A stretch of DNA of 64,000 nucleotides from Bacteroidales bacterium (lineage in GTDB: Bacteria; Bacteroidota; Bacteroidia; Bacteroidales; WCHB1-69). The position numbers were made by a program, and so were the translations under genes. Shown piece by piece: positions 1 through 64,000 of the stretch. The stretch lies in the NCBI GenBank assembly GCA_045534635.1, contig JAZSKB010000051.1, positions 4,663 to 68,662 on the forward strand, given 5' to 3'. Within the stretch, counting starts at the first letter, position 1; the number at the start of each line of letters is the position of its first letter. A model generated the notes under the pieces. It had not been told where the DNA came from. It did not search any database and was given only the letters and a program-made list of their open reading frames with translations.

Positions 1-1
1 A

Positions 2-1465
2 CGTTTAGGAGAATTGATGCAAATGCCTGAATATTTATGGGACGAAAAAACTGGTATTTATTTTTTCAATAGACCTTTTAGTAACACACAAGGAGCCTTA
101 AATATATTAGGTAATTGGGCTTCACGTTGCATTCCTCAAGATGTAACAAGTACAGACGATTATCGACCTTCTCAACCTAATCATATTGCTTGGAAACATG
201 TTGGAAATTGTCACGAAGATGCTTTATTGATAGTTGCTGCGGCACGAACAGCGTTGATTCCTTGTATTCATGTCGGCGATTTTTGTGATGACCACGTTTG
301 GGCAGCTATTCATGATGGAGGTGATGATATTTGGCATCATTTTGAATTTTTCCGTGGAGGTCTTTCTGCAAATCGTCCGTATTATTGGGGAATGACTAAT
401 TTACAACCTAATGGAAATTATGGTTGGAAAAGTTCTCTTGTTCAAGGATTTACGCCAGATGCTACATTAATCAATATGTCTTCTATTTATTCTGATGATA
501 CTCCTTCAATTCTCAATATAACCATTACGGACCCTGAAGGAAATCCTGTTGATGGTGTTAGAGTAAATTTATATTCGGCAAATACACAGTATGGAGAAAG
601 CAAACCTTATGTTCTGTCTGCTGGTTATTTATGGACAGATGCTAATGGAAAAATATCTGCCCAAGTAGGTTCTGGAAAAAAATATTATATGAAACTTTAT
701 CACCCAAAATTTGGAACATTCCCAACAACAAGTGGTCAAGTTTATATTTTAATAAAATCTTCTTTAAACAATGCTGCTGTTAATTCTGTTGCAGGAAAAT
801 CTTATGATATTTCGTTTTCTTTTCCAAAAAATGCATCTACTTCAAGACATAATATTTCCTCATTGCAAACCGAATATGTTTCTAACAAAAGCGTTGAACT
901 TACGCTCAATGCAAGCAATATTACCATAGGAGATAATCCTATTGATGGAGGTTCTTCTTTCTATGAAAGAACGAACAATCTTGCTGGTTTAAATATTTAT
1001 GCTGTTGACGAAACAAATATTAACGCTTTTAAATCTGGAACATTAAGTGGAAATGCCGAATATTGTTTTGGTTCTTTAGCAAAAGGTAGTTTTAAAGTTC
1101 CTGTACACAATTCTGGAACAACATATATTGTTGTATCAAACAACAATAATTATCTCAATTATATTGAAGTAGAATACGATGCACAAATGTCTGATAGTAC
1201 GTCATTTACAGAAATTACAGGAATTTCTACAAATTCTACACCTTTGCAAAATATGACAATTTTTCCTAATCCTGCACAATCAAAAATCACTATTTCAACA
1301 GAAAATATTGAAAATGAAGAGATTTTTATCTATGACATTACAGGCAAATTATTGAAAAAAAGTTATTTGACAAATGGTGATTGTTGCATTGATATTCAAC
1401 ATTTTGCGAAGGGAATGTATATTATCAAATGCGGTAATTTTATTCAAAAATTTGTAAAGCAATAA
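2..1465 (+). CDS. Secreted transglutaminase-like (Cys-His-Asp core) protein with a T9SS C-terminal sorting domain; the 5' end is probably outside the window
   Basis: The frame is open from base 2. GNCHEDA...DDHVWAAIHDGG resembles a transglutaminase-like cysteine protease core. The last ~80 aa (TIFPNPAQSKITIS...GMYIIKCG) fit the Bacteroidota T9SS CTD pattern. Confidence 0.6.
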   Translation, partial: RLGELMQMPEYLWDEKTGIYFFNRPFSNTQGALNILGNWASRCIPQDVTSTDDYRPSQPNHIAWKHVGNCHEDALLIVAAARTALIPCIHVGDFCDDHVWAAIHDGGDDIWHHFEFFRGGLSANRPYYWGMTNLQPNGNYGWKSSLVQGFTPDATLINMSSIYSDDTPSILNITITDPEGNPVDGVRVNLYSANTQYGESKPYVLSAGYLWTDANGKISAQVGSGKKYYMKLYHPKFGTFPTTSGQVYILIKSSLNNAAVNSVAGKSYDISFSFPKNASTSRHNISSLQTEYVSNKSVELTLNASNITIGDNPIDGGSSFYERTNNLAGLNIYAVDETNINAFKSGTLSGNAEYCFGSLAKGSFKVPVHNSGTTYIVVSNNNNYLNYIEVEYDAQMSDSTSFTEITGISTNSTPLQNMTIFPNPAQSKITISTENIENEEIFIYDITGKLLKKSYLTNGDCCIDIQHFAKGMYIIKCGNFIQKFVKQ

Positions 1466-1505
1466 ATTGTTAATAGTCAAATGTCTATAATTAAAAATTT
1501 TATGT

Positions 1506-1513
1506 TATCTTTG
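1506..1513 (+). promoter_or_regulatory. Bacteroidota sigma-A -7 box (TATCTTTG) upstream of thyA
   Basis: Exact TAnnTTTG match 29 nt upstream of the thyA ATG. Confidence 0.55.
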
Positions 1514-1541
1514 CAAAAAAAGTAATTATTACAATTTTGGT

Positions 1542-2333
1542 ATGAAACAATATCTCAATTTATTGGAATACATTCTTGACAATGGCGTTTATAAGGCAGA
1601 CCGAACAGGTACAGGCACTTATAGTGTCTTTGGTTACCAAACACGTTTCAATTTGCAAGAGGGTTTTCCATTATTGACTACCAAAAAATTACATTTAAAA
1701 TCCATAATTTACGAATTATTATGGTTTTTGCAAGGTAATACAAATATTGACTATTTACATCAAAATAAAGTTAGTATTTGGGACGAATGGGCAGACGAAA
1801 ATGGAGAATTGGGTCCCATTTATGGTCATCAATGGAGGAAATGGACATCTTGCGATGGTGCAATAGACCAAATCAGTCAAGCGATAGAAACAATCAAAAA
1901 CAATCCTGATTCAAGGAGAATAATCGTTTCCAGTTGGAATGTTGGAGATTTGCCATATATGCGTCTCCATCCTTGTCATGTTTTATTTCAATTTTATGTA
2001 TCTAATGGCGAACTTTCTTGTCAATTGTACCAACGCAGTGCTGACGCATTTTTAGGTGTTCCTTTCAATATAGCCTCTTATGCACTGCTTACTTTGATGA
2101 TAGCACAAGTTACAAATCTTAAAGCCAAAGATTTTGTTCATACTTTTGGAGATTTACATTTATATGCTAATCACATAGAACAAGCAAAATTGCAAATTAC
2201 GCGTCAACCATTTTCTTTGCCAAATATGACCCTAAATCCAAAAATAACAAATATTTTTGATTTTAAATACGAAGATTTTTCTTTATCAAATTATCAATCA
2301 CATCCGCACATTAAAGCGGAAGTTGCTATTTAG
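1542..2333 (+). CDS. thyA: Thymidylate synthase
   Basis: 263 aa with full-length ThyA hallmarks: DRTGTGT, IWDEWAD, RRIIVSAWN-like (RRIIVSSWN), PCH active-site Cys, and the [23 protein letters not shown] block. Confidence 0.97.
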
Positions 2334-2380
2334 AAACCTAATTTAATTTAAATATAGTAATAACTCAAAAACAACCGATT

Positions 2381-3241
2381 ATGTTAAAAAATGTTATTGT
2401 TGGTATAGATTTTTCAGAGTGTTCTTACAACGCTATGAAACACGGAATATCGTTAGCAGCAAACCTTAAAGCACCTCTTACATTGCTTTATGTTGTTTCT
2501 CCTGATGCAAAATTGGTAATAGATGCTACTCATAAAGACGATTCAGACATTCTTAATTTTGCAGAAGTAAAACTTAAAGAATGGGTTAATGAATGTAAAA
2601 CTTACTTGCCAGATATTGAGGTAACTTCTAAAATACGTATGGGCAAACCATCTAAAGAAATTAATGCAGAAGCTAAATTTCAAGGAAATGCTATTACCGT
2701 ATTAGGAACACATGGTTGTAGTGGCGTTAAAGAATTTTTTATAGGTAGTTCTGCTTTTAAAACAGTAAGTGGAGCTTCTAATCCTATTCTTACTATTCGT
2801 AATAATATTGATATTCATCGTGATTTAACAGATATTCTTGTAGTTATAGACGATACTCTCGAAACATTACAAAAACTAAAATATGCTGCTGTATTAGCAA
2901 AAAATTTTCAAGCAAAAATACACCTTCTTGGCTTATATACAGCAAAATATCCTGAAATTCGTAATGTTGTAAATGCTTATTTAGAAAGAGCCTCTATTTA
3001 TCTTACAGAGAAAAATGTTCGTTTTGAAACTAGCACTACTGAAGTTACACGTAAAATAGATACCGTATTGTTAGAAGCCAAAAAACGCAATGTCAATTTA
3101 ATTATTGTTATGAAAGAACTTGAATTGGCAGGAGAAAATGTGTTTATGATGGCTCCTTTCAGTGAAAGAATTGTTAATCGCTCGAACATTCCTATTTTGA
3201 CTGTTCCTGTTGATACAAACATTTATCCTAAAGAAATATAA
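2381..3241 (+). CDS. Universal stress protein family protein (two tandem Usp domains)
   Basis: 286 aa. Two repeats of the Usp-like pattern (VGIDFSE...LLYV..., G.HG.SG..EFFIGS, IPILTV). Confidence 0.75.
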   Translation: MLKNVIVGIDFSECSYNAMKHGISLAANLKAPLTLLYVVSPDAKLVIDATHKDDSDILNFAEVKLKEWVNECKTYLPDIEVTSKIRMGKPSKEINAEAKFQGNAITVLGTHGCSGVKEFFIGSSAFKTVSGASNPILTIRNNIDIHRDLTDILVVIDDTLETLQKLKYAAVLAKNFQAKIHLLGLYTAKYPEIRNVVNAYLERASIYLTEKNVRFETSTTEVTRKIDTVLLEAKKRNVNLIIVMKELELAGENVFMMAPFSERIVNRSNIPILTVPVDTNIYPKEI

Positions 3242-3251
3242 ATTTTGAAAC

Positions 3252-3284
3252 AAGGGTTGTCTGATTTACGCTTAGACAACCCTT
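3252..3284 (+). terminator. Rho-independent-type hairpin after the usp gene
   Basis: 11-bp perfect stem AAGGGTTGTCT/AGACAACCCTT followed by a T-rich tail. Confidence 0.6.
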
Positions 3285-3297
3285 TAATTTGTTGATT

Positions 3298-4296
3298 ATG
3301 AAAAAAATATTTTGTATTTATATAGCAATAGTTTCATTTTTTTCAGCATGTAATGGTTTAGGTTCCAACGAAGCAGGATTGTTATCCTCTTCTGGTCGTT
3401 CTAGTGAAATTATGGTTGTTTGTCCCAATTCTGATTGGAAAACTACTTTGGGAGATAGTTTACAAAGTGTTTTAATGCAACCTTTACCTCATCTTCCACA
3501 AGAAGAACCTTTTTTTACTTTGTCACACGTAACTGCAGAAAATTTTTCTGCAGCTTATCAAAAACAAAGAAATATTCTCTATTTTGATATTAATTCAAAA
3601 ATCAACGACCCTAAGGTAACGATAAGTTATAATGTATGGGCAGAACCTCAAATATTAATTCGTATTTCTTCCAATAGCATTGATAATGCTATATCATTGT
3701 TTTCTAATAATGCCGATAAAATTAAAAATCTTGTTCTTCAAAGTGAATTTAAACGATTTCATCGTGCTCACCTTTCTCGACAAGATTTCAAAATCTCTTC
3801 TATTTTAAAACAAAATTATAATCTTGATATGATTGTTCCTCAAGGTTATTTTTTTGCAGTAAAACGAAAAGATTTTCTTTGGCTTAGAAAAGAGACCAAA
3901 GATTGGGGTCAAAATGTAATGATATTTATTGAAAACTATACCGATACTTGTCAATTCAATAAAAATTATATTCTCAATTTACGTGATACTCTTTCCAAAA
4001 AATATGTTTTTGGCTCTGTTGAAAATTCGTATATGACAACAGAAAAAAATATTTTACCTGCCGAATGTTACTATATGTATAATAATCCGTATTATACAAT
4101 AAAAACAGAAGGGTTATGGAAAATGAATGGAGATTTTATGGGAGGTCCTTTTATCAGTTATACAATGCTTGACACAATTTTCAATCGTGTGGTAACAGTT
4201 GATGGTTTTTTGTATGCACCTTCTGATTCTAAACGAGATTTGTTACGACAAATTGAGACTATATTAAAATCAACGGTTTTCATTTCCAATGAATAG
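3298..4296 (+). CDS. Hypothetical lipoprotein (possibly DUF4837-like)
   Basis: ATG at 3298 gives MKKIFCIYIAIVSFFSAC, a lipobox signal peptide. The DUF assignment is recall only, with no catalytic motif recognised. Confidence 0.5.
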   Translation: MKKIFCIYIAIVSFFSACNGLGSNEAGLLSSSGRSSEIMVVCPNSDWKTTLGDSLQSVLMQPLPHLPQEEPFFTLSHVTAENFSAAYQKQRNILYFDINSKINDPKVTISYNVWAEPQILIRISSNSIDNAISLFSNNADKIKNLVLQSEFKRFHRAHLSRQDFKISSILKQNYNLDMIVPQGYFFAVKRKDFLWLRKETKDWGQNVMIFIENYTDTCQFNKNYILNLRDTLSKKYVFGSVENSYMTTEKNILPAECYYMYNNPYYTIKTEGLWKMNGDFMGGPFISYTMLDTIFNRVVTVDGFLYAPSDSKRDLLRQIETILKSTVFISNE

Positions 4297-5731
4297 ATTC
4301 TTTTTATTGAAATTCTTTTTTTTATGTATTTTGTTTTGGCAAAATACTTTATTTTCACAAGCCTACAATCCTCCTATACGTATGGAATTAACTTTATTAA
4401 AAGATTATCAATCCATAAAAATGAATGTTGTAGGAAAAAATGGTCTTGTTGTTGTTGCAGACAATGAAGATAAAAAATCTTGGACTTTAAGTCATTACGA
4501 TACAAATTTTTACAATATTATTTCTAAAAAAATTGATTTCAATACAACGGTTGCTCTTTACAAAGTTTTTGTTACAGAAACACTTTATTGTGCTGTTTTT
4601 CATTCTCAATATACAACAAGTCACAATACTTTTTTTCTTTCTTACGATATAGAACATCAAAAAATAAATGTCTATGCTGTCAATCTTCCTGAAAAAGAAT
4701 ATGTTGTTTTTCTTGGACAAATTGGAGATTTTATTGTTTTTTCAACTGTAAACAATAAACGAGAAATATTGTACTCTCTCGATTGTAAAACATCTTCTGT
4801 TTCAAAATTAAATTTCGGGACAAATGAAGGGTCTTATACTATCGAATTTTTACAAAAAGATACTTTTAACAATTGTTTACAAATAGGTGCTATTTGTTAC
4901 GAAAAAGGAATTGTAAACATTGCTTTGACATCTGTCAATGATTCAGGTACAATAGAAAATATCGTCAAAACAAATCTTGATGAAAAATATCTTATTTCTT
5001 CTTTGCAATATGTTGCAGTAGGTGATGATTATCAAATTATTACAGGAAGTTTCCGACTTAAAGGAATTATGAACAACAATCAAAATATAAGTAATGGTTT
5101 ATTTACCATTTCTATTGCTAACAATAATATTGAGAAAATACATTATCTTCCTTATTCAAATATTGAAAATCTCAATTCTTCACAAAGAAAGAGTATGCTA
5201 TCCAATAACACTTATAGTCATACTTATTCCATTTGTCAAAATGATAGTTTACATGTCCTTGTTACAGAATTTTATAATATTGAATTTAGTTCTACTTATT
5301 CCACATTAACGAGTTACGATTATGCATATCCTACTTATAGATACAATTTTGCTCTTATTTCTTTTATTAACAAAGAAGGTTATTTTTCCAACTTTTATAT
5401 CTTCAGTTTCAATGGATTAAGTTCAAAAGAAGTATTATATTTGCTTGCTGGACAAATGACAGAGGAAGGTTTGTTAATTTATTTTGCTTTTGAAGATAAT
5501 CTTTACTCTATTACTTACAATAAAGAAACCAATACACAACCAGTTCAAATAGAAAGCATATTACCGCTACATCGTTCAGATATAGTAAAATTCAATTATG
5601 CTGCCGATTGCTTACATTGGTACGACAACAAATACATTTATATTGGAAAACAAAAATTACTTAAACGAGGTGCTTCTAAAAAAACGGGGATTCGTACCGT
5701 TCTTTATGCTTCAAAATTAATTTATGATTAA
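4289..5731 (+). CDS. Hypothetical secreted protein
   Basis: 480 aa with N-terminal signal peptide FFFLCILFWQNTLFSQA. Its start overlaps the upstream stop codon, suggesting an operon with 3298..4296. Confidence 0.5.
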   Translation: MNRFFLLKFFFLCILFWQNTLFSQAYNPPIRMELTLLKDYQSIKMNVVGKNGLVVVADNEDKKSWTLSHYDTNFYNIISKKIDFNTTVALYKVFVTETLYCAVFHSQYTTSHNTFFLSYDIEHQKINVYAVNLPEKEYVVFLGQIGDFIVFSTVNNKREILYSLDCKTSSVSKLNFGTNEGSYTIEFLQKDTFNNCLQIGAICYEKGIVNIALTSVNDSGTIENIVKTNLDEKYLISSLQYVAVGDDYQIITGSFRLKGIMNNNQNISNGLFTISIANNNIEKIHYLPYSNIENLNSSQRKSMLSNNTYSHTYSICQNDSLHVLVTEFYNIEFSSTYSTLTSYDYAYPTYRYNFALISFINKEGYFSNFYIFSFNGLSSKEVLYLLAGQMTEEGLLIYFAFEDNLYSITYNKETNTQPVQIESILPLHRSDIVKFNYAADCLHWYDNKYIYIGKQKLLKRGASKKTGIRTVLYASKLIYD

Positions 5732-6651
5732 TCTAACATAAGAGACATAAAAGGCAATTGCAAAATTGTTTTGAATAACAGTTCAATATCTGAATGTTCT
5801 TTCCATTTGTGTTGTAATTTATCAGGCAGACAATCTTGAATTATTTCTGCATTGGTGACACGCCACATTCCCAAAAGTTCATAATTTTCTTTTTTCGTTG
5901 TTGGTTGAAATAAATACAAATTATCTATTTGATAATACAACATTATGTTGTTTAGTATCAATTCTTTATTTTTATGATTTGTTAATAACTCTTTTACGAT
6001 TAAGTCTCCATTTTGAAAAGAACAAAACGCCAAAGCACTTATTTGTTCATTAGTTTTTAGTGCAAAAATATTTCCTTTTGCTAAACGATAATCTTGAAAA
6101 ATTACTTTAAAATCGTCTATAGTTTTTTGTATGCAAAAATCTCTTTTTTGAGAATGTTCGTTATAAAATTGATATGCCAAAGCAATTTGATTATCTGTAA
6201 TTGGAAAAATTTTTTCCGATGCTTGACTATTTGTAAAAAAAACTTTATTTTTTTGATAACCAAATGCTTGTATATATCCTAATTGATTGTAAAAATTCAC
6301 CAACCATTTCTCTTGAGGAATAAGAACAGAAAACGCAATATTGTTTTGTTCATTAATAATAAATGATTTTTGTAATAAACTTTTCATCAATCCTTTTCCG
6401 CGAAATTCTGGCAAGGTAGCCGCTCCCGATATATATACAATATTGACCTTTTTACCAAAAAAAGTCATTGTATAAGGTAACATTTGAATAGCGGCAATTA
6501 CACGATTGTTGAAACGATATACTAAAGTATATTCTTTTTTGTATTTTTCACGAAAATACATATCTACAAAACATTCACTATCATCAGGAAAACAAATTTT
6601 CCATAGTTGTACCAAGTCATTAAAATCCGTATTTTGAGCAAAATCTATCAT
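5728..6651 (-). CDS. GNAT family N-acetyltransferase (Eis-like length)
   Basis: 307 aa. Acetyl-CoA pocket motif LPEFRGKGLMKSLL. ATGA stop/start overlap with the upstream gene. Confidence 0.7.
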   Translation of the reverse strand: MIDFAQNTDFNDLVQLWKICFPDDSECFVDMYFREKYKKEYTLVYRFNNRVIAAIQMLPYTMTFFGKKVNIVYISGAATLPEFRGKGLMKSLLQKSFIINEQNNIAFSVLIPQEKWLVNFYNQLGYIQAFGYQKNKVFFTNSQASEKIFPITDNQIALAYQFYNEHSQKRDFCIQKTIDDFKVIFQDYRLAKGNIFALKTNEQISALAFCSFQNGDLIVKELLTNHKNKELILNNIMLYYQIDNLYLFQPTTKKENYELLGMWRVTNAEIIQDCLPDKLQHKWKEHSDIELLFKTILQLPFMSLMLD

Positions 6652-7535
6652 TTCAAAATGGCATTGTATCTATGTAACATTTTATATGGTTGATAAGATA
6701 ATTTTGCTTTTCTTAAACCAGCCTCTCCCATATCTTCTTCTCTATTGATATAAACAATTTCATTTGGTAAAACACTCAAAAACAACTTGTTAATAATTGT
6801 ATATGCTCCTTTATAATTTGCAAGTGCTTTTTCTATATTTACATCAAAAGTAGAATTATTGATAAAACTTCCTAAAGTAAAAGCGATTACATTTCCTTCA
6901 ACACGCAAAACGCCTCCTATCATATCCAATTGTTCAAAATTAATTAGTGCTTTTTTTACAGCACAACTTTCTTGTTGCAATGAGCAATTTTCTTCGCCAC
7001 AATCATTTTCTTTTGACCACAATTCATGCATTGACAAACATTCTTTTATATCATTTTTTGTCATTGGATGAAATGTATAATTGTATGTCTTTTCAAATTG
7101 ATGAATGTGATTGCGTTTTGGTTGTAATTTCTTGCCAGACAACGAAATAAGATTTTCTTTCAAATACAAATATTCTGAACTATTTCTTTCATACGAAATT
7201 TCAAATTGATTAGGAAACATTTCTTCTAATTCTTTTTTCATAGAATCATTAAGGTTAACAAAAATCAATTGTTTTTTTTCTTGTTGAGTACTTTCTATCA
7301 ACTTTGATATTAATTTTTTTTTATCTCCATTTCCTATAGGAAAATTATAATAGATTTCATCAACCCCTCCACGAATTAAAAGCAATTGATTTTCAATAAT
7401 ATAATGCGGTAAAAAATGTTCTCCCCAAATAATGAAATTAACAAAATTGTGGGTACATATTTGTGACAATGAATTGAATAAAATAGGTTTTATTATTGAT
7501 TTATCTTCTATTGTTATCGGACGAAATTCCATCAT
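6648..7535 (-). CDS. DUF2156 domain protein (related to the C-terminal aminoacyl-transferase domain of MprF)
   Basis: 295 aa. The length and pattern are recalled as the standalone DUF2156 family. ATGA overlaps occur on both sides. Confidence 0.5.
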   Translation of the reverse strand: MMEFRPITIEDKSIIKPILFNSLSQICTHNFVNFIIWGEHFLPHYIIENQLLLIRGGVDEIYYNFPIGNGDKKKLISKLIESTQQEKKQLIFVNLNDSMKKELEEMFPNQFEISYERNSSEYLYLKENLISLSGKKLQPKRNHIHQFEKTYNYTFHPMTKNDIKECLSMHELWSKENDCGEENCSLQQESCAVKKALINFEQLDMIGGVLRVEGNVIAFTLGSFINNSTFDVNIEKALANYKGAYTIINKLFLSVLPNEIVYINREEDMGEAGLRKAKLSYQPYKMLHRYNAILK

Positions 7536-9049
7536 TTTTTACAATGTTCTTTTCTTAATAAATCGTTGATTGTCTTTACAGGAGAAAAAGTCGAAAGAGG
7601 TACGGAAACAAATATTGTCAACCAATTGGACATTGCTCCATTCCACAATCCCGGATTTTCTATTGCTTTGATATTTTTGCCTTCAAATGTTTTATTTGTA
7701 ACAAAAAAACGCTGATAATCAATATATTGATACAAATCAAAAGATTCTCCTTTATAATTTTTTGTTGCACAAACCAAATCTACAGGATTAAAAAATTGTG
7801 AACTTTCTAAAATATTTTTTTGTAATTGATTATCAAGATTAATTTCCGATGTTTCAACTATCTGTAAATTTTCTTCATTATTTTCTGTATTGTAAACCCA
7901 AAAAGGACCTCCTCCGGGTTCGCCTTCTTGTTTTACTACTCCACAAACACGTATCGGACGATTGAGTAATCGGTACAAATATTGTACTTTTTTTTCTTCG
8001 CTAAGTTGTTTGTAATAATCGGACAATTTTACAAAAAAACATTTTTGAAGAATATTTTCTGCTTTTTGAATATTTTCAGCTATTTTCGTTTGATTATCAA
8101 ATTGTTGTAAAACAGAAAAAATATCCTGTTGAAAATCTAACAACAAAGATGCTAAGATTTTTTTATATTTTATGGTATCTGCACGTAAATCGTCGGTAGT
8201 AACATTGTCAATATTTTTTATAAAAATAACATCTGCATCTATTTCATTAAGATTTTTTATCAAACTACCATGTCCTCCTGGACGAAAAACCAATCGATTG
8301 TTTTTATCTCTAAACAATTCATTGTTACAATCAAATGTCAAAGTATTTGTTGAAGAATGTTGAAAAGAATAAGTAACATCGAATTTTACATTAAACAAAA
8401 CTTCGTATTGATTGACAAAATTTGCTACATTTTGGCAAAATAAATCAGAGTGTTCTGGTGAAATCGTAAAATGAACACGAGCGACATTATTTTTATTTGT
8501 TGTATAAGCAACACTTTCTATCAAATGTTCTTCTATAGGAGTTCTTATTTCTTGATTATATTTATGAAAATGCAACAAACCTTTTGGCAAATGAAGATAA
8601 TTAAGACCTTTTTCAAACAAAAGATATTTAAAAATAGTTGTGTAATCTTTTTCTTGAATAAGTGTTTCTATTTGTAAACCATCTTGTTGCATTTTTTCTT
8701 TCAATTTGGGATAAAAAGCAAATGATGACAAATTTTCAACAACAACTTTTACCGATTCAGATTCAACATTTTCATTGATAAAAGTAACAATATCTTTAAA
8801 CATTCGAGTAGCCGCTCCCGAAGCAGGAACAAATTTTACAAGTTTTTTTTCTCCTACTTTCTTTTTATAATTGCCTAACATTGAATTAATTTTGTCTTCT
8901 TCAATAACATACAATCCATTGTTAGCAACAATTGGTGCGAACAATTCTACTTTTGATTTATCACAAGTTATTACGGACATTTGATTATTAATATCCGAAA
9001 TCGAAATACCTTGTTGAGAAATATCATTATAATCTTGTTCTGTAAACAC
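7532..9049 (-). CDS. DUF4301-like protein with a predicted UDP-sugar pyrophosphorylase-like nucleotidyltransferase fold
   Basis: 505 aa with an apparent GTG start. FVPASGAATRMFK and RPGGHGSL resemble UGPase-family glycine-rich and GHG motifs. Confidence 0.5.
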   Translation of the reverse strand: MFTEQDYNDISQQGISISDINNQMSVITCDKSKVELFAPIVANNGLYVIEEDKINSMLGNYKKKVGEKKLVKFVPASGAATRMFKDIVTFINENVESESVKVVVENLSSFAFYPKLKEKMQQDGLQIETLIQEKDYTTIFKYLLFEKGLNYLHLPKGLLHFHKYNQEIRTPIEEHLIESVAYTTNKNNVARVHFTISPEHSDLFCQNVANFVNQYEVLFNVKFDVTYSFQHSSTNTLTFDCNNELFRDKNNRLVFRPGGHGSLIKNLNEIDADVIFIKNIDNVTTDDLRADTIKYKKILASLLLDFQQDIFSVLQQFDNQTKIAENIQKAENILQKCFFVKLSDYYKQLSEEKKVQYLYRLLNRPIRVCGVVKQEGEPGGGPFWVYNTENNEENLQIVETSEINLDNQLQKNILESSQFFNPVDLVCATKNYKGESFDLYQYIDYQRFFVTNKTFEGKNIKAIENPGLWNGAMSNWLTIFVSVPLSTFSPVKTINDLLRKEHCKK

Positions 9050-9067
9050 AATCTAACATAGTTTTAT

Positions 9068-9095
9068 AAAAGGAGACAAGTTTTTGTCTCCTTTT
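9068..9095 (-). terminator. Hairpin terminator downstream of the 9118..9543 lipoprotein gene
   Basis: 10-bp stem AAAAGGAGAC/GTCTCCTTTT with A/T runs on both sides. Confidence 0.6.
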
Positions 9096-9117
9096 ATTAT
9101 TAAATACTTAATTTTAC

Positions 9118-9543
9118 TTACAAATTTGTCTTTTTGGTATATATTTTTTCTCCATTAGGAAAACCTTCAGATTCGTCAACAAGCAAAATCAATTTGTTAT
9201 TTTCTATTCTATATTTGTATGTACAATCTGCTACTTTTTCTCCATCATTTCTCTTTTGATTTGAAAAAGTTATTTTATTGTTTTTGCGTTCATAATTTCC
9301 TTCTATTATCCAACTGGTAAGGTTTTTATTACGCAACATATAAGTTTGTTTAAATTGTTGTTTGCTTCCTGAATCAAAGTAAAGAACTTCTTTACAAGAA
9401 TCTACTTCTAACCCTTTTGCTTCTTTAATATCTATTTCCCAAGAACCAAGAATAGACATTTTGTCGTATTTGTTACAACTCATTGAAAGCATTCCAACAA
9501 AAGTAAATGCTACTACGATAGATAAAATTTTTTTTGTTTTCAT
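9118..9543 (-). CDS. Hypothetical small lipoprotein
   Basis: 141 aa. MKTKKILSIVVAFTFVGMLSMSC is a lipobox signal peptide. Confidence 0.55.
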   Translation of the reverse strand: MKTKKILSIVVAFTFVGMLSMSCNKYDKMSILGSWEIDIKEAKGLEVDSCKEVLYFDSGSKQQFKQTYMLRNKNLTSWIIEGNYERKNNKITFSNQKRNDGEKVADCTYKYRIENNKLILLVDESEGFPNGEKIYTKKTNL

Positions 9544-9559
9544 ATTCTACAATTTTTAT

Positions 9560-10531
9560 TTAATAATATTTATTGACAAGGAGATAATTTTGTACATAAT
9601 CTTTTACACCTTCTTCCAAAGAGGTAAAAGGTTTTTTATATCCAGAATGAATAAGTTTATCCATTTCTGCTTGAGTAAAGTATTGATATTTATCTCTAAT
9701 ATCCAATGGCATATCTACAAATTCTATTTTAGGTTCTTTATTCATTGCCCAAAATGTTGCTTTGGCTAAATCTAAAAAAGAACGGGCTTTTCCTGTCCCT
9801 ACATTGTATAATCCAGATTCTGGACGCTCTTCCATTAAATACGTTATTACAGAAATCACATCTTTTACATAAACAAAATCTCGTGTTTGTTCTCCATCTT
9901 TTACGTCTAATCGATGTGATTTAAATAATTGAACTTTGCCTCTATTGTTGATTTGATGAAATGCGTGTAAAATAACCGATGACATTCGATTTTTATGGTA
10001 TTCATTTGGTCCATAAACATTAAAAAATTTCAACCCTGCCCAAAATGGTGGTTCTTCTTCTTGAGATAATGCCCATTTATCAAAATCATTTTTAGATTTT
10101 CCATAAAGATTGAGCGGTTGCAATTTTCCTACAATATGGTGATTATCGGTATAACCATATTCTCCATTCCCATAAGTAGCTGCTGAAGAGGCATATATAA
10201 GTGGAATCTGATACAAACAACAATTTTCCCATACTTGTTGAGTATAACATAAATTAAGTTCTTCCAACAATTCCCAATTTTGTTCTGTTGTATCTGTTCG
10301 TGCCCCTATATGTAATATAAAATCCACAGTTGCATTATTGGCATCTAACCATGAAAAAAATTCTGTACGACTAACTTTTTCTACAAATGGCTTATGTTCA
10401 ATATTGTGAAGTTTCTCCATTTTTGAGAAATCATCAACTGCTACTATATGTAGATAGCCCATTTCATGCAACTTTTGCAATAAACAACTACCAATAAAAC
10501 CTGCTGCTCCTGTTACAACAACATTATTCAT
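9560..10531 (-). CDS. hldD: ADP-L-glycero-D-manno-heptose 6-epimerase
   Basis: 323 aa. TGAAGFIGS Rossmann motif plus blocks shared with E. coli HldD: ASSAATYG, FNVYGPNE.HK, RDFVYVKDV, GTGKARSF, YQYFTQAEM. Confidence 0.88.
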   Translation of the reverse strand: MNNVVVTGAAGFIGSCLLQKLHEMGYLHIVAVDDFSKMEKLHNIEHKPFVEKVSRTEFFSWLDANNATVDFILHIGARTDTTEQNWELLEELNLCYTQQVWENCCLYQIPLIYASSAATYGNGEYGYTDNHHIVGKLQPLNLYGKSKNDFDKWALSQEEEPPFWAGLKFFNVYGPNEYHKNRMSSVILHAFHQINNRGKVQLFKSHRLDVKDGEQTRDFVYVKDVISVITYLMEERPESGLYNVGTGKARSFLDLAKATFWAMNKEPKIEFVDMPLDIRDKYQYFTQAEMDKLIHSGYKKPFTSLEEGVKDYVQNYLLVNKYY

Positions 10532-10556
10532 TTTTTTCTATTCTAAGAATATTTTG

Positions 10557-10564
10557 CAAAGATA
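10557..10564 (-). promoter_or_regulatory. -7 box (TATCTTTG on the minus strand) for hldD
   Basis: Exact TAnnTTTG match 26 nt upstream of the hldD ATG. Confidence 0.55.
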
Positions 10565-10675
10565 ACATTTTTTTAAATACAATGAAAAATTGATAATAAA
10601 TAAATAGACTCAAAAAGCAAAATAAAAAATATAAGAATGCTGTTTGTATTTTTGTATGAAAAAAAATTGTAATTT

Positions 10676-10693
10676 TGCATTTGTAAAAATGCA
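10676..10693. promoter_or_regulatory. Palindrome TGCATTT-N4-AAATGCA; candidate regulator or enhancer-binding site
   Basis: Perfect 7-bp inverted repeat ~100 nt upstream of the sigma-54-type motif at 10781. Confidence 0.25.
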
Positions 10694-10780
10694 TAAGAGT
10701 AAAAAATGTTGTAATTTTAATTCATTGACATGCAGTGTTTTGTAATTTTTTTTAAACAAAAGCTCATAAAATAGCATTTG

Positions 10781-10795
10781 TGGCACAAAAATTGC
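10781..10795 (+). promoter_or_regulatory. Sigma-54 (RpoN) -24/-12 promoter motif TGGCAC-N5-TTGC
   Basis: TGGCACAAAAATTGC with canonical GG-N10-GC spacing, 19 nt upstream of the ATG at 10814. Confidence 0.5.
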
Positions 10796-10813
10796 TTTAA
10801 TGAATATTAAAAA

Positions 10814-11236
10814 ATGAAAATAATGACACAGGATATAAAATTTAAAGTAAGAAAATTGCTCTGTTTATTAATAGGAAGTGTTTTTTTAATACTTACTACG
10901 AGCATGAACGAAGATACAGTATCAAGTATAAATAAATGTATTTCCGAAGCCGATGCCCAATGTTTGTCTTCGTTTTTAAATACAACCATTGAAATGAATG
11001 TATTGGGTAATAATGGATATTATGGGAAATCGCAGGCAGAAACAATCTTAATTTCTTTTTTTAAAGAAAATCCTCCTCGTGATTTTAGCGTTAAACAAGG
11101 AGGTTCAACATCGGCAAATACTAAATTTTCTATAGGAACATACAATACTTCAAAAGAATCTTTTAGAATATATTATGTTCTTAAAAAAGAAGGAAATATC
11201 GAAAAAATCACTAAATTAACAATAGAAAAACGATAA
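10814..11236 (+). CDS. DUF4783-like small secreted protein
   Basis: 140 aa with an N-terminal hydrophobic segment. The family is recalled as commonly adjacent to nadC in Bacteroidota. Confidence 0.5.
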   Translation: MKIMTQDIKFKVRKLLCLLIGSVFLILTTSMNEDTVSSINKCISEADAQCLSSFLNTTIEMNVLGNNGYYGKSQAETILISFFKENPPRDFSVKQGGSTSANTKFSIGTYNTSKESFRIYYVLKKEGNIEKITKLTIEKR

Positions 11237-11248
11237 TTTTAATAGAAT

Positions 11249-12085
11249 ATGCAAATAGAAGAGTTTATTACTTTAGCAATAAAAGAAGATATTGGCAATG
11301 GAGACCATTCCTCCCTTTTGTCAATACCCCAAGAAGCACAAGGTCAAGCATATCTTTTAGTAAAAGAAAATGGAGTACTTGCTGGTGTTGATATTGCCAA
11401 AAAAGTATTTAATCTCATTGATGAAAATTTAAATCTTAATATCTTAATTCCAGACGGAGCCAAAATCACAAAAGAAGATATCGTTTTTGAAGTATCTGGC
11501 AATAAACGTTCGATTCTTATGGCAGAACGTTTAGTGCTAAATATTATGCAAAGAATGAGTGGAATTGCTACAAAAACAGCATATTATTGTTCATTAATAG
11601 AAGGGACCTCTGCTAAATTGTTGGATACACGAAAAACAACCCCCAATATGCGTATGTTGGAAAAAATGGCAGTTAAAATAGGTGGAGGATATAATCATCG
11701 TTTTGGGTTATACGACATGATTATGTTGAAAGACAATCATATAGATTTTGCAGGAGGAATAGCAAATGCTATTGGTAAAGTTCATCAATATTTAAAGGAA
11801 AATCATTTAAATATAAAAGTAGAAATAGAAACACGTTCTTTAGCCGATGTCAAAGAGGTAATCAAACTCGGTGGAATAGATAGAATAATGTTTGATAATT
11901 TTTCACCAGAAGAAGTACGTCAAGCGGTAGTATTGGTAAATGGTAATTTTGAAACAGAAGCCTCTGGAAATATAACAGAAACCACTATCCGCGATTATGC
12001 CCAAACCGGTGTAGATTATATTTCAGTGGGAGCTTTGACACATTCGGTAAAAAGTTTGGACTTAAGTTTAAAAGCAAAATTATAA
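11249..12085 (+). CDS. nadC: Nicotinate-nucleotide pyrophosphorylase (carboxylating)
   Basis: 278 aa. Contains LLDTRKTTPNMR, GGGYNHRFGLYD, MLKDNH and MFDNF blocks typical of NadC. Confidence 0.93.
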   Translation: MQIEEFITLAIKEDIGNGDHSSLLSIPQEAQGQAYLLVKENGVLAGVDIAKKVFNLIDENLNLNILIPDGAKITKEDIVFEVSGNKRSILMAERLVLNIMQRMSGIATKTAYYCSLIEGTSAKLLDTRKTTPNMRMLEKMAVKIGGGYNHRFGLYDMIMLKDNHIDFAGGIANAIGKVHQYLKENHLNIKVEIETRSLADVKEVIKLGGIDRIMFDNFSPEEVRQAVVLVNGNFETEASGNITETTIRDYAQTGVDYISVGALTHSVKSLDLSLKAKL

Positions 12086-13077
12086 TGAACAATTCAATAA
12101 AAACAATAGGAATACTAACTTCAGGAGGCGATGCCCCCGGAATGAATGCCGCTATTAGAGCCGCTACTCGTGCTGCTATTAATAATAATATAAATGTAAT
12201 AGGAATTCGTCGAGGATATCAAGGATTGATAGATAATGATACAATTCCTTTAGATTCTTATAGTGTACGAGGAATCATTCAACGCGGAGGAACAATGCTT
12301 TTGTCTGCCCGTTGTCCTGAATTCAAAACTACAGAAGGATTAGACAAAGCTATGCAAAATTTAAAAGCAAATAACATTGATGCTTTAATAGTTATAGGAG
12401 GAGATGGTACTTTTAGAGGTGCTAACGATTTGATAAATCGTTTCAATTTCCCTATTGTCGGTATTCCTGGAACAATAGACAATGATATTTATGGTACAGA
12501 ATATACTATAGGCTACGATACTTGTTTGAATACTGTTGTAGATGCAGTGGATAAACTTCGAGATACTGGTAGTTCTCACAATACTATATTTTTTGTAGAA
12601 GTTATGGGCAACGAATCGGGATTTGTTGCTATGAATAGCGGTTTAGCATGTGGAGCAGAAATAATTATGGTACCAGAACAACAAAATCAAATGAAAAAAG
12701 TTCGTGATTTTTTGAAAGAACGAGCAAGACGAAATAAGTCAAGTCTTATAATGGTTGCAGAAGGAGTAGAAGGAGGAGCCATGTCCATTGCAAAATTGTT
12801 AGAAAAAGAATTTCCTCAATTTAGTATAAGAGTATCTGTTTTAGGTCATATTCAACGAGGAGGAAGCCCCAGTTCAAAAGATAGAATTTCCGCAAGTGAA
12901 TTAGGAGTAGCCGCCGTTCAAGCCTTACTTGCAGGTCAAACAGCAGTAATGGTAGGATATGAACACAATAAAATTCATTTAGAATTGCTTAGTAAAGCAG
13001 TAAAAATGCACAAACGTATTAATTCTAATTTAATAAGTGTTGCAGAAAGTATTGGAACATTTACCCCAATAGATTAA
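12085..13077 (+). CDS. pfkA: ATP-dependent 6-phosphofructokinase
   Basis: 330 aa. Contains GILTSGGDAPGMNAAIR, IGGDGTFRGA, GIPGTIDNDI and LGHIQRGGSP motifs. TAATG overlap with nadC. Confidence 0.95.
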   Translation: MNNSIKTIGILTSGGDAPGMNAAIRAATRAAINNNINVIGIRRGYQGLIDNDTIPLDSYSVRGIIQRGGTMLLSARCPEFKTTEGLDKAMQNLKANNIDALIVIGGDGTFRGANDLINRFNFPIVGIPGTIDNDIYGTEYTIGYDTCLNTVVDAVDKLRDTGSSHNTIFFVEVMGNESGFVAMNSGLACGAEIIMVPEQQNQMKKVRDFLKERARRNKSSLIMVAEGVEGGAMSIAKLLEKEFPQFSIRVSVLGHIQRGGSPSSKDRISASELGVAAVQALLAGQTAVMVGYEHNKIHLELLSKAVKMHKRINSNLISVAESIGTFTPID

Positions 13078-14981
13078 TCCATTTCTTTTTTTAATGTTAA
13101 AATAGATTGTATAATACTATCTACATCTATTTTACACAATTTATGTAATTGAGCAACAGTTCCTTGCTCAATAAACATATCGGGAATACCCATAATATGA
13201 AGACGATTGTTGTAATGATGTTGACTGATAAATTCAGCGACAGCACTTCCTAATCCTCCAATACGACATCCATTTTCAAGTGTTAAAATTGTTTTGTACT
13301 GTTTACAAACATCATGAAGCAAATGCTCATCTAATGGTTTCAAAAAACGCATATTGTACACAGCAATATTTATTCCATTGTCTTTTAATTTATTTGCAGC
13401 GACAATTGCATCGTTGGTAATGTGTCCAATGCTAAGAATAGCAATATCTTGCCCTTCTTGTAAACAAATACCTTTTCCAATAGGTATTTCGGTAAAAGGT
13501 TGATTTTTCCATTTTACATTGGCACCATTTCCACGTGGATAACGTATAGAAAAAGGTTTTGGCGTAATAGTTGCTGTGTACATCATATTACGAAGTTCAA
13601 GTTCATTGCAAGGAGCAGAAATAATCATATTGGGAATACAACGCAAATAAGCAAAATCAAAATTTCCATGATGTGTTGCACCATCTTCACCAACTAAACC
13701 CGCTCTATCAATACAGAAAATAACGTGAAGATTTTGTAAAGCAACATCATGAATAATTTGGTCGTATGCTCTTTGTAAAAAACTTGAATAAATATTACAA
13801 AATGGAATATATCCTTCTGTTGCCAATCCTGCAGAAAATGTTACAGCATGTTGTTCTGCAATACCAACATCAAAACAACGTTTGGGAAATACTTCCATCA
13901 TAATGTCCATAGAACAACCACTTGCCATAGCGGGAGTAATACCAACAATTTTTTTATTATCCTTAGCCAAATCCAATAAAGTATTACCAAATACTTTTTG
14001 ATATTTCTCAATAGTATCAGGAGAAATAGATGGCGTGATAATATTGCCTGTTTTAGCATCGAAAATGCCAGGAGCATGATACAAAGTTTGCTTTTCTTCT
14101 GCTTGTTTCAATCCTTTTCCTTTGACAGTAACACAATGAAGTAATTTTGCTCCCGAAATATTTTTCAATCGTTTAAGCATTCTTACCAAAAAAAGAATAT
14201 TGTGACCATCAATAGGACCAAAATAACGAAATCCCAAAGATTCAAACATATTACTATCCTGAAGTAAACTTCCTTTAATAGCAGTTTGTGTAGATTGAAT
14301 CATGTGAATAGCCTTGTTCCCATTTTTTTTCTTTCTATTGAGAAGATGCCATACTTTATCTTTAAGTTTATTGTATGTCAAAGAAGTGGTTAATGTTGCT
14401 AAATAATTGCTCATTCCACCAACATTTTTATCAATAGCCATACCATTGTCGTTGAGAATAACGAGAACATTGGCTTTAGAGATACCTGTTTGATTAAGCC
14501 CTTCAAATGCTTCTCCCCCAGTCATAGAACCATCACCAATAACAGCAATATGATTGCGAAGAAAATTTTCTTCAAGAGAAGAAGCGGTAGCCATTCCTAA
14601 AATAGCAGAAATAGAAGTAGAAGAATGTCCGACACCAAAAGCATCGTATGGACTTTCACTCATTTTAGGAAAACCACTAATACCTTTGTATTTACGATTT
14701 TGTTGAAAAGCTTCACGTCGACCAGTAAGTATTTTGTGAGCATAGGCTTGATGACCAACGTCCCATACCAATTTATCGTCAGGAGTATCAAAAACGTAAT
14801 GAATAGCAACAGCAAGTTCAATAGCCCCCAAACTCGAACCAAGATGTCCCGGATTAGTTGCTGTTTGTTCAATAATATATTGACGCAATTCGGCACACAA
14901 TGATTCCAATTGCTCTTCTTTAAGTTGTTTTAAATCTTTAGAAGAATTAATCGTTGATAACAATGGGTATTTCTGTTCCAC
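13074..14981 (-). CDS. dxs: 1-deoxy-D-xylulose-5-phosphate synthase
   Basis: 635 aa with a GTG start. Contains GHLGSSLG, WDVGHQAYAHKILTGRR, the GDGSMTGG TPP motif and DRAGLVGEDGATHHG. Confidence 0.95.
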   Translation of the reverse strand: MEQKYPLLSTINSSKDLKQLKEEQLESLCAELRQYIIEQTATNPGHLGSSLGAIELAVAIHYVFDTPDDKLVWDVGHQAYAHKILTGRREAFQQNRKYKGISGFPKMSESPYDAFGVGHSSTSISAILGMATASSLEENFLRNHIAVIGDGSMTGGEAFEGLNQTGISKANVLVILNDNGMAIDKNVGGMSNYLATLTTSLTYNKLKDKVWHLLNRKKKNGNKAIHMIQSTQTAIKGSLLQDSNMFESLGFRYFGPIDGHNILFLVRMLKRLKNISGAKLLHCVTVKGKGLKQAEEKQTLYHAPGIFDAKTGNIITPSISPDTIEKYQKVFGNTLLDLAKDNKKIVGITPAMASGCSMDIMMEVFPKRCFDVGIAEQHAVTFSAGLATEGYIPFCNIYSSFLQRAYDQIIHDVALQNLHVIFCIDRAGLVGEDGATHHGNFDFAYLRCIPNMIISAPCNELELRNMMYTATITPKPFSIRYPRGNGANVKWKNQPFTEIPIGKGICLQEGQDIAILSIGHITNDAIVAANKLKDNGINIAVYNMRFLKPLDEHLLHDVCKQYKTILTLENGCRIGGLGSAVAEFISQHHYNNRLHIMGIPDMFIEQGTVAQLHKLCKIDVDSIIQSILTLKKEMD

Positions 14982-15001
14982 AATAAAATTAAAATTTGCA
15001 A

Positions 15002-16111
15002 TTATTTATCATTGTCAGAAATTTCTCTTACTATAGGTATTGCTCGATGTTGATTATTAGGAAGATAGTATTCCAAAGGTTGTACAATACGGTCGAACAC
15101 AAAAAATTGACACAAATATACTTCATTTTTATTGTCATTGACAATAGCATAAAATTTATCTTTGTTGTAGGCATCAATAAATTCTAAATTGTAGTCATAA
15201 TTAGCAGTATCTAATATGGTATTGATGCGAAACATAGTTATTTTTGTTGTCTTATTGTGAATATCTGTAATAGAAATTTCTTTAAAAAGGTTCATAAAAA
15301 TAGAATCTTTTTCTGATTCTTGCAATTCCATATCTTGCATTTCGTAATTAAGATTTCTATAATCGGACAAATGGTCTAATAATTTAAGCGTATCATATTG
15401 AGGAAGTTTTTCACCATTTGCATTGTAAATGTTAAAATGTTTTCCCTTACCTTTTTCTATAAGCATACTTTGTTCAGGAAATTCATAATCAACAATTTTC
15501 ACAAGTTGAATTTGAGATAATTTTAGTTTTACAATATTATGAGTACGCCAAGAATCTTCAAAAGGAGAATATTTAGGACGAACAAAACCTCTAAATCCTG
15601 GTAGATAAACGACACATGGAATTTTTGCACCTTCTAAAATAGCGTAATTGCCTAAATTGTCCATAGTTTGTTGTCCGAGATAATATATTTTCGTGTTAGT
15701 ATATTCCCATAATCGCAAAGAACCTAATTTGATATAATAATCCTTGAAATAAATTTCAACTTTTACAGCACCTGAAGCCATTCGTTTATTGATATTGTCG
15801 CGTGCAGATTTCCCTACAGGAGCTTTCATTGTCAGATTAGCAATACAATTGAGGAGGTCATCAATATTGTTTTTCATCACTTCGTGTTTATGATTGACAA
15901 TCCAACCTTTGCCAGTTTTTTCTAACAAAACATTGTTTTCGTTACCATCGGCAATAAAAATTTTTTCAATAGCAGAAGTATCACTAACAGCAAAACTTTT
16001 TTCGTCGGAACTTATTGTACCAGAACGACGAGTTACTAAAAATAAAATAGCAACCAATATAAGCGTAAGACTAATAAATATAAGAATACTATTTTTTCTC
16101 TTTTTTGTCAT
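15002..16111 (-). CDS. DUF4340-like protein, typically encoded downstream of gldG
   Basis: 369 aa with an N-terminal TM anchor. Its position after gldF-gldG matches the conserved Bacteroidota arrangement. Confidence 0.55.
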   Translation of the reverse strand: MTKKRKNSILIFISLTLILVAILFLVTRRSGTISSDEKSFAVSDTSAIEKIFIADGNENNVLLEKTGKGWIVNHKHEVMKNNIDDLLNCIANLTMKAPVGKSARDNINKRMASGAVKVEIYFKDYYIKLGSLRLWEYTNTKIYYLGQQTMDNLGNYAILEGAKIPCVVYLPGFRGFVRPKYSPFEDSWRTHNIVKLKLSQIQLVKIVDYEFPEQSMLIEKGKGKHFNIYNANGEKLPQYDTLKLLDHLSDYRNLNYEMQDMELQESEKDSIFMNLFKEISITDIHNKTTKITMFRINTILDTANYDYNLEFIDAYNKDKFYAIVNDNKNEVYLCQFFVFDRIVQPLEYYLPNNQHRAIPIVREISDNDK

Positions 16112-16114
16112 GAT

Positions 16115-17881
16115 TTATCGTTTTGTTTTATATTTTACATTTCTAATAGTGATTACGGTAATGCCTAAACAAACAATAAAAATTAAAGGAACCAATAAAT
16201 TAAGACATTGCCAAAATATACGTTGTTTTAATATCCTGTTTTTATCTAACAATCTCATTTTGAAATCTTTGGAGCGAACTTGTAAAATAGATTCGTCATC
16301 ACAAAGATAATTGACAGCATTGAGTAAGAAATTTTTGTTTGCAAAAGCGGTGTTTGTATATCTATCAAAACCTAATGGAAAAACAAAATCATTGTTTCCA
16401 ATTTGATTTTTTATCATATCTCCATCTGCAACAAAAATCATTTTAGTAGGTTTACTTTTTTCTATTAATCCTAATTCTTGAATACGCTCTCCTTGCAAAT
16501 CAGTATAAAGAGAATGAAAAACTCCTTCTACCAATACACTCACAGGTAAATATTGTTTGTTAAATTGTCGTAAATCAGCACGTTTTTTGAGAACTTCAAG
16601 GCTAATAATAGCAGGCGTATTCATTACTTTAGTATTTTGAGAGGTTGTTAACAAAATCTGTTTTTTTACTTCTCTATTACCAGAACCAATAGTATCAATA
16701 GAACTGATAAATTCACTTTTTAACAAACTAAGATTTTTAACAATAGGATGATTAGCAAATGGCGTAATAATAGGAAAATAATAAAAAGGAATCAATTTAA
16801 ATTGATTTTGTCCAGCAACTTCTTCTCCACTGCTAACAGGAATTGCTAAAGCATTGAGGTCTTGCAACAAGTTGGTATTAAAACGAACACCATAACGGAA
16901 AAATAAATCATCAAGATTCAAATCTCTTGGAATACAAGGCATTTCTTGATGATTGTACATACTATCAATTTCTGCCATAACAGGGTCAACATACCAAAGT
17001 AAACGACCTCCACGCATCACAAATTGGTCTAAAAGGTATTTTTCATAATCGCCAAAAGGAATTGTTGGTTTAGCAATAATTAGCAAGTCATATTTGTTTC
17101 CCGTGATAGTGAAATCATTAGAAATACTATCTTTTATTTCAATATTAAAAATACTTGAAATTTTGTTGTCTAAAATAACAGAATCTACTTCATAAAATTG
17201 AGCAATAGCCAGTGCTGCTTTGAGCACTTCCCAATTTGTAAGTTCTCCATGTCCTTTCAAAAAAGCAACTTTTGCCTTTTGTTGATGAGTAATGCGACGG
17301 ATAGCGTTGCTAAGATTGTATTCTAATTTTTCAATAGAATATTTGACAATATCTTCTCTTTGAGTAAGTAAACCTTCATCAGCATCAACAAGTTGTACAG
17401 GAATTTCAAATCCTTGATAACTAACAAAAGCCCCTGGAACAATATATGTAGTACTTACTCCATCAGATTTCATCGATTGAATGGCTTGTGGTCGAAGCCC
17501 TTTCTGATAAAGTTCGCCATATATCGCATTGAGTTCTTGTTGAGTTTTGTTTTTTGCAGGGTCAATAAATTCATATTCAATATTATCTGTTACAATACGC
17601 ATTTCATCAAGAAGTTCGCGAGTTTTGTCTGACAATTCTGCAAAATCGGCAGGCAAATTGTTCCCTTCTAAATAAACTCTTACATAGATAACATCATTAA
17701 GATCTTTCAACATTTCTTTTGTAGAAGAAGAAAGTGTGAAACGTTTTTCTGCAGTAAGATCAAAACGATGAAACAAAAATGCAGAAATAATATTTATAGC
17801 GATAATAACAATTATCACCGACGAAAATTGAATTAAATTGTCTTTCTTTATATTATTAGAACTATTTTTCTTTATTTTCAT
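16115..17881 (-). CDS. gldG: Gliding-motility-associated ABC transporter accessory protein GldG
   Basis: 588 aa with N- and C-terminal TM helices. It lies immediately downstream of an ABC-2 permease (gldF). Confidence 0.75.
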   Translation of the reverse strand: MKIKKNSSNNIKKDNLIQFSSVIIVIIAINIISAFLFHRFDLTAEKRFTLSSSTKEMLKDLNDVIYVRVYLEGNNLPADFAELSDKTRELLDEMRIVTDNIEYEFIDPAKNKTQQELNAIYGELYQKGLRPQAIQSMKSDGVSTTYIVPGAFVSYQGFEIPVQLVDADEGLLTQREDIVKYSIEKLEYNLSNAIRRITHQQKAKVAFLKGHGELTNWEVLKAALAIAQFYEVDSVILDNKISSIFNIEIKDSISNDFTITGNKYDLLIIAKPTIPFGDYEKYLLDQFVMRGGRLLWYVDPVMAEIDSMYNHQEMPCIPRDLNLDDLFFRYGVRFNTNLLQDLNALAIPVSSGEEVAGQNQFKLIPFYYFPIITPFANHPIVKNLSLLKSEFISSIDTIGSGNREVKKQILLTTSQNTKVMNTPAIISLEVLKKRADLRQFNKQYLPVSVLVEGVFHSLYTDLQGERIQELGLIEKSKPTKMIFVADGDMIKNQIGNNDFVFPLGFDRYTNTAFANKNFLLNAVNYLCDDESILQVRSKDFKMRLLDKNRILKQRIFWQCLNLLVPLIFIVCLGITVITIRNVKYKTKR

Positions 17882-17899
17882 GACAAATAAATTTTAGAT

Positions 17900-18631
17900 T
17901 TACCATTTTCTACTTTGCAAACGAAGTTTAGAAAACATTAAAAATAAAACAATTACACTTAAAAAATAAATCACATCTCGCGTATCAATCACTCCTCGAC
18001 TGATAGATGCATAATGATGTTCTATTCCTAAAGTTTTAATGATAGAACCAATAGAACCAAACACATGAAATGAGTAAATGAAATCAAACCCAAGCCATGC
18101 AATAAAACAAAGTAATACTGCTAAAATAAATGAAACAATTTGACTATCTGTAAGCAATGAACAAAAAAGACCTATCGCTGCAAAAGTGGCACCCAAAAAA
18201 AACAATCCTAAATAAGAACCGCACATCGCTCCTAAATCTACATTACCTTGAGGATATCCTAAAATATAAATAGTTAACAGATAGATAAATGTTGGAAAAA
18301 TAGAAACAAAAACAAGTACCAAATTAGCAAGATATTTTGCTAAAATAATCTGCATATCACTCAATGGCATTGTAAGCAATAACTCTATTGTTCCAATACG
18401 TTTTTCTTCAGCAAAAGAACGCATAGTAATTGCAGGAACAAGTAATAAAAATACAATTGGAGCAAGAGAAAACAATGAACTTAAATCGGCAAAACCTCTA
18501 TCAAGAATATTGTACGACATTGGAAAAACCCACAAAAATAAGCCTGTAAGTGATAAAAATACACCCATTACTACGTAGCCTATCACCGAATGTAGAAATA
18601 CTCGAATTTCTTTAATAAATAAACTAAACAT
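17900..18631 (-). CDS. gldF: Gliding-motility-associated ABC transporter permease GldF
   Basis: 243 aa polytopic ABC-2 type permease, paired with gldG. Confidence 0.75.
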   Translation of the reverse strand: MFSLFIKEIRVFLHSVIGYVVMGVFLSLTGLFLWVFPMSYNILDRGFADLSSLFSLAPIVFLLLVPAITMRSFAEEKRIGTIELLLTMPLSDMQIILAKYLANLVLVFVSIFPTFIYLLTIYILGYPQGNVDLGAMCGSYLGLFFLGATFAAIGLFCSLLTDSQIVSFILAVLLCFIAWLGFDFIYSFHVFGSIGSIIKTLGIEHHYASISRGVIDTRDVIYFLSVIVLFLMFSKLRLQSRKW

Positions 18632-18671
18632 CTATTGTTTTTGATTTATTGATAATAAATGAAATAATCTG

Positions 18672-18679
18672 CAAAGATA
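18672..18679 (-). promoter_or_regulatory. -7 box (TATCTTTG, minus strand) for gldF
   Basis: Exact TAnnTTTG match ~40 nt upstream of the gldF ATG. Confidence 0.5.
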
Positions 18680-18756
18680 ACATTTTTTTGAATAACAACG
18701 AAATATTATCAATTATAATTTCAACTAAAAAAGTTATAATAAAACCACCCTAAACT

Positions 18757-18883
18757 CTATAATATTTATTCCAAAAAGTGTGATATTTTTGGCTTTGGTG
18801 GTTTGTAAACATGCAAGGAGATAGGCATTCAAGAAAAAATTTGCAAAACATTTTATAGTTTCTGTAAAAAATGTTATCTTTTT
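18757..18883 (+). repeat. Dispersed intergenic repeat, copy A (partner at 47492..47634)
   Basis: Long shared strings such as ATAGGC.TTCAAGAAAAAATT.GCAAAACATTTTA..GTTTCT.TAAAAAATG. The promoter box is decayed here (TATCTTTT). Confidence 0.7.
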
Positions 18884-18919
18884 AAAAAACAATTTTTTAC
18901 GATTATCTAACTTAGTTAT

Positions 18920-18954
18920 AAATAAAAACCCCCGCAAGTTATACTTGTGAGGGT
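18920..18954 (-). terminator. Rho-independent terminator of the mmd operon
   Basis: Minus-sense stem ACCCTCACAAG/CTTGCGGGGGT (one mismatch, one G-U pair) followed by TTTTTATTT. Confidence 0.65.
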
Positions 18955-18987
18955 TGATAAAGAACTTTATTTTAATTGTATTCACAT

Positions 18988-20547
18988 CTACAATGGTAAA
19001 TTATCATGTTTTTTTGCCGGATTTTCCAAACGTTTTGTTTTAATAGCCTGCAATGATTTAATTACTCGATAACGAGTATTTCTTGGTTCAATTACGTCAT
19101 CGATATAACCATATCTTGCAGCATTGTAAGGATTGCAGAATAGATTATTGTATTCTTCTTTTTTCGCCACAATAGTTTCAATTTGTTTTTGAGGGTCTGT
19201 TTCGGCTTTAATTTCTTTAGAATATAAAACTTCAACAGCACCATCTGCACCCATAACAGCGATTTCAGCAGTTGGCCAAGCGTAATTTACATCACTACGT
19301 AATTGTTTGCAACTCATAACAATATGAGAGCCACCATAAGATTTACGTAAAGTAACAGTTACTTTAGGAACAGTAGATTCTCCATAAGCATACAACAATT
19401 TTGCACCATGAGTAATTACACCACCATATTCTTGAGCAGTTCCTGGCAAGAAACCTGGAACGTCAACCAAAGTAACCAAAGGAATATTGAAAGCATCGCA
19501 AAAACGAACAAAACGAGCACCTTTACGAGACGCATTTATATCTAAAACTCCCGCCATGTGACTTGGTTGGTTTGCTACAATACCAACAGAGATTCCACCC
19601 ATACGAGCAAACCCTACGATAATATTTTTTGCGTACAATGGAGCAATTTCTAAAAATTCACCATTATCAACAATAGTGGTTATCACTTGTTTCATATCGT
19701 ATGGTTTATTTGGATTGTCAGGAATAATATCATTCAAGAAGTCGTCAACTCTTTCAATAGGGTCGGTACATTCTACTTCTGGAGCAGTTTCCATATTGTT
19801 AGAAGGCAAATATCCTATTAAACGACGAATCATAGCGATACCTTCTTCTTCGTTGTCAACAACCAATTGAGCAACACCAGATTTAGAACCATGAACGCTT
19901 GCCCCTCCTAATTCTTCTGTTGTTACATCTTCTCCCAAAACAGTTTTTACTACTTTAGGACCTGTTAAGAACATATAACTGGTATTTTTTACCATCATAA
20001 TAAAATCGGTAAGAGCTGGAGAATATACAGCACCACCAGCACAAGGACCGAAAATAGCAGATATTTGAGGAACAACACCAGAAGCCAAAATATTTCTTTG
20101 GAATATTTCGGAATAACCAGCAAGGCTATTTACACCTTCTTGAATACGAGCACCACCAGAATCATTGATACCAATAATAGGAGCACCCATTTTCATTGCT
20201 AAATCTTGTACTTTACAAATTTTTGCAGCGTGCATTTCTGATAAAGAACCACCAGAAACAGTAAAATCTTGTGCAAACACATATACCAATCTACCATCAA
20301 TGGTACCATAACCGGTAACGACACCGTCAGTAAGAGGATGGTCTTTGTCCATTCCAAAATTGGTACAACGATGTGTTACAAACATATCTAATTCTTCAAA
20401 ACTATCTTCATCTAACAACATTGCGATACGTTCGCGAGCGGTCATTTTACCTTGACTATGTTGTTTTTCTATTCTTTTTTCTCCTCCTGCGAGTCTTGCT
20501 TTTGCTCTAAGCTCCAACAATTCTCTCACTTTATCTTGCATTGCCAT
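18988..20547 (-). CDS. mmdA: Methylmalonyl-CoA decarboxylase alpha subunit (acyl-CoA carboxyltransferase)
   Basis: 519 aa with strong carboxyltransferase-family similarity along the full length. Operon context includes the Na+-pump beta subunit and a biotin carrier. Confidence 0.88.
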
Positions 20548-20596
20548 ATCTTAACTTTTTTCGTTTAAAATATTATTAAAGCATTTACTTTAAAAA

Positions 20597-21007
20597 TTAC
20601 TCTTTCGCTTTTTCACACAATTCTGTTAAAACACCACCTGTAGATTTAGGGTGTAAAAATGCGATATTCAAACCTTCAGCACCTTTTCTTGGTTGTTTGT
20701 CTATCAATCTAACATCTTTTGCACTAACTTCTTCTAAGGCATTTTGTACGCCATCTACAGCAAATGCTATATGATGAATACCTTCACCTCTCTTTTCTAT
20801 AAAAGATGCTATGGTACTATCTTCGCTTGTAGGTTCTAACAATTCTATTTTAGTTTGCCCAACCATAAAAAAAGCAGTTTTTACTTTTTGGTCAGCAACT
20901 TCTTCAATAGCATAACATTTTAAACCTAATACATTTTCGTAATAAGGTATAGAATCTTCTAAACTTTTTACTGCTATGCCAATATGTTCTATATGTGTTG
21001 GTTTCAT
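20597..21007 (-). CDS. mce: Methylmalonyl-CoA epimerase (VOC/glyoxalase fold)
   Basis: 136 aa. Contains HIGIAV, ELLEP and GIHHIAF motifs. Confidence 0.85.
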   Translation of the reverse strand: MKPTHIEHIGIAVKSLEDSIPYYENVLGLKCYAIEEVADQKVKTAFFMVGQTKIELLEPTSEDSTIASFIEKRGEGIHHIAFAVDGVQNALEEVSAKDVRLIDKQPRKGAEGLNIAFLHPKSTGGVLTELCEKAKE

Positions 21008-21024
21008 AATATTATAATTTTATG

Positions 21025-22179
21025 CTAATTTCCTAAAAATCCTAATAAAAGACCTGCTGCTACAGCACTACCAATAACACCTGCAACATTAGGAGCCATT
21101 GCGTGCATTAATAAATAATTAGATTTATCATAATGCATACCTACTTCTTGTGATACACGAGCAGCATCTGGAACAGCAGAAACTCCAGCATTACCAATCA
21201 AAGGATTTATTTTTTTACCTTCTTTCAAGAATAGATTCCAGAATTTTACAAACAAAACACCTGCCATTGTTGCAATAACAAATGAACCTGCTCCTAAACA
21301 GAAAATAAGAATAGATTTAGTTGTTAAGAATGTTGTTGCTTGAGTAGAAGCACCTACTGTTAATCCTAACAATATTGTAACAATATCAATAATTGCATTA
21401 CTTGCAGTATTTGCCAAACGTTTTGTAACTCCACATTCTTTCAACAAGTTACCAAAGAAAAGCATTCCCAACAAAGGAAGACCTGAAGGCACTAAAAATG
21501 TTGTTAACAACATTCCTGCGATAGGGAATAATATTTTTTCTGTTTGAGTACATGCTCTTGGTGTTGGCATTTTGATTAAACGTTCTTTTTTTGTGGTAAG
21601 CATTTTCATAATTGGCTGTTGAATTACTGGAACCAATGCCATATAAGAATATGCTGATACTGCAATTGCTCCCATTAAATCTGGAGCCAATTTGGAAGAT
21701 AAGAATATTGCGGTAGGACCATCAGCACCACCTATAATTCCAATTGCACCTGCTTCTGCGGGAGTAAACCCCAACAATGTTGCAATCATATAAGCACCAA
21801 AGATACCAAATTGAGCAGCTGCTCCAATAAGAACCAATTTAGGATTAGATATTAAAGCAGAAAAATCTGTCATAGCACCAATACCTAAAAATATTAATGG
21901 TGGATAAAATCCTTTTACCACTCCTATATAAAGATAACTCAATACAGAACCATCTTCATAAATTCCTATTTGATAACCTGGGGTAAATGGAATATTTCCA
22001 ATAAGAATACCAAAGCCTATTGGTACTAACAACATTGGTTCCCATTTTTTGTAAATACCCAAAAATAGGAATATCAAACCTACTACTATCATTATTATAT
22101 GTCCTGGTGTTGCATTTGCAAAACCTGTAAATGACAAAAACTGCTGAATATTTTCTACAATCGTTGAGGTAAAATTCAT
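21025..22179 (-). CDS. mmdB: Sodium-ion-translocating decarboxylase beta subunit
   Basis: 384 aa polytopic membrane protein with OadB/MmdB-type blocks (LLVPIGFG, GAAAQFGIF, IGGADGPT). Confidence 0.9.
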   Translation of the reverse strand: MNFTSTIVENIQQFLSFTGFANATPGHIIMIVVGLIFLFLGIYKKWEPMLLVPIGFGILIGNIPFTPGYQIGIYEDGSVLSYLYIGVVKGFYPPLIFLGIGAMTDFSALISNPKLVLIGAAAQFGIFGAYMIATLLGFTPAEAGAIGIIGGADGPTAIFLSSKLAPDLMGAIAVSAYSYMALVPVIQQPIMKMLTTKKERLIKMPTPRACTQTEKILFPIAGMLLTTFLVPSGLPLLGMLFFGNLLKECGVTKRLANTASNAIIDIVTILLGLTVGASTQATTFLTTKSILIFCLGAGSFVIATMAGVLFVKFWNLFLKEGKKINPLIGNAGVSAVPDAARVSQEVGMHYDKSNYLLMHAMAPNVAGVIGSAVAAGLLLGFLGN

Positions 22180-22183
22180 ATTC

Positions 22184-22618
22184 TTAACCGATTATAATTA
22201 ATACATCTCCTTCTTGAACACTATCACCTTTGCTAACTTTTATGGCTTTTACTACTCCATCGCGTTCAGCTTCAATAGTATTTTCCATTTTCATTGCTTC
22301 AAGCATTAATACTTTTTGACCTGATTTAATAGTATCTCCTACATTTACATTAATTTCAAGTATAACACCTGGTAGTGGTGATTTTAATGGTTTTTCATCA
22401 CCAGAAGCGGCAGGAGCGGGAGAACTTGCTGAAGCAGGAGTTGCTGCTGCTACAGTTGGTCGTGGACGAGCAATAGGAGCCGCTTGCATTACTGGTTGAT
22501 TTTCTACTTCTACTTTATAAACTACACCATTGACAGTTACCGATACATTTCCTTCACCAGCATCTTCTACTGATGTATTATAATCTGTTCCGTTAATTTT
22601 GAATTTATATTCTTTCAT
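22184..22618 (-). CDS. mmdC: Biotin carboxyl carrier subunit of the decarboxylase
   Basis: 144 aa. Ala/Pro-rich linker and the EAMKMEN biotinyl-lysine motif. Confidence 0.9.
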   Translation of the reverse strand: MKEYKFKINGTDYNTSVEDAGEGNVSVTVNGVVYKVEVENQPVMQAAPIARPRPTVAAATPASASSPAPAASGDEKPLKSPLPGVILEINVNVGDTIKSGQKVLMLEAMKMENTIEAERDGVVKAIKVSKGDSVQEGDVLIIIG

Positions 22619-22633
22619 TTCTTTAATATTTCT

Positions 22634-23614
22634 TTATTTTCTATTAGGTGATTTCTTCAAAACAAATGATTTGTTTGCCCAAGGACTTGTTTGGTTAAGA
22701 CCTCTTGACAAATTAAATCCCATTGGTTCTATTTCGTGCAAATCATTAAAATATAGATGTAAAGTCATTGCTACTGCAGCCATATCATTATCTGCTACGG
22801 TATTTTTGGTAGTAGATTCTTGAGTAATTTTTGTTGATTCTTCAGGTAATGTTTGTTTTTTAGTAAGTTGACGTTTAAAATATTTGCCTGTTAACATAAA
22901 TACTACTGCTACAAGAAGTAATAATGTAAATACAACAGACATAGATGTAAGTGTTATAATAAATCCATGAGGGTCTTTTTTGCCATATTTATCAGAACGA
23001 GATTCCATATCAACTTCTGCGTTCATCGCTTTAGGTGTAGGTTTGTTATAAATATGCCATTCTCTATCATTTTTTATATCTATCAACTTAGCAGGAGAAC
23101 CATCTTCTTTTGTAAATGATTCCATTCTTCCAAAAGACACACCTGGTTTTTGGTCTGCTATATTGTAAGAAACACTATCTATCAATTCAGCACCACTTTG
23201 GTCATATAATGCAAAATATCCACGTCCATCAATTGCTTCATCCATTGTAAAGTTTAGATGAAAAATACCACGTGTATCTTCATTTGATGCATATAACAAT
23301 ACAAATGTTTGGGGTGCTATATAAACACGATTATCATTTTTAGGAATACGATATTTTCTTGGATTTGATGGGTCATTTGTAACAAAACACCCTCCCAAAT
23401 TAACAGTAGAATAGCCTATGTTATAGATTTCTATCCAACCACATCTTTCACCAAATTCGTCAATACAATTACTGTCATTGAATACCAATACTTCATTGAT
23501 ACGAAGATTTTTAATCCCTTGGGCTTGCAATATACCAAGACTAAATGACATTGCTACGAATAAAACTATACTAACAATTCCTCTTCTCATATATGCTTTA
23601 CAATTACAAATCAA
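22634..23614 (-). CDS. Lamin-tail-domain protein fused to an OadG-like decarboxylase small subunit
   Basis: LRINEVL...LIDSVSY resembles an LTD. A TM helix is followed by the tail AAVAMTLHLY...SPWANK typical of Bacteroidales OadG-like subunits. The true start may be the MRRG codon at 23590. Confidence 0.6.
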   Translation of the reverse strand: MICNCKAYMRRGIVSIVLFVAMSFSLGILQAQGIKNLRINEVLVFNDSNCIDEFGERCGWIEIYNIGYSTVNLGGCFVTNDPSNPRKYRIPKNDNRVYIAPQTFVLLYASNEDTRGIFHLNFTMDEAIDGRGYFALYDQSGAELIDSVSYNIADQKPGVSFGRMESFTKEDGSPAKLIDIKNDREWHIYNKPTPKAMNAEVDMESRSDKYGKKDPHGFIITLTSMSVVFTLLLLVAVVFMLTGKYFKRQLTKKQTLPEESTKITQESTTKNTVADNDMAAVAMTLHLYFNDLHEIEPMGFNLSRGLNQTSPWANKSFVLKKSPNRK

Positions 23615-23652
23615 TTATTTACAAAAATATTACAAAAGATTTTTTAAGATTG

Positions 23653-23660
23653 CAAAGGTA
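23653..23660 (-). promoter_or_regulatory. -7 box (TACCTTTG, minus strand) for the mmd operon
   Basis: Exact TAnnTTTG match upstream of 23614. Confidence 0.5.
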
Positions 23661-23826
23661 TTCTTTTTTTTAATAAAAACCAAGTTTTACACAAAAAAAT
23701 CACAATTTATTTATCTTTCTCTTAGATAGTCTATTGTATTTTGTATTTTCATCAAATGAAAACCTATTTAAATTTCATTTTCAAAAAGAATGATATTAGA
23801 TAGGAATATTTATAGTAATTTTGTCA

Positions 23827-26325
23827 TTAAAATGGATATCCTATTCCAAAAACAATTGCTCTGTCGTTTCTAAAATCTTTATAAGATTTCCAATTAAAAT
23901 GTTGCCAAGATTGATTTCCAGCCAAGGCAGGATTGTGTATTTTGAGAGCATAATCCAAACGAAGGACAAAGAAAGACAAATCTAAACGAATTCCAATACC
24001 AGCATCTATAGCAATTTCTTTGTAAAAACGATTAAAAACAAATTCTCCATTTGGAAACTCTTTATTTGAACGCAATAACCATACATTACCAGCATCAACA
24101 AAAAGAGCAGCATTCAAAACTTTATAAATCTTAAAACGATATTCTAAATTGAGTTCTAATTTTATATCTCCAACATTTTCTATTACAAAAGTAGAAGCCG
24201 AAGTATCGATATATCCTCCTGGTCCAAGTGTTCGTAAACGCCATGCCCTCATAGAATTAGAACCTCCTAAATAAAAACTTTTTTCAAAAGGCAAAGACTG
24301 AGAGTTCAAAATAGGAATGCCAAGACCTGCCGCAGCATGAAAAACCATCATTTGTTTTTTTGTACGGAAAATATTATAAACAATATCTACATCAGCAGTA
24401 ATGCCACTTGCAAAAGGAATTTTCCATATTACGTATTGACCATATTCATTCAATTGTTTAGAAGTATGTTTTCCCAAAGCATTCATAATACCATAAAGAA
24501 TATTACCATACCAATCTATATTAGTTTTTAATACCATTTTGTTCGCATTTTGTAATATAAATTCATAATTGCTACCCAAAATAAAATGGTCTTTGTATTT
24601 TTCTAAAATACGTCTTGTAAAATGATAACGGGCAACCGCTTCCTCAAAATCGGGTGCTGGATACATTTTAATAATACTTAAATCTACAACGGAAATAGAA
24701 TGGTCTATCCGCCACGCTCTATTTTTGCCAACACGTCTTCCCAATTTATATGTAAAACCAATATTTGTCAAAAATCTATCATAATAATCTTGACGCATAT
24801 AGTTGGCAGTCAATTGGATAAGTGTTTTTATACGAAAAGATTTTGAAATATTTTGTTGTTTTATAGGAAAAAGAAATCGAGGAATTTCCAATCCGAGCGT
24901 TCCTCCTAATTCAAAATTACGAAAACGAAATCGGGAGCTATCATTTTGCAATTCGTGAGTATATTTTAAGGTAAAAGAAAGAATTTCTGCACCTTTGAAT
25001 ACATTTCTATTCATCAATGTTAAACTACCTCCAATACCAATTCTTGAACCTGTATTTTTCAATAAAGCATCAAAGCCCATTGTTCGTTTTTTTCCTCTAA
25101 TGAGTTGAATACGACAATCTAAAGAACCTGTATCCGACATATAATCCTTTTTGCTTTCAGGTGTTTCGGCATAAAGAATTTTAATAAAATCGAAATTACG
25201 CATATCGGAATAACGGTCGTAAGTCAATTGTGAACGTCTTGAAGAATAAAGCATTCCTTTTTTAAAACGAAGAGGATAAACTATACTTTTTGGTAAATAC
25301 GATTTTGTATGATTGTAATATATAGTATATTCATTTGTATCTATTTTACGAACAATTTCTCTATATTTTATAGTTTTAACATTGGAAATATCAGCCATAT
25401 TTGATACACCTTCAAATATGCTAATTGTATTTATTTTATATTTACGATGTTTGCCTACAACAATAGAACTATCTTCTAATTGGTATTTTGGATTGTCAAT
25501 TATTATCTGAACATTTAAAAGATGATTGCCAATATTGGTATCTATTTTGTAATGAATATAATTTTTATCAAAAAAATAGTAACCTCTATTTTGCATTGTT
25601 GTAACAATACGTTCTTGTTCTTGAGTAAAAATATCTACACTATAAATATCTCCACGATGAATATATCTACGTAAAGTATCTCTAAGCACTAAATTGTAAA
25701 TATTGCTATCGGGAATTTCATAATTTATGGCATTAATACGATAAGGTTCTCCCGCCTTAACATAATAATATACTTTTGCTTTTTTCCATTTGTATTTAAC
25801 TTCATTGGTTACAACAGAATTGAAATAACCATTGTTGAACATCATTAAACGAATTTGAGCCATAGAATAACTCAACATCGAAGTATCTAACAATACAGGC
25901 TCTTCACCAAAATTGGTTTGTATCCACAAATAAATATTTTGTTTTTTTTGTCGATAATAATCATTTGTAGCGGTATCTAAAATAACAGGATATTTTCCCA
26001 AGGTTGCTCGAAGTTTTTTTTGCAAAGAAGACAATTGGTCATTATCTATTTTTCTTTGCATTTGCTGATAAATACCAACACTCCATGGAAAAATTCCAAA
26101 AGTTTTTTTGTTGGTTTTCGGTCTAACGGCATATACCAAATCTGAAGCGACATCAATATTTTTGCCTTCCTGAACAATAACTTTATTTTTTTCCAATAAA
26201 TATTCACCATTGGCTAAATATTTTTCTGGTGAACATGAAAAAAAAGAATATGCAAGTACCGCAATAAACAATAGATATTGCCATTTAAATGTATTACAAC
26301 TTGAATATTCTATTTTTTTTGACAT
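23827..26325 (-). CDS. Omp85 superfamily (BamA/TamA-like) outer membrane protein
   Basis: 832 aa with a signal peptide. The C-terminal beta-barrel region ends in ...FGIGYPF, an aromatic terminal residue. Confidence 0.65.
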   Translation of the reverse strand: MSKKIEYSSCNTFKWQYLLFIAVLAYSFFSCSPEKYLANGEYLLEKNKVIVQEGKNIDVASDLVYAVRPKTNKKTFGIFPWSVGIYQQMQRKIDNDQLSSLQKKLRATLGKYPVILDTATNDYYRQKKQNIYLWIQTNFGEEPVLLDTSMLSYSMAQIRLMMFNNGYFNSVVTNEVKYKWKKAKVYYYVKAGEPYRINAINYEIPDSNIYNLVLRDTLRRYIHRGDIYSVDIFTQEQERIVTTMQNRGYYFFDKNYIHYKIDTNIGNHLLNVQIIIDNPKYQLEDSSIVVGKHRKYKINTISIFEGVSNMADISNVKTIKYREIVRKIDTNEYTIYYNHTKSYLPKSIVYPLRFKKGMLYSSRRSQLTYDRYSDMRNFDFIKILYAETPESKKDYMSDTGSLDCRIQLIRGKKRTMGFDALLKNTGSRIGIGGSLTLMNRNVFKGAEILSFTLKYTHELQNDSSRFRFRNFELGGTLGLEIPRFLFPIKQQNISKSFRIKTLIQLTANYMRQDYYDRFLTNIGFTYKLGRRVGKNRAWRIDHSISVVDLSIIKMYPAPDFEEAVARYHFTRRILEKYKDHFILGSNYEFILQNANKMVLKTNIDWYGNILYGIMNALGKHTSKQLNEYGQYVIWKIPFASGITADVDIVYNIFRTKKQMMVFHAAAGLGIPILNSQSLPFEKSFYLGGSNSMRAWRLRTLGPGGYIDTSASTFVIENVGDIKLELNLEYRFKIYKVLNAALFVDAGNVWLLRSNKEFPNGEFVFNRFYKEIAIDAGIGIRLDLSFFVLRLDYALKIHNPALAGNQSWQHFNWKSYKDFRNDRAIVFGIGYPF

Positions 26326-26984
26326 TAACGCATATCAATTATATCAACATTAGGATAAGTGGCAGAATCAAAACAAAATTCATTGTCTGCAATTTTTTGA
26401 TTGACAACAAATTTTTCTATAATATAATTATATTTTGTGCCATCTTTTTCGGAAATTACAGAACGTTTGATTTGACATTTTGTTTTATCAATAATCAAGC
26501 GGACCCTTGCAATAGAACTTGTTTTCAAAGGGATTAAATCAATAATTTGTACCAAAACACCTTTTTCTGTCTGTTCTCGAATAAACATAGAACGATAATT
26601 TTTTTCATAATCTTTTACCATTTTAATAGGGTTTAATTGTTCGGTATCGTTAGAATCGTAAGGAACAATGGTTACCTCTTGTTGTTCAGGTAGATATGTC
26701 CATACCGATTTTGTATTACAAAATATTTTTTGTGTTTCTGTATCAAGACAATAACTATCTCCTTTAATATGTATTTTTCCTTTTATTTCAGAAAGTATTT
26801 TTTCATTTTTTTCTGTTTGAAACACAAAATCAATACTTATCGTAGAATAGTTGGTCATTTTTTTCATCAAAGATTTTAAAATAGCAACGGCTTGTTCATC
26901 AACAAATTTATTAGTTTGAGATGATTGTGCAGCTATTGTTAACGACCCCAATGCCATTATTGCGAATAAAACTACTTTCTTCAT
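26325..26984 (-). CDS. LolA-like outer-membrane lipoprotein carrier family protein
   Basis: Likely start MKKVVLFAIMALGSLTIAAQS. Size and position next to ftsK match the common Bacteroidota ftsK-lolA arrangement. Confidence 0.6.
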   Translation of the reverse strand: MKKVVLFAIMALGSLTIAAQSSQTNKFVDEQAVAILKSLMKKMTNYSTISIDFVFQTEKNEKILSEIKGKIHIKGDSYCLDTETQKIFCNTKSVWTYLPEQQEVTIVPYDSNDTEQLNPIKMVKDYEKNYRSMFIREQTEKGVLVQIIDLIPLKTSSIARVRLIIDKTKCQIKRSVISEKDGTKYNYIIEKFVVNQKIADNEFCFDSATYPNVDIIDMR

Positions 26985-27031
26985 ATCAAAATTCCTCCTT
27001 TGTTTATTATACGACAAAATCATTCCAAAGT

Positions 27032-29788
27032 TTAATTTCCATTCTTAATTTTTAATTGTTCTTCCAAATCTTGAATATTTATAATACGAACTTCGCGAAC
27101 TTTACTACCGATAGAAGGACCTACAATACCTTCTCTTTCAAGTTGGTCCATTATTCTTCCTGCTCTATTGTAACCTATTTTAAATTTACGTTGCAAGAAA
27201 GATGTTGAACCTTGTTGTTTTTCTACAACTTCACGAGCGGCATCATCGAACAAGGGGTCAAATTCGCCATCATCTGCCTGTTGTATAGTGGTTTCCGAAG
27301 CATCATCTGCCACTTCTGGCAATAAAAAGGCATCGGTATAACCATGTTGTTCTCCGATAAAAGCACATATTTTTTCTACTTCCGGAGTGTCAACAAGTGC
27401 ACATTGTACACGAGTAATATTACTACCTGTAGATATTAACATATCGCCTCGACCTATTAAATTGTTGGCACCAGTAGCATCTAAAATTGTTCGTGAGTCT
27501 ATTTTTGAAGATACCTTAAAAGCAATTCTCGCTGGGAAATTTGCTTTGATAATACCTGTAATAATATTTACAGAAGGACGTTGTGTTGCAATAATCAAAT
27601 GAATGCCTATTGCTCTTGCCAATTGTGCCAAACGGGCAATTGGTTGTTCTACTTCTCTTCCTGCTGTCATAATACAATCGGCAAATTCATCAAATACCAA
27701 TACAATATATGGAAGAAAACGATGTCCATTTTCTGGATTAAGACATCTTTTTTTGAATTTTTCGTTGTATTCTATAATATTTCTACATTCGGCACTTTTC
27801 AACAATTCGTACCGCATATCCATTTCGTTGCACAATGAATTTAATGTTTTTACTACTTTTTTAGTGTCGGTAATAATTGCTTCGGCAGAATCGGGTAATT
27901 TTGCTAAATAATGTCTTTCTATTCGTGCATACAATGTTAGTTCTACCTTTTTGGGGTCAACTAAAACAAATTTCAATTCGGCAGGATGTTTTTTGTACAA
28001 CAAAGATGTTAATACGGCGTTTAAACCTACCGATTTCCCTTGTCCGGTGGCTCCTGCCATTAAAACGTGAGGCATTTTTGCCAAATCGAAAACAAATACT
28101 TCATCGGAAATGGTTTTGCCTATTGCTATTGGCAATGCCATTTTTTCACTATTTTGAAATTTTTCTGATAAAATACATGTTTTCATTGGAACTATTTGAG
28201 GTGTTGTATTGGGAACTTCTATACCTATTGTTCCTTTGCCCGGTATTGGTGCAATAATTCTTATTCCTAATGCTGAAAGGCTCAAAGCAATATCATCTTC
28301 CAAATTTTTAATTTTAGAAATACGAATGCCCGGAGCAGGAACAATTTCATACAATGTAATGGTTGGTCCTTCTATTGCACTTATACTGGATATTTGTATT
28401 TTGTATGTTTCTAATGTATCTTTGATACGTTGTTTGTTTTTTGCTATTTCTGCAATTTTTTCTTCTTTTGTGCGAGTTACATTTGCATAATCTTCCAAAA
28501 AATCTGAACTTGGAAATTGAAAATTAGGCAATTCTGCACGAGGGTCGAATGGTCCAAATCTTGCACACAAGTCTTCGGCTGTCGTTAATTCTTCTCTTGT
28601 ATATTCTATTGGTTCTAATGATTCTTTATCAACATTTTGTTCTTCTTCTGTTTCTTCTGTTGGAATATCTACCACTTCATTGAACATTATTTGTTCATCA
28701 GTTGTTTCTTGAGATAAAATTTCTTCTTCTGTATCATCCAAAAGCACATCTTGACCGCCAAAAGTATCATTTTCAGGATATTCTTCTAAAATATTTTCTT
28801 TAGGCAATTCTACTGTTGTTACAGAAAATGTTAAACGTTCATCAATGGATATTTCTTCATTATTAATATCCTCTTTTTCTTTTAAAGAGGCTATATTCTC
28901 TTCTTTTAAAGATGGTTCTTCCGTTTTTTCTTCTTCTAAATTTATTTGTTTTTTCTTTTTTCTAAACAATTTTGTCCAAATACTCGGTTGTGACAATTGA
29001 GGTTTTTCTATTGTTTCTTCTGGTAAAGTTAAATCAGATGTTGTTTTATTTGTTTGTTCTGGTATTTCTTCGTCAATATCTTCGCATGTTGATTTTTTAT
29101 TTTTTATCAACAATTGCCAACCTCCTAATATTATCAAAATTGCTGAAGCATAAAATAATAGAAGTAAAATTACTCCAATAAAACCTATTTTTTGTTCTAA
29201 ATATAAAAATACATCTTGACATATTTCTCCACTACTCCATTCCGCAATATTGATAGTTGCCGAAAACAACGAAACCCAAATAATAATTGCAATTGTTATT
29301 ACTGTCGTTTTAAACAAAGGCAATATTGATACTTTAAACATCAATCGTACTGCATATAAGAAAAATAATAACAATACTCCAAATGCGGCTATCCCAAACC
29401 ATTTTTTTATAAATAAAAATGAAAAATACATACCCAAAACACCCAACATGTTTTTTACTCTTCCGTCTGCATTGATTTGGAAAAGATTGGTATTGAACAA
29501 ACTATCATCTGCATCGTGGGTGCCTAAAAAAGAAATAAAAGATAATAAAAGAAAAAAAGTAAATATTAACAAAAATAAACCATTCAACACCTTAAATGTG
29601 TCGGATTTCACAAATGCTAAAAAACTTGAACCCTTACTTGTAGATTTTTGTCCTTTGGAGGTGCTTTTTTGGGAAGAACGTTTATTTTTTACTTTCTTTT
29701 TCTTTTCGCCTTTCTCCAACTTTACAGCGGTTTTAGCAACTTGTTTCGACTGATTTACATTTACTTGAAACCTTTCTTTATTCGACAT
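27032..29788 (-). CDS. ftsK: DNA translocase FtsK/SpoIIIE
   Basis: 918 aa with N-terminal TM helices and an acidic linker. Walker A is GATGQGKS, the motor domain is present, and there is a C-terminal winged-helix gamma domain (LQRKFKIGYNRAGRIMDQLE). Confidence 0.93.
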   Translation of the reverse strand: MSNKERFQVNVNQSKQVAKTAVKLEKGEKKKKVKNKRSSQKSTSKGQKSTSKGSSFLAFVKSDTFKVLNGLFLLIFTFFLLLSFISFLGTHDADDSLFNTNLFQINADGRVKNMLGVLGMYFSFLFIKKWFGIAAFGVLLLFFLYAVRLMFKVSILPLFKTTVITIAIIIWVSLFSATINIAEWSSGEICQDVFLYLEQKIGFIGVILLLLFYASAILIILGGWQLLIKNKKSTCEDIDEEIPEQTNKTTSDLTLPEETIEKPQLSQPSIWTKLFRKKKKQINLEEEKTEEPSLKEENIASLKEKEDINNEEISIDERLTFSVTTVELPKENILEEYPENDTFGGQDVLLDDTEEEILSQETTDEQIMFNEVVDIPTEETEEEQNVDKESLEPIEYTREELTTAEDLCARFGPFDPRAELPNFQFPSSDFLEDYANVTRTKEEKIAEIAKNKQRIKDTLETYKIQISSISAIEGPTITLYEIVPAPGIRISKIKNLEDDIALSLSALGIRIIAPIPGKGTIGIEVPNTTPQIVPMKTCILSEKFQNSEKMALPIAIGKTISDEVFVFDLAKMPHVLMAGATGQGKSVGLNAVLTSLLYKKHPAELKFVLVDPKKVELTLYARIERHYLAKLPDSAEAIITDTKKVVKTLNSLCNEMDMRYELLKSAECRNIIEYNEKFKKRCLNPENGHRFLPYIVLVFDEFADCIMTAGREVEQPIARLAQLARAIGIHLIIATQRPSVNIITGIIKANFPARIAFKVSSKIDSRTILDATGANNLIGRGDMLISTGSNITRVQCALVDTPEVEKICAFIGEQHGYTDAFLLPEVADDASETTIQQADDGEFDPLFDDAAREVVEKQQGSTSFLQRKFKIGYNRAGRIMDQLEREGIVGPSIGSKVREVRIINIQDLEEQLKIKNGN

Positions 29789-29867
29789 GTGTAATCAACT
29801 CAAAAATAAATAAAACATTTATTATCAAATAATTATATATTTGTATCTATACAAAATACTCATTTTA

Positions 29868-29875
29868 CAAAGATA
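29868..29875 (-). promoter_or_regulatory. -7 box (TATCTTTG, minus strand) for ftsK
   Basis: Exact TAnnTTTG match ~80 nt upstream of the ftsK ATG. Confidence 0.45.
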
Positions 29876-30081
29876 ATTATTTGATATAATGAGATAATTC
29901 GCTCTAATTATAAATTGTAAACAACGGGGTGTTAATTAATAATGGATAAATACAAAGAGACAAGATACAAAATATTGTTTGTTGATGAGAGCAGATAGGA
30001 AAGATTTTCCAAGATAGACAATCCATTGGAAAAATTGTCAAAAGTATAGAAGAAAGTAGGTTTCGTATTAATTTTTTTTTG

Positions 30082-30089
30082 TATCTTTG
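30082..30089 (+). promoter_or_regulatory. -7 box (TATCTTTG) driving leader repeat copy 1 and gene 30210..31064
   Basis: Exact TAnnTTTG match directly 5' of the conserved leader. Confidence 0.5.
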
Positions 30090-30096
30090 CAAAATG

Positions 30097-30185
30097 AAAC
30101 AACCTTTTTGTTGTGGTTTAGATGGTTCTAAATGCAACCTCAGCTGTCAAAACTGCGGTAAAAGGTAAAGAAGTAAAAATTAGAG
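30097..30185 (+). repeat. Leader repeat R1, copy 1
   Basis: AAACAACCTTTTTGTTGTGGTTTAGATGG...CTCAGCTGTCAAAACTGCGGTAAAAGGTAAAGAAGTAAAAATTAGAG. It ends 25 nt before the ATG at 30210. Copies are at 36259 and 37967. Confidence 0.8.
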
Positions 30186-30209
30186 AGTACCAAAATACCA
30201 CAACCATTC

Positions 30210-31064
30210 ATGAAAGAACTATTTTTTTACATACGATTTGTCTTGTTGCTAATCCTCCCTTGTTTTTCCGCCAAAGCACAAACAGAACGCCACCCGCTTT
30301 GTGACAGTCTGTATAAACATTCGGGAACCTTCTCCGCCGACTCCTCCGTCTACAGTATGCGGATTGGCGACCGAACAATAGACTTCCCTTTATCGTTCAA
30401 AACATGGTGGGGACGAGCATATAGTGCTGAAACCACTTTCGTTGAAAATGGCACCATCTACATCTTCCGTGAGTACTCTTTTAATATTAATTTGGAGACA
30501 CCATGTATTTGCACATCTTTCTATTACATCATCCCTCACAAACATGCAGACCATCCTTCCCACCTGCAAAAAATGTTTTACCGCTGGGAAGACAGTACTT
30601 CATATTTCACCGAATCGGTCAATTACATCTATGAAGCGGGTGTAACGCTTGCACATAACAACTTAAGGGACATGCCACGACACTGGTACCCAATCAAAAA
30701 ATACGACGGAAAGTATTATCTCAGCATAGATTACCCCTATATGACCGAACTGTGCGACAGTGTTGAGGTATTTCACGGAATGGAACTATCCGTTTTACCC
30801 ATCCGGAATGTGTCGAAACAGGGCAACAATTACCATTATGAACTCTGTAACCTGTACGACAACAACAAGTGGTATCGTGTCACACTCTCTCCCTACCAGA
30901 ACAACAAAATGCTGTGGGTTCGCACCGTGGAAAATCCGGATGGAAAAATCAAAAAAGAATTAATGACGACGGAAAAACATGTCCAGCACTTCGACCTGAT
31001 AGAATGGGAATCCAGTGATCATATACCGAATGGACTTGAACACTATGACAAAATTGATTTTTAA
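30210..31064 (+). CDS. Hypothetical secreted protein (island cassette)
   Basis: 284 aa with signal peptide FVLLLILPCFSAKAQ. No domain recognised. GC-richer than the backbone. Confidence 0.55.
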   Translation: MKELFFYIRFVLLLILPCFSAKAQTERHPLCDSLYKHSGTFSADSSVYSMRIGDRTIDFPLSFKTWWGRAYSAETTFVENGTIYIFREYSFNINLETPCICTSFYYIIPHKHADHPSHLQKMFYRWEDSTSYFTESVNYIYEAGVTLAHNNLRDMPRHWYPIKKYDGKYYLSIDYPYMTELCDSVEVFHGMELSVLPIRNVSKQGNNYHYELCNLYDNNKWYRVTLSPYQNNKMLWVRTVENPDGKIKKELMTTEKHVQHFDLIEWESSDHIPNGLEHYDKIDF

Positions 31065-31101
31065 CAGATACATCTCCATAATAACCATTGTGAACTATAT
31101 T

Positions 31102-31132
31102 CTTTCATTATGTAAAAATAACATAATGAAAG
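31102..31132. terminator. Bidirectional hairpin between convergent island genes
   Basis: 11-bp perfect stem CTTTCATTATG/CATAATGAAAG. Confidence 0.55.
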
Positions 31133-31207
31133 TAATTGTTTTTGTCTTATCATTGCATATTGTTTATAAAAACATCTTTGACAAATCTTTTCACAATGGT
31201 GGTGTTG

Positions 31208-32128
31208 CTATCTATTGCGAATCTCTTCTTTGATATTTTTGTCACCGTATTTTTTTGCCTTTTTCAAATAAATCTCCTCTTTTTTCTTGTCACCTATACG
31301 ATTATACGCCTCTGCAATATTGAGTAACACCAACGCATCTCGTGGATTCGCTTCTTCTGCTCTTAACAACCACATCAAAGCGGAGTCTTCCTGCCCCATG
31401 ATATGATAGGTAGCCGCCATTATATTGAGACTAAAGACATCCTGCGGATATAGTCGCAACATACTTTGTGCAATGCTACGTATATAGCATATCTTCAAAG
31501 TATCTTGTATGGTCAGAGTATCAGAATTTGACAACGCATTATATAGTGTCTTCTCATAATCAAAAATTGAATATATCAGTATAGTGTCTATAGATTCAGT
31601 GATATTTGGATACTCCCATGCATTATTGTTTTTTTCAGCATGTTCAAGGGTTGACAGTATCTCATCTGTATAAGATTGCCATCGTCCGCTTTGGCTTAAT
31701 AGGTATATTTTCCCGAAACGCATGTCTAAACGGTCAGGATACCGTAGTATACCCTCTGAAATAATTAAAAGAGCGGAATCTGTCAAGAGGGAATCGTAAT
31801 ATTCCACACCATACATATATCCGGCAACATTCCCTATGCTGTCAGTCAAGGTGAACACTCCGGACACATCTATTCCTTCCGGAAGTTCTGTGGAAAGAAT
31901 AGGACCTTTTGAAACATGTGCCTTATTCACCCAATAATTGTATTCTGCAATGTAACGTTCTGCACTTTGGTCGTTACCGTAACGAATTTCGGACAATGTC
32001 TGCTCAATTGTAGCACTATCATTTTCACGCAAAGCTTTATAAAAGTTGTCATATACATTCTGAGCATCCGCGATTTCGCATGAAAAAGCATATAGCACTA
32101 CAACTACACTGATTATCAATTTTTTCAT
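31208..32128 (-). CDS. Hypothetical secreted TPR-like protein (island cassette)
   Basis: The start is taken at MKKLIISVVVVLYAFSC (32128), which lies downstream of the shared promoter. The C-terminal part looks like TPR helices (NIAEAYNRIGDKKKEEIYLKKA). Confidence 0.55.
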   Translation of the reverse strand: MKKLIISVVVVLYAFSCEIADAQNVYDNFYKALRENDSATIEQTLSEIRYGNDQSAERYIAEYNYWVNKAHVSKGPILSTELPEGIDVSGVFTLTDSIGNVAGYMYGVEYYDSLLTDSALLIISEGILRYPDRLDMRFGKIYLLSQSGRWQSYTDEILSTLEHAEKNNNAWEYPNITESIDTILIYSIFDYEKTLYNALSNSDTLTIQDTLKICYIRSIAQSMLRLYPQDVFSLNIMAATYHIMGQEDSALMWLLRAEEANPRDALVLLNIAEAYNRIGDKKKEEIYLKKAKKYGDKNIKEEIRNR

Positions 32129-32190
32129 AAATAAAAACATTAAAAATTTTGTAATTGCAAAAGTAATCAAAATTTTAAATACTGCCGATA
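32129..32190. repeat. Repeat R2, partial copy (promoter arm only) with minus-strand -7 box at 32158..32165
   Basis: CATAAATAAAAACATTAAAAATTTTGTAATTGCAAAAGTAATCAAAATTTTAAAT is nearly identical to 32974..33030. The minus strand carries TACTTTTG. Confidence 0.75.
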
Positions 32191-32199
32191 TATGCAAAA

Positions 32200-32973
32200 T
32201 CAAGGCAATTCATCCAGTTCAATGCTGACAACCGCGGTTTTTCCGCTGGACGAACCCACATATTTATAGACCAGATTACGGTTGGTGGCTTTAATGGTAC
32301 TAGTCAGACTTTGTGTTGTCACACCATTGACGACTAAATTCTCAATAATCCCTTTCTTCATTTCCGACAGATTATTATTCAAATTGTCAATATCAATAAC
32401 CGACTCATCGCATTCATATATGTAAACGAAACTTTTTTTATCCAACTGCACATCCTTAATCGTCAAGCCCCTGACCACTTCCATAGGAATTTGCATTTTC
32501 ACGTTGTCATAGACGGATTTCAGCAGCATTTCCGGATCGGCATCAGCTCCGGGCATGTTTGCTTTAAGCTCTTCAACAGTGAAGTATATACTGAAGTTCC
32601 TTTCTTTCCCGTCAATAAAAATCAACAGCAGATCCGCATTGGCCCTTATAACTGCTTCAAAAAGCTTTTTAAACGACTCGTTCTGATTATTGGCAAAACC
32701 TAAAAGTACATTGCTGCGCAAGGCGGCCTCATTTGAACGAAAGGAATCAAGATTCATCTGTCCTGCAACAACACCATAGGTTATTACAACCGTGTTATGC
32801 GAATAATCCATATTCTCAATCGACGTATACTCGTCCACCTGAATAGGGCATTCTTTCGCTACTTCTTTGATAATATTTTTAAGTTCCTTTTTGTTTTTTT
32901 GAACATTGCTGCCACATAAGACGTATGATAGCATCAAAGGCAACACAAGTATACTGATTATCAGTTTTTTCAT
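32200..32973 (-). CDS. Hypothetical lipoprotein (island cassette)
   Basis: 257 aa. MKKLIISILVLPLMLSYVLCG shares its first 7 codons with the gene at 31208..32128. Confidence 0.55.
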   Translation of the reverse strand: MKKLIISILVLPLMLSYVLCGSNVQKNKKELKNIIKEVAKECPIQVDEYTSIENMDYSHNTVVITYGVVAGQMNLDSFRSNEAALRSNVLLGFANNQNESFKKLFEAVIRANADLLLIFIDGKERNFSIYFTVEELKANMPGADADPEMLLKSVYDNVKMQIPMEVVRGLTIKDVQLDKKSFVYIYECDESVIDIDNLNNNLSEMKKGIIENLVVNGVTTQSLTSTIKATNRNLVYKYVGSSSGKTAVVSIELDELP

Positions 32974-33205
32974 AAATCAAAACATTGAAAATTTTGTAAT
33001 TGCAAAAGTAATCAAAATTTTAATTCTTAATAACTTTTCCTGTGAAAATTTTCCTTTGTTGCTTTATATCCGCAGTGGAATATATTCCGATTGGTTCGTC
33101 TCACAAGGACTGCTTTTTCAATTGCGGGAGGCAATATTCCGTGCATCTTTCCGTTATATAAAAATAACATTGGGAAACATCCATGCATAAAACAGGTTCA
33201 GTGCT
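32974..33205. repeat. Repeat R2, full copy a: divergent intergenic module (minus-strand -7 box at 33003..33010)
   Basis: Shares long identical strings with 35336..35630: GCAAAAGTAATCAAAATTTTAATT, TTCCTTTGTTGCTT, CCGATTGGTTCG.CTCACAAGGACT, CAATATTCCGTGCATCTTTCCGTTAT. Confidence 0.8.
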
Positions 33206-34201
33206 ATGAATATCAGAGACATCTTTGGTTTCCGCGAGCACCGGCACACGACGGAAAGATTGCGGCACGTGGCCTTCGGGCATGCCGCCACCGCCTGTGG
33301 TGCGATGGTGACGCTGGCTGCTTTCTATACATTATGGATACTGATCATGCATTGTACGATGGAGGACGATCCGCATCATCTCTTTGTCAAACAGATGAAG
33401 AGCGGCAACGTGGTCATAAAACGGCTCAACGCCTACCGCGACAGCTGCGGTGTTTTCCCGGAAGGTCTTGAAAGTATCGGCTTCCGTAAATTACACGGGG
33501 ATAACTTCTTCGGCGTCCAGAACCCCTTCTCTGTATATTATCACATTTTTGAGTATATCCGGCTGGACGACACCTCCTTCTATCTTGGATATGAGGATTG
33601 GTCTGGCGGAAGAGAACAATACTTGTCGTCCGAAGAACGGTGGCGGATGGTCATATATGGATGTGATGAGCATTCAGAAAGACTTCCTGACTACTATGAA
33701 GGTCGGGATGTTACTTCCGTCTATCTGCACGAATATGAAATAGCGGATCATCAGGACACCATACGGAAACTGCTGGAAACGCTTATAGATAACCGTAACG
33801 ATGCCGGACAGCAGTTCCTGCTGACGTTTTTCCACAGTTATGATACGGCATACAGCCATTTCTCCGAGGATTTCACATATAGGGAGGATACCGTTTATCG
33901 CATACGCCACAACAGCGTTTTACAAACATTTGACCTTTCGAAGCCTTATGCCTATCTGGACATGTTCAGCGATATTGACGGCTACCTTCTGATAAACGGG
34001 CATATCTGCTTTTTTTCTGATAGGTCATGGTATCCCATCGCTCGCCGAAGGCTGCATCAGACTGGCAGGGGACGGGTATTCACCGATCCTGTCAATTTAA
34101 AACCGAGCGTTGGCAACGACCAGTGCTGGTTTCTTGACATGGAGTTCCACTACTACGGTGGTAAAGCATCGCTACAGGGGACATGTATTCTTACATGGTA
34201 A
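33206..34201 (+). CDS. Hypothetical membrane-anchored protein (island cassette, most GC-rich segment)
   Basis: 331 aa with one N-terminal hydrophobic helix (MVTLAAFYTLWILIM). No domain recognised. Confidence 0.5.
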   Translation: MNIRDIFGFREHRHTTERLRHVAFGHAATACGAMVTLAAFYTLWILIMHCTMEDDPHHLFVKQMKSGNVVIKRLNAYRDSCGVFPEGLESIGFRKLHGDNFFGVQNPFSVYYHIFEYIRLDDTSFYLGYEDWSGGREQYLSSEERWRMVIYGCDEHSERLPDYYEGRDVTSVYLHEYEIADHQDTIRKLLETLIDNRNDAGQQFLLTFFHSYDTAYSHFSEDFTYREDTVYRIRHNSVLQTFDLSKPYAYLDMFSDIDGYLLINGHICFFSDRSWYPIARRRLHQTGRGRVFTDPVNLKPSVGNDQCWFLDMEFHYYGGKASLQGTCILTW

Positions 34202-34212
34202 AAAAATGCACG

Positions 34213-34410
34213 TCACCACGGCTGATGCTGTTGGAGAAAGATTTCCTTCACGCCATGTCTGGGGACCCCAATAAAATTCGGAAAAAAAACTCCCTTCATG
34301 GCGGATGATGTATGATTTCCCGTCCTGATGCACCCTTCAACTATGATAATCTTCTCCATTGGAGAGTTAAAATATTTTTTAAGAATTGATTGTATCTTTC
34401 TTTCAAGCAT
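34213..34410 (-). pseudogene. Possible N-terminal fragment of an AAA-type ATPase gene
   Basis: 65-aa ORF. MLERKIQSILKKYFNSPMEKIIIVEG.IRTG resembles the N-terminus (up to the P-loop position) of Bacteroidales AAA/DUF4143-type ATPases, but the P-loop is destroyed. Confidence 0.25.
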
Positions 34411-34459
34411 GGTCCGTCACATTTTCTATCCGATAAAAATACAACCTTTTCCGATTTTT

Positions 34460-35335
34460 TCATCCCTGACAGGCTTCGCAGAAACTGCTGGCGTTTTTGC
34501 GTAAATAAGCAACCAGCAACGCATCAATATTCTCTTCTTTATCTAAACGGGAAAATTTATCAACCAGATGAGACATTTTATTAAACATCGGATCCGATTC
34601 CTTCTCCTCCGTCCATTCGGTACAGCAGAAACGTTCGTTCTCCTCCGTCATAATTGTTTGCAACGCCTCCGCATGTTTCACAGCACCAATTTCACGATAG
34701 GCACGAATAAGAAGGTATTCTCCGTCAAAAGACTTCTTCCAACCTTCTCCTTCACAGACAATATTGTAGAAAATATCGATATAATAAAGGTAATAACATA
34801 TATCTTGCACGTGTTTATGTTCATCAGATAAATTTTTATCATAATGGAAATCGCTGCACCAATCTATAAGCTCCTCATCATAAAGGCTGTCAAACAGTTC
34901 GCGGGTCATACGGGGAAAGCGAGCAAGTTCGGCAGTTTTTTCAAACTGTTTCAAAATACTTGTTCTACGATAAAGATATATAGCTAACAACAGACAAGGA
35001 ATACTTCCGAAAAGCAGGGTTATCTTCAAAATGTCGAAACTACTGTATTTCTGCCAAATTTCCTCCAAACCCATTATAATGAATAGAAAAAATATTAATG
35101 GAATTAATGAAAAAAACAGCATAAGTGGAATATAGACCCACAGATTTAAACGCTCCCTCCGCCCTGTGGAACCAGTTGTGACTTCACAATAAGCGTAATG
35201 ACGTTTCGCACCGCAGTAGGGACAGGTACGCACAAACACCTCACCCTCTTTCTCTCGAATCTCATCCACCGTCTCATAACGGCCTTTGATAGGGATATGC
35301 TCTCCACACTTGCCGCAATTTACATAGTATTTCAT
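34460..35335 (-). CDS. Zinc-ribbon / two-TM protein with a DUF4375 (DMP19)-like C-terminal domain (island cassette)
   Basis: 291 aa. CGKCG...CPYCG zinc ribbon and two hydrophobic helices. The C-terminal helical domain tentatively resembles the DMP19/immunity-type fold. Confidence 0.5.
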   Translation of the reverse strand: MKYYVNCGKCGEHIPIKGRYETVDEIREKEGEVFVRTCPYCGAKRHYAYCEVTTGSTGRRERLNLWVYIPLMLFFSLIPLIFFLFIIMGLEEIWQKYSSFDILKITLLFGSIPCLLLAIYLYRRTSILKQFEKTAELARFPRMTRELFDSLYDEELIDWCSDFHYDKNLSDEHKHVQDICYYLYYIDIFYNIVCEGEGWKKSFDGEYLLIRAYREIGAVKHAEALQTIMTEENERFCCTEWTEEKESDPMFNKMSHLVDKFSRLDKEENIDALLVAYLRKNASSFCEACQG

Positions 35336-35630
35336 AACTTTATTTTTTAAATGGCAAAAGTAATCAAAATTTTAATTTTTTATAACTTTTCCTATGAAAT
35401 TTTTCCTTTGTTGCTTTTAATCTGTAGATGGGATATATTACCGATTGGTTCGCCTCACAAGGACTATTTTTTCAATAAAATAAACTTGCATTACGTTTTC
35501 TTCACTCATTCCACCTGCGTTTTTTCGGTTGCGGAACGCAATATTCCGTGCATCTTTCCGTTATGTAAGAAATAACATTTGGGAATATCCATAAAAAAAA
35601 CAGTATTAACAGTTTAAAGCAGATTCTATT
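35336..35630. repeat. Repeat R2, full copy b, with an internal ~55-nt insertion (minus-strand -7 box at 35355..35362)
   Basis: Same module as 32974..33205, plus extra sequence ATAAAATAAACTTGCATTACG...GGTTGCGGAACG between the two conserved arms. Confidence 0.8.
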
Positions 35631-36203
35631 ATGAAACAAATTATTCTACTCGTTGTCATTTTAATAATAGTCATTGCCATTCTGTTGCTGAAATTCAAAT
35701 TCCATTACCCTGATGTAACGAAAGATGCTTTTGTTGAAAAAAACAAATCAATGGAAAAAAGAGTGATTTTGATTGAAGAAATGAGTGAAGAACAATTGAA
35801 TGATGCCATTCATGAATTTATTGGCATGTACAAGGATAATATAGATATTTCTACTTTGGAAGAACCGCTTGTTACACGCTACGAAAAAGGATTTCTTCTC
35901 ACCTTTTCTGCAAACGTTGACTATGATTTGTTTTGCTTTTGGGTGAATTATCTTGTTTATTCCGATAAGGAACAGAAAGAAAGATATTCAGTTTACGGAT
36001 GGTATCCTTTCGGTGAAGTGGAACGTCAGAAAGAAACCATAAATTTCAGCGGTAAAACCATTATGCTTTACATTCCCAAAGAGGATGACGAATTTGATAA
36101 TGTGTATATAATTACACCTGACAATCAATATTATAAGAATGAGTTTGCTGGAACGACGAAGGCAATCTCCCCTCGTAAGGAACAATACCGCCTAAAACCT
36201 TAA
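35631..36203 (+). CDS. Hypothetical membrane-anchored protein (island cassette)
   Basis: 190 aa with N-terminal TM helix IILLVVILIIVIAILLL. Confidence 0.5.
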   Translation: MKQIILLVVILIIVIAILLLKFKFHYPDVTKDAFVEKNKSMEKRVILIEEMSEEQLNDAIHEFIGMYKDNIDISTLEEPLVTRYEKGFLLTFSANVDYDLFCFWVNYLVYSDKEQKERYSVYGWYPFGEVERQKETINFSGKTIMLYIPKEDDEFDNVYIITPDNQYYKNEFAGTTKAISPRKEQYRLKP

Positions 36204-36258
36204 TACCTCCGCATTCAAAAAGTGCAGTGATTCCCTTATTTTATACTGAATTTACGAT

Positions 36259-36347
36259 AAAACAACTCTTTTGTTGCGGTTTAGATAGTTTTATGTAACC
36301 TCGATTGTCAAAAACTGCGATGAAAGGAAAAAAATCGAAAATTAGAG
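36259..36347 (+). repeat. Leader repeat R1, copy 2
   Basis: AAACAACTCTTTTGTTGCGGTTTAGATAG...CTCGATTGTCAAAAACTGCGATGAAAGGAAAAAAATCGAAAATTAGAG. It ends 19 nt before the ATG at 36366. Confidence 0.75.
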
Positions 36348-36365
36348 GTTCCCAAAAATAAAATT

Positions 36366-36908
36366 ATGGCAAGAATAATAAAAATAACAAGGAGTTCATC
36401 TACAGGTTGGTGGGCATGGACAGCAGGAGATTGCTCTGGTTGGGCAAACTCAAAAAGAGAAGCAAGGCGACAAGCTAGAGAAGCTCTATCATCAGGAAAT
36501 TGTGATTGTGAAATAACTCCCCCAAACGGAGGTATTATCGTTAATAATAATTCATCAAATGAAGGAAATAGTACAATTTATTTCCCAGATACGAATGGAA
36601 AAATGAAGGAGTATCCTTTAGATGAAATAAATGAAAATACTGCTATGTGGTTGTTAGGTAGTTGTAATTATATAGAAGAAGACTCAACACCAGAAGAACG
36701 AGTTATTGCTCTTTTAAAAGTTTGGGATATTTATCAAGGAGATATAGTTTTATCTGATATTTTGGTAAATCATAATTTACAAGCAGAGGAATTTTATATT
36801 TTAGCCTCAAAAGAATGGAATTATATATTTATTAATATAGATAACGATGAAAACATTTCATGGACTTTTTCTGATACAGATCCTGATCCTGATTTTGGTA
36901 ACGAATAA
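36366..36908 (+). CDS. Hypothetical protein (island cassette)
   Basis: 180 aa, with no signal peptide and an acidic C-terminus. No domain recognised. Confidence 0.45.
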   Translation: MARIIKITRSSSTGWWAWTAGDCSGWANSKREARRQAREALSSGNCDCEITPPNGGIIVNNNSSNEGNSTIYFPDTNGKMKEYPLDEINENTAMWLLGSCNYIEEDSTPEERVIALLKVWDIYQGDIVLSDILVNHNLQAEEFYILASKEWNYIFINIDNDENISWTFSDTDPDPDFGNE

Positions 36909-37485
36909 TATATATGGGCAAACACCTTTCGGAACGGAAAAGGTAAAAAATGTTGACAATCTGTTTGTAGATTGTTCCGAAGTTACCAATATCAGTTGGA
37001 TGGAATACCTGTATTTCTTAAAGATCGAATACGGAGAAAATTCTCCGCAATATAAAGCTGCTGTTCCTGATACAACTTTGACCGGCTATTCTTTCAAACA
37101 TCCGACATACCGTAACTATCCTGTTGTGGGCATTACTTACGACCAAGCGTTAGCTTATGCCCGATGGCGAACCAAAGCTGCGAACATAATTTTGGAGCAA
37201 TCCAGCAAAAAATATCGTTATGAATATCTATTAGCTTCTGAAGAGGTTCTCCAACAAGCATTTTCACAACAAAAGAGCAAGTTGGGTCAATTGTCGGCAC
37301 TGCAAGCCGTAACATCAAAAAAAATGGTACATATTGATGACAATGCCAAAGAAATCACTTCCGACAAAACCATTGTTATCGGTGCTCAAGGAGAGCAATT
37401 GACATTTGAACCCTATCAAAAACCAGACGCTGCAACAAGTTTCCGTTGTATGGCAAGAGTTGTCAAATGTGTAAAAACGAAATAA
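36847..37485 (+). CDS. Short FGE-sulfatase/SUMF1-fold protein with signal peptide (island cassette)
   Basis: 212 aa. Contains EVTNISWMEY, YPVVGITYDQALAYARWR and a C-terminal SFRCMARV, typical of the formylglycine-generating-enzyme fold. Its 5' 62 nt overlap the preceding ORF. Confidence 0.55.
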   Translation: MKTFHGLFLIQILILILVTNNIYGQTPFGTEKVKNVDNLFVDCSEVTNISWMEYLYFLKIEYGENSPQYKAAVPDTTLTGYSFKHPTYRNYPVVGITYDQALAYARWRTKAANIILEQSSKKYRYEYLLASEEVLQQAFSQQKSKLGQLSALQAVTSKKMVHIDDNAKEITSDKTIVIGAQGEQLTFEPYQKPDAATSFRCMARVVKCVKTK

Positions 37486-37487
37486 GT

Positions 37488-37514
37488 AAGGGAGAAAAGA
37501 CAATCTCCCTTTTA
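37488..37514 (+). terminator. Hairpin terminator after the FGE-fold gene
   Basis: 8-bp stem AAGGGAGA/TCTCCCTT followed by TTTATAATT. Confidence 0.55.
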
Positions 37515-37920
37515 TAATTGATATTCAAAATGGTGATGAAGAAAGCCGCGAAAAGAATAAGATAAAGACACAACGCCCTCACCGAAAAGCATTCAACAGA
37601 CTAGGCATTATTAACTATTGTACCCGACACGTAGGGAGAATTAACTGTGAGCGATTATTATTTTTATCTATCTTCCGATAATGATGATTGGGGAATTGTA
37701 TTCTCAATTAGTGAATTAACCGAGTGGAAAATGATGAGGAAATAAATGAACAAGAACATCTTTAACACCAAAATCAACGACCAGAACACTTACTTTGGAA
37801 ACTTGCCCGATAGTACATGCTAGAAAAGAAATAATTTGCCTATGACACGTTTTGACATAGATGTGTTTTAATTTTGCAGCACAAAATGCAAAAAACTGAT
37901 TATCATAATTATTTTTTATG

Positions 37921-37928
37921 TATATTTG
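37921..37928 (+). promoter_or_regulatory. -7 box (TATATTTG) in front of leader repeat copy 3
   Basis: Exact TAnnTTTG match ~40 nt upstream of the conserved leader core. Confidence 0.45.
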
Positions 37929-37966
37929 CAGATTGAAAATATTGCAGTTTCAGTTTTAAAGGGAAT

Positions 37967-38013
37967 CTCAGCTGTCAAAAACTGCGGTAAAAGGAAAAAA
38001 GTAAAAATTAGAG
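37967..38013 (+). repeat. Leader repeat R1, copy 3 (3' core only, no downstream gene)
   Basis: CTCAGCTGTCAAAAACTGCGGTAAAAGGAAAAAAGTAAAAATTAGAG. It runs straight into a hairpin instead of a start codon. Confidence 0.75.
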
Positions 38014-38029
38014 ATAACCTCTAATTTTT
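38003..38029. terminator. Bidirectional hairpin at the right island boundary
   Basis: Stem AAAAATTAGAG/CTCTAATTTTT with loop ATAAC. Its left arm is the end of leader copy 3. Confidence 0.55.
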
Positions 38030-38412
38030 ATACCTTTGCTTCTAAAAAAAGTATCAATGGTTTTGCCACTTTTTTAAAAGAATTACATGGAATATCATAT
38101 TTCATACCATAAAAACCTTTATGTCCATATTTTGCAACCATTAAAGACATTCCTGTTTTAATTCCAGATAGATAGGTAACCTTTTCAATTTCATTATAAA
38201 AGATTCTTTTTCTTCGATGAAATATTCGCGTCAGAAAAAAAACTTCATAATATTCATCATAAAAATAAAAAATACGAAAAATGAATATAAAATATTAAAC
38301 CTATATAAATACTCAATGGTAGGTAGAATTTATTTATACATAAAACAAATAATGGTAGTACCAATTGTAATGTAATTACATTTCCCCAGTCAATACCAAC
38401 TTTTATTTTCAT
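38028..38412 (-). pseudogene. Possible frameshifted small membrane protein gene (two TM helices plus a bacterial-PH-like tail)
   Basis: The ATG at 38412 opens ~50 codons (MKIKVGIDWGNV...). The +1 frame continues ...YNEIEKVTYLSGIKTGMSLMVAKYGHKGFYGMKYD... to a stop at 38028. The junction lies in T-runs. Confidence 0.3.
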
Positions 38413-38493
38413 TTTTTAGTAATTTTTTACTATACAAAATTTTAAATCAAAGAAAGGAATTTTGAGAAGAAAGAGAATTTTTTGAGATATAAA

Positions 38494-39069
38494 TTAAACC
38501 AATCCAGCAAATCCCATAAAAGCCAACGCTAAAATACCTGCGGTGATAAGAGCAATAGGCATTCCTTGCATATTTTTTGGAGGCTCACACATTTCTATAT
38601 GTTCTCTACATCCAGCAAAAAGAATTAAAGCAAGAGCAAAACCTACGGCGGTGAAAAACGCATACAAGAGAGCACCTCCAAGATTGTAATTTTGTTGAAT
38701 AACCATAATAGATACACCTAAAACAGCACAATTGGTTGTAATTAGTGGTAAAAATATTCCTAATGCTTGATACAACGAAGGACTAATTTTTTTAAGTACA
38801 ATCTCTAACATTTGTACTAATGCAGCAATGATAAGAATATAACAAATAGTCTGTAAAAATACCAAATCAAGAGGAACAAGGATATATTGATAAACTAAAA
38901 AAGTTGCTAATGTTGCCATTGTAGTAACAAAAATTACAGCGGCCCCCATACCAGCAGATGTCGCTATTTTATTGGAAACACCCAAAAAAGGACAAATTCC
39001 TAAAAATTGAGAAAATACAATATTATTTACAAATACTGTCGAAATGATAATAAAAATTAAAGCGGTCAT
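38494..39069 (-). CDS. rnfA: Rnf electron transport complex subunit A
   Basis: 191 aa polytopic protein with RnfA/NqrE-type sequence (NNIVFSQFLGICPFLGVS). Confidence 0.92.
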   Translation of the reverse strand: MTALIFIIISTVFVNNIVFSQFLGICPFLGVSNKIATSAGMGAAVIFVTTMATLATFLVYQYILVPLDLVFLQTICYILIIAALVQMLEIVLKKISPSLYQALGIFLPLITTNCAVLGVSIMVIQQNYNLGGALLYAFFTAVGFALALILFAGCREHIEMCEPPKNMQGMPIALITAGILALAFMGFAGLV

Positions 39070-39081
39070 AATGTATTAATT

Positions 39082-39672
39082 TTAAGCGTTTTTTCTATTT
39101 TTAAATGAATTAACAATGGCTAATAATAATCCTAAAGCAAGAAAAGCTCCCGGTGCTAACACAAAAACAAGAATACCATCTGCAGGAGAAAATTTCATTC
39201 CTAAAAAGGATAAATTGCCTAAAAATTCGCGAACAATACCCAACAATGTTAAAGATAAAGTAAAACCTAACCCCATACCCAATCCGTCAATAGCAGAATT
39301 GAAAATAGTATTTTTTGAAGCAAATGCTTCTGCTCTACCTAAAACAATACAATTAACAACAATTAAAGGAATAAATAATCCTAATTGTACATGTAAATCA
39401 GGAAGATATGCTTGCATTAATAAGTCAACAACTGTTACAAAGGAAGCGATGATAACAATAAAAGAAGGTATTCGTACCGTATCAGGAATAAGACTTTTGA
39501 GACAAGCGATAACAATATTCGATAAAATAAGTACAAATGTAGTTGCTAAACCCATACCCAGTCCATTGAATGCAGAAGTTGTTACGCCCAAAGTAGGACA
39601 CATTCCTAACAAAAGTACAAATGTTGGATTTTCTTTTAATATTCCATTAGTAAATATTTTCCATTTATTCAT
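39082..39672 (-). CDS. rnfE: Rnf electron transport complex subunit E
   Basis: 196 aa with RnfE/NqrD-type sequence ([18 protein letters not shown]). Confidence 0.92.
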
Positions 39673-40303
39673 TGTTTTCTCCTCCTATCATTGATTTAAT
39701 AGTATTATATGCTTTGTTTACTGCATCGCAATAAGCACGAGAACTAATAGTTGCTGCTGTAATTGCGTCAATGTTACCACCATCGTTTTTAACTTTCAAG
39801 ACAAAATTATTAGGATTTTTTCCTTCAAATTGTTGATAAAATTTTTTATCTGCTATTTTTGAACCTAAACCGGGAGTTTCCGAATGAGAAAGAACAGCAA
39901 TTTGGTAAATATCGCCATTAGGTAAAAAACCAACCATTAAATCGAAACGACCTGCATAACCTTTATTGGTAAATGTTTCTACAGCAAATCCTACTAATTT
40001 TTCGTTTTTATACGCTTTGTGAATGGTAATAGAGTCGGCTTTTAACTCTTTTTTCAAAATATCATCATTAAGCGTTTTTTTATTGTCATTAGAAATAGGT
40101 GCAATTATTTTTTCTGTTTCCAATCGTGTATAATCTGGCAAAACTTGCTTTATTGCATTTTCTTTTTTTGCTTCTTTCGATTGTTCAATAGATTTTTTTG
40201 TAGATTTATATACTATGCCTAAAACACTTGCAGAAATGGCGGCAATTAACAATAAACATAATACAATGTTTTTAAAATTTGATGCTATTTTTTTTTGTGC
40301 CAT
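39665..40303 (-). CDS. rnfG: Rnf electron transport complex subunit G
   Basis: 212 aa with an N-terminal TM helix and FMN-attachment motif [12 protein letters not shown]. Confidence 0.88.
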
Positions 40304-40317
40304 ATTTTGATGTATTT

Positions 40318-41340
40318 TTATTGTTTAACGGTTAATTTTTCTCCAAAACGTTTTGGTTTCAACCATTTATTAATCAAAGGAGTAAATCCATTCATAATAA
40401 GAATAGCGAAAGACATTCCTTCTGGATATGCTCCCCAAACCTTAATCAGAACGGTAATGATACCAATACAAACACCATAAAGTAACATTCCTTTTTTTGT
40501 CATAGGAGAAGTTACCATATCGGTAGCCATAAAAATAGCACCTAACAAAACACCTCCTGAAAGTAAATGAAACATAGGAAAGGCTGTATGCATTTCTGGA
40601 GAAATACATGATTCTGGGAAGAAATAATATATAAATTCTGTAAAAATAACAATAGTTCCTAAAATAGAAACAGGAATATGCCAAGAAATTATTCGTCGAG
40701 ATAATAAAATAATACCTCCTATAATCAAAGCAATAGCAGAAGTTTCACCAAGAGAACCTCCCATATTGCCTAAAAACATATCAAGATTATTTGGAAGATT
40801 GTTCATAATTTGATTAAAAGGTTCTCCATTTTTCAAGCCTTCTTTGACAATTGCTAATGGAGTAGGTCCTGTTACAGCATCTACACCTGAAAAATCCAAT
40901 ATACTTACCTTAGGCCAAGTAGTCATTTGTACAGGAAAAGAAATAAGCAAAAATATACGAGCAACAATAGCAGGATTAAAAATATTTTTGCCTAAACCTC
41001 CAAATGCCATTTTGCCAATACCGATAGCAACTAATGCTCCTATAACAATAATCCACCAAGGAAGATTAGAAGGAACATTAAATGCCAATAATAAACCTGT
41101 AATAACGGCAGAACCATCTGTAATTGTTGTTTCTCCTTTTATTAAAAATTTTTGAATCAACCACTCAATCAAAAGACATGAGATAACAGAAATGAGGGTT
41201 ACTTTCAATGCTCCCAATCCAAAGAAATATATTGATGCTAAAAAAGCGGGCATCAATGCAATAACTACTGTCCACATTATTTTCCTCGATGAATCTTGAG
41301 TGTGAATGTGAGGAGACCCTGATATTTGTAACATATTCAT
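40318..41340 (-). CDS. rnfD: Rnf electron transport complex subunit D
   Basis: 340 aa polytopic protein with GAIFMATDMVTSP, the RnfD/NqrB FMN site. Confidence 0.92.
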   Translation of the reverse strand: MNMLQISGSPHIHTQDSSRKIMWTVVIALMPAFLASIYFFGLGALKVTLISVISCLLIEWLIQKFLIKGETTITDGSAVITGLLLAFNVPSNLPWWIIVIGALVAIGIGKMAFGGLGKNIFNPAIVARIFLLISFPVQMTTWPKVSILDFSGVDAVTGPTPLAIVKEGLKNGEPFNQIMNNLPNNLDMFLGNMGGSLGETSAIALIIGGIILLSRRIISWHIPVSILGTIVIFTEFIYYFFPESCISPEMHTAFPMFHLLSGGVLLGAIFMATDMVTSPMTKKGMLLYGVCIGIITVLIKVWGAYPEGMSFAILIMNGFTPLINKWLKPKRFGEKLTVKQ

Positions 41341-41367
41341 AAAATATTTATTTTCTTTTGTAAATAA

Positions 41368-42699
41368 TTAATTTTGAGATATTCTTGCTCTTATCATAGC
41401 TCCTGTTTTATTTTTTCCCAATCGCATATAATCCAAAAGAGGACGAGCAGATGGACAAGTAAATTGACAAGAACCACATTCGATACAAGACATAATTTGT
41501 TCACTTTCACATTCTTCAAAACGACCTTGTTTTGATAATACCGAAAGCAAATAAGGTTCTAAACCCATTGGGCAAACATTGACACAACGTCCGCAACGAA
41601 TACAATTACTTGGTTGTAAGCGTTTTGCTTCTGCTGTTGTTATTTGCAATAAACTAGAAAAGCCTTTAGCGGTAAAAGCGTTAAGATTAATGATTGTTTT
41701 TCCCATCATAGGACCTCCACTAACAAGTTTTCCTGTATTTTCTGCTAAACCTCCATTGGCTTCTATTATATTGGAAATAGGGGTTCCTAAACGAACACGA
41801 TAGTTTTTCGGTGTTACAGATTTTCCAGAATAAGTCATATAATTGGAAATAAGGGGTTTATTTTTTTGAACGGCTTCGTAAACGGCTAATGCTGTACATG
41901 CATTATCAACAACACAACCAACATCTATAGGCAATTTTCCTGCAGGAACTTCTCTATTGGCTATCGCTTTTATTAATTGTTTTTCTGCTCCTTGTGGATA
42001 TTTTGTTTTTAAAGTAACTATATGAACTCCATTGTATTTTTTTGCAATAGTAGTCATATTGGCAATAGCCTCGCTTTTATTTTGTTCTATTCCTATATAA
42101 ACATCATTTAAATGCAATGCTTTACGTAAAATACAAGCTCCAATAATAAGTTCTTCTCCGCGTTCTATCATTATTCTATTATCTACAGAGATATATGGTT
42201 CACATTCTGCTGCGTTGATAATACAATATTGTGCTTTTTTGCCATCGGGAATCATTAATTTGACATGCGTTGGAAAACATGCTCCGCCTAATCCTACAAT
42301 TCCACATTCTTTTATTTTATTGATAATTTCAGTACTTTCCATTTTGATGTCTGAAATTATATCGGGACTTCTATCAATAGATTCTTCCCAAATATCATCT
42401 TCTACATCAATAAAAATTGCTTGTTTTTTAAACCCTGCAAAATCAGATACAGTTTCTATTTTTGATACTACTCCAGAGCAAGAGGCATGTAAATTAGCAG
42501 AAACAAAAGATTCTCCCTTGGCTATCATTTGACCAACTTTTACATTTTCTCCTTTGGCAACAATTATTGTAGCAGGGGCTCCTAAATGTTGGGAAGCATA
42601 CAAAACTACTTGTTTGGGATTTGGGAAATCCTCAAGCGTTGATTTGTGAGCAAATTTATTTTCTTCGGGATGAATCCCTCCTTTACTAAAGGTTTTCAC
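41368..42699 (-). CDS. rnfC: Rnf electron transport complex subunit C
   Basis: Start is placed at the GTG giving VKTFSKGGIHPEENK, a typical RnfC N-terminus. Two CxxCxxCxxxCP ferredoxin motifs lie near the C-terminus. The longer ORF-track start lies in AT-rich promoter DNA. Confidence 0.88.
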   Translation of the reverse strand: MKTFSKGGIHPEENKFAHKSTLEDFPNPKQVVLYASQHLGAPATIIVAKGENVKVGQMIAKGESFVSANLHASCSGVVSKIETVSDFAGFKKQAIFIDVEDDIWEESIDRSPDIISDIKMESTEIINKIKECGIVGLGGACFPTHVKLMIPDGKKAQYCIINAAECEPYISVDNRIMIERGEELIIGACILRKALHLNDVYIGIEQNKSEAIANMTTIAKKYNGVHIVTLKTKYPQGAEKQLIKAIANREVPAGKLPIDVGCVVDNACTALAVYEAVQKNKPLISNYMTYSGKSVTPKNYRVRLGTPISNIIEANGGLAENTGKLVSGGPMMGKTIINLNAFTAKGFSSLLQITTAEAKRLQPSNCIRCGRCVNVCPMGLEPYLLSVLSKQGRFEECESEQIMSCIECGSCQFTCPSARPLLDYMRLGKNKTGAMIRARISQN

Positions 42700-42965
42700 G
42701 TGTCTGTGTTTTAGTTGATACTCATTTTTCGATTTGCAAATATACAAAAAAAAATTAATTTCTTTTAAAAAAAAAAAATTTTTATACAAGATAAAAAAAA
42801 GCATTTTATTCTTTGATGTAAACCACTTATTCGATAAAAATAAATCTAATTACTGACAAAAAATCATACAAAATTTTGACATCATTTAGAAGTTTTTAAA
42901 CGCTTCTTTTGGAAAAATCACAGAATCGCTATCTTGAAAAAAAGATTATTTTTTTATTATAAAAA

Positions 42966-43029
42966 ACGTAACAAAAAAAAAATCAATACTTTATGATTTT
43001 GTATAAAAAAAAGTTGTATCTTTGCAACG
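42966..43029 (+). repeat. Promoter segment, copy 1 (contains the -7 box TATCTTTG at 43017..43024), upstream of rhuM-like gene
   Basis: ACGTAA..AATCAATA.TTTATG.TTTTGT...AAAAAGTTGTA..TTTGC..CG is shared with 44082..44136. Confidence 0.7.
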
Positions 43030-43088
43030 TTTGTGAAATATAATTTTACAAGTGATTTTGAATTTGAAAAGTTGGATTAAAATACTTG

Positions 43089-44078
43089 ATGGAAGAGAAT
43101 AAGATTATTATCTATCAAACGGAGGACGGACAGACACAGATTGATGTCCGAATGGAGAATGAGACCGTGTGGCTGACGCAGGCTCAGATGGCAGAATTGT
43201 TTCAGACAGACCGCACATCAATCGTTCGTCACATCAATAACATTTATAAGGTGGAAGAACTTGACAGAGAATCAACCTGTGCAAAAATTGCACAAGTTCA
43301 AATTGAGGGCAAAAGAACGGTAAAACGAAGTGTTCCATATTTCAATTTGGACATGATTATTTCTGTGGGTTATCGTGTTAATTCCAAACGAGGTGTTAAG
43401 TTTCGTCAGTGGGCAAACCGTATTTTGAAAGATTACCTCGTCAAAGGCTATGCCGTACACGATCGCATCCGCAAGGAGCAGATTGGCGAGTTGCGGCAAC
43501 TGGTTGGGATGCTTGGACGTACGATGCAAAGCCAGTCGTTGCTATCCAATGACGAAACGAATGCTTTGTTTGAGGTAGTCACCGATTATACCTACGCCCT
43601 CGACACGCTCGACAACTATGACTACGAGCGACTGACCATTGACAAGACCACCAAAGAAGAGCCTTTCCACGCCACATACGAGAATGCGATGAAAGAGATT
43701 CGCTTGTTGCGTGAAAAGTTTGGTGGCTCGGTACTCTTTGGTAACGAGAAGGACGACTCGTTCAAAAGCTCGATTGGACAGATTTACCAGACTTTCGGAG
43801 GCGAGGAACTCTACCCGAGTGTGGAGGAAAAAGCCGCAATGTTGCTGTATTTGGTAACCAAAAACCACTCGTTCAGCGACGGCAACAAACGCATTGCAGC
43901 GACGCTTTTCCTGTGGTTCCTCAACAATAACCGCATCCTCTATCGCCAAGATGGTTCCAAACGCATTGCCGACAACACCCTCGTCGCTCTAACCCTGATG
44001 ATTGCCGAGAGCAAAACGGAGGAGAAAGATGTGATGGTGAAGGTGGTAGTGAATTTGATTAACCAGGAAAATCAATAA
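43089..44078 (+). CDS. RhuM-family protein with a C-terminal Fic/Doc domain
   Basis: N-terminus IIIYQTEDGQTQIDVRMENETVWLTQAQMAELF...ISVGYRVNS is typical of RhuM. The C-terminal motif HSFSDGNKRIAA matches the Doc-type HxFxDxNKR core. Confidence 0.8.
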   Translation: MEENKIIIYQTEDGQTQIDVRMENETVWLTQAQMAELFQTDRTSIVRHINNIYKVEELDRESTCAKIAQVQIEGKRTVKRSVPYFNLDMIISVGYRVNSKRGVKFRQWANRILKDYLVKGYAVHDRIRKEQIGELRQLVGMLGRTMQSQSLLSNDETNALFEVVTDYTYALDTLDNYDYERLTIDKTTKEEPFHATYENAMKEIRLLREKFGGSVLFGNEKDDSFKSSIGQIYQTFGGEELYPSVEEKAAMLLYLVTKNHSFSDGNKRIAATLFLWFLNNNRILYRQDGSKRIADNTLVALTLMIAESKTEEKDVMVKVVVNLINQENQ

Positions 44079-44081
44079 ACA

Positions 44082-44136
44082 CGTAAAAATCAATATTTAT
44101 GGTTTTGTGCTTAAAAAGTTGTAATTTTGCGGCGGA
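44082..44136 (+). repeat. Promoter segment, copy 2 (contains the -7 box TAATTTTG at 44123..44130), upstream of mcrB-like gene
   Basis: Direct repeat of 42966..43029, starting 4 nt after the rhuM stop codon. Confidence 0.7.
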
Positions 44137-44226
44137 GTTTTCTTGTTGAGATTCATTTGAAAGATTTGATAGAGAATGAATTGATATTTGCAAATTCATA
44201 TTTATTTGAACAATTAATAGTATATT

Positions 44227-46068
44227 ATGGACAACATTCGTTATTGGACCTTTAAACACAAACCGGGAGAAAAAGCTAATGAGGATAAGTGCAAGGAACT
44301 TATTTTACAAGCTGTTCGAAACAATTATGTTTTTATGCAATATGAGTATGGCTTTGAAGACACACGAAAGGTAACACAAAATTGGAATAGAGTGCGAAAA
44401 GTATCAGAAGGTGACGTTATTTTTCTCAGAGGTGATAAAAACATATATGCCTATGGTTATGCCATACGACCTCGGTTGGAAGCTGATATAAAATTAAAAA
44501 TGCAAGACATTATTGACAATAAAGATCATGGGAAATATAACTCTTCCGATTTTTGCGGAATAATACATTTTGAAGACTCTGATGTTTTCTATGAGAACTT
44601 AGATGGCGAAGAAAATTGGGGGCAAAGGATTGATGTGGATTCTTGGCGATTGTATTATGAGAATGGAATACCTGCGCAATCGCAAGATTTATACCAACAA
44701 GGAGAAAATGAATATGGCGTATTGAAAGAATTAAAACCAGAAAAAGGTAAGGAAATAATTAATGAACTTTATAATTATTTAGGAATGAAAGGAGATGTAT
44801 TATCATTGTTAAAAACAAATCACAATCTCATTCTCACCGGTGCTCCGGGAACAGGGAAAACCTATTTGGCAAAACAGGTTGCGAGACTATTGCTTTTTGG
44901 AAAAACAAATGAAAATGAACTTAATGATGTTGAACGAAAACAATTCAACGAACAATATGGTTTCGTCCAATTTCACCCGAGTTATGACTATACTGACTTT
45001 GTAGAGGGCTTAAGGCCTATGCAAGATGAAACTGGTAATGTTGGGTTTGAACGCAAAGACGGCGTTTTTAAGGCTTTTTGCAAAAAAGCTGTATCATTGC
45101 CAAAAAATGACACCATAGACAATTTCAACGAAACGTGGGATAAGTTGGTTGCCACATTAAATGAAAACAATTACATTGATGTTCCATTTTTAAGCAATAA
45201 GAGTAAAAGTTTCAGAGTAGAACTTAATGAGTATGGAACAGGATTGGCAAACCGAACTTATCCAAATGACATATACGAGCAAGGTGGATGGATTTCAGGA
45301 CAGTCCAAGTTTTTCAGCAAAGACCAATTGTATAACATATATAGGGGACTGCCCGGTGTGCCTTCAGGCGGACACGATAATTATCGACGTGCAATTGTCG
45401 AAGAAATGAAAAAAAGTTTGGGATTGAAGCCTTATAAAGAAGGTAATTCTGTGGAGAAATCTGATAAAAACTTTGTCTTCATCATCGACGAAATCAACCG
45501 TGGTGAAATCTCCAAGATTTTTGGAGAATTGTTCTTTTCTATAGATCCAGGATACCGTGGAAAAGAAAAGGGAAAAATAAAAACTCAATATCAAAATCTT
45601 ATTGAGCAAGGGGATGTATTTTATGATGGTTTTTATGTCCCCGAAAACGTCTATATCATTGGTACCATGAACGACATCGACCGCAGCGTGGAGAGCATGG
45701 ACTTTGCTTTCCGCCGGAGATTTGCGTTCAAGGAAATCAAAGCTATAGACAGAGTTGAAATGCTCTATGACAGCAATAATGGAATTGAAAACTACGCAGA
45801 CGAGGCAAAAGAACGAATGAGCCGGCTCAACGAGGAGATTGAAAGAATTGAAGGTCTTTCTACCGCTTATCACATTGGTCCCGCTTATTTTCTTAAATTG
45901 AAAAACTACGATGGCAGCTTCCAAGATTTATGGGACAACCATTTGGAAGGACTTTTGAAGGAATATATGCGTGGAATGCAAGGTGTTGAAGATAAGATAA
46001 AAACTCTGAAAGAGGCTTATAATAACCCCAAAGCAACAAATACAGGTGATGCGGATGAAAATCTATGA
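44227..46068 (+). CDS. mcrB: McrB-family AAA+ GTPase restriction subunit with an N-terminal PUA/EVE-like reader domain
   Basis: 613 aa. Walker A is LTGAPGTGKT, Walker B is FVFIIDEINRG, and the McrB signature is IIGTMNDIDRS plus FAFRRRF. The N-terminal ~190 aa (IRYWTFKHKPG...) look like a PUA-fold modified-base reader. Confidence 0.85.
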   Translation: MDNIRYWTFKHKPGEKANEDKCKELILQAVRNNYVFMQYEYGFEDTRKVTQNWNRVRKVSEGDVIFLRGDKNIYAYGYAIRPRLEADIKLKMQDIIDNKDHGKYNSSDFCGIIHFEDSDVFYENLDGEENWGQRIDVDSWRLYYENGIPAQSQDLYQQGENEYGVLKELKPEKGKEIINELYNYLGMKGDVLSLLKTNHNLILTGAPGTGKTYLAKQVARLLLFGKTNENELNDVERKQFNEQYGFVQFHPSYDYTDFVEGLRPMQDETGNVGFERKDGVFKAFCKKAVSLPKNDTIDNFNETWDKLVATLNENNYIDVPFLSNKSKSFRVELNEYGTGLANRTYPNDIYEQGGWISGQSKFFSKDQLYNIYRGLPGVPSGGHDNYRRAIVEEMKKSLGLKPYKEGNSVEKSDKNFVFIIDEINRGEISKIFGELFFSIDPGYRGKEKGKIKTQYQNLIEQGDVFYDGFYVPENVYIIGTMNDIDRSVESMDFAFRRRFAFKEIKAIDRVEMLYDSNNGIENYADEAKERMSRLNEEIERIEGLSTAYHIGPAYFLKLKNYDGSFQDLWDNHLEGLLKEYMRGMQGVEDKIKTLKEAYNNPKATNTGDADENL

Positions 46069-47389
46069 CAATACTACTCGTAAATTGTCGGAAGAGGAAA
46101 TCTCATCGGCAAAACCAGACCTTGAGCGAATTGCCAATATAAAAATTGGCGAACTATCCTTGGAAGACAATCCTAACCTTTTGGTCTTTCCAAGGGATTT
46201 GCACCGTTATGGCGATGAAATCAGTGAGAACTGTATAATCTCTATGCGTGATGATGATATCTCCACGGGAAACATTATGGGTTTTGTGGGAGTGAACGAC
46301 ACACAATTGGATATCAAATCGCGTTTTGCCAAAGTGGACGAGGATGACTATTTCCTTCATTATATGCTCCAGAAAGTTTTTTCTATCAACCTGTTCGATA
46401 TAAAACACACAACCCGACAAGAGGACATTTTCGATTTTCTTCTATATCTGTTTCCTCACTTCTTGAAGAAGGCACTTGCACAGGGACTGTTCAAAAAATA
46501 CAGAAGATTTGAATACAACGATGCCAACATTCGGGGACCGATAGACGTAAATCGGCATATCCACGAAAATATTCCTTTCCGAGGAACTGTCGCCTATTCC
46601 ACACGCGAGCACAGCTATGACAACGAAGTTACGCAGCTGGTCCGCCACACCATAGAATACATCCGCACCAAAGAGCACGGGGCCATCATTTTGAACAATG
46701 ACCCAGAAACTAGAAGTTGCATCACGCAAATCACTCTTGCAACGCAATCGTACAATGTGCGGGAACGTATGAAAGTCATCAACCCAAACCTGCGTCCCAT
46801 ATGCCATCCCTACTTTTCGGCATACACCGACATCCAAAGCCTTTGCCTTCGAATCCTCCGCCACGAATCTCTCAAATACGGACAGGAAAAAGACAAAGTT
46901 TATGGCGTTTTGTTCGATGGGGCTTGGCTGTGGGAGGAGTATTTGAATACGATTTTGAAAAAATGTGGTTTCAAACATCCTGAAAACAAAAAACAAAAAG
47001 GTGGTTTTCGGATGTTTAAAAATGAGTTGGACGATGATGCAATCAGCAAAAATAGTCGTCGTTTATATCCCGACTTTTGGAAAAATGACTTCATTCTCGA
47101 TGCCAAATACAAGCGCCTAAACAATGGTGTTGCACGCGAAGATTTGTATCAGGTAGTTTCGTATATGTATAGTACGAAGTCTAATAATGGAGGTTTTGTA
47201 TATCCGTCTGAAACAAAGCAAGATACAATCAATTATCATTTAGCTGGCTACGGTGGCATTATGCACATCATTGGTTTACATGTTAGCCATGGTGTCTCTG
47301 ATTTTAAAGAATATGTCAAAAGAATGAAAGAGTCTGAAAGTCGGCTTATTGCGACGGCGAGCGACTTGAAAACGAAAAAAACGCTGTAG
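46049..47389 (+). CDS. mcrC: McrC-family restriction endonuclease subunit
   Basis: ~446 aa, overlapping the mcrB stop. PD-(D/E)xK-type motif YPDFWKNDFILDAKYK lies near the C-terminus. Confidence 0.8.
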   Translation: MRMKIYDNTTRKLSEEEISSAKPDLERIANIKIGELSLEDNPNLLVFPRDLHRYGDEISENCIISMRDDDISTGNIMGFVGVNDTQLDIKSRFAKVDEDDYFLHYMLQKVFSINLFDIKHTTRQEDIFDFLLYLFPHFLKKALAQGLFKKYRRFEYNDANIRGPIDVNRHIHENIPFRGTVAYSTREHSYDNEVTQLVRHTIEYIRTKEHGAIILNNDPETRSCITQITLATQSYNVRERMKVINPNLRPICHPYFSAYTDIQSLCLRILRHESLKYGQEKDKVYGVLFDGAWLWEEYLNTILKKCGFKHPENKKQKGGFRMFKNELDDDAISKNSRRLYPDFWKNDFILDAKYKRLNNGVAREDLYQVVSYMYSTKSNNGGFVYPSETKQDTINYHLAGYGGIMHIIGLHVSHGVSDFKEYVKRMKESESRLIATASDLKTKKTL

Positions 47390-47491
47390 ATAGTTTTTCC
47401 CTGCCAAAAATTTAGTTTAAAGAAATATAAAATAACCCTTTCAAATTAGGAGTAGTAACAATTCAATTTGTGAAGTTACAAAAAACAAAAC

Positions 47492-47634
47492 CTATAATAT
47501 TTTATTCCCAAATATCTGGAAGAAAAGGTATAAATTTTGGTTTTTGTGTAGGAATAAACATGCTAAAAGGATAGGCTTTCAAGAAAAAATTAGCAAAACA
47601 TTTTACGGTTTCTATAAAAAATGCTACTTTTGCA
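47492..47634 (+). repeat. Dispersed intergenic repeat, copy B (contains the intact -7 box TACTTTTG at 47625..47632)
   Basis: Partner of 18757..18883. Here it provides the promoter of the 47657 gene. Confidence 0.7.
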
Positions 47635-47656
47635 AAATTATATAAAAGGAATACTC

Positions 47657-48412
47657 ATGAGTAAGTACAATATCTTTTTATGGACAATGGTTGGTATCGC
47701 TATTCTTGTTTTTTTTGCACTCTACTTTATAAAAGCAGGATACGGTAAATTCAATAGTAAAAAATGGGGACCATCAATCAACAATAAACTTGCATGGGTG
47801 TTAATGGAAGCACCTATTTGTTTATTATTTATTGCATTTTGGCTTTTTAGTGATAAAACTTTTGAAATTACACCTTTGTTCTTTTTCATTATGTTTGAAA
47901 TACATTATGTTCAAAGGGCTTTTGTTTTTCCTTTTTTAATGCGAGGTTGTAGCAAAATGTCTATAATAGTAATGTTAATGGGTATTACTTTTAATATTGC
48001 CAATGCTATTATGCAAGGATATTGGATTTTTTATCTTTCCGATAAATATACATTGCATTGGCTTACAACACCTCAATTTATAATAGGAACAATAGTATTT
48101 TTTATCGGCTGGATTATTAATATAGACTCCGACAGAAGAATACGAAATTTACGCCAACCGGGAGATTCTAACCATTATTTGCCTCACGGAGGAATGTATA
48201 ATTATGTTACCTCCGCAAATTATTTTGGAGAACTTGTCGAATGGTTAGGCTTTGCTATTGCCACATGGTCGTTTGCTGGATTAGTATTTTTTATTTGGAC
48301 ATTTGCTAATTTGGTACCACGTTCCAATGCAATATATCATCATTATCAAAAAGAATTTTCACAAGATATGCAAGGAAAAAATCTTCGTAGAGTATTCCCA
48401 TTTATCTATTAA
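47657..48412 (+). CDS. 3-oxo-5-alpha-steroid 4-dehydrogenase (steroid 5-alpha-reductase) family membrane protein
   Basis: Start is moved to MSKYNIFLW because the upstream ATG lies inside the -7 box. The protein is polytopic with the C-terminal block YVTSANYFGELVEWLGFAI typical of the SRD5A family. Confidence 0.75.
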   Translation: MSKYNIFLWTMVGIAILVFFALYFIKAGYGKFNSKKWGPSINNKLAWVLMEAPICLLFIAFWLFSDKTFEITPLFFFIMFEIHYVQRAFVFPFLMRGCSKMSIIVMLMGITFNIANAIMQGYWIFYLSDKYTLHWLTTPQFIIGTIVFFIGWIINIDSDRRIRNLRQPGDSNHYLPHGGMYNYVTSANYFGELVEWLGFAIATWSFAGLVFFIWTFANLVPRSNAIYHHYQKEFSQDMQGKNLRRVFPFIY

Positions 48413-48425
48413 ACAATAAAATATC

Positions 48426-49655
48426 ATGTCAGTGTCAAAAATATTTACAGAATGTCAAATTGGACCAATAACATTAAGAAATAGAACGATTCGTTCAGCT
48501 GCTTTTGAAAATATGTGTTATGGGAATAAACCTTCTCAAGATTTATTCGATTATCATACCGCCGTTGCACGAGGAGGTGTTGGAATGACAACAATTGCTT
48601 ATGCGGCAGTAAATAAGAGTGGTCTTTCGTTTGATGGTCAATTGTGGATGCGAGAAGAAATTATTCCAGAACTCAAAAAATTAACAGATGCAATTCATGC
48701 AGAAGGAGCAAAAGCTTCTATTCAACTTGGACATTGTGGAAATATGACACATCGTGCAACTTGTGGACAAATGCCTGTAGGAGCCTCTGGAGGTTTCAAT
48801 CTTTATTCTCCTACATTTGTTCGTAAACTTAAAATTTCTGAAATAAAATCTTTAGTTAAAGACTTTGGTCATGCTGTGGATTTATGCAAAAAAGCTGGTT
48901 TCGATTGTGTTGAAATTCATGCAGGACATGGCTATCTTATTTCTCAATTTATTTCTCCATATACCAATCATCGTAAAGATGAATATGGTGGTAGCCTTGA
49001 CAATAGAATGCGTTTTATGCGAGAAGTGATTTCTGAAGTGATGGAACATGCAAAAAATGATATTGCTGTTGTTGTAAAAACAAATATGTACGATGGCTTC
49101 AAAAGTGGAATGCAAATTCCTGAATGTATTACTGTTGCTAAAGAACTCGAAAAACTTGGCGTTCACGCTCTTGTGCTTTCTGCTGGCTTTGTAAGTAGAG
49201 CACCTATGGATGTAATGCGTGGAGCAATGCCAATAAAAACATTGGCTTACTATATGGATATGAAGAAATTTTGGTGGCTAAAACTTGGTCTTCATATTGG
49301 AGGACGTATAATTATTCCTCCGGTACCTTTCAAAGAAGCCTATTTTCTTGAAACAGCAAAAAAATTCCGTCAAGAATTAAATATTCCTTTAATATACGTT
49401 GGTGGACTTATTTCTAAAAATAAAATGGAAGAAGTTCTTGATGAAGGTTTTGTTGCCCTTCAAATGGCTCGTGCATTAATTAACGATACCGATTTTATTA
49501 ATAAATTGAAATCTGGTGAATGCGAAAAAAGTGAATGTAAACATTCTAATTATTGCATAGGTAGAATGTATTCTTTAGAAATGAAATGTCATCATTGTGT
49601 AAATAATTTACCTACAAAATTAAAAAAAGAAATCAATAAAGCAGAAAGAAAATAA
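48426..49655 (+). CDS. NADH:flavin oxidoreductase (Old Yellow Enzyme family) with a Cys-rich C-terminal tail
   Basis: 409 aa. Contains LRNRTIRSA, QLGHCG and HAGHGYLISQFISPYTNHRKDEYGGSLDNRMRF. The tail is CEKSECKHSNYCIGR...CHHC. Confidence 0.85.
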   Translation: MSVSKIFTECQIGPITLRNRTIRSAAFENMCYGNKPSQDLFDYHTAVARGGVGMTTIAYAAVNKSGLSFDGQLWMREEIIPELKKLTDAIHAEGAKASIQLGHCGNMTHRATCGQMPVGASGGFNLYSPTFVRKLKISEIKSLVKDFGHAVDLCKKAGFDCVEIHAGHGYLISQFISPYTNHRKDEYGGSLDNRMRFMREVISEVMEHAKNDIAVVVKTNMYDGFKSGMQIPECITVAKELEKLGVHALVLSAGFVSRAPMDVMRGAMPIKTLAYYMDMKKFWWLKLGLHIGGRIIIPPVPFKEAYFLETAKKFRQELNIPLIYVGGLISKNKMEEVLDEGFVALQMARALINDTDFINKLKSGECEKSECKHSNYCIGRMYSLEMKCHHCVNNLPTKLKKEINKAERK

Positions 49656-49657
49656 TT

Positions 49658-50044
49658 ATGAGTTTAGAAATCGAAGGAAAAATTATTCAAATACTTCCAA
49701 AACAAAGTGGAACAAGTAAAAATGGTAATTGGATAAAACAAGAATGTATCATCGAAACTATGGAACAATTTCCCAAAAAGGTCTGTATTACTTTATGGGG
49801 TGAAAAATTTAGCAACTTTGAACAACTTTATCCAATAAATACAACCATTAAAGCAAATATAAATATAGAATCAAGGGAGTATATGGGGCGTTGGTACACC
49901 GATGTTCGTGCTTGGAGTGTAAGCCCTATCAACAACAATACAGCACCCCAACAACAAATCCCAACTTCGCAAATTGCCGACAACAATGAAACTGGTTGGA
50001 CAGTTTCCGATGATACTTTTGAAGATGACCCTCTTCCTTTTTAA
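49658..50044 (+). CDS. DUF3127-like OB-fold protein
   Basis: 128 aa. MSLEIEGKIIQILPKQSGTSKNGNWIKQE matches the recalled DUF3127 N-terminus. Confidence 0.6.
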   Translation: MSLEIEGKIIQILPKQSGTSKNGNWIKQECIIETMEQFPKKVCITLWGEKFSNFEQLYPINTTIKANINIESREYMGRWYTDVRAWSVSPINNNTAPQQQIPTSQIADNNETGWTVSDDTFEDDPLPF

Positions 50045-50135
50045 AAAATATTTTTGATTTAAACTTGCTGTTTATCAGCAATTTATCGTTGATAAATAAA
50101 ATAAAATTTGCAAAAATAGTACTTTTTTGCTCTTT

Positions 50136-50150
50136 TGGCACGCTTTTTGC
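50136..50150 (+). promoter_or_regulatory. Sigma-54 -24/-12 promoter (TGGCACGCTTTTTGC) for paralog 1
   Basis: Canonical GG-N10-GC spacing, 40 nt upstream of the ATG at 50190. Confidence 0.6.
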
Positions 50151-50189
50151 TATCATTTTTAGTGAAGATAATTTTAAATAAATAATGTT

Positions 50190-50930
50190 ATGAAAAAAAT
50201 TGTATTTTTCTTGTCAATGATATTTGCATTATCGACTTTATTTTCTTCGTGTACAGTGTATCATCCTCAATCCGTTGATATTCCTCTTATTCGACACCAA
50301 AATGATTTACAAGTAGAAGGGGCTATTTCTATTTCTCCTTATCCTTATTCATCACCTACATTAAACGCTACTGCAACTTATAGTTTTAATAAATGGGGAG
50401 CAGTTCAAGCACATATAAATACTGATGGTTATACAGAACTTTATTTACAAACGGCTTTTGGTAGTTATCTCCCTATAAAACAACATTACGTAATAGAAGG
50501 TTATGCAGGTTATGGATTATGGGGTAGTAGAAAATCTGAAGCTTATGAATTATGGGATAGTAATGAACCTGAACCTTCTGGAATATATCATTGTCCTTTT
50601 TTACAATTTAACACTGGCTGGGTTGGACTTGCAAAAGAACATATTGATGTTGGTTTTGGGTTAAAAACAGGTTGTTTGATTAGCAAATATAGAGAAATAT
50701 CATCTAGTAGCTATACTTTAGAAGGAAATATTTATCAATCCATAGAGTTTAATGATTTTATAAATTATGCTCCATTGATAGAACCACAAGTTTTTATTCG
50801 ATTTGGAGGAAAAAAATTAAAAGGTTCATTACGAGTTAGTTATTGTACATTTTTGGGCATGGAGAATTTTGTTTATTTTCCTGCAAATATTAGCATAGGA
50901 ATTTCCTACAAATTTGAATTTAAAAGATAA
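50190..50930 (+). CDS. Lipoprotein paralog 1 (predicted beta-rich outer-membrane protein)
   Basis: 246 aa. Lipobox LFSSC. It shares framework blocks with the two downstream paralogs. Confidence 0.65.
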   Translation: MKKIVFFLSMIFALSTLFSSCTVYHPQSVDIPLIRHQNDLQVEGAISISPYPYSSPTLNATATYSFNKWGAVQAHINTDGYTELYLQTAFGSYLPIKQHYVIEGYAGYGLWGSRKSEAYELWDSNEPEPSGIYHCPFLQFNTGWVGLAKEHIDVGFGLKTGCLISKYREISSSSYTLEGNIYQSIEFNDFINYAPLIEPQVFIRFGGKKLKGSLRVSYCTFLGMENFVYFPANISIGISYKFEFKR

Positions 50931-50952
50931 TTTTTTTCATTAAAAGTACTTT

Positions 50953-50967
50953 TGGCACGCTTTTTGC
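50953..50967 (+). promoter_or_regulatory. Sigma-54 -24/-12 promoter (TGGCACGCTTTTTGC) for paralog 2
   Basis: Identical motif, 40 nt upstream of the ATG at 51007. Confidence 0.6.
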
Positions 50968-51006
50968 TATCATTTTTAGTGAAGATAATTTTAAATAAAT
51001 AATGTT

Positions 51007-51702
51007 ATGAAAAAGATTGTATTTTTTTTGTCAATGCTATTTGCATTATCGGCTTTATTTTCTTCGTGTACAGTGTATCACTCACAAGCCGTAGATATTC
51101 CACTTATTCGACATCAAAATGATTTACAAATAGAAGGAGCGATTTCTTCTACTTATATAGGAGCTCCAGCAATAAATACTACTGCAACTTATAGTTTTAA
51201 TAAATGGGGAGCAGTTCAAGGACATATCAATTGGAATGGTTACATGGATTTTTATTTACAAACAGCGTTTGGTAGTTATCTCCCGATAAAACAACATTAC
51301 GTAATAGAAGGATATGTAGGGTATGGATTATGGATAAGTCCAGAAGAATATGGAATATATCATAATCCTTTCTTACAATTTAATACTGGTTGGGTTGGTC
51401 TTGCAAAAGAACATATTGATGTTGGATTTGGATTAAAAACTAGTTGTTTGATTAACTTTTTTTCCACAACTACTAACAATATATTTTTTAAAGACCCCAC
51501 TTCACCGTTTGAAATACAAACTACTTTTAGAGAATTTTCACCATTGATAGAACCACAAGTTTTTATTCGTATTGGTAATAAAAAATTAAAAGGCTCATTA
51601 CGAATAGGTTGCTGTGCAGTTTTATTAGGGACAGCAGCAATTGATTATGTTCCTGTAAACGTTAGTATCGGTATTTCTTACAAATTTGAATTTAAAAGAT
51701 AA
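51007..51702 (+). CDS. Lipoprotein paralog 2
   Basis: 231 aa with the same signal peptide/lipobox and framework. Confidence 0.65.
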   Translation: MKKIVFFLSMLFALSALFSSCTVYHSQAVDIPLIRHQNDLQIEGAISSTYIGAPAINTTATYSFNKWGAVQGHINWNGYMDFYLQTAFGSYLPIKQHYVIEGYVGYGLWISPEEYGIYHNPFLQFNTGWVGLAKEHIDVGFGLKTSCLINFFSTTTNNIFFKDPTSPFEIQTTFREFSPLIEPQVFIRIGNKKLKGSLRIGCCAVLLGTAAIDYVPVNVSIGISYKFEFKR

Positions 51703-51724
51703 TTTTTTTTATTAAAAGTACTTT

Positions 51725-51740
51725 TAGCACGCTTTTTTGC
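51725..51740 (+). promoter_or_regulatory. Degenerate sigma-54-like motif (TAGCACGCTTTTTTGC) before paralog 3
   Basis: GG is changed to AG, and one extra T makes the spacing N11 instead of N10. Confidence 0.35.
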
Positions 51741-51779
51741 TATTATTTTTAGTGAAGATAATTTTAAATAAATAATGTC

Positions 51780-52499
51780 ATGAAAAAGATTGTATTTTTT
51801 TTGTCAATGGTATTTACATTATCGGCGTTATTTTCTTCGTGTGTAATGTATCATCCTCAATCTGTTGATATTCCTCTTATTCGACACCAAAATGATTTAC
51901 AAGTAGAAGGGGCTATTTCTTCTACTTTGTTCGGGTCTCCTGCAATAAATGCTACTGCGACATATAGTTTCAATAAATGGGGAGCAGTTCAAGCACATAT
52001 AAATACTGATGGTTATACAGAATTTTATTTACAAACGGCTTTTGGTAGTTATCTCCCTATAAAACAGCATTATGTAATAGAAGGATATACTGGTTATGGA
52101 TTTGGATTTAGTAAGACTACTACTTCTCTTTTTGGTAAAGATATAACTATATCTGGAATATATCATTGCCCTTTTTTACAATTTAACACTGGTTGGGTTG
52201 GTCTTGCAAAAGAACATATTGATGTTGGTTTTGGACTAAAAACTGGTTGTTTTATTACCAGCTTTTCAAAAATTCAAACTAATATCAAAGGTAATGAAAC
52301 ATCTCCTGAAACACAAGTTAGTACTTTTAAAGAAATTGTTCCATTGATAGAACCACAGATTTTTATTCGATTTGGAGGAAAAAAATTAAAAGGTTCGTTA
52401 CGAGTTGGTTATTGTACATTTTTTAATATGGGAAATTTTGATTATTCCCCTATAAATGTAAGTTTAGGAATGACCTACAAATTTGAATTTAAAAGATAA
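51780..52499 (+). CDS. Lipoprotein paralog 3
   Basis: 239 aa with the same signal peptide/lipobox and framework. Confidence 0.65.
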   Translation: MKKIVFFLSMVFTLSALFSSCVMYHPQSVDIPLIRHQNDLQVEGAISSTLFGSPAINATATYSFNKWGAVQAHINTDGYTEFYLQTAFGSYLPIKQHYVIEGYTGYGFGFSKTTTSLFGKDITISGIYHCPFLQFNTGWVGLAKEHIDVGFGLKTGCFITSFSKIQTNIKGNETSPETQVSTFKEIVPLIEPQIFIRFGGKKLKGSLRVGYCTFFNMGNFDYSPINVSLGMTYKFEFKR

Positions 52500-52568
52500 T
52501 TTTTTTCATTGAAAATAAATTTTTTTTGCAAATACAAATATAATGCTTTTATTATTAAAAAAAAATGA

Positions 52569-52576
52569 TACCTTTG
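52569..52576 (+). promoter_or_regulatory. -7 box (TACCTTTG) for the HlyD/ABC operon
   Basis: Exact TAnnTTTG match 20 nt upstream of the ATG at 52596. Confidence 0.5.
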
Positions 52577-52595
52577 CGAAATAAGATTTCTAAGT

Positions 52596-53489
52596 ATGAG
52601 GAAGTATTTATTTTATACAATAGTTTTTACAATATCCTTTTTGGTTATTGCATGTTCAGGTCGTCGAAATAAAGCAGATGCTTTTGGAAGTTTTGAAGCA
52701 GAAGAATTGATTCTTTCAGCACAAATGGAAGGTCAAATATTAGATTTTGACACAAAACAAGGTTCCGCAGTTAAAGCAGGACAATATCTGGGCTCTATAG
52801 ATAGTACAAATCTTGTTTTTCAAAAGCAACAAGTTCAAAACCAAATAAATACTTTTTCAAAACAATATAGTATTTTGCCAAAAAAATTTATAAATCTCAA
52901 CGATAGTTTAATAAAAATAGAAAATCAAATATGGACTATCAACGATAATATCAATTGGGATTCTAAAACAAAAGAAAAATTAGCCAAATTGCAAAAGCAA
53001 AAAAATGATATTATTGAGGCAATTGCGAAATGGAAAGATGATAATTCTTCATTACAAGGATTGGCAAATCAAGCCGAACAATTGTATTTTCAACTTCGTC
53101 AGATGAATTTTGCTATTTCTAAATGTCGTATTATCAGCCCAATAAGTGGTATTGTACTTACACAATACGTAAAAACATACGAATTGATAGGCAAAGGATA
53201 TCCTATTGCTAAAATTGCCAATTTGAAAAATATGACACTAAAAGTTTTTGTAAGCGAAAGACAATTGGCAAATATCAAATTAGGTCAAGAATGCACAGTA
53301 AGAATTGACAAAAATAAAACTGAAAAAGCATACAAAGGTAAAGTTCTTTGGATATCCGATGAATCGGAATTTACACCAAAAATGATACAAACCAAAGAAG
53401 AACGCGTTAATTTGGTTTATGCCGTAAAAATTAACGTAAACAACGATGGCGATATAAAAATTGGTATGCCCGGAGAAGTGGTATTTTAA
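52596..53489 (+). CDS. HlyD-family periplasmic adaptor (membrane fusion) protein
   Basis: 297 aa with a lipobox (VIAC), a coiled-coil middle and a C-terminal barrel ending IKIGMPGEVVF. Confidence 0.75.
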   Translation: MRKYLFYTIVFTISFLVIACSGRRNKADAFGSFEAEELILSAQMEGQILDFDTKQGSAVKAGQYLGSIDSTNLVFQKQQVQNQINTFSKQYSILPKKFINLNDSLIKIENQIWTINDNINWDSKTKEKLAKLQKQKNDIIEAIAKWKDDNSSLQGLANQAEQLYFQLRQMNFAISKCRIISPISGIVLTQYVKTYELIGKGYPIAKIANLKNMTLKVFVSERQLANIKLGQECTVRIDKNKTEKAYKGKVLWISDESEFTPKMIQTKEERVNLVYAVKINVNNDGDIKIGMPGEVVF

Positions 53490-53501
53490 GTTTTCTTTTT
53501 T

Positions 53502-54404
53502 ATGAATGCTATCACTATCAACAATATAAGTAAATCTTTTGGAAAAATAAAAGCATTAGATAATATATCTTTGTCGGTAGAAGATGGTGAATTGTTTGGA
53601 TTGATAGGTCCTGACGGAGCAGGAAAATCTACACTTTTCAATGTTTTAGTTACTCTACTCAATCCAGAAAAAGGACAAGCAAATATCGCAGGTTACGATT
53701 TATTAAAAGATTATAAAAAAATTCGACAAATTATTGGTTATCTTCCTGGACAATTTTCTTTATACGGAGATTTGAGTTGTTTAGAAAATCTTGAATTTTT
53801 TGCTACTCTTTACGGGGAAAATCTTGAAGAAAATTATGAGTTGATTCGTCCTATTTGGGAACAATTACTTCCATTTAAAAATCGTCGTGCTTCTGCTCTT
53901 TCTGGAGGGATGAAACAAAAACTTGCTCTTTGTTGTGCTCTTATTCATAAACCAAAATTGCTTTTCTTAGACGAACCTACAACAGGTGTTGACCCCGTAA
54001 GTAGAAAAGAATTATGGGAAATTCTTAAAAAACTCAAAGATTTTAATATTACCGTTTTTGTATCTACATCTTATATGGACGAAGCAACTCTTTGCAATAG
54101 AATTGCATTGATACAAAATGGTAAAATACTTTCTTGTAATCGTCCCGACAAAATACAATCGAATTTTAAAGGTTACTTATTTTCCTTACAAACTAATCAC
54201 ATTTACAATTTGTTACAATATCTTGCTGATTATAAAGTTAATGATATTTATGCATCAGGGCAATTTGTTAATGTGGTATTAAACGAAAAACAAGAAGCAG
54301 AAAATTTATTGAACTTTATTAAAAAAAGTAATATCGAAATTAAAAATTATAATTTTATTCACCCTACAGTGGAAGATTGTTTTATTCAATTGATGAAAGC
54401 ATAA
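53502..54404 (+). CDS. ABC transporter ATP-binding protein
   Basis: 300 aa. Walker A is GPDGAGKST, the signature is LSGGMKQKL and Walker B is LLFLDEPT. Confidence 0.9.
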   Translation: MNAITINNISKSFGKIKALDNISLSVEDGELFGLIGPDGAGKSTLFNVLVTLLNPEKGQANIAGYDLLKDYKKIRQIIGYLPGQFSLYGDLSCLENLEFFATLYGENLEENYELIRPIWEQLLPFKNRRASALSGGMKQKLALCCALIHKPKLLFLDEPTTGVDPVSRKELWEILKKLKDFNITVFVSTSYMDEATLCNRIALIQNGKILSCNRPDKIQSNFKGYLFSLQTNHIYNLLQYLADYKVNDIYASGQFVNVVLNEKQEAENLLNFIKKSNIEIKNYNFIHPTVEDCFIQLMKA

Positions 54405-54976
54405 TGAACGATTATCAAAATTTATTAAGACAGTATGTCGATTTTCCTGCAGAAGGAGTTATTTTTCAAGATATTAACCCAATATTTTCCAATTGGAAAT
54501 CATTACAAAATTGTGCGACTGATTTAGAAATAGCCTGTGCAGAAATGATGCCTTTTTGCTCTAAAATATTGGCAATAGAAGCACGTGGATTTATTTTAGG
54601 AAGTATTCTTGCTGATAGACTAAAAACAGGATTTGTTCCTATAAGAAAAAAAGGAAAATTACCTCCTTATGCCTCTATATTAGAAAGTTCTTACAATTCT
54701 GAATATAGTTCCAACACTTTAACCATGGACACCAGTTTGATAGAATACAACGATAAAATTATTATCTTCGATGATGTTTTAGCAACAGGAGGTACTGCTT
54801 TGGCTGTTTCCAATTTATTGAAACACGAAATTGAAAACAATCGATTTGCCCCTTTCGATAAACATAATATTTGTTTCGCTTTTTTATTAGAAATAGAAGG
54901 ATTGAAAGGAAAAAAACATCTTTGTGAAGAGTTGAATATCAATAAAGACAATGTTTTTTCTCTTATAAAAGTATAA
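54404..54976 (+). CDS. apt: Adenine phosphoribosyltransferase
   Basis: The start is at the TAATG overlap with the ABC gene (MNDYQNLL...). FQDINPIF and the PRPP motif IIIFDDVLATGGTA are present. Confidence 0.8.
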   Translation: MNDYQNLLRQYVDFPAEGVIFQDINPIFSNWKSLQNCATDLEIACAEMMPFCSKILAIEARGFILGSILADRLKTGFVPIRKKGKLPPYASILESSYNSEYSSNTLTMDTSLIEYNDKIIIFDDVLATGGTALAVSNLLKHEIENNRFAPFDKHNICFAFLLEIEGLKGKKHLCEELNINKDNVFSLIKV

Positions 54977-55026
54977 TCTATTTAATATTTTTACAATAAT
55001 AGAAAAATATTTAACAGAACAAAAAA

Positions 55027-55055
55027 ATAGAGTAAAACTAAAAGTTTTACTCTAT
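55027..55055. terminator. Bidirectional hairpin between apt and the convergent lipoprotein gene
   Basis: 12-bp stem ATAGAGTAAAAC/GTTTTACTCTAT flanked by A- and T-runs. Confidence 0.65.
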
Positions 55056-55075
55056 TTTTCGTTTTTATTTATTTT

Positions 55076-55561
55076 TTATTTTCCCATCGCACCAAGAATT
55101 GTTGCTAATCCACTTGCTATTGAACTTGCAGAAGTAGAATTCAAAGAAGATGCATTTTTTCCTGCAGATAATATCGTATTTAAATCTAATCCTATAGCTG
55201 AAGAAATTACTTTATCTACCGTAGAACTTGTTATTAAATTTGATGAACCAGATATTGAACCAGCAGCAAAATTTTTATAAAATGTAGCATCTTTCATATT
55301 CCCTTTTATTACAGAAGCGTTTGTTGCCAAACTTATAACATTTATCCATGTATTAGCATCACTTAAATTTACTTTGTTCCCTGCTGTTTTGTACGATTTA
55401 TACAAATTTGAAAGAGCTGTTCCAAAACCAGCTCCTGACGTATATGCTGGACTTGTTGGGGTTATTCCGTTAGTTGTTGTTCCTACTACTTGTTTTAATG
55501 AACTACATGAAGCACAAATGATTGCTACAAACATAATTGAAATAATTGACTTAGTTCTCAT
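55076..55561 (-). CDS. Hypothetical Ser/Thr/Ala-rich lipoprotein
   Basis: 161 aa with lipobox IICASC. Confidence 0.5.
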   Translation of the reverse strand: MRTKSIISIMFVAIICASCSSLKQVVGTTTNGITPTSPAYTSGAGFGTALSNLYKSYKTAGNKVNLSDANTWINVISLATNASVIKGNMKDATFYKNFAAGSISGSSNLITSSTVDKVISSAIGLDLNTILSAGKNASSLNSTSASSIASGLATILGAMGK

Positions 55562-55762
55562 ACTTATTACTTTTTTACTACTTTTTTTATTTTTACTTTT
55601 ATTAGATTTTATAAACGATGTTTTATCTCAATTATTGTTTTAAACTATTTTTTTTTATGAAAAGTGCAGTTACATAGATTTAACAAACAAAATCACAAAA
55701 AAAACATAAGCATGTTTACAACCCACAAAAACCAAAAATATCACACTTTTTATAATAAAATA

Positions 55763-56155
55763 TTACATAGTTTGGTGGGTATTGGAATAATAACATTTTT
55801 TGAAATAATGATATTTTCCATATTTTTTAATGACCAATGTATTTCTATTTAAAATAAAAAAAATTCTATCAGAAAAATAACAATCTTTATCTTGACAAGT
55901 TAGTATTAGGAACTGATTCCTTTGTTTGTAAACCCTTTTCTTTTTAAGTAATCGTATGCCTCCTACATCTGAACTTTCTCTATTTACAATGAATGTTCCA
56001 TTTTGAAAAAATGTTATTGTTTCTTTTAATTTCAGTTTTGTGTCTTTAAAACGATAATAATGATAATATTCTACTGTTTCATATTTTGTAAAATATACTT
56101 TAAAAGAACATGATGATAATAATAAAACAAACAGAAGAATACACAACGAATTCAT
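55763..56155 (-). CDS. Hypothetical small lipoprotein
   Basis: 130 aa with lipobox LLLSSC. Confidence 0.45.
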   Translation of the reverse strand: MNSLCILLFVLLLSSCSFKVYFTKYETVEYYHYYRFKDTKLKLKETITFFQNGTFIVNRESSDVGGIRLLKKKRVYKQRNQFLILTCQDKDCYFSDRIFFILNRNTLVIKKYGKYHYFKKCYYSNTHQTM

Positions 56156-56297
56156 TATAAGAATATTTTTATTGAGTTCTCTGTTTCCTGTTTTCTTTCT
56201 CCATTTTACAAAAATAGCATTTTTACATAAAACAATATTTCTTATAGCATTAACATTGTAGATTATAACATCAACTTATAAAGTTATAAAAAAATGT

Positions 56298-56305
56298 TAT
56301 CTTTG
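56298..56305 (+). promoter_or_regulatory. -7 box (TATCTTTG) for mntP
   Basis: Exact TAnnTTTG match 50 nt upstream of the ATG at 56356. Confidence 0.5.
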
Positions 56306-56355
56306 CAAAAAATATAAAAAATCGTTTTTTATAAAAAGATACAGATTTTTACCTT

Positions 56356-56919
56356 ATGGGAATAATATTTATTGTATTGTTAGCGATTGGTTTAGCAATG
56401 GATTGTTTTGCAATATCTATTGCTTGTGGAGCAAGTAAGCAAACGTTCAAAGCTCATCAAGGTGTTGTTATGGCATTGACATTTGGGTTATTTCAAGGAA
56501 TTATGCCATTAATTGGCTGGTTGTGTGGCTTTTATTTTACAGAAAGAATAATTCCTATTGCTCATTGGATAGCATTTATTATTCTATTTATTATAGGAAT
56601 AAAAATGATTGTTGATGGTTTGAAAACGACAACAGATAATAGTCATAATACCTTTTTTTCTTTAAAAACAACCATTATTCTTGCAATTTCAACAAGTATA
56701 GATGCATTAGCTATAGGATTAATATTTATAGGAAGCGAAGATAAATTGAAAATAGGAATTTTAATTATAGGCATAGTAAGTTTTTTATTTTCAATAATTG
56801 GATTGTATATAGGAAAATATTTAAAAAGATATCTAAAAATTAAAGTAGAAATTTTAGGAGGCTTAATACTAATAGTAATAGGCACAAAAATATTAATAGA
56901 ACATTTATTTTTTACATAA
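56356..56919 (+). CDS. mntP: Manganese efflux pump MntP
   Basis: 187 aa with a duplicated DUF204-type repeat (AMDCFAISIA... and STSIDALAIG). Confidence 0.8.
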   Translation: MGIIFIVLLAIGLAMDCFAISIACGASKQTFKAHQGVVMALTFGLFQGIMPLIGWLCGFYFTERIIPIAHWIAFIILFIIGIKMIVDGLKTTTDNSHNTFFSLKTTIILAISTSIDALAIGLIFIGSEDKLKIGILIIGIVSFLFSIIGLYIGKYLKRYLKIKVEILGGLILIVIGTKILIEHLFFT

Positions 56920-56930
56920 AAATATCAACA

Positions 56931-58451
56931 ATGGCAAATAATGAAGAGTTATTTAAAAAAATAGTTGCTCATGCCAAAGAATATGGCTTTATTTTTCCAT
57001 CAAGTGAAATATACGATGGATTGAGTGCGGTGTACGATTATGGACATTTGGGAGTAGAATTGAAAAACAATATAAAACAATATTGGTGGAAATCTATGGT
57101 GCAAATGCACGAAAATATTGTAGGCATAGATAGTTCAATATTTATGCACCCAACAGTATGGAAAGCCTCTGGTCACGTAGATGCATTCAACGACCCAATG
57201 ATAGACAACAAAGATTCTAAAAAAAGATATAGAGCCGATGTACTTATTGAAGATTATGTAGCAAAAATAGAAGAAAAAATCAAAAAAGAAGTTGAAAAAG
57301 CGTCAAAACGATTTGAAAACTTCGATGAAAATATGTTTAGAAGTACTAATGCTCGAGTAAAAGAATACCAATCCAAAATTGATGATATAAATACACGTTT
57401 TGCAACGGCAATGAGCGAAAATAATTTGCCTGCAGTAAAATCATTAATAGAAGAATTGGGAATTGCTTGTCCAATTTCAGGAACAAAAAATTGGACAGAT
57501 GTCCGTCAATTCAATTTAATGTTTGCAACACAAATGGGTTCAACCACAGAAGGAACAGATGTTGTTTATCTTCGACCAGAAACCGCCCAAGGAATTTTTG
57601 TGAATTTTCTCAATGTACAAAAAACAGGACGAATGAAAATACCATTTGGTATAGCCCAAATAGGAAAAGCCTTTCGTAATGAAATTATTGCAAGACAATT
57701 TATTTTCCGTATGCGAGAATTTGAACAAATGGAAATGCAATTTTTTGTTCGTCCGGGAGAAGAATTAAAATGGTTTGCTTATTGGAAAGAAGAACGTATG
57801 AAATGGCACCAATCTATTGGTATAGAGGAAAAAAAATATCGTTATCATGACCACGAAAAATTAGCACATTATGCCAATGCTGCCACAGATATAGAATTTG
57901 AATTTCCTTTTGGATTTAAAGAATTAGAAGGTATTCATTCTCGTACCGATTTTGATTTATGTGCTCATCAAAAATATTCTAATAGAAAATTGCAATATTT
58001 TGATACAGAACTCAATGAAAGTTATGTTCCTTATGTTGTTGAAACCTCTGTTGGTTTGGACAGAACATTTTTGGCAATTCTTAGCAATGCGTACAAAGAA
58101 GAACAATTGGAAGATGGTTCTACACGTACCGTTCTCAATATACCACCATTTTTAGCACCATATAAAGTGGCAGTATTGCCATTGGTAAAAAAAGATGGTA
58201 TGCCAGAAAAGGCTCGAGAAATTTTGGCTACATTGCAAGAAAATTACAATTGTCAATACGATGAAAAAGATGCTATCGGAAGAAGGTATCGTCGTCAAGA
58301 TGCTATTGGTACTCCATTTTGCGTAACTGTTGACAATCAAACAATAGAAAACAATATGGTAACAATTAGAAATAGAACAACAATGTTGCAAGAACATGTT
58401 GCCATTGATAATTTAGAAAATAGAATTGCTGACCTATTAAAAAATAGATAA
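56931..58451 (+). CDS. glyQS: Glycine--tRNA ligase (dimeric class II type)
   Basis: 506 aa. Contains FIFPSSEIYDGL, YLRPETAQGIF, QIGKAFRNEI.PR-like and VVETSVGLDR blocks. Confidence 0.93.
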   Translation: MANNEELFKKIVAHAKEYGFIFPSSEIYDGLSAVYDYGHLGVELKNNIKQYWWKSMVQMHENIVGIDSSIFMHPTVWKASGHVDAFNDPMIDNKDSKKRYRADVLIEDYVAKIEEKIKKEVEKASKRFENFDENMFRSTNARVKEYQSKIDDINTRFATAMSENNLPAVKSLIEELGIACPISGTKNWTDVRQFNLMFATQMGSTTEGTDVVYLRPETAQGIFVNFLNVQKTGRMKIPFGIAQIGKAFRNEIIARQFIFRMREFEQMEMQFFVRPGEELKWFAYWKEERMKWHQSIGIEEKKYRYHDHEKLAHYANAATDIEFEFPFGFKELEGIHSRTDFDLCAHQKYSNRKLQYFDTELNESYVPYVVETSVGLDRTFLAILSNAYKEEQLEDGSTRTVLNIPPFLAPYKVAVLPLVKKDGMPEKAREILATLQENYNCQYDEKDAIGRRYRRQDAIGTPFCVTVDNQTIENNMVTIRNRTTMLQEHVAIDNLENRIADLLKNR

Positions 58452-58453
58452 TT

Positions 58454-58963
58454 ATGGTTATTGATAATTTAAATATGATAGTTGCAATTGGTAATAATTA
58501 TGAAATTGGTTGCCAAAACGAACTTTTGTGTCATTTGCCCAATGACCTAAAACATTTTAAAAATGTAACAAGTGGTCATACGGTAATTATGGGAGAAAAT
58601 ACTTATCTTTCTTTACCTCACAAACCACTTGCAGGTAGAAAAAATATTGTATTGACACTCAATACTATGCAAATATATGCCGCTTGTCACATGGCTTATT
58701 CTATCGAACAGGCTTTGGCATTGTCACAAAACGATGAAAAAGTATTTATTATGGGAGGTGCTTCCATTTATAAACAATTTTTGCCAATGGTTTCAACGCT
58801 TTATTTGACAAAAATTCATGCAGATTTTCCCAACGCAGATGCTTTTTTTCCTAAATTAGATTTTTCTGAATGGCAATTACAAGAAAATATCGAAAATAAA
58901 GCCGATGAAAAACATCTTTATGATTACTCATTTTGTATTTATAAAAGAATTAATAAACAATAA
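58454..58963 (+). CDS. folA: Dihydrofolate reductase
   Basis: 169 aa. Contains MIVAIGNNYEIG, LPNDLKHFKNVTSGHTVIMG, RKNIVLT and IMGGASIYKQF. Confidence 0.9.
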   Translation: MVIDNLNMIVAIGNNYEIGCQNELLCHLPNDLKHFKNVTSGHTVIMGENTYLSLPHKPLAGRKNIVLTLNTMQIYAACHMAYSIEQALALSQNDEKVFIMGGASIYKQFLPMVSTLYLTKIHADFPNADAFFPKLDFSEWQLQENIENKADEKHLYDYSFCIYKRINKQ

Positions 58964-58975
58964 AATATTAAGACA

Positions 58976-59533
58976 ATGAAACAATTTTATGTAATAGGAT
59001 TTTTAATGCTCATGGTATGCAATTTTGCATTGGCACAAAAAACACAACATACTTCATTCCCAGAAATGCCAATAGATGAAAATACAAAATTGGTAACCTA
59101 TCGTAAAGTAGTTCAACAAACAGGAAATTCAGAAGTTTTATACGAAAGAGCCTTAAAATGGGCAAATACTTATTATTCTAATCCAACAATAGTTATCACC
59201 AAAGCCGACAAAAACAATAAAGTAATAGAATGTGTCTCCAATATAAAAATATCTTCTTTGGCAAAAGATGGTAAAACATGGACAGCCGCAGGTTTTGTAT
59301 ATTATACATTATCTATTGAAGCCAAAGACAATAGATACAGATATACAATTACCGATATTCACAAACGAGAATCTGCACGTTTTCCTATAGAAAAATGGCT
59401 TGATAATTCTCGCCCAGAATGGTCTGCTGTTCGTTACGACCATTTACATCAAATAGATGAGGCTGTTCGTAAATTGATGGAAGATTTGGAAAAAGGTATG
59501 GAACCTGAAAAAGTTATCATTGATGAATGGTAA
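58976..59533 (+). CDS. DUF4468-like secreted protein
   Basis: 185 aa with a signal peptide. VTYRKVVQQTG.SEVLYERALKWANTYY fits the recalled DUF4468 pattern. Confidence 0.55.
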   Translation: MKQFYVIGFLMLMVCNFALAQKTQHTSFPEMPIDENTKLVTYRKVVQQTGNSEVLYERALKWANTYYSNPTIVITKADKNNKVIECVSNIKISSLAKDGKTWTAAGFVYYTLSIEAKDNRYRYTITDIHKRESARFPIEKWLDNSRPEWSAVRYDHLHQIDEAVRKLMEDLEKGMEPEKVIIDEW

Positions 59534-59807
59534 TACACAATATCAACAAGAATATCAACTACAAGAAAATGTGTTAGATAATCATTCTTACACATTGTGG
59601 TTAATCAATGATAATTACAATACATTTGAATATGTAATAGATGCTTTGATAAATTTATGTGGGCATAATTACGAACAAGCAATGCAATGTGCTTGGATAA
59701 CACATACCAAAGGAAAATGTGATGTTTATTATGCTTTGCTTGATGAGATAAAAATTATAGCAGAAAAAATGTTAGACAAAGGGCTTACCGTAAAAATAAC
59801 ACGATAA
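59523..59807 (+). CDS. clpS: ATP-dependent Clp protease adaptor ClpS
   Basis: ~94 aa. YTLWLINDNYNTFEYVIDALINLCGHNYEQAMQCAWITHTKGKC fits the ClpS core. Confidence 0.85.
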   Translation: MNGNTQYQQEYQLQENVLDNHSYTLWLINDNYNTFEYVIDALINLCGHNYEQAMQCAWITHTKGKCDVYYALLDEIKIIAEKMLDKGLTVKITR

Positions 59808-61708
59808 TGGATATTCATGCTATTTTAAAACGGTATTGGGATTACGACCTATTTCGTCCCAAACAAGAAGATATTATCTTATCCGTTTTAAATGGCAATG
59901 ATACATTGGCATTGCTTCCTACCGGTGGCGGAAAATCTATTTGTTTTCAAGTGCCAGCATTGGCAAAAAATGGTATTTGTATTGTGGTAACACCACTTAT
60001 CGCTTTAATGAAAGACCAAGTGGAAAACTTACAAATCCGTGGTATCAATGCTGCTGCAATTTATACTGGTTTGCCCAATCGAGAAATTGAAAAAATATTG
60101 CGACAATGTGAACAAGGAGAATATAAATTTCTCTATTTATCGCCAGAACGACTAAAAAACAAATTGCTTATTAATAGTGTTCTTAAAATGAATGTCAATT
60201 TTTTGGTTGTCGATGAGGCTCATTGTATTTCTCAATGGGGATACGATTTTCGACCACCATATTTAGAGATAGCCCAATTTAGAAAAAATTTACCTCCTCA
60301 AACACCTGTTTTAGCACTTACGGCAACAGCTACCCCCGATGTTGTAAAAGACATTCAACAAAAACTTGATTTTAAAAAAGAAAATGTAATACAAAAAAGT
60401 TTTTTACGAGAAAATCTTATTTATGTTGTTCTCGAAACCGAAAACAAAGAAAAAAGACTTTTGCAAATTGTGCGAAATTTACAAGGAACTGGCATCATTT
60501 ATGTTAGAAATAGAAAAAAAACTATGGAAATAGCCCATTTTTTAATAGAAAATGGAATAACTGCCGATTTTTATCATGCTGGATTAGAAGTAAGTGTTAG
60601 AGAAAAAAAACAAAACGATTGGAAAAATGATAAAATACGTATCATCGTTTCTACCAATGCTTTTGGTATGGGTATTGACAAACCTGATGTTCGTTTTGTA
60701 ATTCATTTGGATATTCCTGATACTTTGGAGGCTTATTTTCAAGAAGCTGGCAGAGGTGGTCGTGATGAAAAACGTGCATACGCAATAACATTATACAATA
60801 ATACCGATATTATCAACCTGAAAAAGAATTTTGAATCTTCATTTCCTCAAGAAAAGGATATTTTAGCAATTTATCAACATTTATGTAATTTTTATCATCT
60901 TCCTATTAATGAAGGAAAAGGATTATCTTTCGATTTTGATAGTACGCTTTTTGCAAATACTTATCAGTTATCGCCATTGTTAATTTATCATTCTTTAACA
61001 TTTTTAGAACGTATGGAATGGATTTTGTTGACAGATTCCATCAAAAACACTTCCAAAGTCAATATTGCTGTTGATAGTGAAGAATTATATCAAATAAGAA
61101 AGAATTATCCAAAATACAGCAATTTTATAGAAACATTGTTACGTTCTTATCAAGGATTGTTTTCTGTTTTGTCGCCTATCAATGAAGATGAAATTGCACA
61201 GCGAACTAATCTTGATAAACAAGAGGTTATTTTGCGATTGCAAGAATTGAATAAATTAGGTATTATCATTTACGAACAACAAACAAAATATCCGAAAATA
61301 CACTTTCTCGAATCTCGAATTGACCCAAAATTTGCGAAAATATCAAAAGAAGTATATATCCATCGCAAAAAAGTAGCCAACAAACAATTAGAGGCTGTTA
61401 TTAGTTATATCAAATCAGAACAAAAATGTCGTAGTAAAATACTTTTAAAATATTTTGGAGAAAATAGTACTATCGATTGTGGTTATTGCGATGTGTGTAT
61501 AGCACGAAAAAGAGCAAACAAAATGGACGCTTTTATGACAAAAATAATTGAGGATATAACAAATATTTTAAATGAAAAAACATTATCAATAGAAGAATTG
61601 AAAGAATTGTTACCATATAAAGAAAATGATATTATTGTTGCAATTCGATTTTTACTTGGGAAAGAAATTATTTATCAAGATGTAGAAAAAAAATTTTTCA
61701 AAAAATAA
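59807..61708 (+). CDS. recQ: RecQ-family ATP-dependent DNA helicase
   Basis: 633 aa. Contains FRPKQEDII, PTGGGKS, DEAHCISQWGYDFRP, TATAT, and a zinc cluster (CRSKILLKYFGE...CGYCDVC). TAATG overlap with clpS. Confidence 0.88.
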   Translation: MDIHAILKRYWDYDLFRPKQEDIILSVLNGNDTLALLPTGGGKSICFQVPALAKNGICIVVTPLIALMKDQVENLQIRGINAAAIYTGLPNREIEKILRQCEQGEYKFLYLSPERLKNKLLINSVLKMNVNFLVVDEAHCISQWGYDFRPPYLEIAQFRKNLPPQTPVLALTATATPDVVKDIQQKLDFKKENVIQKSFLRENLIYVVLETENKEKRLLQIVRNLQGTGIIYVRNRKKTMEIAHFLIENGITADFYHAGLEVSVREKKQNDWKNDKIRIIVSTNAFGMGIDKPDVRFVIHLDIPDTLEAYFQEAGRGGRDEKRAYAITLYNNTDIINLKKNFESSFPQEKDILAIYQHLCNFYHLPINEGKGLSFDFDSTLFANTYQLSPLLIYHSLTFLERMEWILLTDSIKNTSKVNIAVDSEELYQIRKNYPKYSNFIETLLRSYQGLFSVLSPINEDEIAQRTNLDKQEVILRLQELNKLGIIIYEQQTKYPKIHFLESRIDPKFAKISKEVYIHRKKVANKQLEAVISYIKSEQKCRSKILLKYFGENSTIDCGYCDVCIARKRANKMDAFMTKIIEDITNILNEKTLSIEELKELLPYKENDIIVAIRFLLGKEIIYQDVEKKFFKK

Positions 61709-61729
61709 TTTTTTTTAAAGAAAATATGT

Positions 61730-61737
61730 TACCTTTG
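61730..61737 (+). promoter_or_regulatory. -7 box (TACCTTTG) for tRNA-Thr
   Basis: Exact TAnnTTTG match ending 7 nt before tRNA position 1. Confidence 0.6.
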
Positions 61738-61744
61738 CATACCT

Positions 61745-61817
<73 letters not shown>

Positions 61818-61895
61818 CAAAGTAAAAAATAAGTCTATCAGAGACTTATGCAGTATAGTTAGTAAAAATATTTTTCTTAATTTAATTGTATAACC

Positions 61896-62951
61896 ATGGA
61901 CATTAATAAAAAAAATGTACTATTGTTAATATTTATAGTACTTTGTGGGATAAATTATGCCCAAACAAATCAAAATGTGATTGTGAAAGTAGCAAATAAT
62001 TCAAAAACGGCATCTTTATACAATCAAGGTGTTAATTTGTTTATAACCGGAAAAAAGACAGAAGCACTTGCAAAATTTGATGCTTGCATTGATAAAGATA
62101 AATCTTTTTATAAATCATTTTTAGCAAAAGGATATTTATTGTTATTGGATGCTCACTATCAAGAATCGTTAGATTATTTTTACACATATAAAAAAAATAG
62201 TAAAGACAAAGCAATTGTTAATGAATGTATTGCAGAAGCACATTATGGTTTAGAAGATTATATGTCTGCAATTGCTTCAATAGATGAGGCTATCAAAGAA
62301 GAGCCTAACAATATTCGTTTACTTAGAAAAAAGGTAACTTTTTTAATTTCTACAACACGTTACAACGAAGCAATACAAAATTTAAATACTGCTATTGCAA
62401 AAAATACTTCTCAAAATGATATTTTGCTTGAAGAACGTGCTGCTGTAAAAATACTAATCAAAGATTTCAATGGTGCTATTGCAGATTATAATACGCTTAT
62501 CAAAAAAAATCCAAATCAAGCAGCCTATTATACTAATCGTGGTATCGCAAATGAACATCTTAAAAATAACAAAGAAGCCATCGCCGATTTTGACAATGCT
62601 ATTGCCCTTGATTCCAACAACTTAGAGAATTACAATCATCGTGCGGTGGTATATATTGATGAAGAAAAATACGATGATGCGAAAAAAGATTTAAATTATG
62701 TTATCAGCAAAGAACCTAAAAACGCTATTGCATATAATAATCTTGGCATTGTTTATTTTAAAGAAAATCGTATTGTTGAAGCGATAGATTTTTACGACAA
62801 AGCGATTCAATACAAAAATGATTATGGACAAGCCTATTACAATAGAGGAATTTCTAAAAATTATATAGATAAAGAATCCGCAAAAGAAGATTTAAATAAA
62901 GCCATTTCTTATGGTGTAATAGAAGCAGCAAGATTTTTACATACATTTTAA
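61896..62951 (+). CDS. Tetratricopeptide-repeat protein with signal peptide
   Basis: 351 aa with multiple TPR units (e.g. AYYTNRGIANEHLKNNKEAIADFDNAIALD). Confidence 0.8.
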   Translation: MDINKKNVLLLIFIVLCGINYAQTNQNVIVKVANNSKTASLYNQGVNLFITGKKTEALAKFDACIDKDKSFYKSFLAKGYLLLLDAHYQESLDYFYTYKKNSKDKAIVNECIAEAHYGLEDYMSAIASIDEAIKEEPNNIRLLRKKVTFLISTTRYNEAIQNLNTAIAKNTSQNDILLEERAAVKILIKDFNGAIADYNTLIKKNPNQAAYYTNRGIANEHLKNNKEAIADFDNAIALDSNNLENYNHRAVVYIDEEKYDDAKKDLNYVISKEPKNAIAYNNLGIVYFKENRIVEAIDFYDKAIQYKNDYGQAYYNRGISKNYIDKESAKEDLNKAISYGVIEAARFLHTF

Positions 62952-62961
62952 ATTTAAAAAG

Positions 62962-64000
62962 ATGAAAAGCATGTCAAATAAAAATAAAAGTATTCAAAAT
63001 TTGTGCAAAAATATTATAATTTTTGCAATATTGTGTTGTAGTAGTATTTTAAATGCTCAAACTATTTCTTTGGAAGATTATCCCAAATCTGTAAAAAAAT
63101 TAATAAAAAAAGGAGATAAAATATTAACGGCTCATTCTCCTCATCATCGTGAATATTACATTGCTTTCGATTTGTATGCTCAAGCATATAGTAAAGCTCC
63201 TTCTTCTATTGCTGTTCAATATCGATATGCTATTTGTAATTTAAAATTAAAAGATAATACCCATTTTATTGAAAGTTTAGACATTTTAAACAATATTGTT
63301 AAAAACTATCCAGAAATAAGTACCGATATATGGTATCATTTAGGTATTGCATATAGAGAAAAATGGTTACTTGATAGTAAAAGAAATTTGTATTCTGTTC
63401 AAAAAAATGCATTAGATTCTGCAATAATTTATTTCAAAAAACAAATTACAACTAATGCAAATGCTGTTTATTCTCAAAAAGCACAACGGGCTATTGAAGA
63501 ATGTGAATATGCACTTGCTTCATTGAAAATATTTAACAATAATTTTATTCAACCTTTTGACAAACTTAATTCTGAATACGATGATTTTAATCCTCAATAT
63601 AGAATTGAAGATAGTGTTTGGATATTTTCTACATTACGACCAAAAAATGCTTCTATAAAATATGGGTTAGGAAGTTCTTACGGATATAGTGTTTCTGATT
63701 CTACAATAACTTCTATCAACAATTTTGAGGTTGCTCTAATTACATCTATTCACCCTAATGGTGATGGTTTTTTAACTTGTTTCGACGGAAATATCTACGA
63801 ATACAACAAAAATATTAAAGGCAGAACACGTATTGAAAAACCTATTAATGTTATCAATAGTAAACAATTCAATGAAATTAATGCTACTTACGCAGATGAC
63901 GGTAATACCATTTATTTTTCAACCAATTGTCCTGATGGTTATTACAGTAATAATGACAAATCTACCAATAACAATAATTACAATATTTACAAAATTACGC
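62962..64000 (+). CDS. Secreted TPR / TolB-like (PD40) repeat protein, 3'-truncated by the window end (likely OmpA-family type)
   Basis: Hand translation from the ATG at 62962 is open to base 64000. A signal peptide (IIIFAILCCSSILNAQ) and TPR-like helices are followed by segments such as DDGNTIYFSTN typical of PD40 repeats. It is absent from the ORF track because no stop lies in the window. Confidence 0.55.
   Translation, partial: MKSMSNKNKSIQNLCKNIIIFAILCCSSILNAQTISLEDYPKSVKKLIKKGDKILTAHSPHHREYYIAFDLYAQAYSKAPSSIAVQYRYAICNLKLKDNTHFIESLDILNNIVKNYPEISTDIWYHLGIAYREKWLLDSKRNLYSVQKNALDSAIIYFKKQITTNANAVYSQKAQRAIEECEYALASLKIFNNNFIQPFDKLNSEYDDFNPQYRIEDSVWIFSTLRPKNASIKYGLGSSYGYSVSDSTITSINNFEVALITSIHPNGDGFLTCFDGNIYEYNKNIKGRTRIEKPINVINSKQFNEINATYADDGNTIYFSTNCPDGYYSNNDKSTNNNNYNIYKIT

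Follow-up and report, generated by a model that had tools for sequence, protein, structure and literature searches.

How newly acquired genes are switched on is poorly understood, notably in Bacteroidota, a phylum with promoters and translation signals unlike those of textbook bacteria. A locus in an uncultured Bacteroidales bacterium poses this question in concrete form: accessory genes of different sources are fused at one exact nucleotide to one promoter-leader, and the fusions vary by strain. What is this promoter-leader, and how do unrelated genes come to stand behind it? We address both questions for a stretch of 64,000 nt (the window) and for loci of other strains and species, which carry numbers prefixed by L. 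An earlier note on the window had described a leader in three copies and proposed that it might be portable, a recombination site, or both.

A gene-capture hotspot between ftsK and the rnf operon

The interval from ftsK to the rnf operon is a strain-variable gene-capture hotspot, in which a ~95-nt promoter-plus-leader (element E) is repeated before unrelated accessory genes. Its landmarks in the window are:

29789-38493: hypervariable hotspot, from the ftsK start codon (29788, minus strand) to the rnfA stop codon (38494, minus strand)
29789-30095, plus strand: ftsK-proximal flank A, 95% identical to the empty allele (blastn), containing the promoter of E copy 1
30210-31064, plus strand: cargo 1, a gene for a 284-aa predicted secreted protein
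36366-37485, plus strand: cargo 2, two overlapping genes
36366-36908: cargo 2 gene a, 180-aa protein
36847-37485: cargo 2 gene b, 212-aa FGE-sulfatase-like protein
37488-37511: terminator-like hairpin after cargo 2
38020-38289: insertion Y, which starts with an inverted copy of E (E')
38290-38493: rnfA-proximal flank X, 99.6% identical to the empty allele and directly 3' of E in empty strains

The hotspot measures 8.7 kb in the window versus ~600 nt in 'empty' strains. In the loci of other strains (L030-L039 and L048-L056), ftsK and rnfA are 0.6-1.5 kb apart and the intervening content differs. Mapping of the empty allele against the other alleles by blastn resolves these differences. The empty alleles L032 and L038 hold a single E, L030 reads E, Peptidase_M50 gene, E, and L033 and L035 read E, bPH_1 gene, E, so that other strains of the species have one added E copy per inserted cargo gene; the window has three direct copies. 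Arrays read E-cargo-E-cargo-E because each insertion brings a promoter and an E on its far side. The cargo start is fixed at position 434/435 of the empty allele and at the exact 3' edge of E; upstream, the reach of the duplicated stretch varies (116 or 250 nt). Each right-hand repeat is a complete promoter-plus-E unit rather than a 3' fragment, and E is oriented towards rnfA. That strains differ in the cargo 3' of the element agrees with the proposal of a portable leader and/or recombination site. Metagenome assemblies of this species break just 5' of ftsK, and the locus explains this as well.

The accessory genes that accumulate in the hotspot are foreign and low in GC. The genes downstream of E are functionally unrelated and encode a secreted protein, an S2P-like protease, a bPH domain protein, a PD-(D/E)XK nuclease and small membrane proteins; the cargo shares no function that would indicate a particular regulatory signal. 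Some cargo has weak matches to DMP19 and FGE-sulfatase-like families, which are seen in conflict systems, and a PADLOC search for anti-phage defence content gave nothing convincing. Between 30210 and 36203 lie six genes in both orientations, with those at 31208-32973 and 34460-35335 on the opposite strand, and thus the first segment is not a tidy one-gene cassette.

Cargo 1 has 21 homologue clusters at 66-99% identity; a look-up of the exact 284-aa sequence returned no record. Homologues of the 284-aa gene in other species (L059-L067) have different upstream leaders, and the pair of 180-aa and FGE-like genes in other species (L068-L070) has an ordinary promoter and a short leader, in both cases without E. 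Spread of E together with its cargo is rejected, since homologues of both window cargoes lack the element. Judged by these comparisons, E belongs to the site and not to the cargo.

Anatomy of element E

The copies of E in the window and their parts are:

30082-30089: -7 box of E copy 1, TATCTTTG
30096-30191, plus strand: E copy 1 (c1), nhmmer 89 bits, covariance model 102 bits
30107-30127 and 30142-30162: hairpin arms of c1
30128-30141: apical loop of c1, containing GCAACCUC at 30134-30141
30163-30182: A-rich linker of c1
30183-30191: tail of c1, GAGAGTACC
36259-36353, plus strand: E copy 2 (c2), the most diverged window copy, 76% identical to c1
37921-37928, plus strand: -7 box of E copy 3, TATATTTG
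37936-38019, plus strand: E copy 3 (c3), covariance model 69.9 bits, 5' arm diverged but still pairing
38002-38030: perfect 12-bp inverted repeat, TAAAAATTAGAG / CTCTAATTTTTA, made by the tails of c3 and E'
38007-38089, minus strand: inverted copy E', degenerate, tail-to-tail with c3, covariance model 24.2 bits (E=0.0027, filters off)

The three direct copies sit where the earlier note had placed them, and the spacing to the ATGs that it gives (25 and 19 nt, counted from its own end coordinates) is correct. The unit itself is longer than described and sharply bounded, as c1 (30096-30191) and c2 (36259-36353) show. The third copy, shown there as a 3' half only, can be aligned over 37936-38019 with a diverged 5' arm and has its own TATATTTG promoter. 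Nor are the copies limited to three: a search for further divergent copies with covariance model R1 in the window (filters off) and 25 loci added a fourth, the degenerate minus-strand copy at 38007-38089, and only this one. The identity between c1 and c2 refers to 97 alignment columns, and a 47-nt core is more similar. In 100 shuffles of the window that preserved dinucleotides, neither the 23-nt core nor the 27-nt 5' motif was matched.

Copy c3 has no cargo gene downstream and runs into the perfect 12-bp hairpin at 38002-38030. This inverted repeat is followed by a T-run and therefore resembles a bidirectional terminator; the fold of 37933-38036 has z = -4.46. The 19-mer tail matches on the minus strand, and the same tail-to-tail arrangement is found in L031 and L035. 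The c3 allele also occurs in L031, and the c3 5' arm is joined to a different 3' flank in L037.

The 3' edge of E (...TTAGAG-NNNNCC; also ...AAAATTAGAG-NNNNCC) lies 12-50 nt before the start codon; for genes captured in the hotspot of this species the distance is 12-25 nt. The edge is identical in at least seven independent contexts, namely five cargoes and flank X in this species, and L002, L004, and L042. The hexamer after TTAGAG always ends in CC and follows the downstream cargo rather than the body of E. Plain homologous recombination alone does not account for an identical joining nucleotide in every cargo.

Within the element, the loop variant and the alternatives GGTAAAAGG/GATGAAAGG are present in all four combinations; on this sequence evidence, E copies recombine.

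A predicted promoter and transcript

We infer that E starts at the transcription start of a Bacteroidetes sigma-A type promoter (TAnnTTTG), a start placed from the promoter consensus alone. The pattern TANNTTTG-N6-RAAA matches at 30082; the window holds 8 matches versus 3.4 expected, one of which is the rnf operon promoter. A TAnnTTTG box lies 6-7 nt before the first conserved base in c1, c3, and the copies in L002, L030, and L033. The copy in L004 has a near-match box, TTACTTTG, and c2 has a degenerate promoter box only.

A protein-coding role or a leader peptide is rejected. Six-frame translations of seven copies contain stops in every frame, indels are not multiples of three, and an ATG occurs only with the ftsK-proximal promoter type.

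A candidate RNA fold of the leader

As RNA, the E leader is predicted to fold into a long U/G-rich hairpin laden with G·U pairs, and part of the evidence bears this out. The hairpin is the MFE structure in L032, c2, L002, and L030 (z about -2) and is recovered by RNAalifold, with modest z-scores overall (-0.5 to -2.3). Complementarity of the arms exceeds that of flank shuffles in E proper (P=0.003-0.005) and also in the divergent L042 (P=0.005), the arms of which are of another sequence. Hairpin and pseudoknot together are 95.3% paired, compared with 38-50% in slid controls, five pairs are changed on both sides (reached by 0/500 shuffles) and the covariation score is reached by 2/500 shuffles, all on the same sequences from which the fold was derived. 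These sequences are few and closely related, amounting effectively to four lineages and to a model effective sequence number of 1.58. Variation at paired positions is mostly one-sided (U·G to U-A and similar), and the arm substitutions of the c3 type all keep pairing.

The hairpin has 86 G·U cells versus 2 A·C cells. Folds of single-stranded DNA (DNA parameters, both strands, three copies) are no better than shuffles (z = +0.2 to +1.6), and an attC-like single-stranded DNA hairpin is rejected on these folding energies. Given the reliance on G·U pairs and the lack of a DNA fold, any structure would therefore be specific to the sense transcript.

In the model, an H-type pseudoknot may arise by pairing of the apical loop (GYAAYCUC) with the tail (GAGGUURC) over an A-rich linker of 17-20 nt; the 5' end of E is the other possible partner of the tail. 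The own tail of c1, GAGAGTACC, pairs poorly with either partner. The ends of E can pair as CAACC/GGTTG, and L004 has the compensatory TAACC/GGTTA. The two small hairpins of the earlier note are not kept across the wider set of copies and compete with the longer, better conserved hairpin: the second is broken in the common variant ...TCTCATGTAATC... and the first is absent in c3 and L002. They are possible only as an alternative conformer.

No known RNA family was assigned to E in the earlier note, and the search of Rfam agrees. In the whole window, cmscan (Rfam 15, gathering thresholds) returned only a tRNA at 61745-61817, and a permissive scan of 29800-38300 (E<=10) gave three chance-level matches of 17-19 bits versus thresholds of 51-75.

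Element E outside this species

E-like leaders precede other genes in three other Bacteroidales lineages (L002, L004, and L042). In each, the element stands directly before an ORF at an unrelated locus, in line with the earlier suggestion of reuse for unrelated genes, as are the cargo homologues without E. L002 and L004 come from two rumen MAGs, and their copies have unrelated flanks and an identity of 79-81% to c1 and c2. In L002, E sits in an island of 35% GC within a genome of ~49% GC. L042 holds a divergent relative elsewhere on its contig, with the same architecture and a different sequence. On contigs of sister species with an RnfA of 81-90% identity (L040-L047), ftsK does not lie beside rnfA and E is absent, save for this relative in L042.

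Scanning one genome per GTDB species with a degenerate 18-base core pattern gave 13 matches, about the chance number, of which only L002 and L004 are real. The 16 matches in JGI metagenomes are all chance, and three IMG/VR scans and blastn searches against plasmid and phage collections found nothing real. All these numbers are too low, as assemblies are prone to breaking at the element; in L004, the contig stops 300 nt past E.

Further copies thus exist, and the ends of E are not those of an IS or MITE, the two points on which the earlier note had said its proposal could fail. An IS or MITE is rejected because E is without terminal inverted repeats or target duplication (a duplicated target site was not found in its flanks) and its direct repeats are confined to one locus.

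A probable portable promoter and leader that anchors recombination

The reading that we favour, to which we give about an even chance of being right, is that E is a portable module of promoter and structured 5'-UTR that also anchors recombination, of the kind called 'putative mobile promoters' (PMPs). PMPs are similar upstream non-coding sequences before non-homologous genes (>=80% identity over >=50 nt; PMC3575422). They are sometimes common to several taxa, mostly have no Rfam match and move by unknown means (PMC3575422; Matus-Garcia, Nijveen & van Passel 2012). E fits in identity: c1 before the 284-aa cargo and the copy L035b before the bPH_1 cargo are 96.9% identical over 96 nt although the cargoes are unrelated, and c1 is 86.6% identical to the copy of the empty allele. 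E differs from PMPs, which comprise the promoter region from -150 to -50, in being mostly a transcribed leader (as predicted), in its concentration in one hotspot, and in its nucleotide-precise 3' junction and candidate conserved RNA fold.

E is probably both a ready-made expression adaptor and a joining place for new genes. Incoming genes that lack suitable signals for expression would obtain both transcription and a common leader from it. Its direct repeats would be substrates for homologous recombination, by which cassettes may be added, deleted, and reshuffled and copies homogenised. The 5'-terminal structure and the A-rich single strand may stabilise the mRNA and/or load ribosomes in a host without Shine-Dalgarno use, and E could also place all cargo under a single post-transcriptional control.

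Bacteroidetes are largely without Shine-Dalgarno pairing. 5'-terminal stabiliser or standby-site leaders include the hairpin in the E. coli ompA 5' UTR and the A-rich, Shine-Dalgarno-independent initiation regions of Bacteroidetes. We take E to resemble such leaders in having a hairpin a few nt from the predicted 5' end, followed by an A-rich single-stranded tract before the start codon. The E hairpin is much longer than theirs and may form a pseudoknot with the tail, and E is known from sequence alone.

A possible site for a recombinase encoded elsewhere

The main role of E might instead lie at the DNA level, as the target of a site-specific recombinase whose gene is elsewhere in the genome: an integron-attC-like or rAID-like junction, with integration and excision of circular cassettes at a core near TTAGAG|GTTGCC and with promoter and leader as secondary passengers. 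We consider this unlikely. The sharp, invariant 3' junction in at least seven independent fusions is what such a site would give, and the inverted copy, too, is attached there. As in integron attC arrays (e.g., the Vibrio cholerae repeats), unrelated short, low-GC ORFs are parted by a sharp-edged repeat of ~100 nt, content is strain-variable, cargo homologues elsewhere lack the repeat, and the bases after the junction move with the cassette; the CC-ending hexamer that segregates with the cargo recalls the post-crossover bases of the integron core site. The ends of E (...AAC and GTT...), pairing as CAACC/GGTTG with the compensatory change in L004, point the same way.

Several observations stand against such a site. 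No recombinase gene, of the IntI type or otherwise, lies in or beside the hotspot in the window: a recombinase domain is missing from the ORFs of 29789-38493, and also from the Pfam annotation that had been precomputed for L030 and L048, two loci of 20 kb. Integron attC sites need a stable folded strand, whereas single-stranded E folds no better than shuffles and its helices depend on G·U pairs (86 versus 2 A·C). AAACAAC and GTTGCCA at the ends of E match the R''/R' consensus (RYYYAAC/GTTRRRY) at 5/7 and 4/7, and only CAACC/GGTTG pair. Integron cassettes are promoterless and co-oriented, whereas here each repeat has a promoter box, starts at a predicted transcription start and stands upstream of each gene as a leader, with opposite-strand genes between c1 and c2. 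The variable upstream reach of the duplicated segment (116 or 250 nt) is not predicted by a fixed att site. Furthermore, integrons are almost absent from Bacteroidetes (PMC9024848).

The rAID-1 arrays of Bacteroidales, whose conserved intergenic motifs are reminiscent of integrons (10.1101/471110; PMC12247911), come closer in taxonomy. By description, to which our comparison is confined, they share with the E array the host order, short, low-GC, horizontally acquired genes, conserved intergenic motifs, and poor metagenome assembly. They are defined by a XerD-like tyrosine recombinase that heads a co-oriented array, whereas the E array is bounded by ftsK and rnfA, has no recombinase at either end, is mixed in orientation and has no clear immunity domains; by this definition, and in spite of the low GC, the E array is not a rAID-1 system.

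Possible promoter capture without a dedicated element

It is improbable, in our judgement, that E has no function beyond its promoter, the repeats being by-products of microhomology-mediated promoter capture and the RNA fold arising by chance in AT-rich sequence. Deletion or tandem duplication with microhomology has been documented experimentally for transferred genes (PMC6614815), and the variable upstream extent of the duplication fits duplication events. The junction of c1 falls at GTAACC of the native leader of its cargo, which resembles the E tail GTTRCC and looks like microhomology, and the folding z-scores of several copies are weak. However, the whole 95-nt leader is kept with the same 3' edge in every fusion, whereas deletions at random would be expected to leave stretches of flank X of varying length, and no such stretch was seen. 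Conservation of the leader in two other species with unrelated flanks (79-81%), the significant arm complementarity in two sequence-divergent lineages and the preservation of pairing by all c3-type arm substitutions likewise argue against this reading.

A possible sensor or small RNA gene

E could also be a riboswitch-like sensor responsive to a ligand, temperature, or a protein, acting through alternative tail pairings and making all cargo one regulon, which we hold to be very improbable. The tail does have mutually exclusive partners (CAACC at 5-9, GCAACCUC at 39-46, and the small hairpins of the earlier note), the unpaired stretches TGTCAAAA and AAAATTAGAG are highly conserved across species, and the G·U-rich, marginally stable long helix resembles RNA thermometers. 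A riboswitch is nevertheless rejected on the modest support for structure and the lack of a common function among the downstream genes, which is unlike metabolite riboswitches. Moreover, the structured part stops 12-50 nt before the AUG and leaves it uncovered, a terminator/anti-terminator pair is absent except at the cargo-less c3, and no Rfam family matches.

A stand-alone small-RNA gene, at whose 3' end genomic islets would insert in the way that islands do at tRNA or tmRNA genes, with leader use as incidental read-through, is very improbable as well. In its favour, no conventional gene stands behind E in empty strains or at c3, the strong terminator-like hairpin in which c3 ends would yield an RNA of ~95 nt, and all insertions are at the 3' end of E. 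Against it, the inserted segments are without an integrase, the right-hand repeats are full units unlike a tRNA-type att duplication, the empty allele has no terminator after E and a 19-codon ORF starts 26 nt downstream, and the element directly precedes ORFs at unrelated loci in L002, L004, and L042.

Implications for gene acquisition in Bacteroidales

A bolder and improbable extension would make E the repeat unit of an undescribed integron-like gene-capture platform of Bacteroidales, with attachment or crossover site, promoter, and pseudoknotted leader in one. Cutting at TTAGAG|NNNNCC would then be the work of a recombinase encoded elsewhere or of a structure-directed nuclease, and any captured ORF would come under expression and shared regulation at once. 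Should a dedicated enzyme lie behind the precise junction, this would be an integron-like system in a phylum nearly without integrons. If the leader confers stability or translation, E would be a plug-and-play expression part for the engineering of Bacteroidales and a structured RNA motif new to Rfam.

E is a discrete unit downstream of a predicted promoter

The three related strings that the earlier note had described are present in the window sequence where it placed them. The window, at 32% GC, has the look of Bacteroidales DNA. In 100 shuffles that kept its dinucleotide composition, the 23-nt core pattern, the 27-nt 5' motif and the 19-nt tail each had 0 matches. Alignment of the copies and their flanks delimits a discrete leader element of ~95 nt, here called E, and a profile search and a covariance model concur.

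Copies of E in the window
30096-30191, direct copy c1 (alignment, profile, covariance model)
36259-36353, direct copy c2 (alignment, profile, covariance model)
37936-38019, direct copy c3 (alignment, profile, covariance model)
38007-38089, minus strand, degenerate inverted copy (covariance model, E=0.0027)

Copy c3 is not the mere 3' half that it had seemed to be, as its 5' arm is diverged yet alignable. The inverted copy abuts c3 tail-to-tail, both tails building a perfect 12-bp hairpin (38002-38030); folding of 37933-38036 gives z = -4.46. On the plus strand at 38031-38048, directly past this hairpin and within the inverted copy, there is another promoter-like box, TACCTTTG-N6-AAAA.

Copies c1 and c3 start 6-7 nt downstream of TAnnTTTG boxes (30082-30089 and 37921-37928), which correspond to the -7 element of Bacteroides promoters (Bayley, Rocha & Smith 2000). 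For the promoter pattern TANNTTTG-N6-RAAA the window has 8 matches where 3.4 would be expected, and the rnf operon promoter also carries it. Judged by this consensus, E is probably transcribed from the promoter ahead of it. The 3' edge of E reads ...AAAATTAGAG and is followed by a hexamer invariably ending in CC, beyond which the flanks diverge; the start codon lies 12-50 nt further. An ATG overlapping the start of E is found only with the ftsK-proximal promoter type. As a coding sequence E was rejected, with stops in all frames and inter-copy indels that are not multiples of three. Rfam gave no match to E at gathering or permissive thresholds.

E belongs to the ftsK-rnfA hotspot

Same-species contigs were retrieved by exact-sequence look-up of the window RnfA, whose closest named relatives are from Bacteroidales and Lentimicrobiaceae MAGs, and further ones via LolA. 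Every one of these contigs has ftsK adjacent to rnfA, with an intervening gap that is variable. The anatomy, boundaries and strain variation of E are directly observed.

The ftsK-rnfA gap in strains of the window species
L032, L038 ('empty', without cargo genes): ~600 nt, single E
L030: E, Peptidase_M50 gene, E
L033, L035: E, bPH_1 gene, E
Window (gap at 29789-38493): 8.7 kb, three direct E copies
L031: right part of the window arrangement in common

This strain-variable context explains the E repeats. In blastn comparisons of the empty allele with the others, all insertions start directly after E, at empty-allele position 434/435, and the duplicated segment beyond the cargo likewise always stops there; its upstream reach varies (116 nt in L030, 250 nt in L033 and L035). 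Short-read contigs of the species often end ~180 nt upstream of ftsK (L050, L051, L054 and L055 at ~183 nt), as expected of a repeated and variable locus, and that of RGIG8104 (L004) stops 300 nt past its E copy. Since assemblies break at the E locus, database counts of E are underestimates.

Two short ORFs lie nearby. A hydrophobic 45-51-aa ORF (MKIKVGIDWGNVITLQLVLPLF...; minus strand, 38257-38412) shares the strand of rnfA and lies 80 nt past it; in empty strains (L032, ~1400-1540) it extends into the 3' end of E, and E transcripts would therefore run antisense to this ORF. The plus strand of the conserved rnfA-proximal flank (38290-38493) has a 19-codon ORF (MVGRIYLYIKQIMVVPIVM), which in the empty allele begins 26 nt beyond E.

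E belongs to the site and is independent of the cargo. The 284-aa cargo gene of c1 (30210-31064) has homologues in other species (66-77% identity), and all nine homologue loci inspected lack E and have another leader upstream. In other species, the gene pair that forms the c2 cargo (36366-37485) has an ordinary promoter and short leader. E-like leaders precede a 69-aa membrane protein gene in rumen MAG RGIG8187 (L002) and a zinc-ribbon membrane protein gene in RGIG8104, and a divergent relative precedes a PD-(D/E)XK nuclease gene (L042). The first two share 79-81% identity with c1 and c2, comparable to the 76% between c1 and c2, and the L002 copy is located in an island of 35% GC within a ~49% GC genome. 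With cargo varying by strain and E lacking cargo linkage, the main idea of the earlier note, a portable expression or regulatory leader or recombination site reused for varied cargo, holds.

E copies recombine and share an exact 3' junction

Variant sites within E are found in every combination; all four gametes are seen for the loop variant paired with GGTAAAAGG/GATGAAAGG. The hexamer 3' of TTAGAG (GTTGCC, GTTCCC, AGTACC or ATAACC) tracks the downstream cargo while the E body switches (window c2 vs L031; c3 vs L035a; L037), which places exchange points inside E, 5' of the hexamer. E copies are thus mosaic and recombine with one another.

At least seven independent fusions share one 3' junction of E to the nucleotide, and the inverted copy is attached at this point too. 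Neither plain homologous recombination nor random promoter capture, as described elsewhere (PMC6614815), predicts such exactness. A site-specific process, akin to integrons or to the rAID-1 arrays of Bacteroidales with their conserved intergenic motifs (10.1101/471110; PMC12247911), is a real rival. However, the array has no flanking recombinase, forms no stable ssDNA hairpin, carries a predicted promoter on every repeat and has genes in mixed orientation, and Bacteroidetes are nearly devoid of integrons (PMC9024848). That E combines att site, promoter and leader in an integron-like platform in Bacteroidales appears unlikely.

The hairpin is better explained as RNA than as DNA

Several E copies share one RNA minimum-energy structure, a long hairpin (arms 12-32 and 47-67 in c1 numbering, n = window position - 30095) with arms rich in G·U pairs and GYAAYCUC in the apical loop, which RNAalifold also recovers. 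The fold z is ~ -2 for L032, c2 and L002 and weaker in other copies. Arm complementarity exceeds chance when only arm-flanking segments are shuffled (P = 0.003-0.0045 for c2, L032 and L002), and also in L042 (P = 0.005), where the arm sequence differs and loop and tail are identical. Complementarity links the apical loop to the tail GAGGUURC (88-95) and extends without mismatch over 8 bp in L042 and in one window-species variant; a double change, C-G to U-A, separates these two.

With a model-fitted alignment (13 sequences, effectively four lineages) and a structure derived from the sequences also used for testing, hairpin and pseudoknot have 95.3% of cells paired, dropping to 38-50% with slid partners; five pairs changed on both sides (matched by 0/500 column shuffles), and the covariation score was matched by 2/500 shuffles. 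A nested alternative, pairing the tail with CAACCUU at 5-11, scores similarly, and most changes in paired positions are one-sided. The hairpin is strand-specific (86 G·U vs 2 A·C cells), and ssDNA folding of both strands with DNA parameters is no better than shuffles. This favours transcript-level structure over an attC-like folded DNA site. Modelling establishes the RNA fold in part, and E might be a new pseudoknotted leader, a candidate RNA motif from few lineages.

Other repeats and gene clusters

Two unrelated genes (33206 and 35631) have in common another upstream module, 'leader 2' (32985-33208 and 35337-35633; ~170-230 nt, blocks 87-92% identical). The leader that is native to the 284-aa family in other species (L059, L064, L066) contains the leader 2 motif GCAATATT(T)CCG...CGTTAT as well. 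An 84-nt repeat (32095-32178 and 32940-33023, 92% identity) spans promoter, leader and first codons (signal peptide MKKLIIS...) of adjacent minus-strand genes (31208-32140, 32200-32973) and forms with leader 2 a divergent promoter block, repeated at 35344-35427. Bro-N, HicA, AAA_14/DUF4143 and a faint Imm33 match accompany the 284-aa family in other species (L059-L067), where it occupies a separate variable region adjoining PNP_UDP_1 and DJ-1 genes; this looks like another accessory-gene hotspot.

Just past the rnf operon, a RhuM/Fic-domain protein and a McrBC-type restriction pair (AAA_5 GTPase-like subunit and McrC) form a defence cluster (43089-47389). Three tandem paralogous lipoprotein genes (50144-52534; 231-246 aa), with coding and intergenic repeats 71-89% identical, have no Pfam match. 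A 50-nt inverted pair (TTTATTCCAAAAAGTGTGATATTTTTGGCTTTGGTGGTTTGTAAACATGC; 18765-18814 and 55710-55759) has arms 37 kb apart and 90% complementary, both intergenic.

Probable expression-module reuse at a gene-capture site

To our knowledge, Shine-Dalgarno-based initiation is largely absent in Bacteroidota. Most probably, E is a promoter-proximal structured leader reused by any gene entering the hotspot. A landed gene would gain from it a promoter and a 5'-terminal hairpin, along with A-rich single-stranded sequence before the start codon, and the leader may putatively act on stability, translation or regulation. The presumed recombination pathway of E cassettes runs through the direct repeats, which would power cassette gain, loss and reshuffling and homogenise one another.

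In membership tests E did not qualify as an Rfam family member, an integron attC site, rAID-1, an IS or MITE terminus, a riboswitch or a coding leader peptide. It fits the operational definition of putative mobile promoters (PMC3575422), a known class with mechanisms and functions mostly unknown, to which it adds a candidate new RNA motif. The observation is genuine and has biological meaning: on evidence from few lineages, the E locus appears to be a clean natural case in which a hotspot of gene capture reuses one expression module.

Follow-up and report, generated by a model that had tools for sequence, protein, structure and literature searches.

An uncultured Bacteroidales bacterium of the ruminant gut has, in the interval between its ftsK and rnfA genes, an 8.1-kb foreign block at a strain-variable hot spot. 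Our preferred reading, to which we give a probability of about 0.55, is that the interval is a cassette hot spot holding a recombinase-unlinked, rAID/integron-like array built on a repeated promoter plus leader. Positions refer to the window, i.e., the whole 64-kb stretch of DNA that was analysed. The block is horizontally acquired, strain-variable accessory DNA; direct evidence of its accessory status comes from strains that are without it although their flanks are 99% identical. Both marks of a genomic island, a compositional shift and presence/absence in close relatives, were found. Its borders are as follows:

30195..38289, no strand: strain-variable insert, 8.1 kb, 37.7% G+C, missing or swapped in other alleles
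38290..38493, no strand: resumption of the backbone up to the rnfA 3' end, joined to 30194 in empty alleles
38494-39069, minus strand: rnfA, the backbone gene to the right of the island

The G+C content of the insert (37.7%) stands against about 31% for its flanks, the 64 kb as a whole having 31.9%. Calculated in 1-kb steps, the backbone averaged 0.304 (sd 0.027, maximum 0.375) and the island 0.381 (up to 0.455), with a 300-nt peak of 0.51 at 33250-33549. The GC3 of ORF1-7 and ORF9 (0.33-0.56) separated cleanly from that of the backbone genes ftsK, lolA, bamA and rnfA-E (0.17-0.20), ORF8 being the sole native-looking island ORF (0.166); by gene, island G+C (0.32-0.48) lies above the host value of about 0.30. 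The G+C-richer island of ~8 kb proposed by the sequence-only reading was thus borne out by sliding-window G+C and GC3. Its borders needed revision: the repeated leader does define the edges, as that reading had it, but the left copy (30096-30194) belongs to the backbone and not to the insert, and native DNA does not resume at the hairpin at 38003-38029 but at 38290, with 38024-38289 a further variable piece.

Comparison of the alleles of other strains and assemblies, whose flanks are 99.0-99.7% identical, agreed with the suggestion that the block would vary among relatives, since it is absent or replaced. In the empty alleles (L003/L163 and L009) base 30194 directly abuts 38290. The L001/L162 allele has an M50 peptidase as cargo and the L004 and L006 alleles a bPH-domain gene, while L002, L008 and L180 carry portions of the window's insert. 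Homologues of the M50 peptidase and bPH_1 cargo are ordinary chromosomal genes in other species. Apart from the window, only L002 and L006 had the AT-rich stretch 38014-38289, which is missing from most alleles.

The alleles are organised around a leader repeat. It comprises a promoter of the Bacteroidetes type and, after it, a ~100-nt leader that consists, in order, of a 5' imperfect 23-bp G.U-rich hairpin, an A-rich, unstructured tail, the invariant AAAATTAGAG and a GTYRCC-like hexamer. Two points had been missed by the sequence-only reading, namely the make-up of the repeat as a promoter with a structured 5' leader and the composition of the insert from several segments. The two leader copies it placed at 30097 and 37967 are real, but a third copy (36259-36356) and an inverted one (38010-38089) had escaped it. 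The elements are:

30060..30089, plus strand: promoter of leader copy 1, Bacteroidetes-type, with its -7 box TATCTTTG at 30082-30089; conserved backbone
30096..30194, plus strand: leader copy 1, with hairpin, A-rich tail, AAAATTAGAG and 6-nt spacer; 108.6 bits with covariance model R1
36259..36356, plus strand: leader copy 2; R1 101.2 bits
37921..38022, plus strand: promoter and leader copy 3, with box TATATTTG at 37921-37928; R1 67.8 bits
38003..38029, no strand: perfect 11-bp palindrome, AAAAATTAGAG-ATAAC-CTCTAATTTTT, terminator-like
38010..38089, minus strand: degenerate inverted leader copy overlapping the end of copy 3; R1 25.5 bits, E=1e-4 in a local search
up to 38289, minus strand: AT-rich remnant after the inverted copy, a variable piece

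Leader copy 1 is the resident, att-like copy and occurs in every allele; together with its promoter it was also found in the empty alleles L003 and L009. Copy 2 is ~78% identical to copy 1 and has a degenerate promoter box, and copy 3 shows a remodelled 5' arm in the hairpin region. At the palindrome (38003-38029), leader copy 3 and an inverted leader remnant are fused head to head. There is one leader per empty allele, two flank each single-gene cargo, and the window has three forward copies and one inverted remnant. Filled alleles thus show one leader ahead of each leader-delimited cargo segment plus a terminal copy, the n+1 arrangement that agrees with the cassette-like architecture suggested from the sequence. 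The right end of the 38014-38289 piece is without a leader and breaks the simple n+1 rule.

The 3' junction of the repeat is sharp. Unrelated cargo begins 6-7 nt past AAAATTAGAG, and eight different downstream sequences from three species diverge within about 3 nt after AAAATTAGAG + 6 nt. The 5' extent varies from 63 to 254 nt, with the repeat reaching 150 nt upstream of the promoter in L004/L006, and the leader copies combine stretches of two or three haplotypes. Haplotype mosaicism and the 150-nt upstream extension are better fitted by homologous recombination or gene conversion than by a fixed crossover point. Most leader copies have a -7 box, TAnnTTTG, 6-12 nt ahead of them, and cargo start codons lie 12-49 nt downstream. 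At unrelated loci, the leader is also found in at least two further Bacteroidales species of the rumen (MAGs L025 and L060), where it is 80% identical and precedes unrelated small membrane or zinc-ribbon ORFs, and a 3' leader remnant, AATTTAGAGGTTGCC, stands ahead of a DMP19 gene in a third species (L174-178).

These data could also be read as an ordinary horizontal-transfer hot spot, in which whole intervals are swapped via homology in the flanking core genes and the leader is a duplicated "mobile promoter" with no role in recombination. We regard this as possible but rather doubtful. It agrees with the 99% identical flanks of all alleles, with the mosaic leaders and the variable length of the repeat, with the lack of a recombinase nearby and with the further synteny breaks close by, at 18865 and 42916. 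Promoter reuse before unrelated genes has moreover been described (Nijveen et al., 2012, PMC3575422), as putative mobile promoters: upstream regions that contain a promoter and are nearly identical, within one genome or from genome to genome, although the genes behind them are not homologous. Our repeat is likewise a promoter-bearing upstream region reused before non-homologous genes, but it differs from them: the unit includes a structured leader and is repeated in tandem at a site that is polymorphic, its 3' junction is sharp to the nucleotide, and some copies are without cargo. Whole-interval swaps leave unexplained that in three species the start of unrelated cargo falls on one and the same nucleotide position in the leader, that a cargo-less leader is found in empty alleles and at every array end, and that an inverted leader is fused exactly at the junction.

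Next, we considered the leader as an RNA. Among 11 mostly related sequences, 97.5% of the cells of the hairpin were paired, 12 of the 23 pairs changed on one side only with pairing kept, and no double compensatory changes were found; slid controls gave 39-59% pairing. With 34% of the cells G.U, pairing on the opposite strand would fall to 63%. In the shuffle control the leader hairpin did not separate from chance, and leader copy 3 with the hairpin that follows it folded at z = -4.3. A search of Rfam returned no gathering-score match in the window except one tRNA, and none even at E<=1 between 29700 and 38600. It is unlikely that the leader serves mainly as a regulatory RNA, be it a 5' UTR element acting in cis or the product of an sRNA gene, that co-regulates envelope-protein genes and is repeated for the sake of regulation. 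The strand-specific, G.U-rich hairpin conserved across species, the fold of copy 3 with its terminator, which would give a discrete ~95-nt RNA, and the promoter boxes ahead of the copies with start codons downstream speak for such a role; the Rfam result and the lack of double compensatory changes speak against it, and pure regulation leaves the cargo-less copies and the presence/absence polymorphism unexplained. The regulatory and the cassette readings are compatible and not mutually exclusive.

The genes and intervening elements of the island are:

30210..31064, plus strand: ORF1, 284 aa, secreted, two beta-rich domains, rare family without Pfam annotation
31102..31132, no strand: bidirectional terminator-like hairpin between ORF1 and ORF2
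31208..32128, minus strand: ORF2, TPR lipoprotein (Pfam TPR_17, 3.4e-6)
32200..32973, minus strand: ORF3, 257-aa lipoprotein
32940..33195, no strand: family-B divergent promoter module, copy 1, with minus-strand core promoter TTGATTACTTTTGCAA
33206..34201, plus strand: ORF4, 331 aa, N-terminal TM anchor
34460..35335, minus strand: ORF6, zinc ribbon, two TM segments and a DMP19/DUF4375-like domain
35344..35603, no strand: family-B divergent promoter module, copy 2
35631..36203, plus strand: ORF7, 190 aa, N-terminal TM anchor
36366..37485, plus strand: ORF8-ORF9 pair; ORF8 has 180 aa and native-like GC3, ORF9 212 aa and a signal peptide
37488-37511: terminator after the ORF8-ORF9 pair

As the sequence-only reading had described, there are eight substantial ORFs (180-331 codons) in mixed orientation, and inspection of the translations gave an N-terminal signal peptide, lipobox or TM anchor in all except ORF8 (7/8). 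Its fold guesses were upheld by Pfam: besides the TPR match of ORF2, ORF6 matched DMP19 (6e-6, above the gathering score) and ORF9 the FGE-sulfatase family (3e-5), with partial GldJ/GldK matches, and no other families were returned by Pfam/NCBIfam for the island ORFs. The "gene fragments" at 34213-34410 and 37647-37823 had no family match in Pfam. We place the start of ORF2 at MKKLIIS; ORF2 and ORF3 have the promoter, the 5' UTR and the first 11 codons in common. ORF4 is the most G+C-rich island gene (48%, GC3 0.56). ORF1 has 34 relatives among 1.84 billion representatives; its AF2 model (pLDDT 89.8) had no PDB match at E<1e-3, and its domain is elsewhere fused to rhamnosidase, TonB_C or WG repeats.

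Both repeat families, the leader and family B, which the earlier reading had seen as shared repeats, are real and, within the window, confined to the island. ORF3, 4, 6 and 7 have homologues at a second hot spot, between an S46 peptidase gene and gidB, in a relative of ~38% G+C, and the cargo homologues in that other species' hot spot share 75-92% nucleotide identity. ORF3 shares 92% nucleotide and 88% amino-acid identity with a gene adjoining gidB in L143, ORF4 shares 82% amino-acid identity with the gene adjoining gidB in L174, ORF7 shares 83% with genes of L143, L174 and L175, and the nine homologues found for ORF6 are located in another species' S46-gidB hot spot. The S46-gidB site likewise has a promoter-cargo-promoter layout, but its duplicated promoter differs from the leader.

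The cargo bears on whether the island is a defence array, as the sequence-only reading had suggested by recalling orphan-immunity arrays. Arrays of this kind in gut Bacteroidales are the rAID-1 loci, named for recombinase-associated acquired interbacterial defence (Ross et al., 2019, bioRxiv 10.1101/471110; Azhieh et al., 2025, PMC12247911). On this reading the ORFs would be orphan immunity genes against T6SS or other contact-dependent toxins, gathered by a tyrosine recombinase at intergenic repeats. The likenesses are a Bacteroidales host, short accessory genes, here for exported proteins and lipoproteins, between conserved repetitive intergenic sequences, a G+C content that departs from the host's, strain variability and an integron-like look. 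The leader of L025 fits the rAID-1 pattern of orientation and low G+C, heading a run of small co-oriented ORFs of ~35% G+C in a genome of 48-50%. Unlike rAID-1, the island has no linked XerD-family recombinase and no recognised immunity family, its genes are not all co-oriented, its G+C is higher and not lower than that of the host, it sits between the core genes ftsK and rnfA, and its repeat is a promoter plus hairpin leader. Searches of the island ORFs against Pfam/NCBIfam at E<=0.1 gave no Imm, SUKH or other immunity family, PADLOC at E<=0.01 nothing relevant, and no toxin family was found nearby. Tyrosine-recombinase motifs (HxLRH[TS], or RHTxA with LGH) were absent from ORFs of >=90 aa in the 64 kb, and an integrase Pfam domain from the annotated 25 kb that surround the site in L001/L162; the earlier statement that the window has no recombinase and no recognisable toxin gene therefore stands. 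With these results, the ordinary chromosomal homologues of the M50 and bPH cargo and the fusions of the ORF1 domain, a rAID-type array is quite improbable. In sum, the observation underlying the sequence-only reading was confirmed and its overall interpretation partly supported.

A chimeric MAG contig, with two organisms joined at the repeat, would agree with a G+C jump and edge repeats typical of mis-joins and with the many samples' assemblies that end within 29971-30146 (breaks expected anyway because the repeat has several contexts), but it is effectively refuted by independent contigs from other samples: L180 spans 25901-32035 (ftsK-leader-ORF1-ORF2) and confirms the leader-ORF1 junction, L002 spans 36323-42916 (ORF8-ORF9-leader-rnf), and L011 and L012 cover the island interior (32994-36914).

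Under the cassette reading, foreign segments are seated directly after the promoter and its presumably transcribed leader, each insertion being followed by another leader copy; therefore n leader-delimited segments carry n+1 leaders and the empty site one. The simplest route would be Campbell-type integration and excision of circular molecules made of cargo plus leader, with recombination within the leader or at its 3' end. The enzyme would be encoded elsewhere; candidates are a site-specific recombinase not linked to the locus and RecA, for which ~100-250 nt of homology would be available. No recombinase is linked to the site, a point against the cassette reading. Deletion between leaders, instead of insertion, could equally shape the arrays.

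Two known kinds of array are close to such a scheme. Like integrons, the locus would receive promoterless cargo at a fixed promoter-adjacent site, with an imperfect hairpin-forming repeat per cassette, n cassettes with n+1 sites, and a cargo start at a short GTT-type hexamer. Unlike them, it has no IntI gene (no tyrosine recombinase in the 64-kb window), its repeat lies 5' of each gene with its own promoter, and its hairpin is G.U-rich, with a 26-nt A-rich tail between stem and junction. Each island segment does end in an imperfect hairpin repeat, but the boxes misfit the attC consensus RYYYAAC...GTTRRRY: there is no R''/L''-L'/R' organisation, and the GTYRCC hexamer does not fit GTTRRRY. In Acinetobacter pdif modules and in IMEX arrays at dif, short repeated sites are served by recombinases encoded elsewhere, again with n+1 sites. 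The island likewise has modules bounded by short repeated sites in tandem arrays, but no dif-like 11-6-11 site was recognised in it, its sole palindrome being the leader fusion at 38003-38029, and, unlike pdif modules, it is hosted by a chromosome and not a plasmid.

At least three leader-delimited segments make up the window's insert. The first would be a 6.1-kb patchwork of ORF1-7 that came for the most part from the variable S46-gidB region in the ~38% G+C relative and brought its own duplicated promoter module, family B. With its mixed orientation and internal promoters, this segment is not a simple cassette, which also counts against the cassette reading. The second would be ORF8-ORF9, and the third the inverted leader remnant, which would have created the terminator. 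Insertion would equip the first gene of each segment with its own promoter, a stem-loop on its 5' side and an A-rich region for the initiation of translation. The cargo, mostly exported or membrane proteins, would thereby give strains different envelope repertoires.

The sliding-window G+C and GC3 calculations bore out the compositional shift proposed by the sequence-only reading for the block between ftsK and rnfA. The window has 31.9% G+C overall. In 1-kb windows the backbone has a mean of 0.304 (sd 0.027, maximum 0.375); between 30 and 38 kb the mean rises to 0.381 with a maximum of 0.455, and 300-nt windows peak at 0.51 (33250-33549). GC3 is 0.17-0.20 in ftsK, lolA, bamA and rnfA-E whereas it is 0.33-0.56 in ORF1-7 and ORF9 of the island; ORF8 (0.166) has the sole native-like value among the island ORFs. 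The eight ORFs listed earlier are all present, and inspection of the translations found a signal peptide, lipobox or TM anchor on seven of the eight, where almost all had been said to carry one. A Pfam/NCBIfam profile search gave no match for the remaining ORFs and assigned no family to the two proposed gene fragments, while Pfam backed the folds already suspected, namely TPR in ORF2, DMP19 in ORF6 and a partial FGE-sulfatase domain in ORF9. The family of ORF1 (30210-31064) is rare, with 34 relatives in a set of 1.84 billion representatives. Its AF2 model is confident, with two beta-rich domains (pLDDT 89.8), and a structure search against the PDB returned no significant neighbour; elsewhere a rhamnosidase has this domain as its C-terminal part, and further proteins combine it with TonB_C or WG repeats. 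ORF8 (36366-36908) encodes 180 aa in the window vs 101 aa called in the otherwise 99.8% identical contigs L011 (244-549) and L014, which may reflect decay of this gene in part of the strains.

By looking up the RnfA and LolA proteins of the window we retrieved, from further metagenomes of the ruminant gut, contigs that share 99.0-99.7% identity with it in the flanks; they represent strains of the window's own species. The site is empty in L003/L163 and L009, where base 30194 abuts 38290 directly; it holds one M50-peptidase gene (245 aa) in L001/L162, a bPH_1 gene (124 aa) in L004 and L006, and portions of the window's own insert in L002, L008 and L180. This check of presence and absence in close relatives confirmed that the block is strain-variable and accessory. 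From the empty and other-cargo alleles the variable segment is therefore 30195-38289; the proposal of a leader repeat at the edges was right, while 30090-38030 did not stand as the limits. A chimeric join is excluded, since independent assemblies read across the two outer junctions and through most of the interior. A large number of assemblies end within 29971-30146, in keeping with a repeat found in several contexts. Synteny with L162 and L163 ends at window position 18865, another strain-variable junction ~11 kb to the left of the hot spot, past which L162 carries different genes (195, 282 and 49 aa) and a DUF8429 protein.

The two repeat families noticed earlier are real and, within the window, confined to the island: family A, the leader, and family B, the divergent promoter modules of the interior. 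Alignment of all leader copies showed a Bacteroidetes -7 box, TAnnTTTG (TATCTTTG at 30082-30089, TATATTTG at 37921-37928), ahead of most of them, followed by a ~100-nt unit made of an imperfect hairpin (16 bp + 7 bp), an A-rich tail, the invariant AAAATTAGAG and a GTYRCC-like hexamer. Past the hexamer, the downstream sequences are unrelated in eight contexts (ORF1, ORF8, the M50 gene, the bPH gene, the backbone, an inverted remnant and two other species), with start codons 12-49 nt beyond the junction. The hexamer goes with the downstream DNA, being GTTGCC before the backbone in every leader haplotype. The 5' limit of the repeat is variable, from 63 nt in copy 3 to 254 nt in L004/L006, whose repeat takes in backbone lying 5' of the promoter, and the haplotypes are mosaic. 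A covariance model built from this alignment, R1, was used to search the window.

Leader copies in the window and their R1 scores
30096-30194, + strand, leader copy 1, 108.6 bits
36259-36356, + strand, leader copy 2, 101.2 bits
37935-38022, + strand, leader copy 3, 67.8 bits
38010-38089, - strand, degenerate inverted leader copy, 25.5 bits

The inverted copy and copy 3 are joined head-to-head exactly at the cargo-junction position, producing a perfect 11-5-11 palindrome at 38003-38029; the hairpin earlier taken for the island edge is this fusion. The spacer consensus, GGTNACC-like, is itself nearly palindromic. Integration of 38014-38289 in inverted orientation was rejected because the right junction has no GGTNACC half-site, and a leader peptide was discarded because in other haplotypes the ATG at 30122 runs into a stop codon and because indels disrupt the reading frame. 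Nothing similar to the leader was found in Rfam, and BLAST gave no match for 30061-30200 against plasmids or for 30061-38300 against phages; two metagenome-contig scans and one viral scan gave no real match.

On the leader-sense strand 97.5% of the pair cells are standard pairs, a value that falls to 39-59% when the partners are slid, and RNAalifold found the same helix independently. Twelve of the 23 hairpin pairs vary on one side only with pairing kept. About one third of the hairpin cells are G.U, so the opposite strand would pair in only 63%. This asymmetry suggests that the structure forms on the strand that is transcribed, as RNA or possibly as single-stranded DNA. Since the 11 sequences compared are closely related and contain no double compensatory changes, and the shuffle control was non-discriminating, we consider the structure plausible, not proven.

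A genome-contig scan for the leader relied on a 17-nt core, which was too short and returned mostly chance matches; among the matches listed, at least two (L025 and L060) are true homologues. L025 is a buffalo-rumen Bacteroidales MAG of ~48-50% G+C in which the leader stands at the start of a run of small ORFs (~35% G+C) that share one orientation and adjoin an S8 peptidase gene, and in L060, another rumen MAG, it lies 5' of a zinc-ribbon membrane ORF. A 3' remnant of the leader, AATTTAGAGGTTGCC, is found upstream of a DMP19-like gene in L174-178. The contexts of the bPH and M50 homologues in other species (L148-161, L171-173) are without leader, and it therefore does not generally travel with these gene families.

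ORF6 has only nine homologues, on contigs of a relative with ~38% G+C, where the gene sits in a second variable interval running from an S46 peptidase gene to gidB. Three other island ORFs have homologues there.

Further homologues of island ORFs in the S46-gidB interval
ORF3 homologue, 92% nt identity
ORF4 homologue, 82% aa identity
ORF7 homologue, 83% aa identity

This interval (L143 8580-17064; L146 8973-10964; L174 1-7599) is a variable hot spot of 2 to 8 genes, whose cargo includes a T9SS-tailed M6 peptidase and a Kinase-PolyVal protein. The promoter TTGATTACyTTTGCAA, equivalent to family B of the window, precedes gidB in L146 and flanks the inserted ORF3 homologue (L143) and the DMP19 gene (L146) on both sides; thus the promoter-cargo-promoter layout is not peculiar to the leader. 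The first segment of the insert, 30195-36258, is accordingly a patchwork imported from an S46-gidB-type region, an origin that explains why its genes point in both directions and why it has two family-B modules. Another Bacteroidales MAG (GCA_024696895.1, L179 1971-4225) has a DMP19-like ORF6 homologue (41% aa) and after it, in matching orientation, genes for an exported protein of 191 aa and an FGE-sulfatase-domain protein of 238 aa, a set that echoes ORF6/ORF7/ORF9, the partners having no detectable sequence homology to ORF7 or ORF9.

The bPH cassette (L004 4995-5549) is 88% nt identical to a native gene of another species, located between nadA and an Fe-S gene (L148 7977-8445). The match extends from 24 nt upstream of the ATG (~+12 of the 5' UTR) to the last T of the intrinsic terminator, and the cassette looks like a transcript-shaped unit, resembling a transcript copy more than an arbitrary DNA segment. 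No relative of the M50 cassette protein exceeds 61% identity to it, and the one context examined, that of P0176 (60% identical), is an ordinary chromosomal setting.

Our preferred account is a cassette array assembled through recombination within the leader or at its end, by an enzyme whose gene would lie elsewhere. An empty allele carries a single leader and a single-gene allele carries two, and the last leader of every array faces the backbone without cargo; this n+1 rule, as would be given by Campbell-type insertion of a circle with one repeat copy, is not predicted by a purely regulatory element. In a bolder version, crossover would occur between AAAATTAGAG and GTYRCC, and each captured gene would thereby be expressed on arrival. 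The cargo might be captured as transcript-shaped units (compare the bPH cassette), and a strand-specific G.T/G.U hairpin would suit a single-strand DNA or RNA-templated mechanism. To this bolder version, a recombinase-unlinked cassette system of ruminant-gut Bacteroidales with its attachment site in a transcribed promoter-proximal hairpin leader and transcript-shaped capture, we assign a probability of about 0.2.

The event at the leader could be site-specific, as argued by the nucleotide-sharp 3' junction across species, the terminal copies without cargo, the head-to-head fusion at that very junction position and the invariant AAAATTAGAG beside a hexamer that belongs to the downstream DNA; or it could be general homologous recombination, as argued by the mosaic haplotypes and the variable 5' extent of the repeat, and the evidence cannot separate them. 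A motif search of the 64-kb window detected no tyrosine recombinase, in agreement with the earlier statement that it holds no recombinase, and the annotation of 25 kb surrounding the hot spot in L001/L162 likewise showed no integrase domain.

Among described systems, rAID-1 of gut Bacteroidales comes nearest; its hallmarks are a XerD-family recombinase, short genes of low G+C that all point one way, and intergenic motifs that are conserved (10.1101/471110; PMC12247911). The window locus departs from it in three of four defining features: the recombinase, gene orientation and direction of G+C, and immunity homology. Reuse of promoters as 'mobile promoters' (PMC3575422) matches some of what is seen here, though not the arrangement in tandem at a polymorphic site. 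Integrons are alike in the fixed site, hairpin repeats and n+1 topology but differ in integrase, attC boxes and repeat position, and a classical integron was rejected, the window having no IntI and no boxes that fit the attC consensus. We therefore class the locus with neither rAID nor the integrons. A dif/IMEX origin, suggested by the adjacent ftsK and the GC-skew flip at ~43 kb, was dismissed: the flip is origin-like in polarity and falls where synteny is lost in a strain-specific way, and no site resembling dif was seen. PADLOC gave weak TPR and CARF-like noise only, and the orphan-immunity array found no positive support; what survives of the original interpretation is the accessory cassette-like array.

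Elsewhere in the window, a second G+C-rich island (43068-47389, GC3 0.34-0.56) carries genes for a RhuM+Fic protein and a 615-aa McrB-like AAA_5 ATPase, together with an overlapping, possibly McrC-like ORF of 459 aa. The island begins where synteny with L001/L002/L005 stops (42916), those strains having secDF there, and close to that position the GC skew changes sign, from negative to positive. At 50178-52499 lie three paralogous lipoprotein genes in tandem (250, 235 and 243 aa), with almost identical N-termini, MKKIVFFLSM.FALS.LFSSC.VYH.Q.VDIPLIRHQNDLQ.EGAIS.

Even on a conservative reading, gene flow between hot spots of different species is documented, with inserted genes bracketed by duplicated promoters at two hot spots and a promoter sequence that differs per site. 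If the leader were a true recombination-and-expression site, bacteria would have, beyond integrons and rAID arrays, a second route to collect and instantly express single genes, R1 and the AAAATTAGAG-GTYRCC junction would offer a handle for finding such arrays and their recombinase in metagenomes, and these abundant uncultured rumen bacteria would have a fixed chromosomal address for single-gene collection.

Follow-up and report, generated by a model that had tools for sequence, protein, structure and literature searches.

This locus raises the question of why long, nearly identical intergenic sequences stand in front of genes that are otherwise unrelated. In the window, by which we mean the whole stretch of 64,000 nucleotides that was analyzed, a repeat termed R2 occurs as copy A (32974-33205), copy B (35336-35630), and a partial copy C (32129-32186). 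A previous reading of the letters without database searches (the sequence-only reading) had recognized copies at 32974-33205 and 35336-35630 and a partial third from 32129, and had interpreted them as one repeated divergent-promoter module. Our repeat analysis located the same copies, which matched one another at E values of 3e-39 and 2e-28 in a search of the 2.2-Mb, 54-contig genome. We conclude that R2 is a case of promoter reuse plus repeat-mediated loss or gain of cassettes. It is likely that R2 is a composite region with two back-to-back putative promoters, that its core was reused among mosaic cassettes, and that its repeats serve as substrates of homologous recombination. We describe below its anatomy, the unrelated flanking genes, a chimeric N-terminus, the mosaic identity of the copies, and the variant contigs.

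Copies A and C share an 84-nt direct repeat with 92% identity, consisting of the first 11 codons of a gene, a 29-nt leader, and a 22-nt core, whereas copies A and B share blocks of 84 nt (87% identity), 36 nt (92%), and 51 nt (88%). The positions of all parts are summarized in Table 1. Upstream of the minus-strand promoter, the first ~35 nt of the middle segment, M, accompany the core. Copy B is longer than copy A by 53 nt, and this piece is flanked by TTTTTTC microhomology. The sequence-only reading had taken the difference for an insertion of about 55 nt in B; a length difference does exist, but A has undergone a deletion, since five other lineages keep the long form and the piece is missing only from A and from the copy in the relative G007. 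The order of the window was reproduced at ≥ 99.5% identity by more than 10 independent metagenome contigs, which rules out misassembly. R2 is a three-part patchwork of a putative 22-nt promoter core, segment M, and the native upstream region of the gene g331, and not a single mobile module.

Table 1. Positions in the window of the parts of R2 and the adjoining genes, and positions in the relative G007 of a related promoter
Feature	Position	Strand	Remarks
TPR-repeat protein gene, 306 aa	31208..32128	minus	Pfam TPR_17 at 2.6e-6
Copy C, 84-nt direct repeat	32095..32178	minus	First 11 codons of the TPR gene, 29-nt leader, and core; repeat family D7
Copy C, core	32157-32178	minus	-7 box TACTTTTG at 32158-32165
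8-nt junction ATACTGCC	32179..32186	minus	Follows the core wherever another minus-strand cassette sits upstream
Lipoprotein gene, 257 aa	32200..32973	minus	Body unrelated to the TPR gene
Copy A, 84-nt direct repeat	32940..33023	minus	Core at 33002-33023; -7 box at 33003-33010
Copy A, segment M	33024..33113		Includes conserved block CCGATTGGTTCGTCTCACAAGGACT (33087-33111)
Copy A, P+ segment	33114..33205	plus	Upstream region of g331; -7-like box TAACATTG at 33165-33172
g331, membrane-anchored protein, 331 aa	33206..34201	plus	Found only in rumen-type Bacteroidales MAGs
DMP19-like protein gene, 291 aa	34460..35335	minus	Pfam PF14300 at 6e-6; candidate promoter is the core of copy B
Copy B, minus arm	35336..35375	minus	18-nt leader of the DMP19 gene itself and core (35354-35375); -7 box at 35355-35362
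Copy B, segment M	35376..35467		Repeat families D8 and D16
53-nt piece	35468..35520		In B and five other lineages; deleted in A and G007
Copy B, P+ segment	35521..35630	plus	-7-like box AACATTTG at 35574-35581; 27 unique nt, then the ATG of g190
g190, 190 aa	35631..36203	plus	Separated from g331 here; candidate promoter region is copy B
R1-leader promoter in G007	C5:174, C18:17, C27:109, C37:168, C51:18, C56:65301, C59:67076		

No fourth copy of R2 was found in the 2.2-Mb genome; the remaining matches (E = 7e-6 or worse) corresponded to short, generic AT-rich promoter-like sequences. The conserved block CCGATTGGTTCGYCTCACAAGGACT had no other occurrence in the genome, and neither did arm 3, arm 4, or the M blocks, even when five mismatches were allowed, so the idea that R2 marks a regulon was rejected. 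These searches also bear on the suggestion that R2 is a MITE or Correia-like element with outward promoters, or an invertible promoter switch, a suggestion that agrees with its repeated promoter motifs and with the short inverted repeats that flank the -7 box in A and C. However, no more than 16 nt lie between these inverted repeats, which B lacks, and our search for inverted repeats within R2 returned only AT-rich internal pairs. The sequence-only reading had named a MITE with terminal inverted repeats among the findings that would refute its view, and neither such repeats nor target-site duplications were found at the ends of the copies. In addition, the only three copies lie within 3.5 kb of one another, with no counterpart in the rest of the genome, BLAST searches of plasmid and phage collections gave no match to R2, and a single orientation was seen in more than 10 independent assemblies. 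Such an element or switch is therefore extremely improbable. The Bacteroidales type of invertible promoter, in which inverted repeats surround ~100-300 bp and both orientations occur, was rejected because of the 16-nt spacing and the single orientation. A small open reading frame in R2 was rejected as well, because the 53-aa minus-strand frame of A is frameshifted in B.

We then considered the minus arm. The sequence-only reading had noted a common minus-strand motif upstream of the start codons, and the exact box TACTTTTG was indeed present in all three copies, 29 nt before the ATG in A and C and 19 nt before it in B. The motif TAnnTTTG is the -7 consensus of the Bacteroidetes sigma factor sigma-ABfr, and the commonest 5' UTR in published Bacteroides transcript maps is 23 nt long (PMC7366714). 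With this motif at a suitable distance from the gene as the criterion, the minus arm of each copy, in which an exact TAnnTTTG lies 19-29 nt before the ATG, resembles a sigma-ABfr promoter: each box is followed by C, the boxes of A and C lie at the usual distance from the start codon, and the leaders predicted for A and C (~22 nt) and the shorter one for B fit these maps. The R2 boxes account for three of the five TAnnTTTG sites within 31000-36400. The 22-nt core, GCAAAAGTAATCAAAATTTTAA, consists of the box and the 14 nt upstream of it, and these 14 nt (TTAAAATTTTGAT) depart from the AAAAAATGn of the genome's own promoters, whose consensus, obtained from 346 sites, reads AAAAAATGnTAtCTTTGCAAA. 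No site with one to three mismatches from the core was found genome-wide. Convergence onto the promoter consensus was rejected because the upstream half of the core is unlike that consensus; the identity of the cores thus reflects homology, and the core is one specific, reused promoter rather than another match to the consensus. The promoter activity of both arms of R2 is proposed here from their motifs. The core heads the TPR, lipoprotein, and DMP19-like genes in the window and, in relatives, also rsmG. According to the mechanism that we propose, the core would have been spliced, within this genus, directly upstream of the gene-specific leaders of rsmG and of the TPR, lipoprotein, and DMP19-like genes.

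For the genes starting at 32128 (TPR) and 32973 (lipoprotein), the repeat was said to extend into the coding sequence, so that both proteins begin with MKKLIIS and then diverge. This was correct: the 84-nt identity between A and C covers the first 11 codons, and BLASTP aligns only residues 1-11 of the two proteins. To determine which gene owned this N-terminus, we compared the homologues. Among the 95 homologues of the TPR protein, those inspected start with MKKLII, MKRLIV, or MKRLFV; from this comparison, the MKKLII signal-peptide start and the 29-nt leader are judged to be native to the TPR gene. Close homologues of the lipoprotein also carry MKKLIIS, but those at 57-60% identity start with MKIQNNILANRGSW..., and their homology to the lipoprotein begins at about residues 9-11 and runs through the lipobox. 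Since the distant lipoprotein homologues differ at the N-terminus and MKKLII or MKRLIV is native to the TPR family, we infer that the lipoprotein gene took the TPR promoter, the 29-nt leader, and the first 8-11 codons. Capture of this promoter, leader, and start would have produced a hybrid signal peptide. The proposal of promoter capture made by the sequence-only reading is upheld by these distant homologues and by the presence of the core before four different genes; its other proposal, cassette exchange, is largely right as well.

The bodies of the genes had been described as unrelated, and BLASTP and profile-profile comparison (hhalign) led us to the same view. The hhalign probability was < 1% for lipoprotein versus TPR (0.3%), lipoprotein versus DMP19, g331 versus g190 (0.9%), and TPR versus g331. 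An alternative is that R2 arose by ordinary segmental duplication and that its repeats are what remains of duplicated genes that have since diverged. In its favor, BLASTP without composition correction gave E = 5e-4 for TPR versus g331, and A and B can be seen as diverged versions of one R2-g331-g190 locus with complementary losses (see below). All relevant flanking pairs, however, have the hhalign probabilities given above, the TPR and lipoprotein families have separate and wider sets of homologues with different N-termini, and B is no closer to A than to the copies of other species. We therefore regard duplicated genes as a very unlikely source of the repeats. The sequence-only reading had named homology of the flanking genes under sensitive comparison as a refutation of its view, and the hhalign results remove this objection. 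The earlier statement that R2 is not a simple gene duplication is correct with respect to the flanking genes, but part of the A/B similarity is best read as segmental duplication or import, with B in a second, diverged copy of R2-g331-g190 that lost g331.

Several minor observations concern the lipoprotein. In the public gene call, it starts at Met14 (244 aa). In the 257-aa form, the signal peptide is canonical for a lipoprotein (MKKLIISILVLPLMLSYVLC|G), and the protein aligns with a 255-aa homologue over the full length; annotators should be aware that gene callers placed this start 13 codons too late. In the AF2 model, which is of low confidence (pLDDT 61), a part of ~116-120 columns resembles PA3611 and the T2SS pilotin AspS, a likeness that we consider tentative. 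In the metagenome contigs L058 (7663-8432), L059, and L060, the lipoprotein gene was called as two open reading frames of 107 and 143 aa and is probably a frameshifted pseudogene; the split gene adjoins a Kinase-PolyVal gene upstream of rsmG.

The plus arm has a different origin from the core. The search for R2 beside other genes that had been recommended, which covered same-genus genomes and metagenome contigs, showed the full R2 between rsmG (gidB, minus strand) and the homologue of g331 (plus strand) in six other lineages (G007, G004:C3, L043, L045, L054, and L055). Homologues of g331 located beside a Fic gene (L047) or a 288-aa gene (L050) keep the equivalent of 33114-33205 and part of the 53-nt piece, and the rest of R2 is absent there. 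Because the P+ segment stays with g331 in L047 and L050 without the remainder of R2, it is the upstream region of g331 itself, and the description of R2 as a single divergent-promoter module has to be abandoned. In our model, the plus arm would be the own promoter region of a g331(-g190) unit. Its -7-like box has one mismatch in each copy in the window, lies 33 nt before the g331 ATG in A and 49 nt before the g190 ATG in B, and is perfect in L047 (TAGATTTG). In relatives, g190 is located directly downstream of g331 and has no exact TAnnTTTG of its own. For g331, 11 homologues were found, with dN/dS values of 0.2-0.4, indicating purifying selection; its AF2 model (pLDDT 42) was unusable.

It had also been suggested that the plus arm holds a structured RNA. 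If so, the arm might be a cis-regulatory leader, such as a riboswitch, an attenuator, or an sRNA target, that controls g331 and g190, and the conservation of 25-27-nt blocks across three to five lineages that differ by 13-17% elsewhere would agree with this idea. The structural analyses gave a different result. A scan of 29500-38600 yielded no Rfam match at E ≤ 1, the folding z-scores of the two plus arms were -1.0 and -0.19, and the RNAalifold consensus of seven lineages reached only -4 kcal/mol with 0 compensatory pairs. Moreover, two lineages tolerate the 53-nt deletion, and most of the conserved sequence would lie upstream of the transcript if the box at 33165-33172 is the promoter. An RNA leader is thus improbable, and we retain the reading of the plus arm as the putative promoter region of g331.

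Further observations were made around g331. Its homologues in L047, L048, L049, and L044 adjoin Fic, HipA-C/HTH, DUF1016/YhcG, and WG_beta_rep genes, and the family seems, from these neighbors, to live in variable regions rich in defense or toxin genes. In G007 (L036, G007:C21 ~4000-8900), a 5-kb insert with 47-56% GC and open reading frames of 833, 352, 293, and 122 aa lies between g331 and the DMP19-like gene, where the window has 258 nt.

To place R2 in its genomic context, we examined the island and the distribution of the repeat. The horizontally acquired island of this uncultured rumen bacterium occupies 30.1-38.0 kb of the window, between ftsK and rnfA, and its gene order is + - - + - + + +. 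The GC content is 31% in the host, 34-48% in the island genes (48% in g331), and 37-41% in the relatives; judging from composition and gene content, the donors were probably these higher-GC relatives (37-41% GC), which carry these genes upstream of rsmG. In four genomes of the same genus, ftsK was absent within ~7-11 kb beyond rnfA, so an empty site was not demonstrable there. An exact-pattern scan of 185,579 species genomes detected R2 only in UBA1205 and RGIG8187. The relatives bearing R2 are uncultured Bacteroidales MAGs, and RGIG8187 is from water-buffalo rumen. Of the 152 genomes of the family, three, which belong to a single genus, gave an R2 match by BLAST, and a scan of JGI metagenomes gave one contig.

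The identities among the copies are mosaic. Copy A shares 96% identity with its G007 counterpart, and copy B has 83-87% identity with each of the other copies, among them A. Between the window and G007, identity is 95-97% over 33050-~33290 and then 65-90% inside g331. In L054, a 45-nt patch of the G007 type lies inside a copy that is otherwise of the L045 type. Based on these sequences, the island is best read as holding two diverged R2-g331-g190 units, of which unit A kept g331, while unit B lost g331 and kept g190. The equal distance of B from A and from the copies of other species speaks for import or an old merger and against duplication in place. The 8-kb island as a whole would then be a mosaic of cassettes that were joined inside promoter sequences.

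Variant contigs provided evidence on how the arrangement changes. L090 contains the lipoprotein gene, an A-B hybrid R2, and g190, and 2.35 kb (g331 and the DMP19 gene) is absent. The hybrid is of type A up to a 12-nt block (CTCACAAGGACT) and of type B from there, which places the crossover inside M, at least 80 nt from the core. L084 contains the TPR gene, a C-type leader, the core, M, and g331, and the 845-nt lipoprotein cassette is absent; its crossover lies in a 36-nt identical stretch. The contig is from a k = 31 assembly, so the L084 variant could be an artifact of the k = 31 graph, although the contig passes through this stretch unbranched. L090 cannot be one, because A and B share no 31-mer at its crossover and the junction must exist in the reads. 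Both variants are the products expected from homologous recombination between direct repeats, and together they indicate that the R2 repeats act as recombination substrates. Homologous recombination between the repeats would accordingly lead to loss or gain of cassettes, but the direction of these events and their dependence on RecA are proposed only by extension from the variants.

The junctions around the core are highly regular and give reason to consider a further explanation. On its left, the core is joined to the rsmG leader, the TPR-type leader (TPR and lipoprotein genes), or the DMP19 leader; on its right, it is joined to M or to ATACTGCC, after which a further minus-strand cassette begins with its 3' end. 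Across genomes, five of the six left-right combinations were observed, and ATACTGCC also follows the core in G004:C41, L056, and L058-L060, ahead of a TPR or lipoprotein cassette. The point of contact with the core is identical to within 2 nt for the three left flanks, and the sequences of the two right partners part immediately after TTTTAA, in the middle of an imperfect palindrome formed by the core and the start of M. Random illegitimate joining does not predict this precision. The arrangements rsmG-core-TPR-core-M, rsmG-core-lipoprotein-core-M, and rsmG-core-M, seen in relatives, are all derivable from a two-cassette array by core-to-core deletion and thus agree with homologous recombination between direct repeats. 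The precision of the junctions could be due to selection for an intact promoter or to a site-specific mechanism.

According to the latter possibility, the core (22-30 nt, with ATACTGCC) would serve as an attachment site for cassettes built as [ATACTGCC-gene-leader-core], which a recombinase encoded elsewhere would insert and excise; such a dedicated, site-specific system would be comparable with integrons or rAIDs. This would explain the nucleotide-precise junctions, the palindrome with its 17-22-nt arms centered on the junction, and the finding that TPR and lipoprotein cassettes lie between direct copies of the core in three contexts and share the same 8-nt end; rAID-1 arrays in Bacteroidales likewise have repetitive intergenic sequences (10.1101/471110). 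Conversely, the AT-rich palindrome has a complementarity of just 76-77%, gene orientation is mixed, the known instances number only about a dozen and come from a single genus, the only two tyrosine recombinases (PF00589) of the genome are on contigs C37 and C1 with none on C32, and the L090 crossover, at its distance from the core, fits homologous rather than site-specific recombination. We therefore consider an attachment site unlikely. We give the same low weight to the broader version of this idea, in which integron-like capture operates in rumen Bacteroidales with a promoter as its recombination site and the R1-leader promoters, two bases off the core, belong to the same system. If the core were such a site, each captured gene would be expressed on arrival, and only then would R2 represent a new class of mechanism.

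A promoter two to three bases off the R2 core (GCAAAGTTAA[T/A]CAAAATTTTAA) heads the R1-type leader in the copies inspected, namely L063, L071, L072, and, in the genome studied here, C4:120318 and C4:124470. In relatives, a two-mismatch version of the core heads this type of leader. In G007, the R1-leader promoter is present in multiple copies (Table 1), mostly at contig ends, and these copies are probably part of a longer repeat or of a multi-gene family at which assemblies break.

Promoter reuse with repeat-mediated cassette change, the reading that we prefer, can be compared with known systems. The OspE/OspF/Elp genes of Borrelia with their "upstream homology box" and the vlp/vsp genes of Mycoplasma share an upstream region and leader peptide among otherwise unrelated lipoproteins; the promoter, the 5' leader, and the first codons of the signal peptide are conserved, and recombination is the proposed cause. 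The R2 genes similarly share a promoter, a leader, and the first signal-peptide codons in front of unrelated mature proteins. In contrast to those families, just two R2 genes share the 5' end, the host is a rumen commensal, and nothing points to phase variation or to a large variable family of surface antigens.

Putative mobile promoters have been defined as sequences with ≥ 80% identity over ≥ 50 nt upstream of two non-paralogous genes of the same genome (Matus-Garcia, Nijveen & van Passel 2012; commentary PMC3575422). The A and B blocks of 84 and 51 nt exceed these values, and the flanking genes are non-paralogous according to BLASTP and hhalign. A and B are similar upstream of both the plus-strand and the minus-strand gene pairs, and, as in the cases of that survey, no known mobile element is associated with them. 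R2 differs in being a composite of two promoters and in having a history that can be reconstructed from relatives, with recombinant variants in natural populations; furthermore, the A/C pair extends into the coding sequence, a case that the survey filtered out.

The array called rAID-1 is characterized by a XerD-like tyrosine recombinase at its 5' end and by at least two co-directional downstream genes with a GC content of ≤ 41% (Ross et al. 2019, 10.1101/471110). Like rAID-1 and integrons, the island is a compositionally skewed accessory array of small, unrelated, often secreted or immunity-like genes (DMP19-like, FGE-like) with a repeated intergenic sequence. Unlike them, it has no XerD-like or IntI recombinase beside the array, its genes are in mixed orientation with a GC content above rather than below that of the host, its repeats are putative promoters, and one crossover lies outside any candidate site. 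Identification as a rAID-1 array was rejected on the basis of the missing recombinase on C32, the gene order, and the 48% GC of g331. An integron with IntI, attI, and attC hairpins was rejected because there is no linked integrase and just the AT-rich palindrome at the core.

The history of R2 can thus be reconstructed, and it shows how genes that are new to a Bacteroidales genome rich in AT may gain expression signals. The same repeats destabilize the island, as natural variants exist without the DNA between repeat pairs. For annotators, the locus illustrates that the parts of a repeated "module" may have been inherited separately and form a patchwork, and that an apparent insertion can prove to be a deletion after comparison with relatives.

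Two observations were made downstream of g190. A 48-nt stretch (36218-36265) recurs at L056:497-543, directly after a truncated M and beside the 3' end of a different gene; going by these two contexts, it is another short conserved junction piece between cassettes. The 180-aa open reading frame at 36366-36908 carries a nonsense polymorphism (TAT to TAA at 36671) in L085, which is otherwise 99.8% identical, and in L087 and L090 a 101-aa gene was called at this position (from the gene calls alone); this reading frame may be decaying.

Follow-up and report, generated by a model that had tools for sequence, protein, structure and literature searches.

The window is a stretch of 64,000 nt from a 2.2-Mb genome of the Bacteroidales. 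Its ftsK-rnfA interval contains three copies of a promoter-leader sequence, and the same leader core is found in two more copies on contig 4 of this genome. Copy 1 is located next to ftsK in every contig of the species that covers the site and is followed by an ORF at 30210–31064. It is composed of a degenerate left end (CGCTCTAATTATAAATTG...), a remnant of a transposase N-terminus at 29942–30045 (approximately 100 nt, E = 7e-9 to the 5' part of the full element described below), a promoter, a leader and a right repeat. Copy 2 has no −7 box. Copy 3 is not followed by a gene, as an earlier note on this DNA had observed; no plus strand ORF of at least 40 aa starts within 38020–38216. It is without a gene because it faces a small, decaying gene that converges on it. 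Coordinates of these features are listed in Table 1.

Table 1. Features of the ftsK-rnfA site, in window positions, and the transposase gene of the full element, in positions of contig L043
Feature	Position	Strand	Basis
Copy 1, internally deleted, MITE-like IS copy	29899–30191	+	
Strain-variable gene array, first IS right tip to conserved rnfA-side flank	30192–38289		
Copy 2, partial leader without promoter, ahead of ORF 36366–36908	36257–36353	+	
Copy 3, solo right end of an IS1169-like IS5-family IS	~37905–38019	+	alignment to genus consensus and to copies 1 and 2
TAnnTTTG, putative Bacteroidetes −7 promoter box, TATATTTG	37921–37928	+	
Perfect 11-bp hairpin, loop ATAAC (13 bp over 38001–38031, with one G-U)	38003–38029		folding
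Inverted 15-nt fragment of the IS right tip, TAAAAATTAGAGGTT on the minus strand	38016–38030	−	exact match to consensus terminal repeat
270-bp segment present in the window, L073 and L077	38020–38289		
Decayed small membrane-protein gene converging on the IS end	38028–38412	−	three-frame translations of the window, L073 and L077
Transposase gene of the full copy (DUF772 and DDE_Tnp_1)	L043: 1750–2748		

Copy 3 has an outward putative promoter, a leader of approximately 85–100 nt and a degenerate terminal inverted repeat, which reads ...GTAAAAATTAGAGATAACC where the consensus has ...GTAAAAATTAGAGGTTGCC. The sequence from about position 37905 to 38019 can be aligned to the leaders at 30072–30191 and 36257–36353, the −7 box of copy 1 included, and the match to copy 1 has an E value of 9e-10 (blastn). 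The box of copy 3 is positionally homologous to TAACTTTG in the consensus of the insertion sequence (IS) and to TATCTTTG in copy 1. No IS homology is present 5' of about position 37905. The TAnnTTTG box and the conserved leader core that the earlier note placed at 37921–38029 are both borne out; the core is a real third copy of the leader, and it ends at 38019. A 17-codon frame in the consensus was considered as a leader uORF and rejected, as it is destroyed in all three window copies.

The final bases of the copy 3 leader form a perfect hairpin with those that follow, also as first described. The left arm is AAAAATTAGAG (38003–38013) and the right arm is CTCTAATTTTT (38019–38029). The calculated stability is −12.5 kcal/mol compared with −2.1 ± 1.6 kcal/mol in shuffled sequences (z −6.6), and none of 200 shuffles equaled it. 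The hairpin had been termed a terminator, but it is not a canonical intrinsic one. A consensus scan reveals no Rho-independent terminator within 37700–38500, there are two G-C pairs among the 11–13 pairs of the stem, and the U-run of the plus strand falls within the stem. On the minus strand the hairpin is followed by a U-rich tail (ACTTTTTTCCTTTT / ACUUUUUUCCUUUU).

An exact-pattern scan of one genome per species gave 17 matches to the leader core in five rumen Bacteroidales MAGs, with buffalo, red deer and others as host animals, and one chance match in a Bacillus. The exact matches are often situated 20–250 nt from a contig end. A BLAST search with a 98-nt consensus shows 2–16 matches in each of the 7 other genomes of the genus (7/7) and none in genomes of other genera (0/23). 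A wide distribution was considered and discarded, since 300 genomes across the order gave two pattern hits with 2 mismatches, which are taken as chance. Among the genomes searched, the repeat is restricted to the genus. The 41 distinct copies have a common sharp 3' end at the terminal repeat, and the sequences that follow GGTTGCC are unrelated. Many copies are 95–100% identical. Beyond the tip, a start codon is found 10–40 nt away in many copies and a convergent gene is found elsewhere; in L017 the copy runs directly into the interior of a gene that reads as an NAD-dependent epimerase/dehydratase.

The leader represents the terminal 150–190 bp, approximately, of an IS5-family element, where the promoter is directed outward and is followed by about 100 nt and then by the repeat ...AAAAATTAGAGGTTGCC. 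The best-conserved copies remain similar further upstream, where a conserved spacer leads to the C-terminus of a transposase. Sister species have full copies of the element with its transposase, among them one in L043 (positions 1577–2922). The L043 copy encodes a 332-aa protein with DUF772 (1e-22) and DDE_Tnp_1 (9e-23) domains that scores 276 bits against the IS5-family model NF033581 of NCBIfam, where the cut-off is 140. Between the stop codon of the transposase and the right inverted repeat (IRR) are approximately 190 bp that contain the putative outward promoter and an A-rich leader, itself about 100 nt long. Three genomes (G304, G306 and G307) together have at least six sites where a leader lies 100–200 nt downstream of a transposase frame; the frames near leaders are intact in G306 and G304 and broken elsewhere.

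The left end of the element, GG(A/G)CA(C/T)CTCTAA... (GG(A/G)CA(C/T)CTCTAAAAATAGATAAAA...), is the inverted repeat of the right tip GGCAACCTCTAA, and approximately 10 of 12 positions pair when the right tip ...TTAGAGGTTGCC is compared with the left tip. The nearest annotated transposases are those of IS1169 (55.4% aa identity) and IS1168 (54.5%) of B. fragilis, and by transposase similarity the element is assigned to this IS1169/IS1168 clade. Promoter plus leader form the right end native to an IS5-family element whose putative promoter points outward, because the transposase, the inverted ends and a right-end layout like that of IS1169 are all present. The genome of the window shows no transposase match (the assembly is 97.9% complete, and repeats are often unassembled); its copies are non-autonomous derivatives only.

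The flanks of the IS copies are AT-rich (TTA, TAA, TTT). There is no consistent target-site duplication at L003, L021 or the window copies, and there is a possible TTAAAT duplication around a mini-element in L014. As a target-site duplication is not definable for any copy, transposition of the element is deduced from its structure and not from comparing a filled with an empty site. Many diverged copies start near the same point just 5' of the −7 box, as would be expected more readily of a short, discrete unit that moves or recombines than of an IS truncated at random. The L014 mini-element (about positions 400–503) is approximately 100 nt long and has the left end and the TATCTTTG box followed by a right end that is shortened; it is a candidate for a genuine MITE of the IS family. 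At L043 1480–1600, which is the same as L016 7620–7740, the left end of a G+C-richer relative of the IS is joined to the truncated leader of another copy (...AAAGGAAAAATAAG / GACACCTCTAAT...), and therefore the ends of these elements adjoin or nest elsewhere too.

The two contig 4 copies are found at a second island (positions 112000–130000 of contig 4 in G000, given here as L024). The island itself, at L024 8395–12235, has a higher G+C content and carries split HAD_SAK_2 frames, a REase-ARP/PD-(D/E)XK nuclease and a WYL protein. Its leaders are on the minus strand at 12367–12514 and 8207–8359, with an internally deleted IS on one side and a solo right end on the other. The solo right end is directly 5' of dnaE (4323–8177, minus strand), whose ATG is about 30 nt past the tip. 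The unit TAAAAATTAG, located just inside the right tip, is present two times in the consensus and three times in this dnaE-side copy (L024 8207–8245, minus strand).

The composition of the hairpin of copy 3 can be read from the same terminal repeat. The left arm is the IS terminal repeat and the right arm is an inverted copy of it; the arms are complementary because both consist of this sequence. At every other place where the 13-mer CCTCTAATTTTTA is seen it is complementary to the end of a leader, and the central bases of the hairpin fit the inverted tip (GAGGTTAT) better than the tip of copy 3 (GAGATAAC). As judged from these matches, the hairpin is two IS right tips placed tip-to-tip, one of them only 15–17 nt long. 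Local alignment shows no leader homology past the 15-nt inverted tip, the score of the leader body being no better than that of shuffles. A complete second leader, inverted, at 38011–38200 of the minus strand was rejected, as only the terminal 15 nt match. A remnant of a left end (IRL) as the right arm was also considered and is less likely, since the inverted right tip matches at 15/15 positions and the known left ends have no more than CTCTAA(TT) in common with the arm. The inverted fragment may have been left by a second IS end in inverted orientation, or it may be what is left at the center of a longer IR-IR palindrome that collapsed. The hairpin is restricted to one lineage (the window, L073 and L077) and is absent from all other copies examined. 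In L079 the same copy 3 leader ends ...GAGGTTGCC directly against AAATATT, without a hairpin. The initial description of a gene-less promoter-leader with a hairpin made from its last bases is correct; what it did not recognize is that this is the right end of an insertion sequence.

Contigs of the same species were located in public assemblies by means of the identical RnfA protein, and they provide ten contexts. Other strains have, in place of the gene array of the window, a Peptidase_M50 gene, a bPH_1 gene or no gene at all. In L074 and L080 the gap between ftsK and rnfA is 607 bp with only the deleted IS inside, and the tip GGTTGCC is followed directly by AAATATTAAATC..., corresponding to position 38290 of the window. 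In L072 the Peptidase_M50 gene and then a second promoter-leader are added; in L075, the bPH_1 gene and then a second complete deleted IS. Both additions are situated exactly between GGTTGCC and the flank AAATATTAAA. A comparison of the junction with relatives, proposed in the earlier note, gives both the island-less state (L074, L080) and variable genes. The note had also placed the right edge of the island at 37921–38029. From the alignment of these contigs the true right edge of the variable region is at 38289/38290 and not at 38029.

Two junctions are found at the distal end. At junction J1 (the window, L073 and L077) the leader end ...TTAGAGATAAC is followed by CTCTAATTTTT and 270 nt (38020–38289). 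At junction J2 the last leader ends ...GAGGTTGCC against position 38290, and the 270-bp segment is absent. This segment carries the small minus-strand gene on without a break across 38290. The gene lies next to rnfA and is broken at A/T homopolymer runs by frameshifts that vary from strain to strain; the hairpin overlaps its stop codon. It has no Pfam match and no homologue in the 7 other genomes of the genus. In the J2 strains it is cut mid-way by the IS tip. L079 combines the copy 3 promoter and 5' leader of the window with a copy 1-like 3' leader and junction J2, and L077 combines a copy 1-type 5' leader with junction J1. Each cargo type is seen with each junction type, four combinations in all, and the leaders are mosaic; crossovers have therefore taken place inside the leaders of about 100 nt. 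Among the readings first offered for the site, a scar of recombination between leader copies comes closest, in that genes are gained and lost between direct copies and the leaders are mosaic.

Immunity-like genes (DMP19-like and FGE-sulfatase-like) are also part of the array. Divergent genes within the island are separated by a second repeat family, unrelated to the first and richer in G+C, at 32992–33205 and 35344–35630 (also at 32095–32178 / 32940–33023). The adjacency of ftsK and the rnf operon is species-specific (sister species in L055–L060, compared with window 27032–39069). No empty site is found in the sister species, where ftsK and rnfA are on different contigs and the genes following rnfA vary; several of these are meso-diaminopimelate dehydrogenase-like as read from the N-terminus.

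These findings are very probably explained together by a solo right end of an IS5-family element, an array that recombines within its leaders and a hairpin made of two tips. This explanation builds on what is observed, namely the identity, termini and family of the element, the differences between strains, the mosaicism of the leaders and the make-up of the hairpin. The promoter within the IS end would fire outward and give an A-rich 5' UTR to adjacent DNA. As promoter and leader end at the tip, any DNA past the tip would gain a ready-made promoter and 5' UTR. At the solo end the promoter would yield only a transcript of about 95 nt, stopped by the hairpin, and the hairpin would also halt opposite-strand transcripts coming from rnfA; it could in this way act as a stop for transcription from both sides. 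The IS ends of the ftsK-rnfA site form an array in direct orientation with accessory genes between them, of which copy 3 is the last, distal member; directly repeated ends are seen at the contig 4 island also. Cargo would turn over by homologous recombination between IS-end copies and not by a transposase acting in trans, with a circle of a gene and one leader looping out between two leaders and re-entering at any leader. Junction J2 may alternatively represent an IS-adjacent deletion from a time when transposase was available.

The leader can be folded into a 14-bp stem (UUUUGUUGYGGUUU / AAACURCRRUGAAA) together with a pairing between the tip and an internal repeat. Base pairing is maintained in 91.5% of cells compared with 44–61% in slid controls, and the covariation is modest; there are 10 cells with compensatory changes, a count reached by 9 of 500 shuffles. 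The 105-nt transcript model has a delta G of −27.4 kcal/mol (z −4.4). In each right end the tip recurs in inverted orientation about 55 nt inward (GCAACCTC...GAGGTTGC here, GAGTTCT...AGAACTC in IS1169), found at 30125–30191 and 37953–38019 in the window and at L084 2270–2335 in IS1169. This internal repeat is kept across 45% protein divergence despite a wholly different sequence, and it may represent a stem in the RNA or a further binding site for the transposase. The predicted fold as a whole fits an RNA structure and fits equally two co-evolving transposase-binding sites, and it could point to an RNA function beyond that of being IS DNA. With Rfam 15, the only model to reach its threshold in the window is a tRNA at 61745–61817; over 37850–38100 with permissive E-values the best matches are 14–16 bits, compared with thresholds of 50–109, and a riboswitch or other known RNA was discarded on this basis.

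Other explanations can be compared with the one above. The locus might be a free-standing small-RNA gene made of domesticated IS sequence, whose product would be a structured RNA, about 95 nt long and terminated by the hairpin, that acts in trans, as an antisense RNA or as an insulator. The promoter box and the stable 105-nt model are consistent with this, as are the high proportion of paired cells with some compensatory changes and the presence of terminator-like palindromes within about 15 nt of other gene-less copies (L014, L009). On the other hand, the conservation is accounted for by recent transposition, given the near identity of many copies, and covariation between the internal repeat and the tip is equally expected for two transposase-binding sites. 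There is also no Rfam match, the hairpin is specific to one junction and missing from the same leader in L079, and its G-C-poor stem contains the plus strand U-run. A dedicated small-RNA gene is accordingly quite improbable, while a short non-coding transcript may arise as a by-product of the outward promoter of the IS. The hairpin might instead serve primarily as the terminator of the convergent minus-strand unit (the rnf operon and the small gene), with its share of the leader incidental or co-opted. It begins at the stop codon of the minus strand ORF 38028–38150, and ACUUUUUUCCUUUU, which follows it on that strand, is a better U-tract than that of the plus strand. However, the hairpin is not the ancestral native terminator because both arms are IS terminal repeat; in addition, the J2 strains have no hairpin yet have an identical rnfA, and the small gene to be served is a pseudogene. 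As a primary role this is unlikely, and as a co-opted function it is compatible with an IS end.

The earlier note had also suggested an unoccupied, attI-like cassette site. This was considered as an integron-like site of the attI or rAID-1 type to which a site-specific recombinase adds cassettes. Genes of other strains are indeed inserted exactly at the GGTTGCC boundary, the island has immunity-like genes, and rAID-1 clusters have integron-reminiscent repetitive intergenic sequences (bioRxiv 10.1101/471110). But no IntI-type recombinase is found near the window (contig 32) or the second island (contig 4), and the two tyrosine recombinases of the genome (PF00589) are on contigs 37 and 1, neither of them near the islands. 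No attC-like partner was noted; the cassette ends that were read have no imperfect palindromes of the attC type, and the units end in an IS right end or a whole deleted IS. What bounds the additions so precisely is the terminus of an IS encoding a DDE transposase, and the added pieces bring their own IS-end copy (a whole deleted IS in L075), as recombination between IS copies yields. The suggestion fails because there is no recombinase nearby and the added units carry IS ends; the integron/rAID reading was dropped for lack of a recombinase and can be regarded as extremely improbable. It is also rather improbable that the IS right end has been domesticated into a module for gene capture and expression, where the structured leader of about 100 nt, whose architecture is shared with IS1169, would be at once a portable promoter and 5' UTR, a recombination site for exchanging gene-plus-leader units between strains and, where no gene follows, a small RNA or insulator. 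If true, this would amount to integron-like cassettes without a dedicated integrase, built on fragments that lack a transposase.

What appears as a novel leader or an empty cassette site is an IS1169-like element of the IS5 family, an element of a known kind in a new host. The identity of the IS accounts jointly for the repeated leaders, the sharp boundary, the contig breaks in the MAGs, the gene-less copy and the perfect hairpin. It implies reuse of the outward putative promoter of an IS5-family element across a genus of rumen Bacteroidales, and would represent a natural case of mobile promoters that shape the turnover of accessory genes in gut anaerobes. In the genome of the window, IS-end fragments of 100–300 bp without a transposase mark two hotspots, the ftsK-rnfA site and the defence-like island on the dnaE side. 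Caution is warranted when "conserved 5' leaders" are annotated.

Several known systems are similar in part. The rAID-1 orphan-immunity clusters (Ross et al., bioRxiv 10.1101/471110) resemble the ftsK-rnfA site in having a GC-skewed accessory array, repetitive intergenic sequences and immunity-like genes. They differ in their association with a XerD-family recombinase, conserved at the head of the cluster; here 29800–38400 contains no recombinase ORF, and IS ends make up the repeats. IS26-type pseudo-compound transposons and translocatable units (IS6 family; PMC7986276) are likewise arrays of IS copies in direct orientation with cargo between them, and cargo is gained or lost beside an IS copy already in place, each unit consisting of one repeat and the DNA next to it. 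The direct orientation is found at the present site, but the IS is of another family, and in place of complete, transposase-encoding bounding copies, of which there are none, the repeats are end fragments of 100–300 bp without a transposase. The mosaic leaders here point to homologous recombination rather than to a conservative reaction catalyzed by a transposase.

The putative mobile promoters (Nijveen, Matus-Garcia and van Passel 2012, PMC3575422) are comparable in that a near-identical promoter is reused before unrelated genes, and insertion sequences took part in experimentally documented promoter capture (PMC3575422). The difference is that the vehicle is identified here as the terminal segment of a defined IS5-family element.

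The closest likeness is to IS1169 and IS1168 of Bacteroides fragilis, whose IS5-family transposases are 54–55% identical to the present one. IS1169 on pBFO18_1 has the same layout, i.e., the transposase stop codon, a TAAATTTG box, a leader of about 85 nt, the IRR and the ATG of nimD 12 nt further on. Its leader also has an internal inverted copy of the tip beside a conserved ...GCTGTC, with (T/C)CnGCTGnC as the shared motif, and in both elements the ATG of the neighboring gene is within about 12–20 nt of the terminal repeat. The promoters of IS1168, IS1169 and IS1186 are listed in a review as switching on nim and cfiA genes (PMC9330008). IS1169 and IS1168 activate nimD and nimA/B, and IS1186, also of the IS5 family, activates cfiA. 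While those promoters switch on genes, the present one is recognized from its sequence. The terminal repeats differ (GAGTTCTAT in IS1169, GGCAACCTCTAA here), the present host is an uncultured, 30%-GC genus of rumen Bacteroidales, and the genome of the window has non-autonomous pieces only. The genes next to the IS ends are not resistance genes, as in B. fragilis, but accessory, immunity-like and defence genes, and even dnaE.
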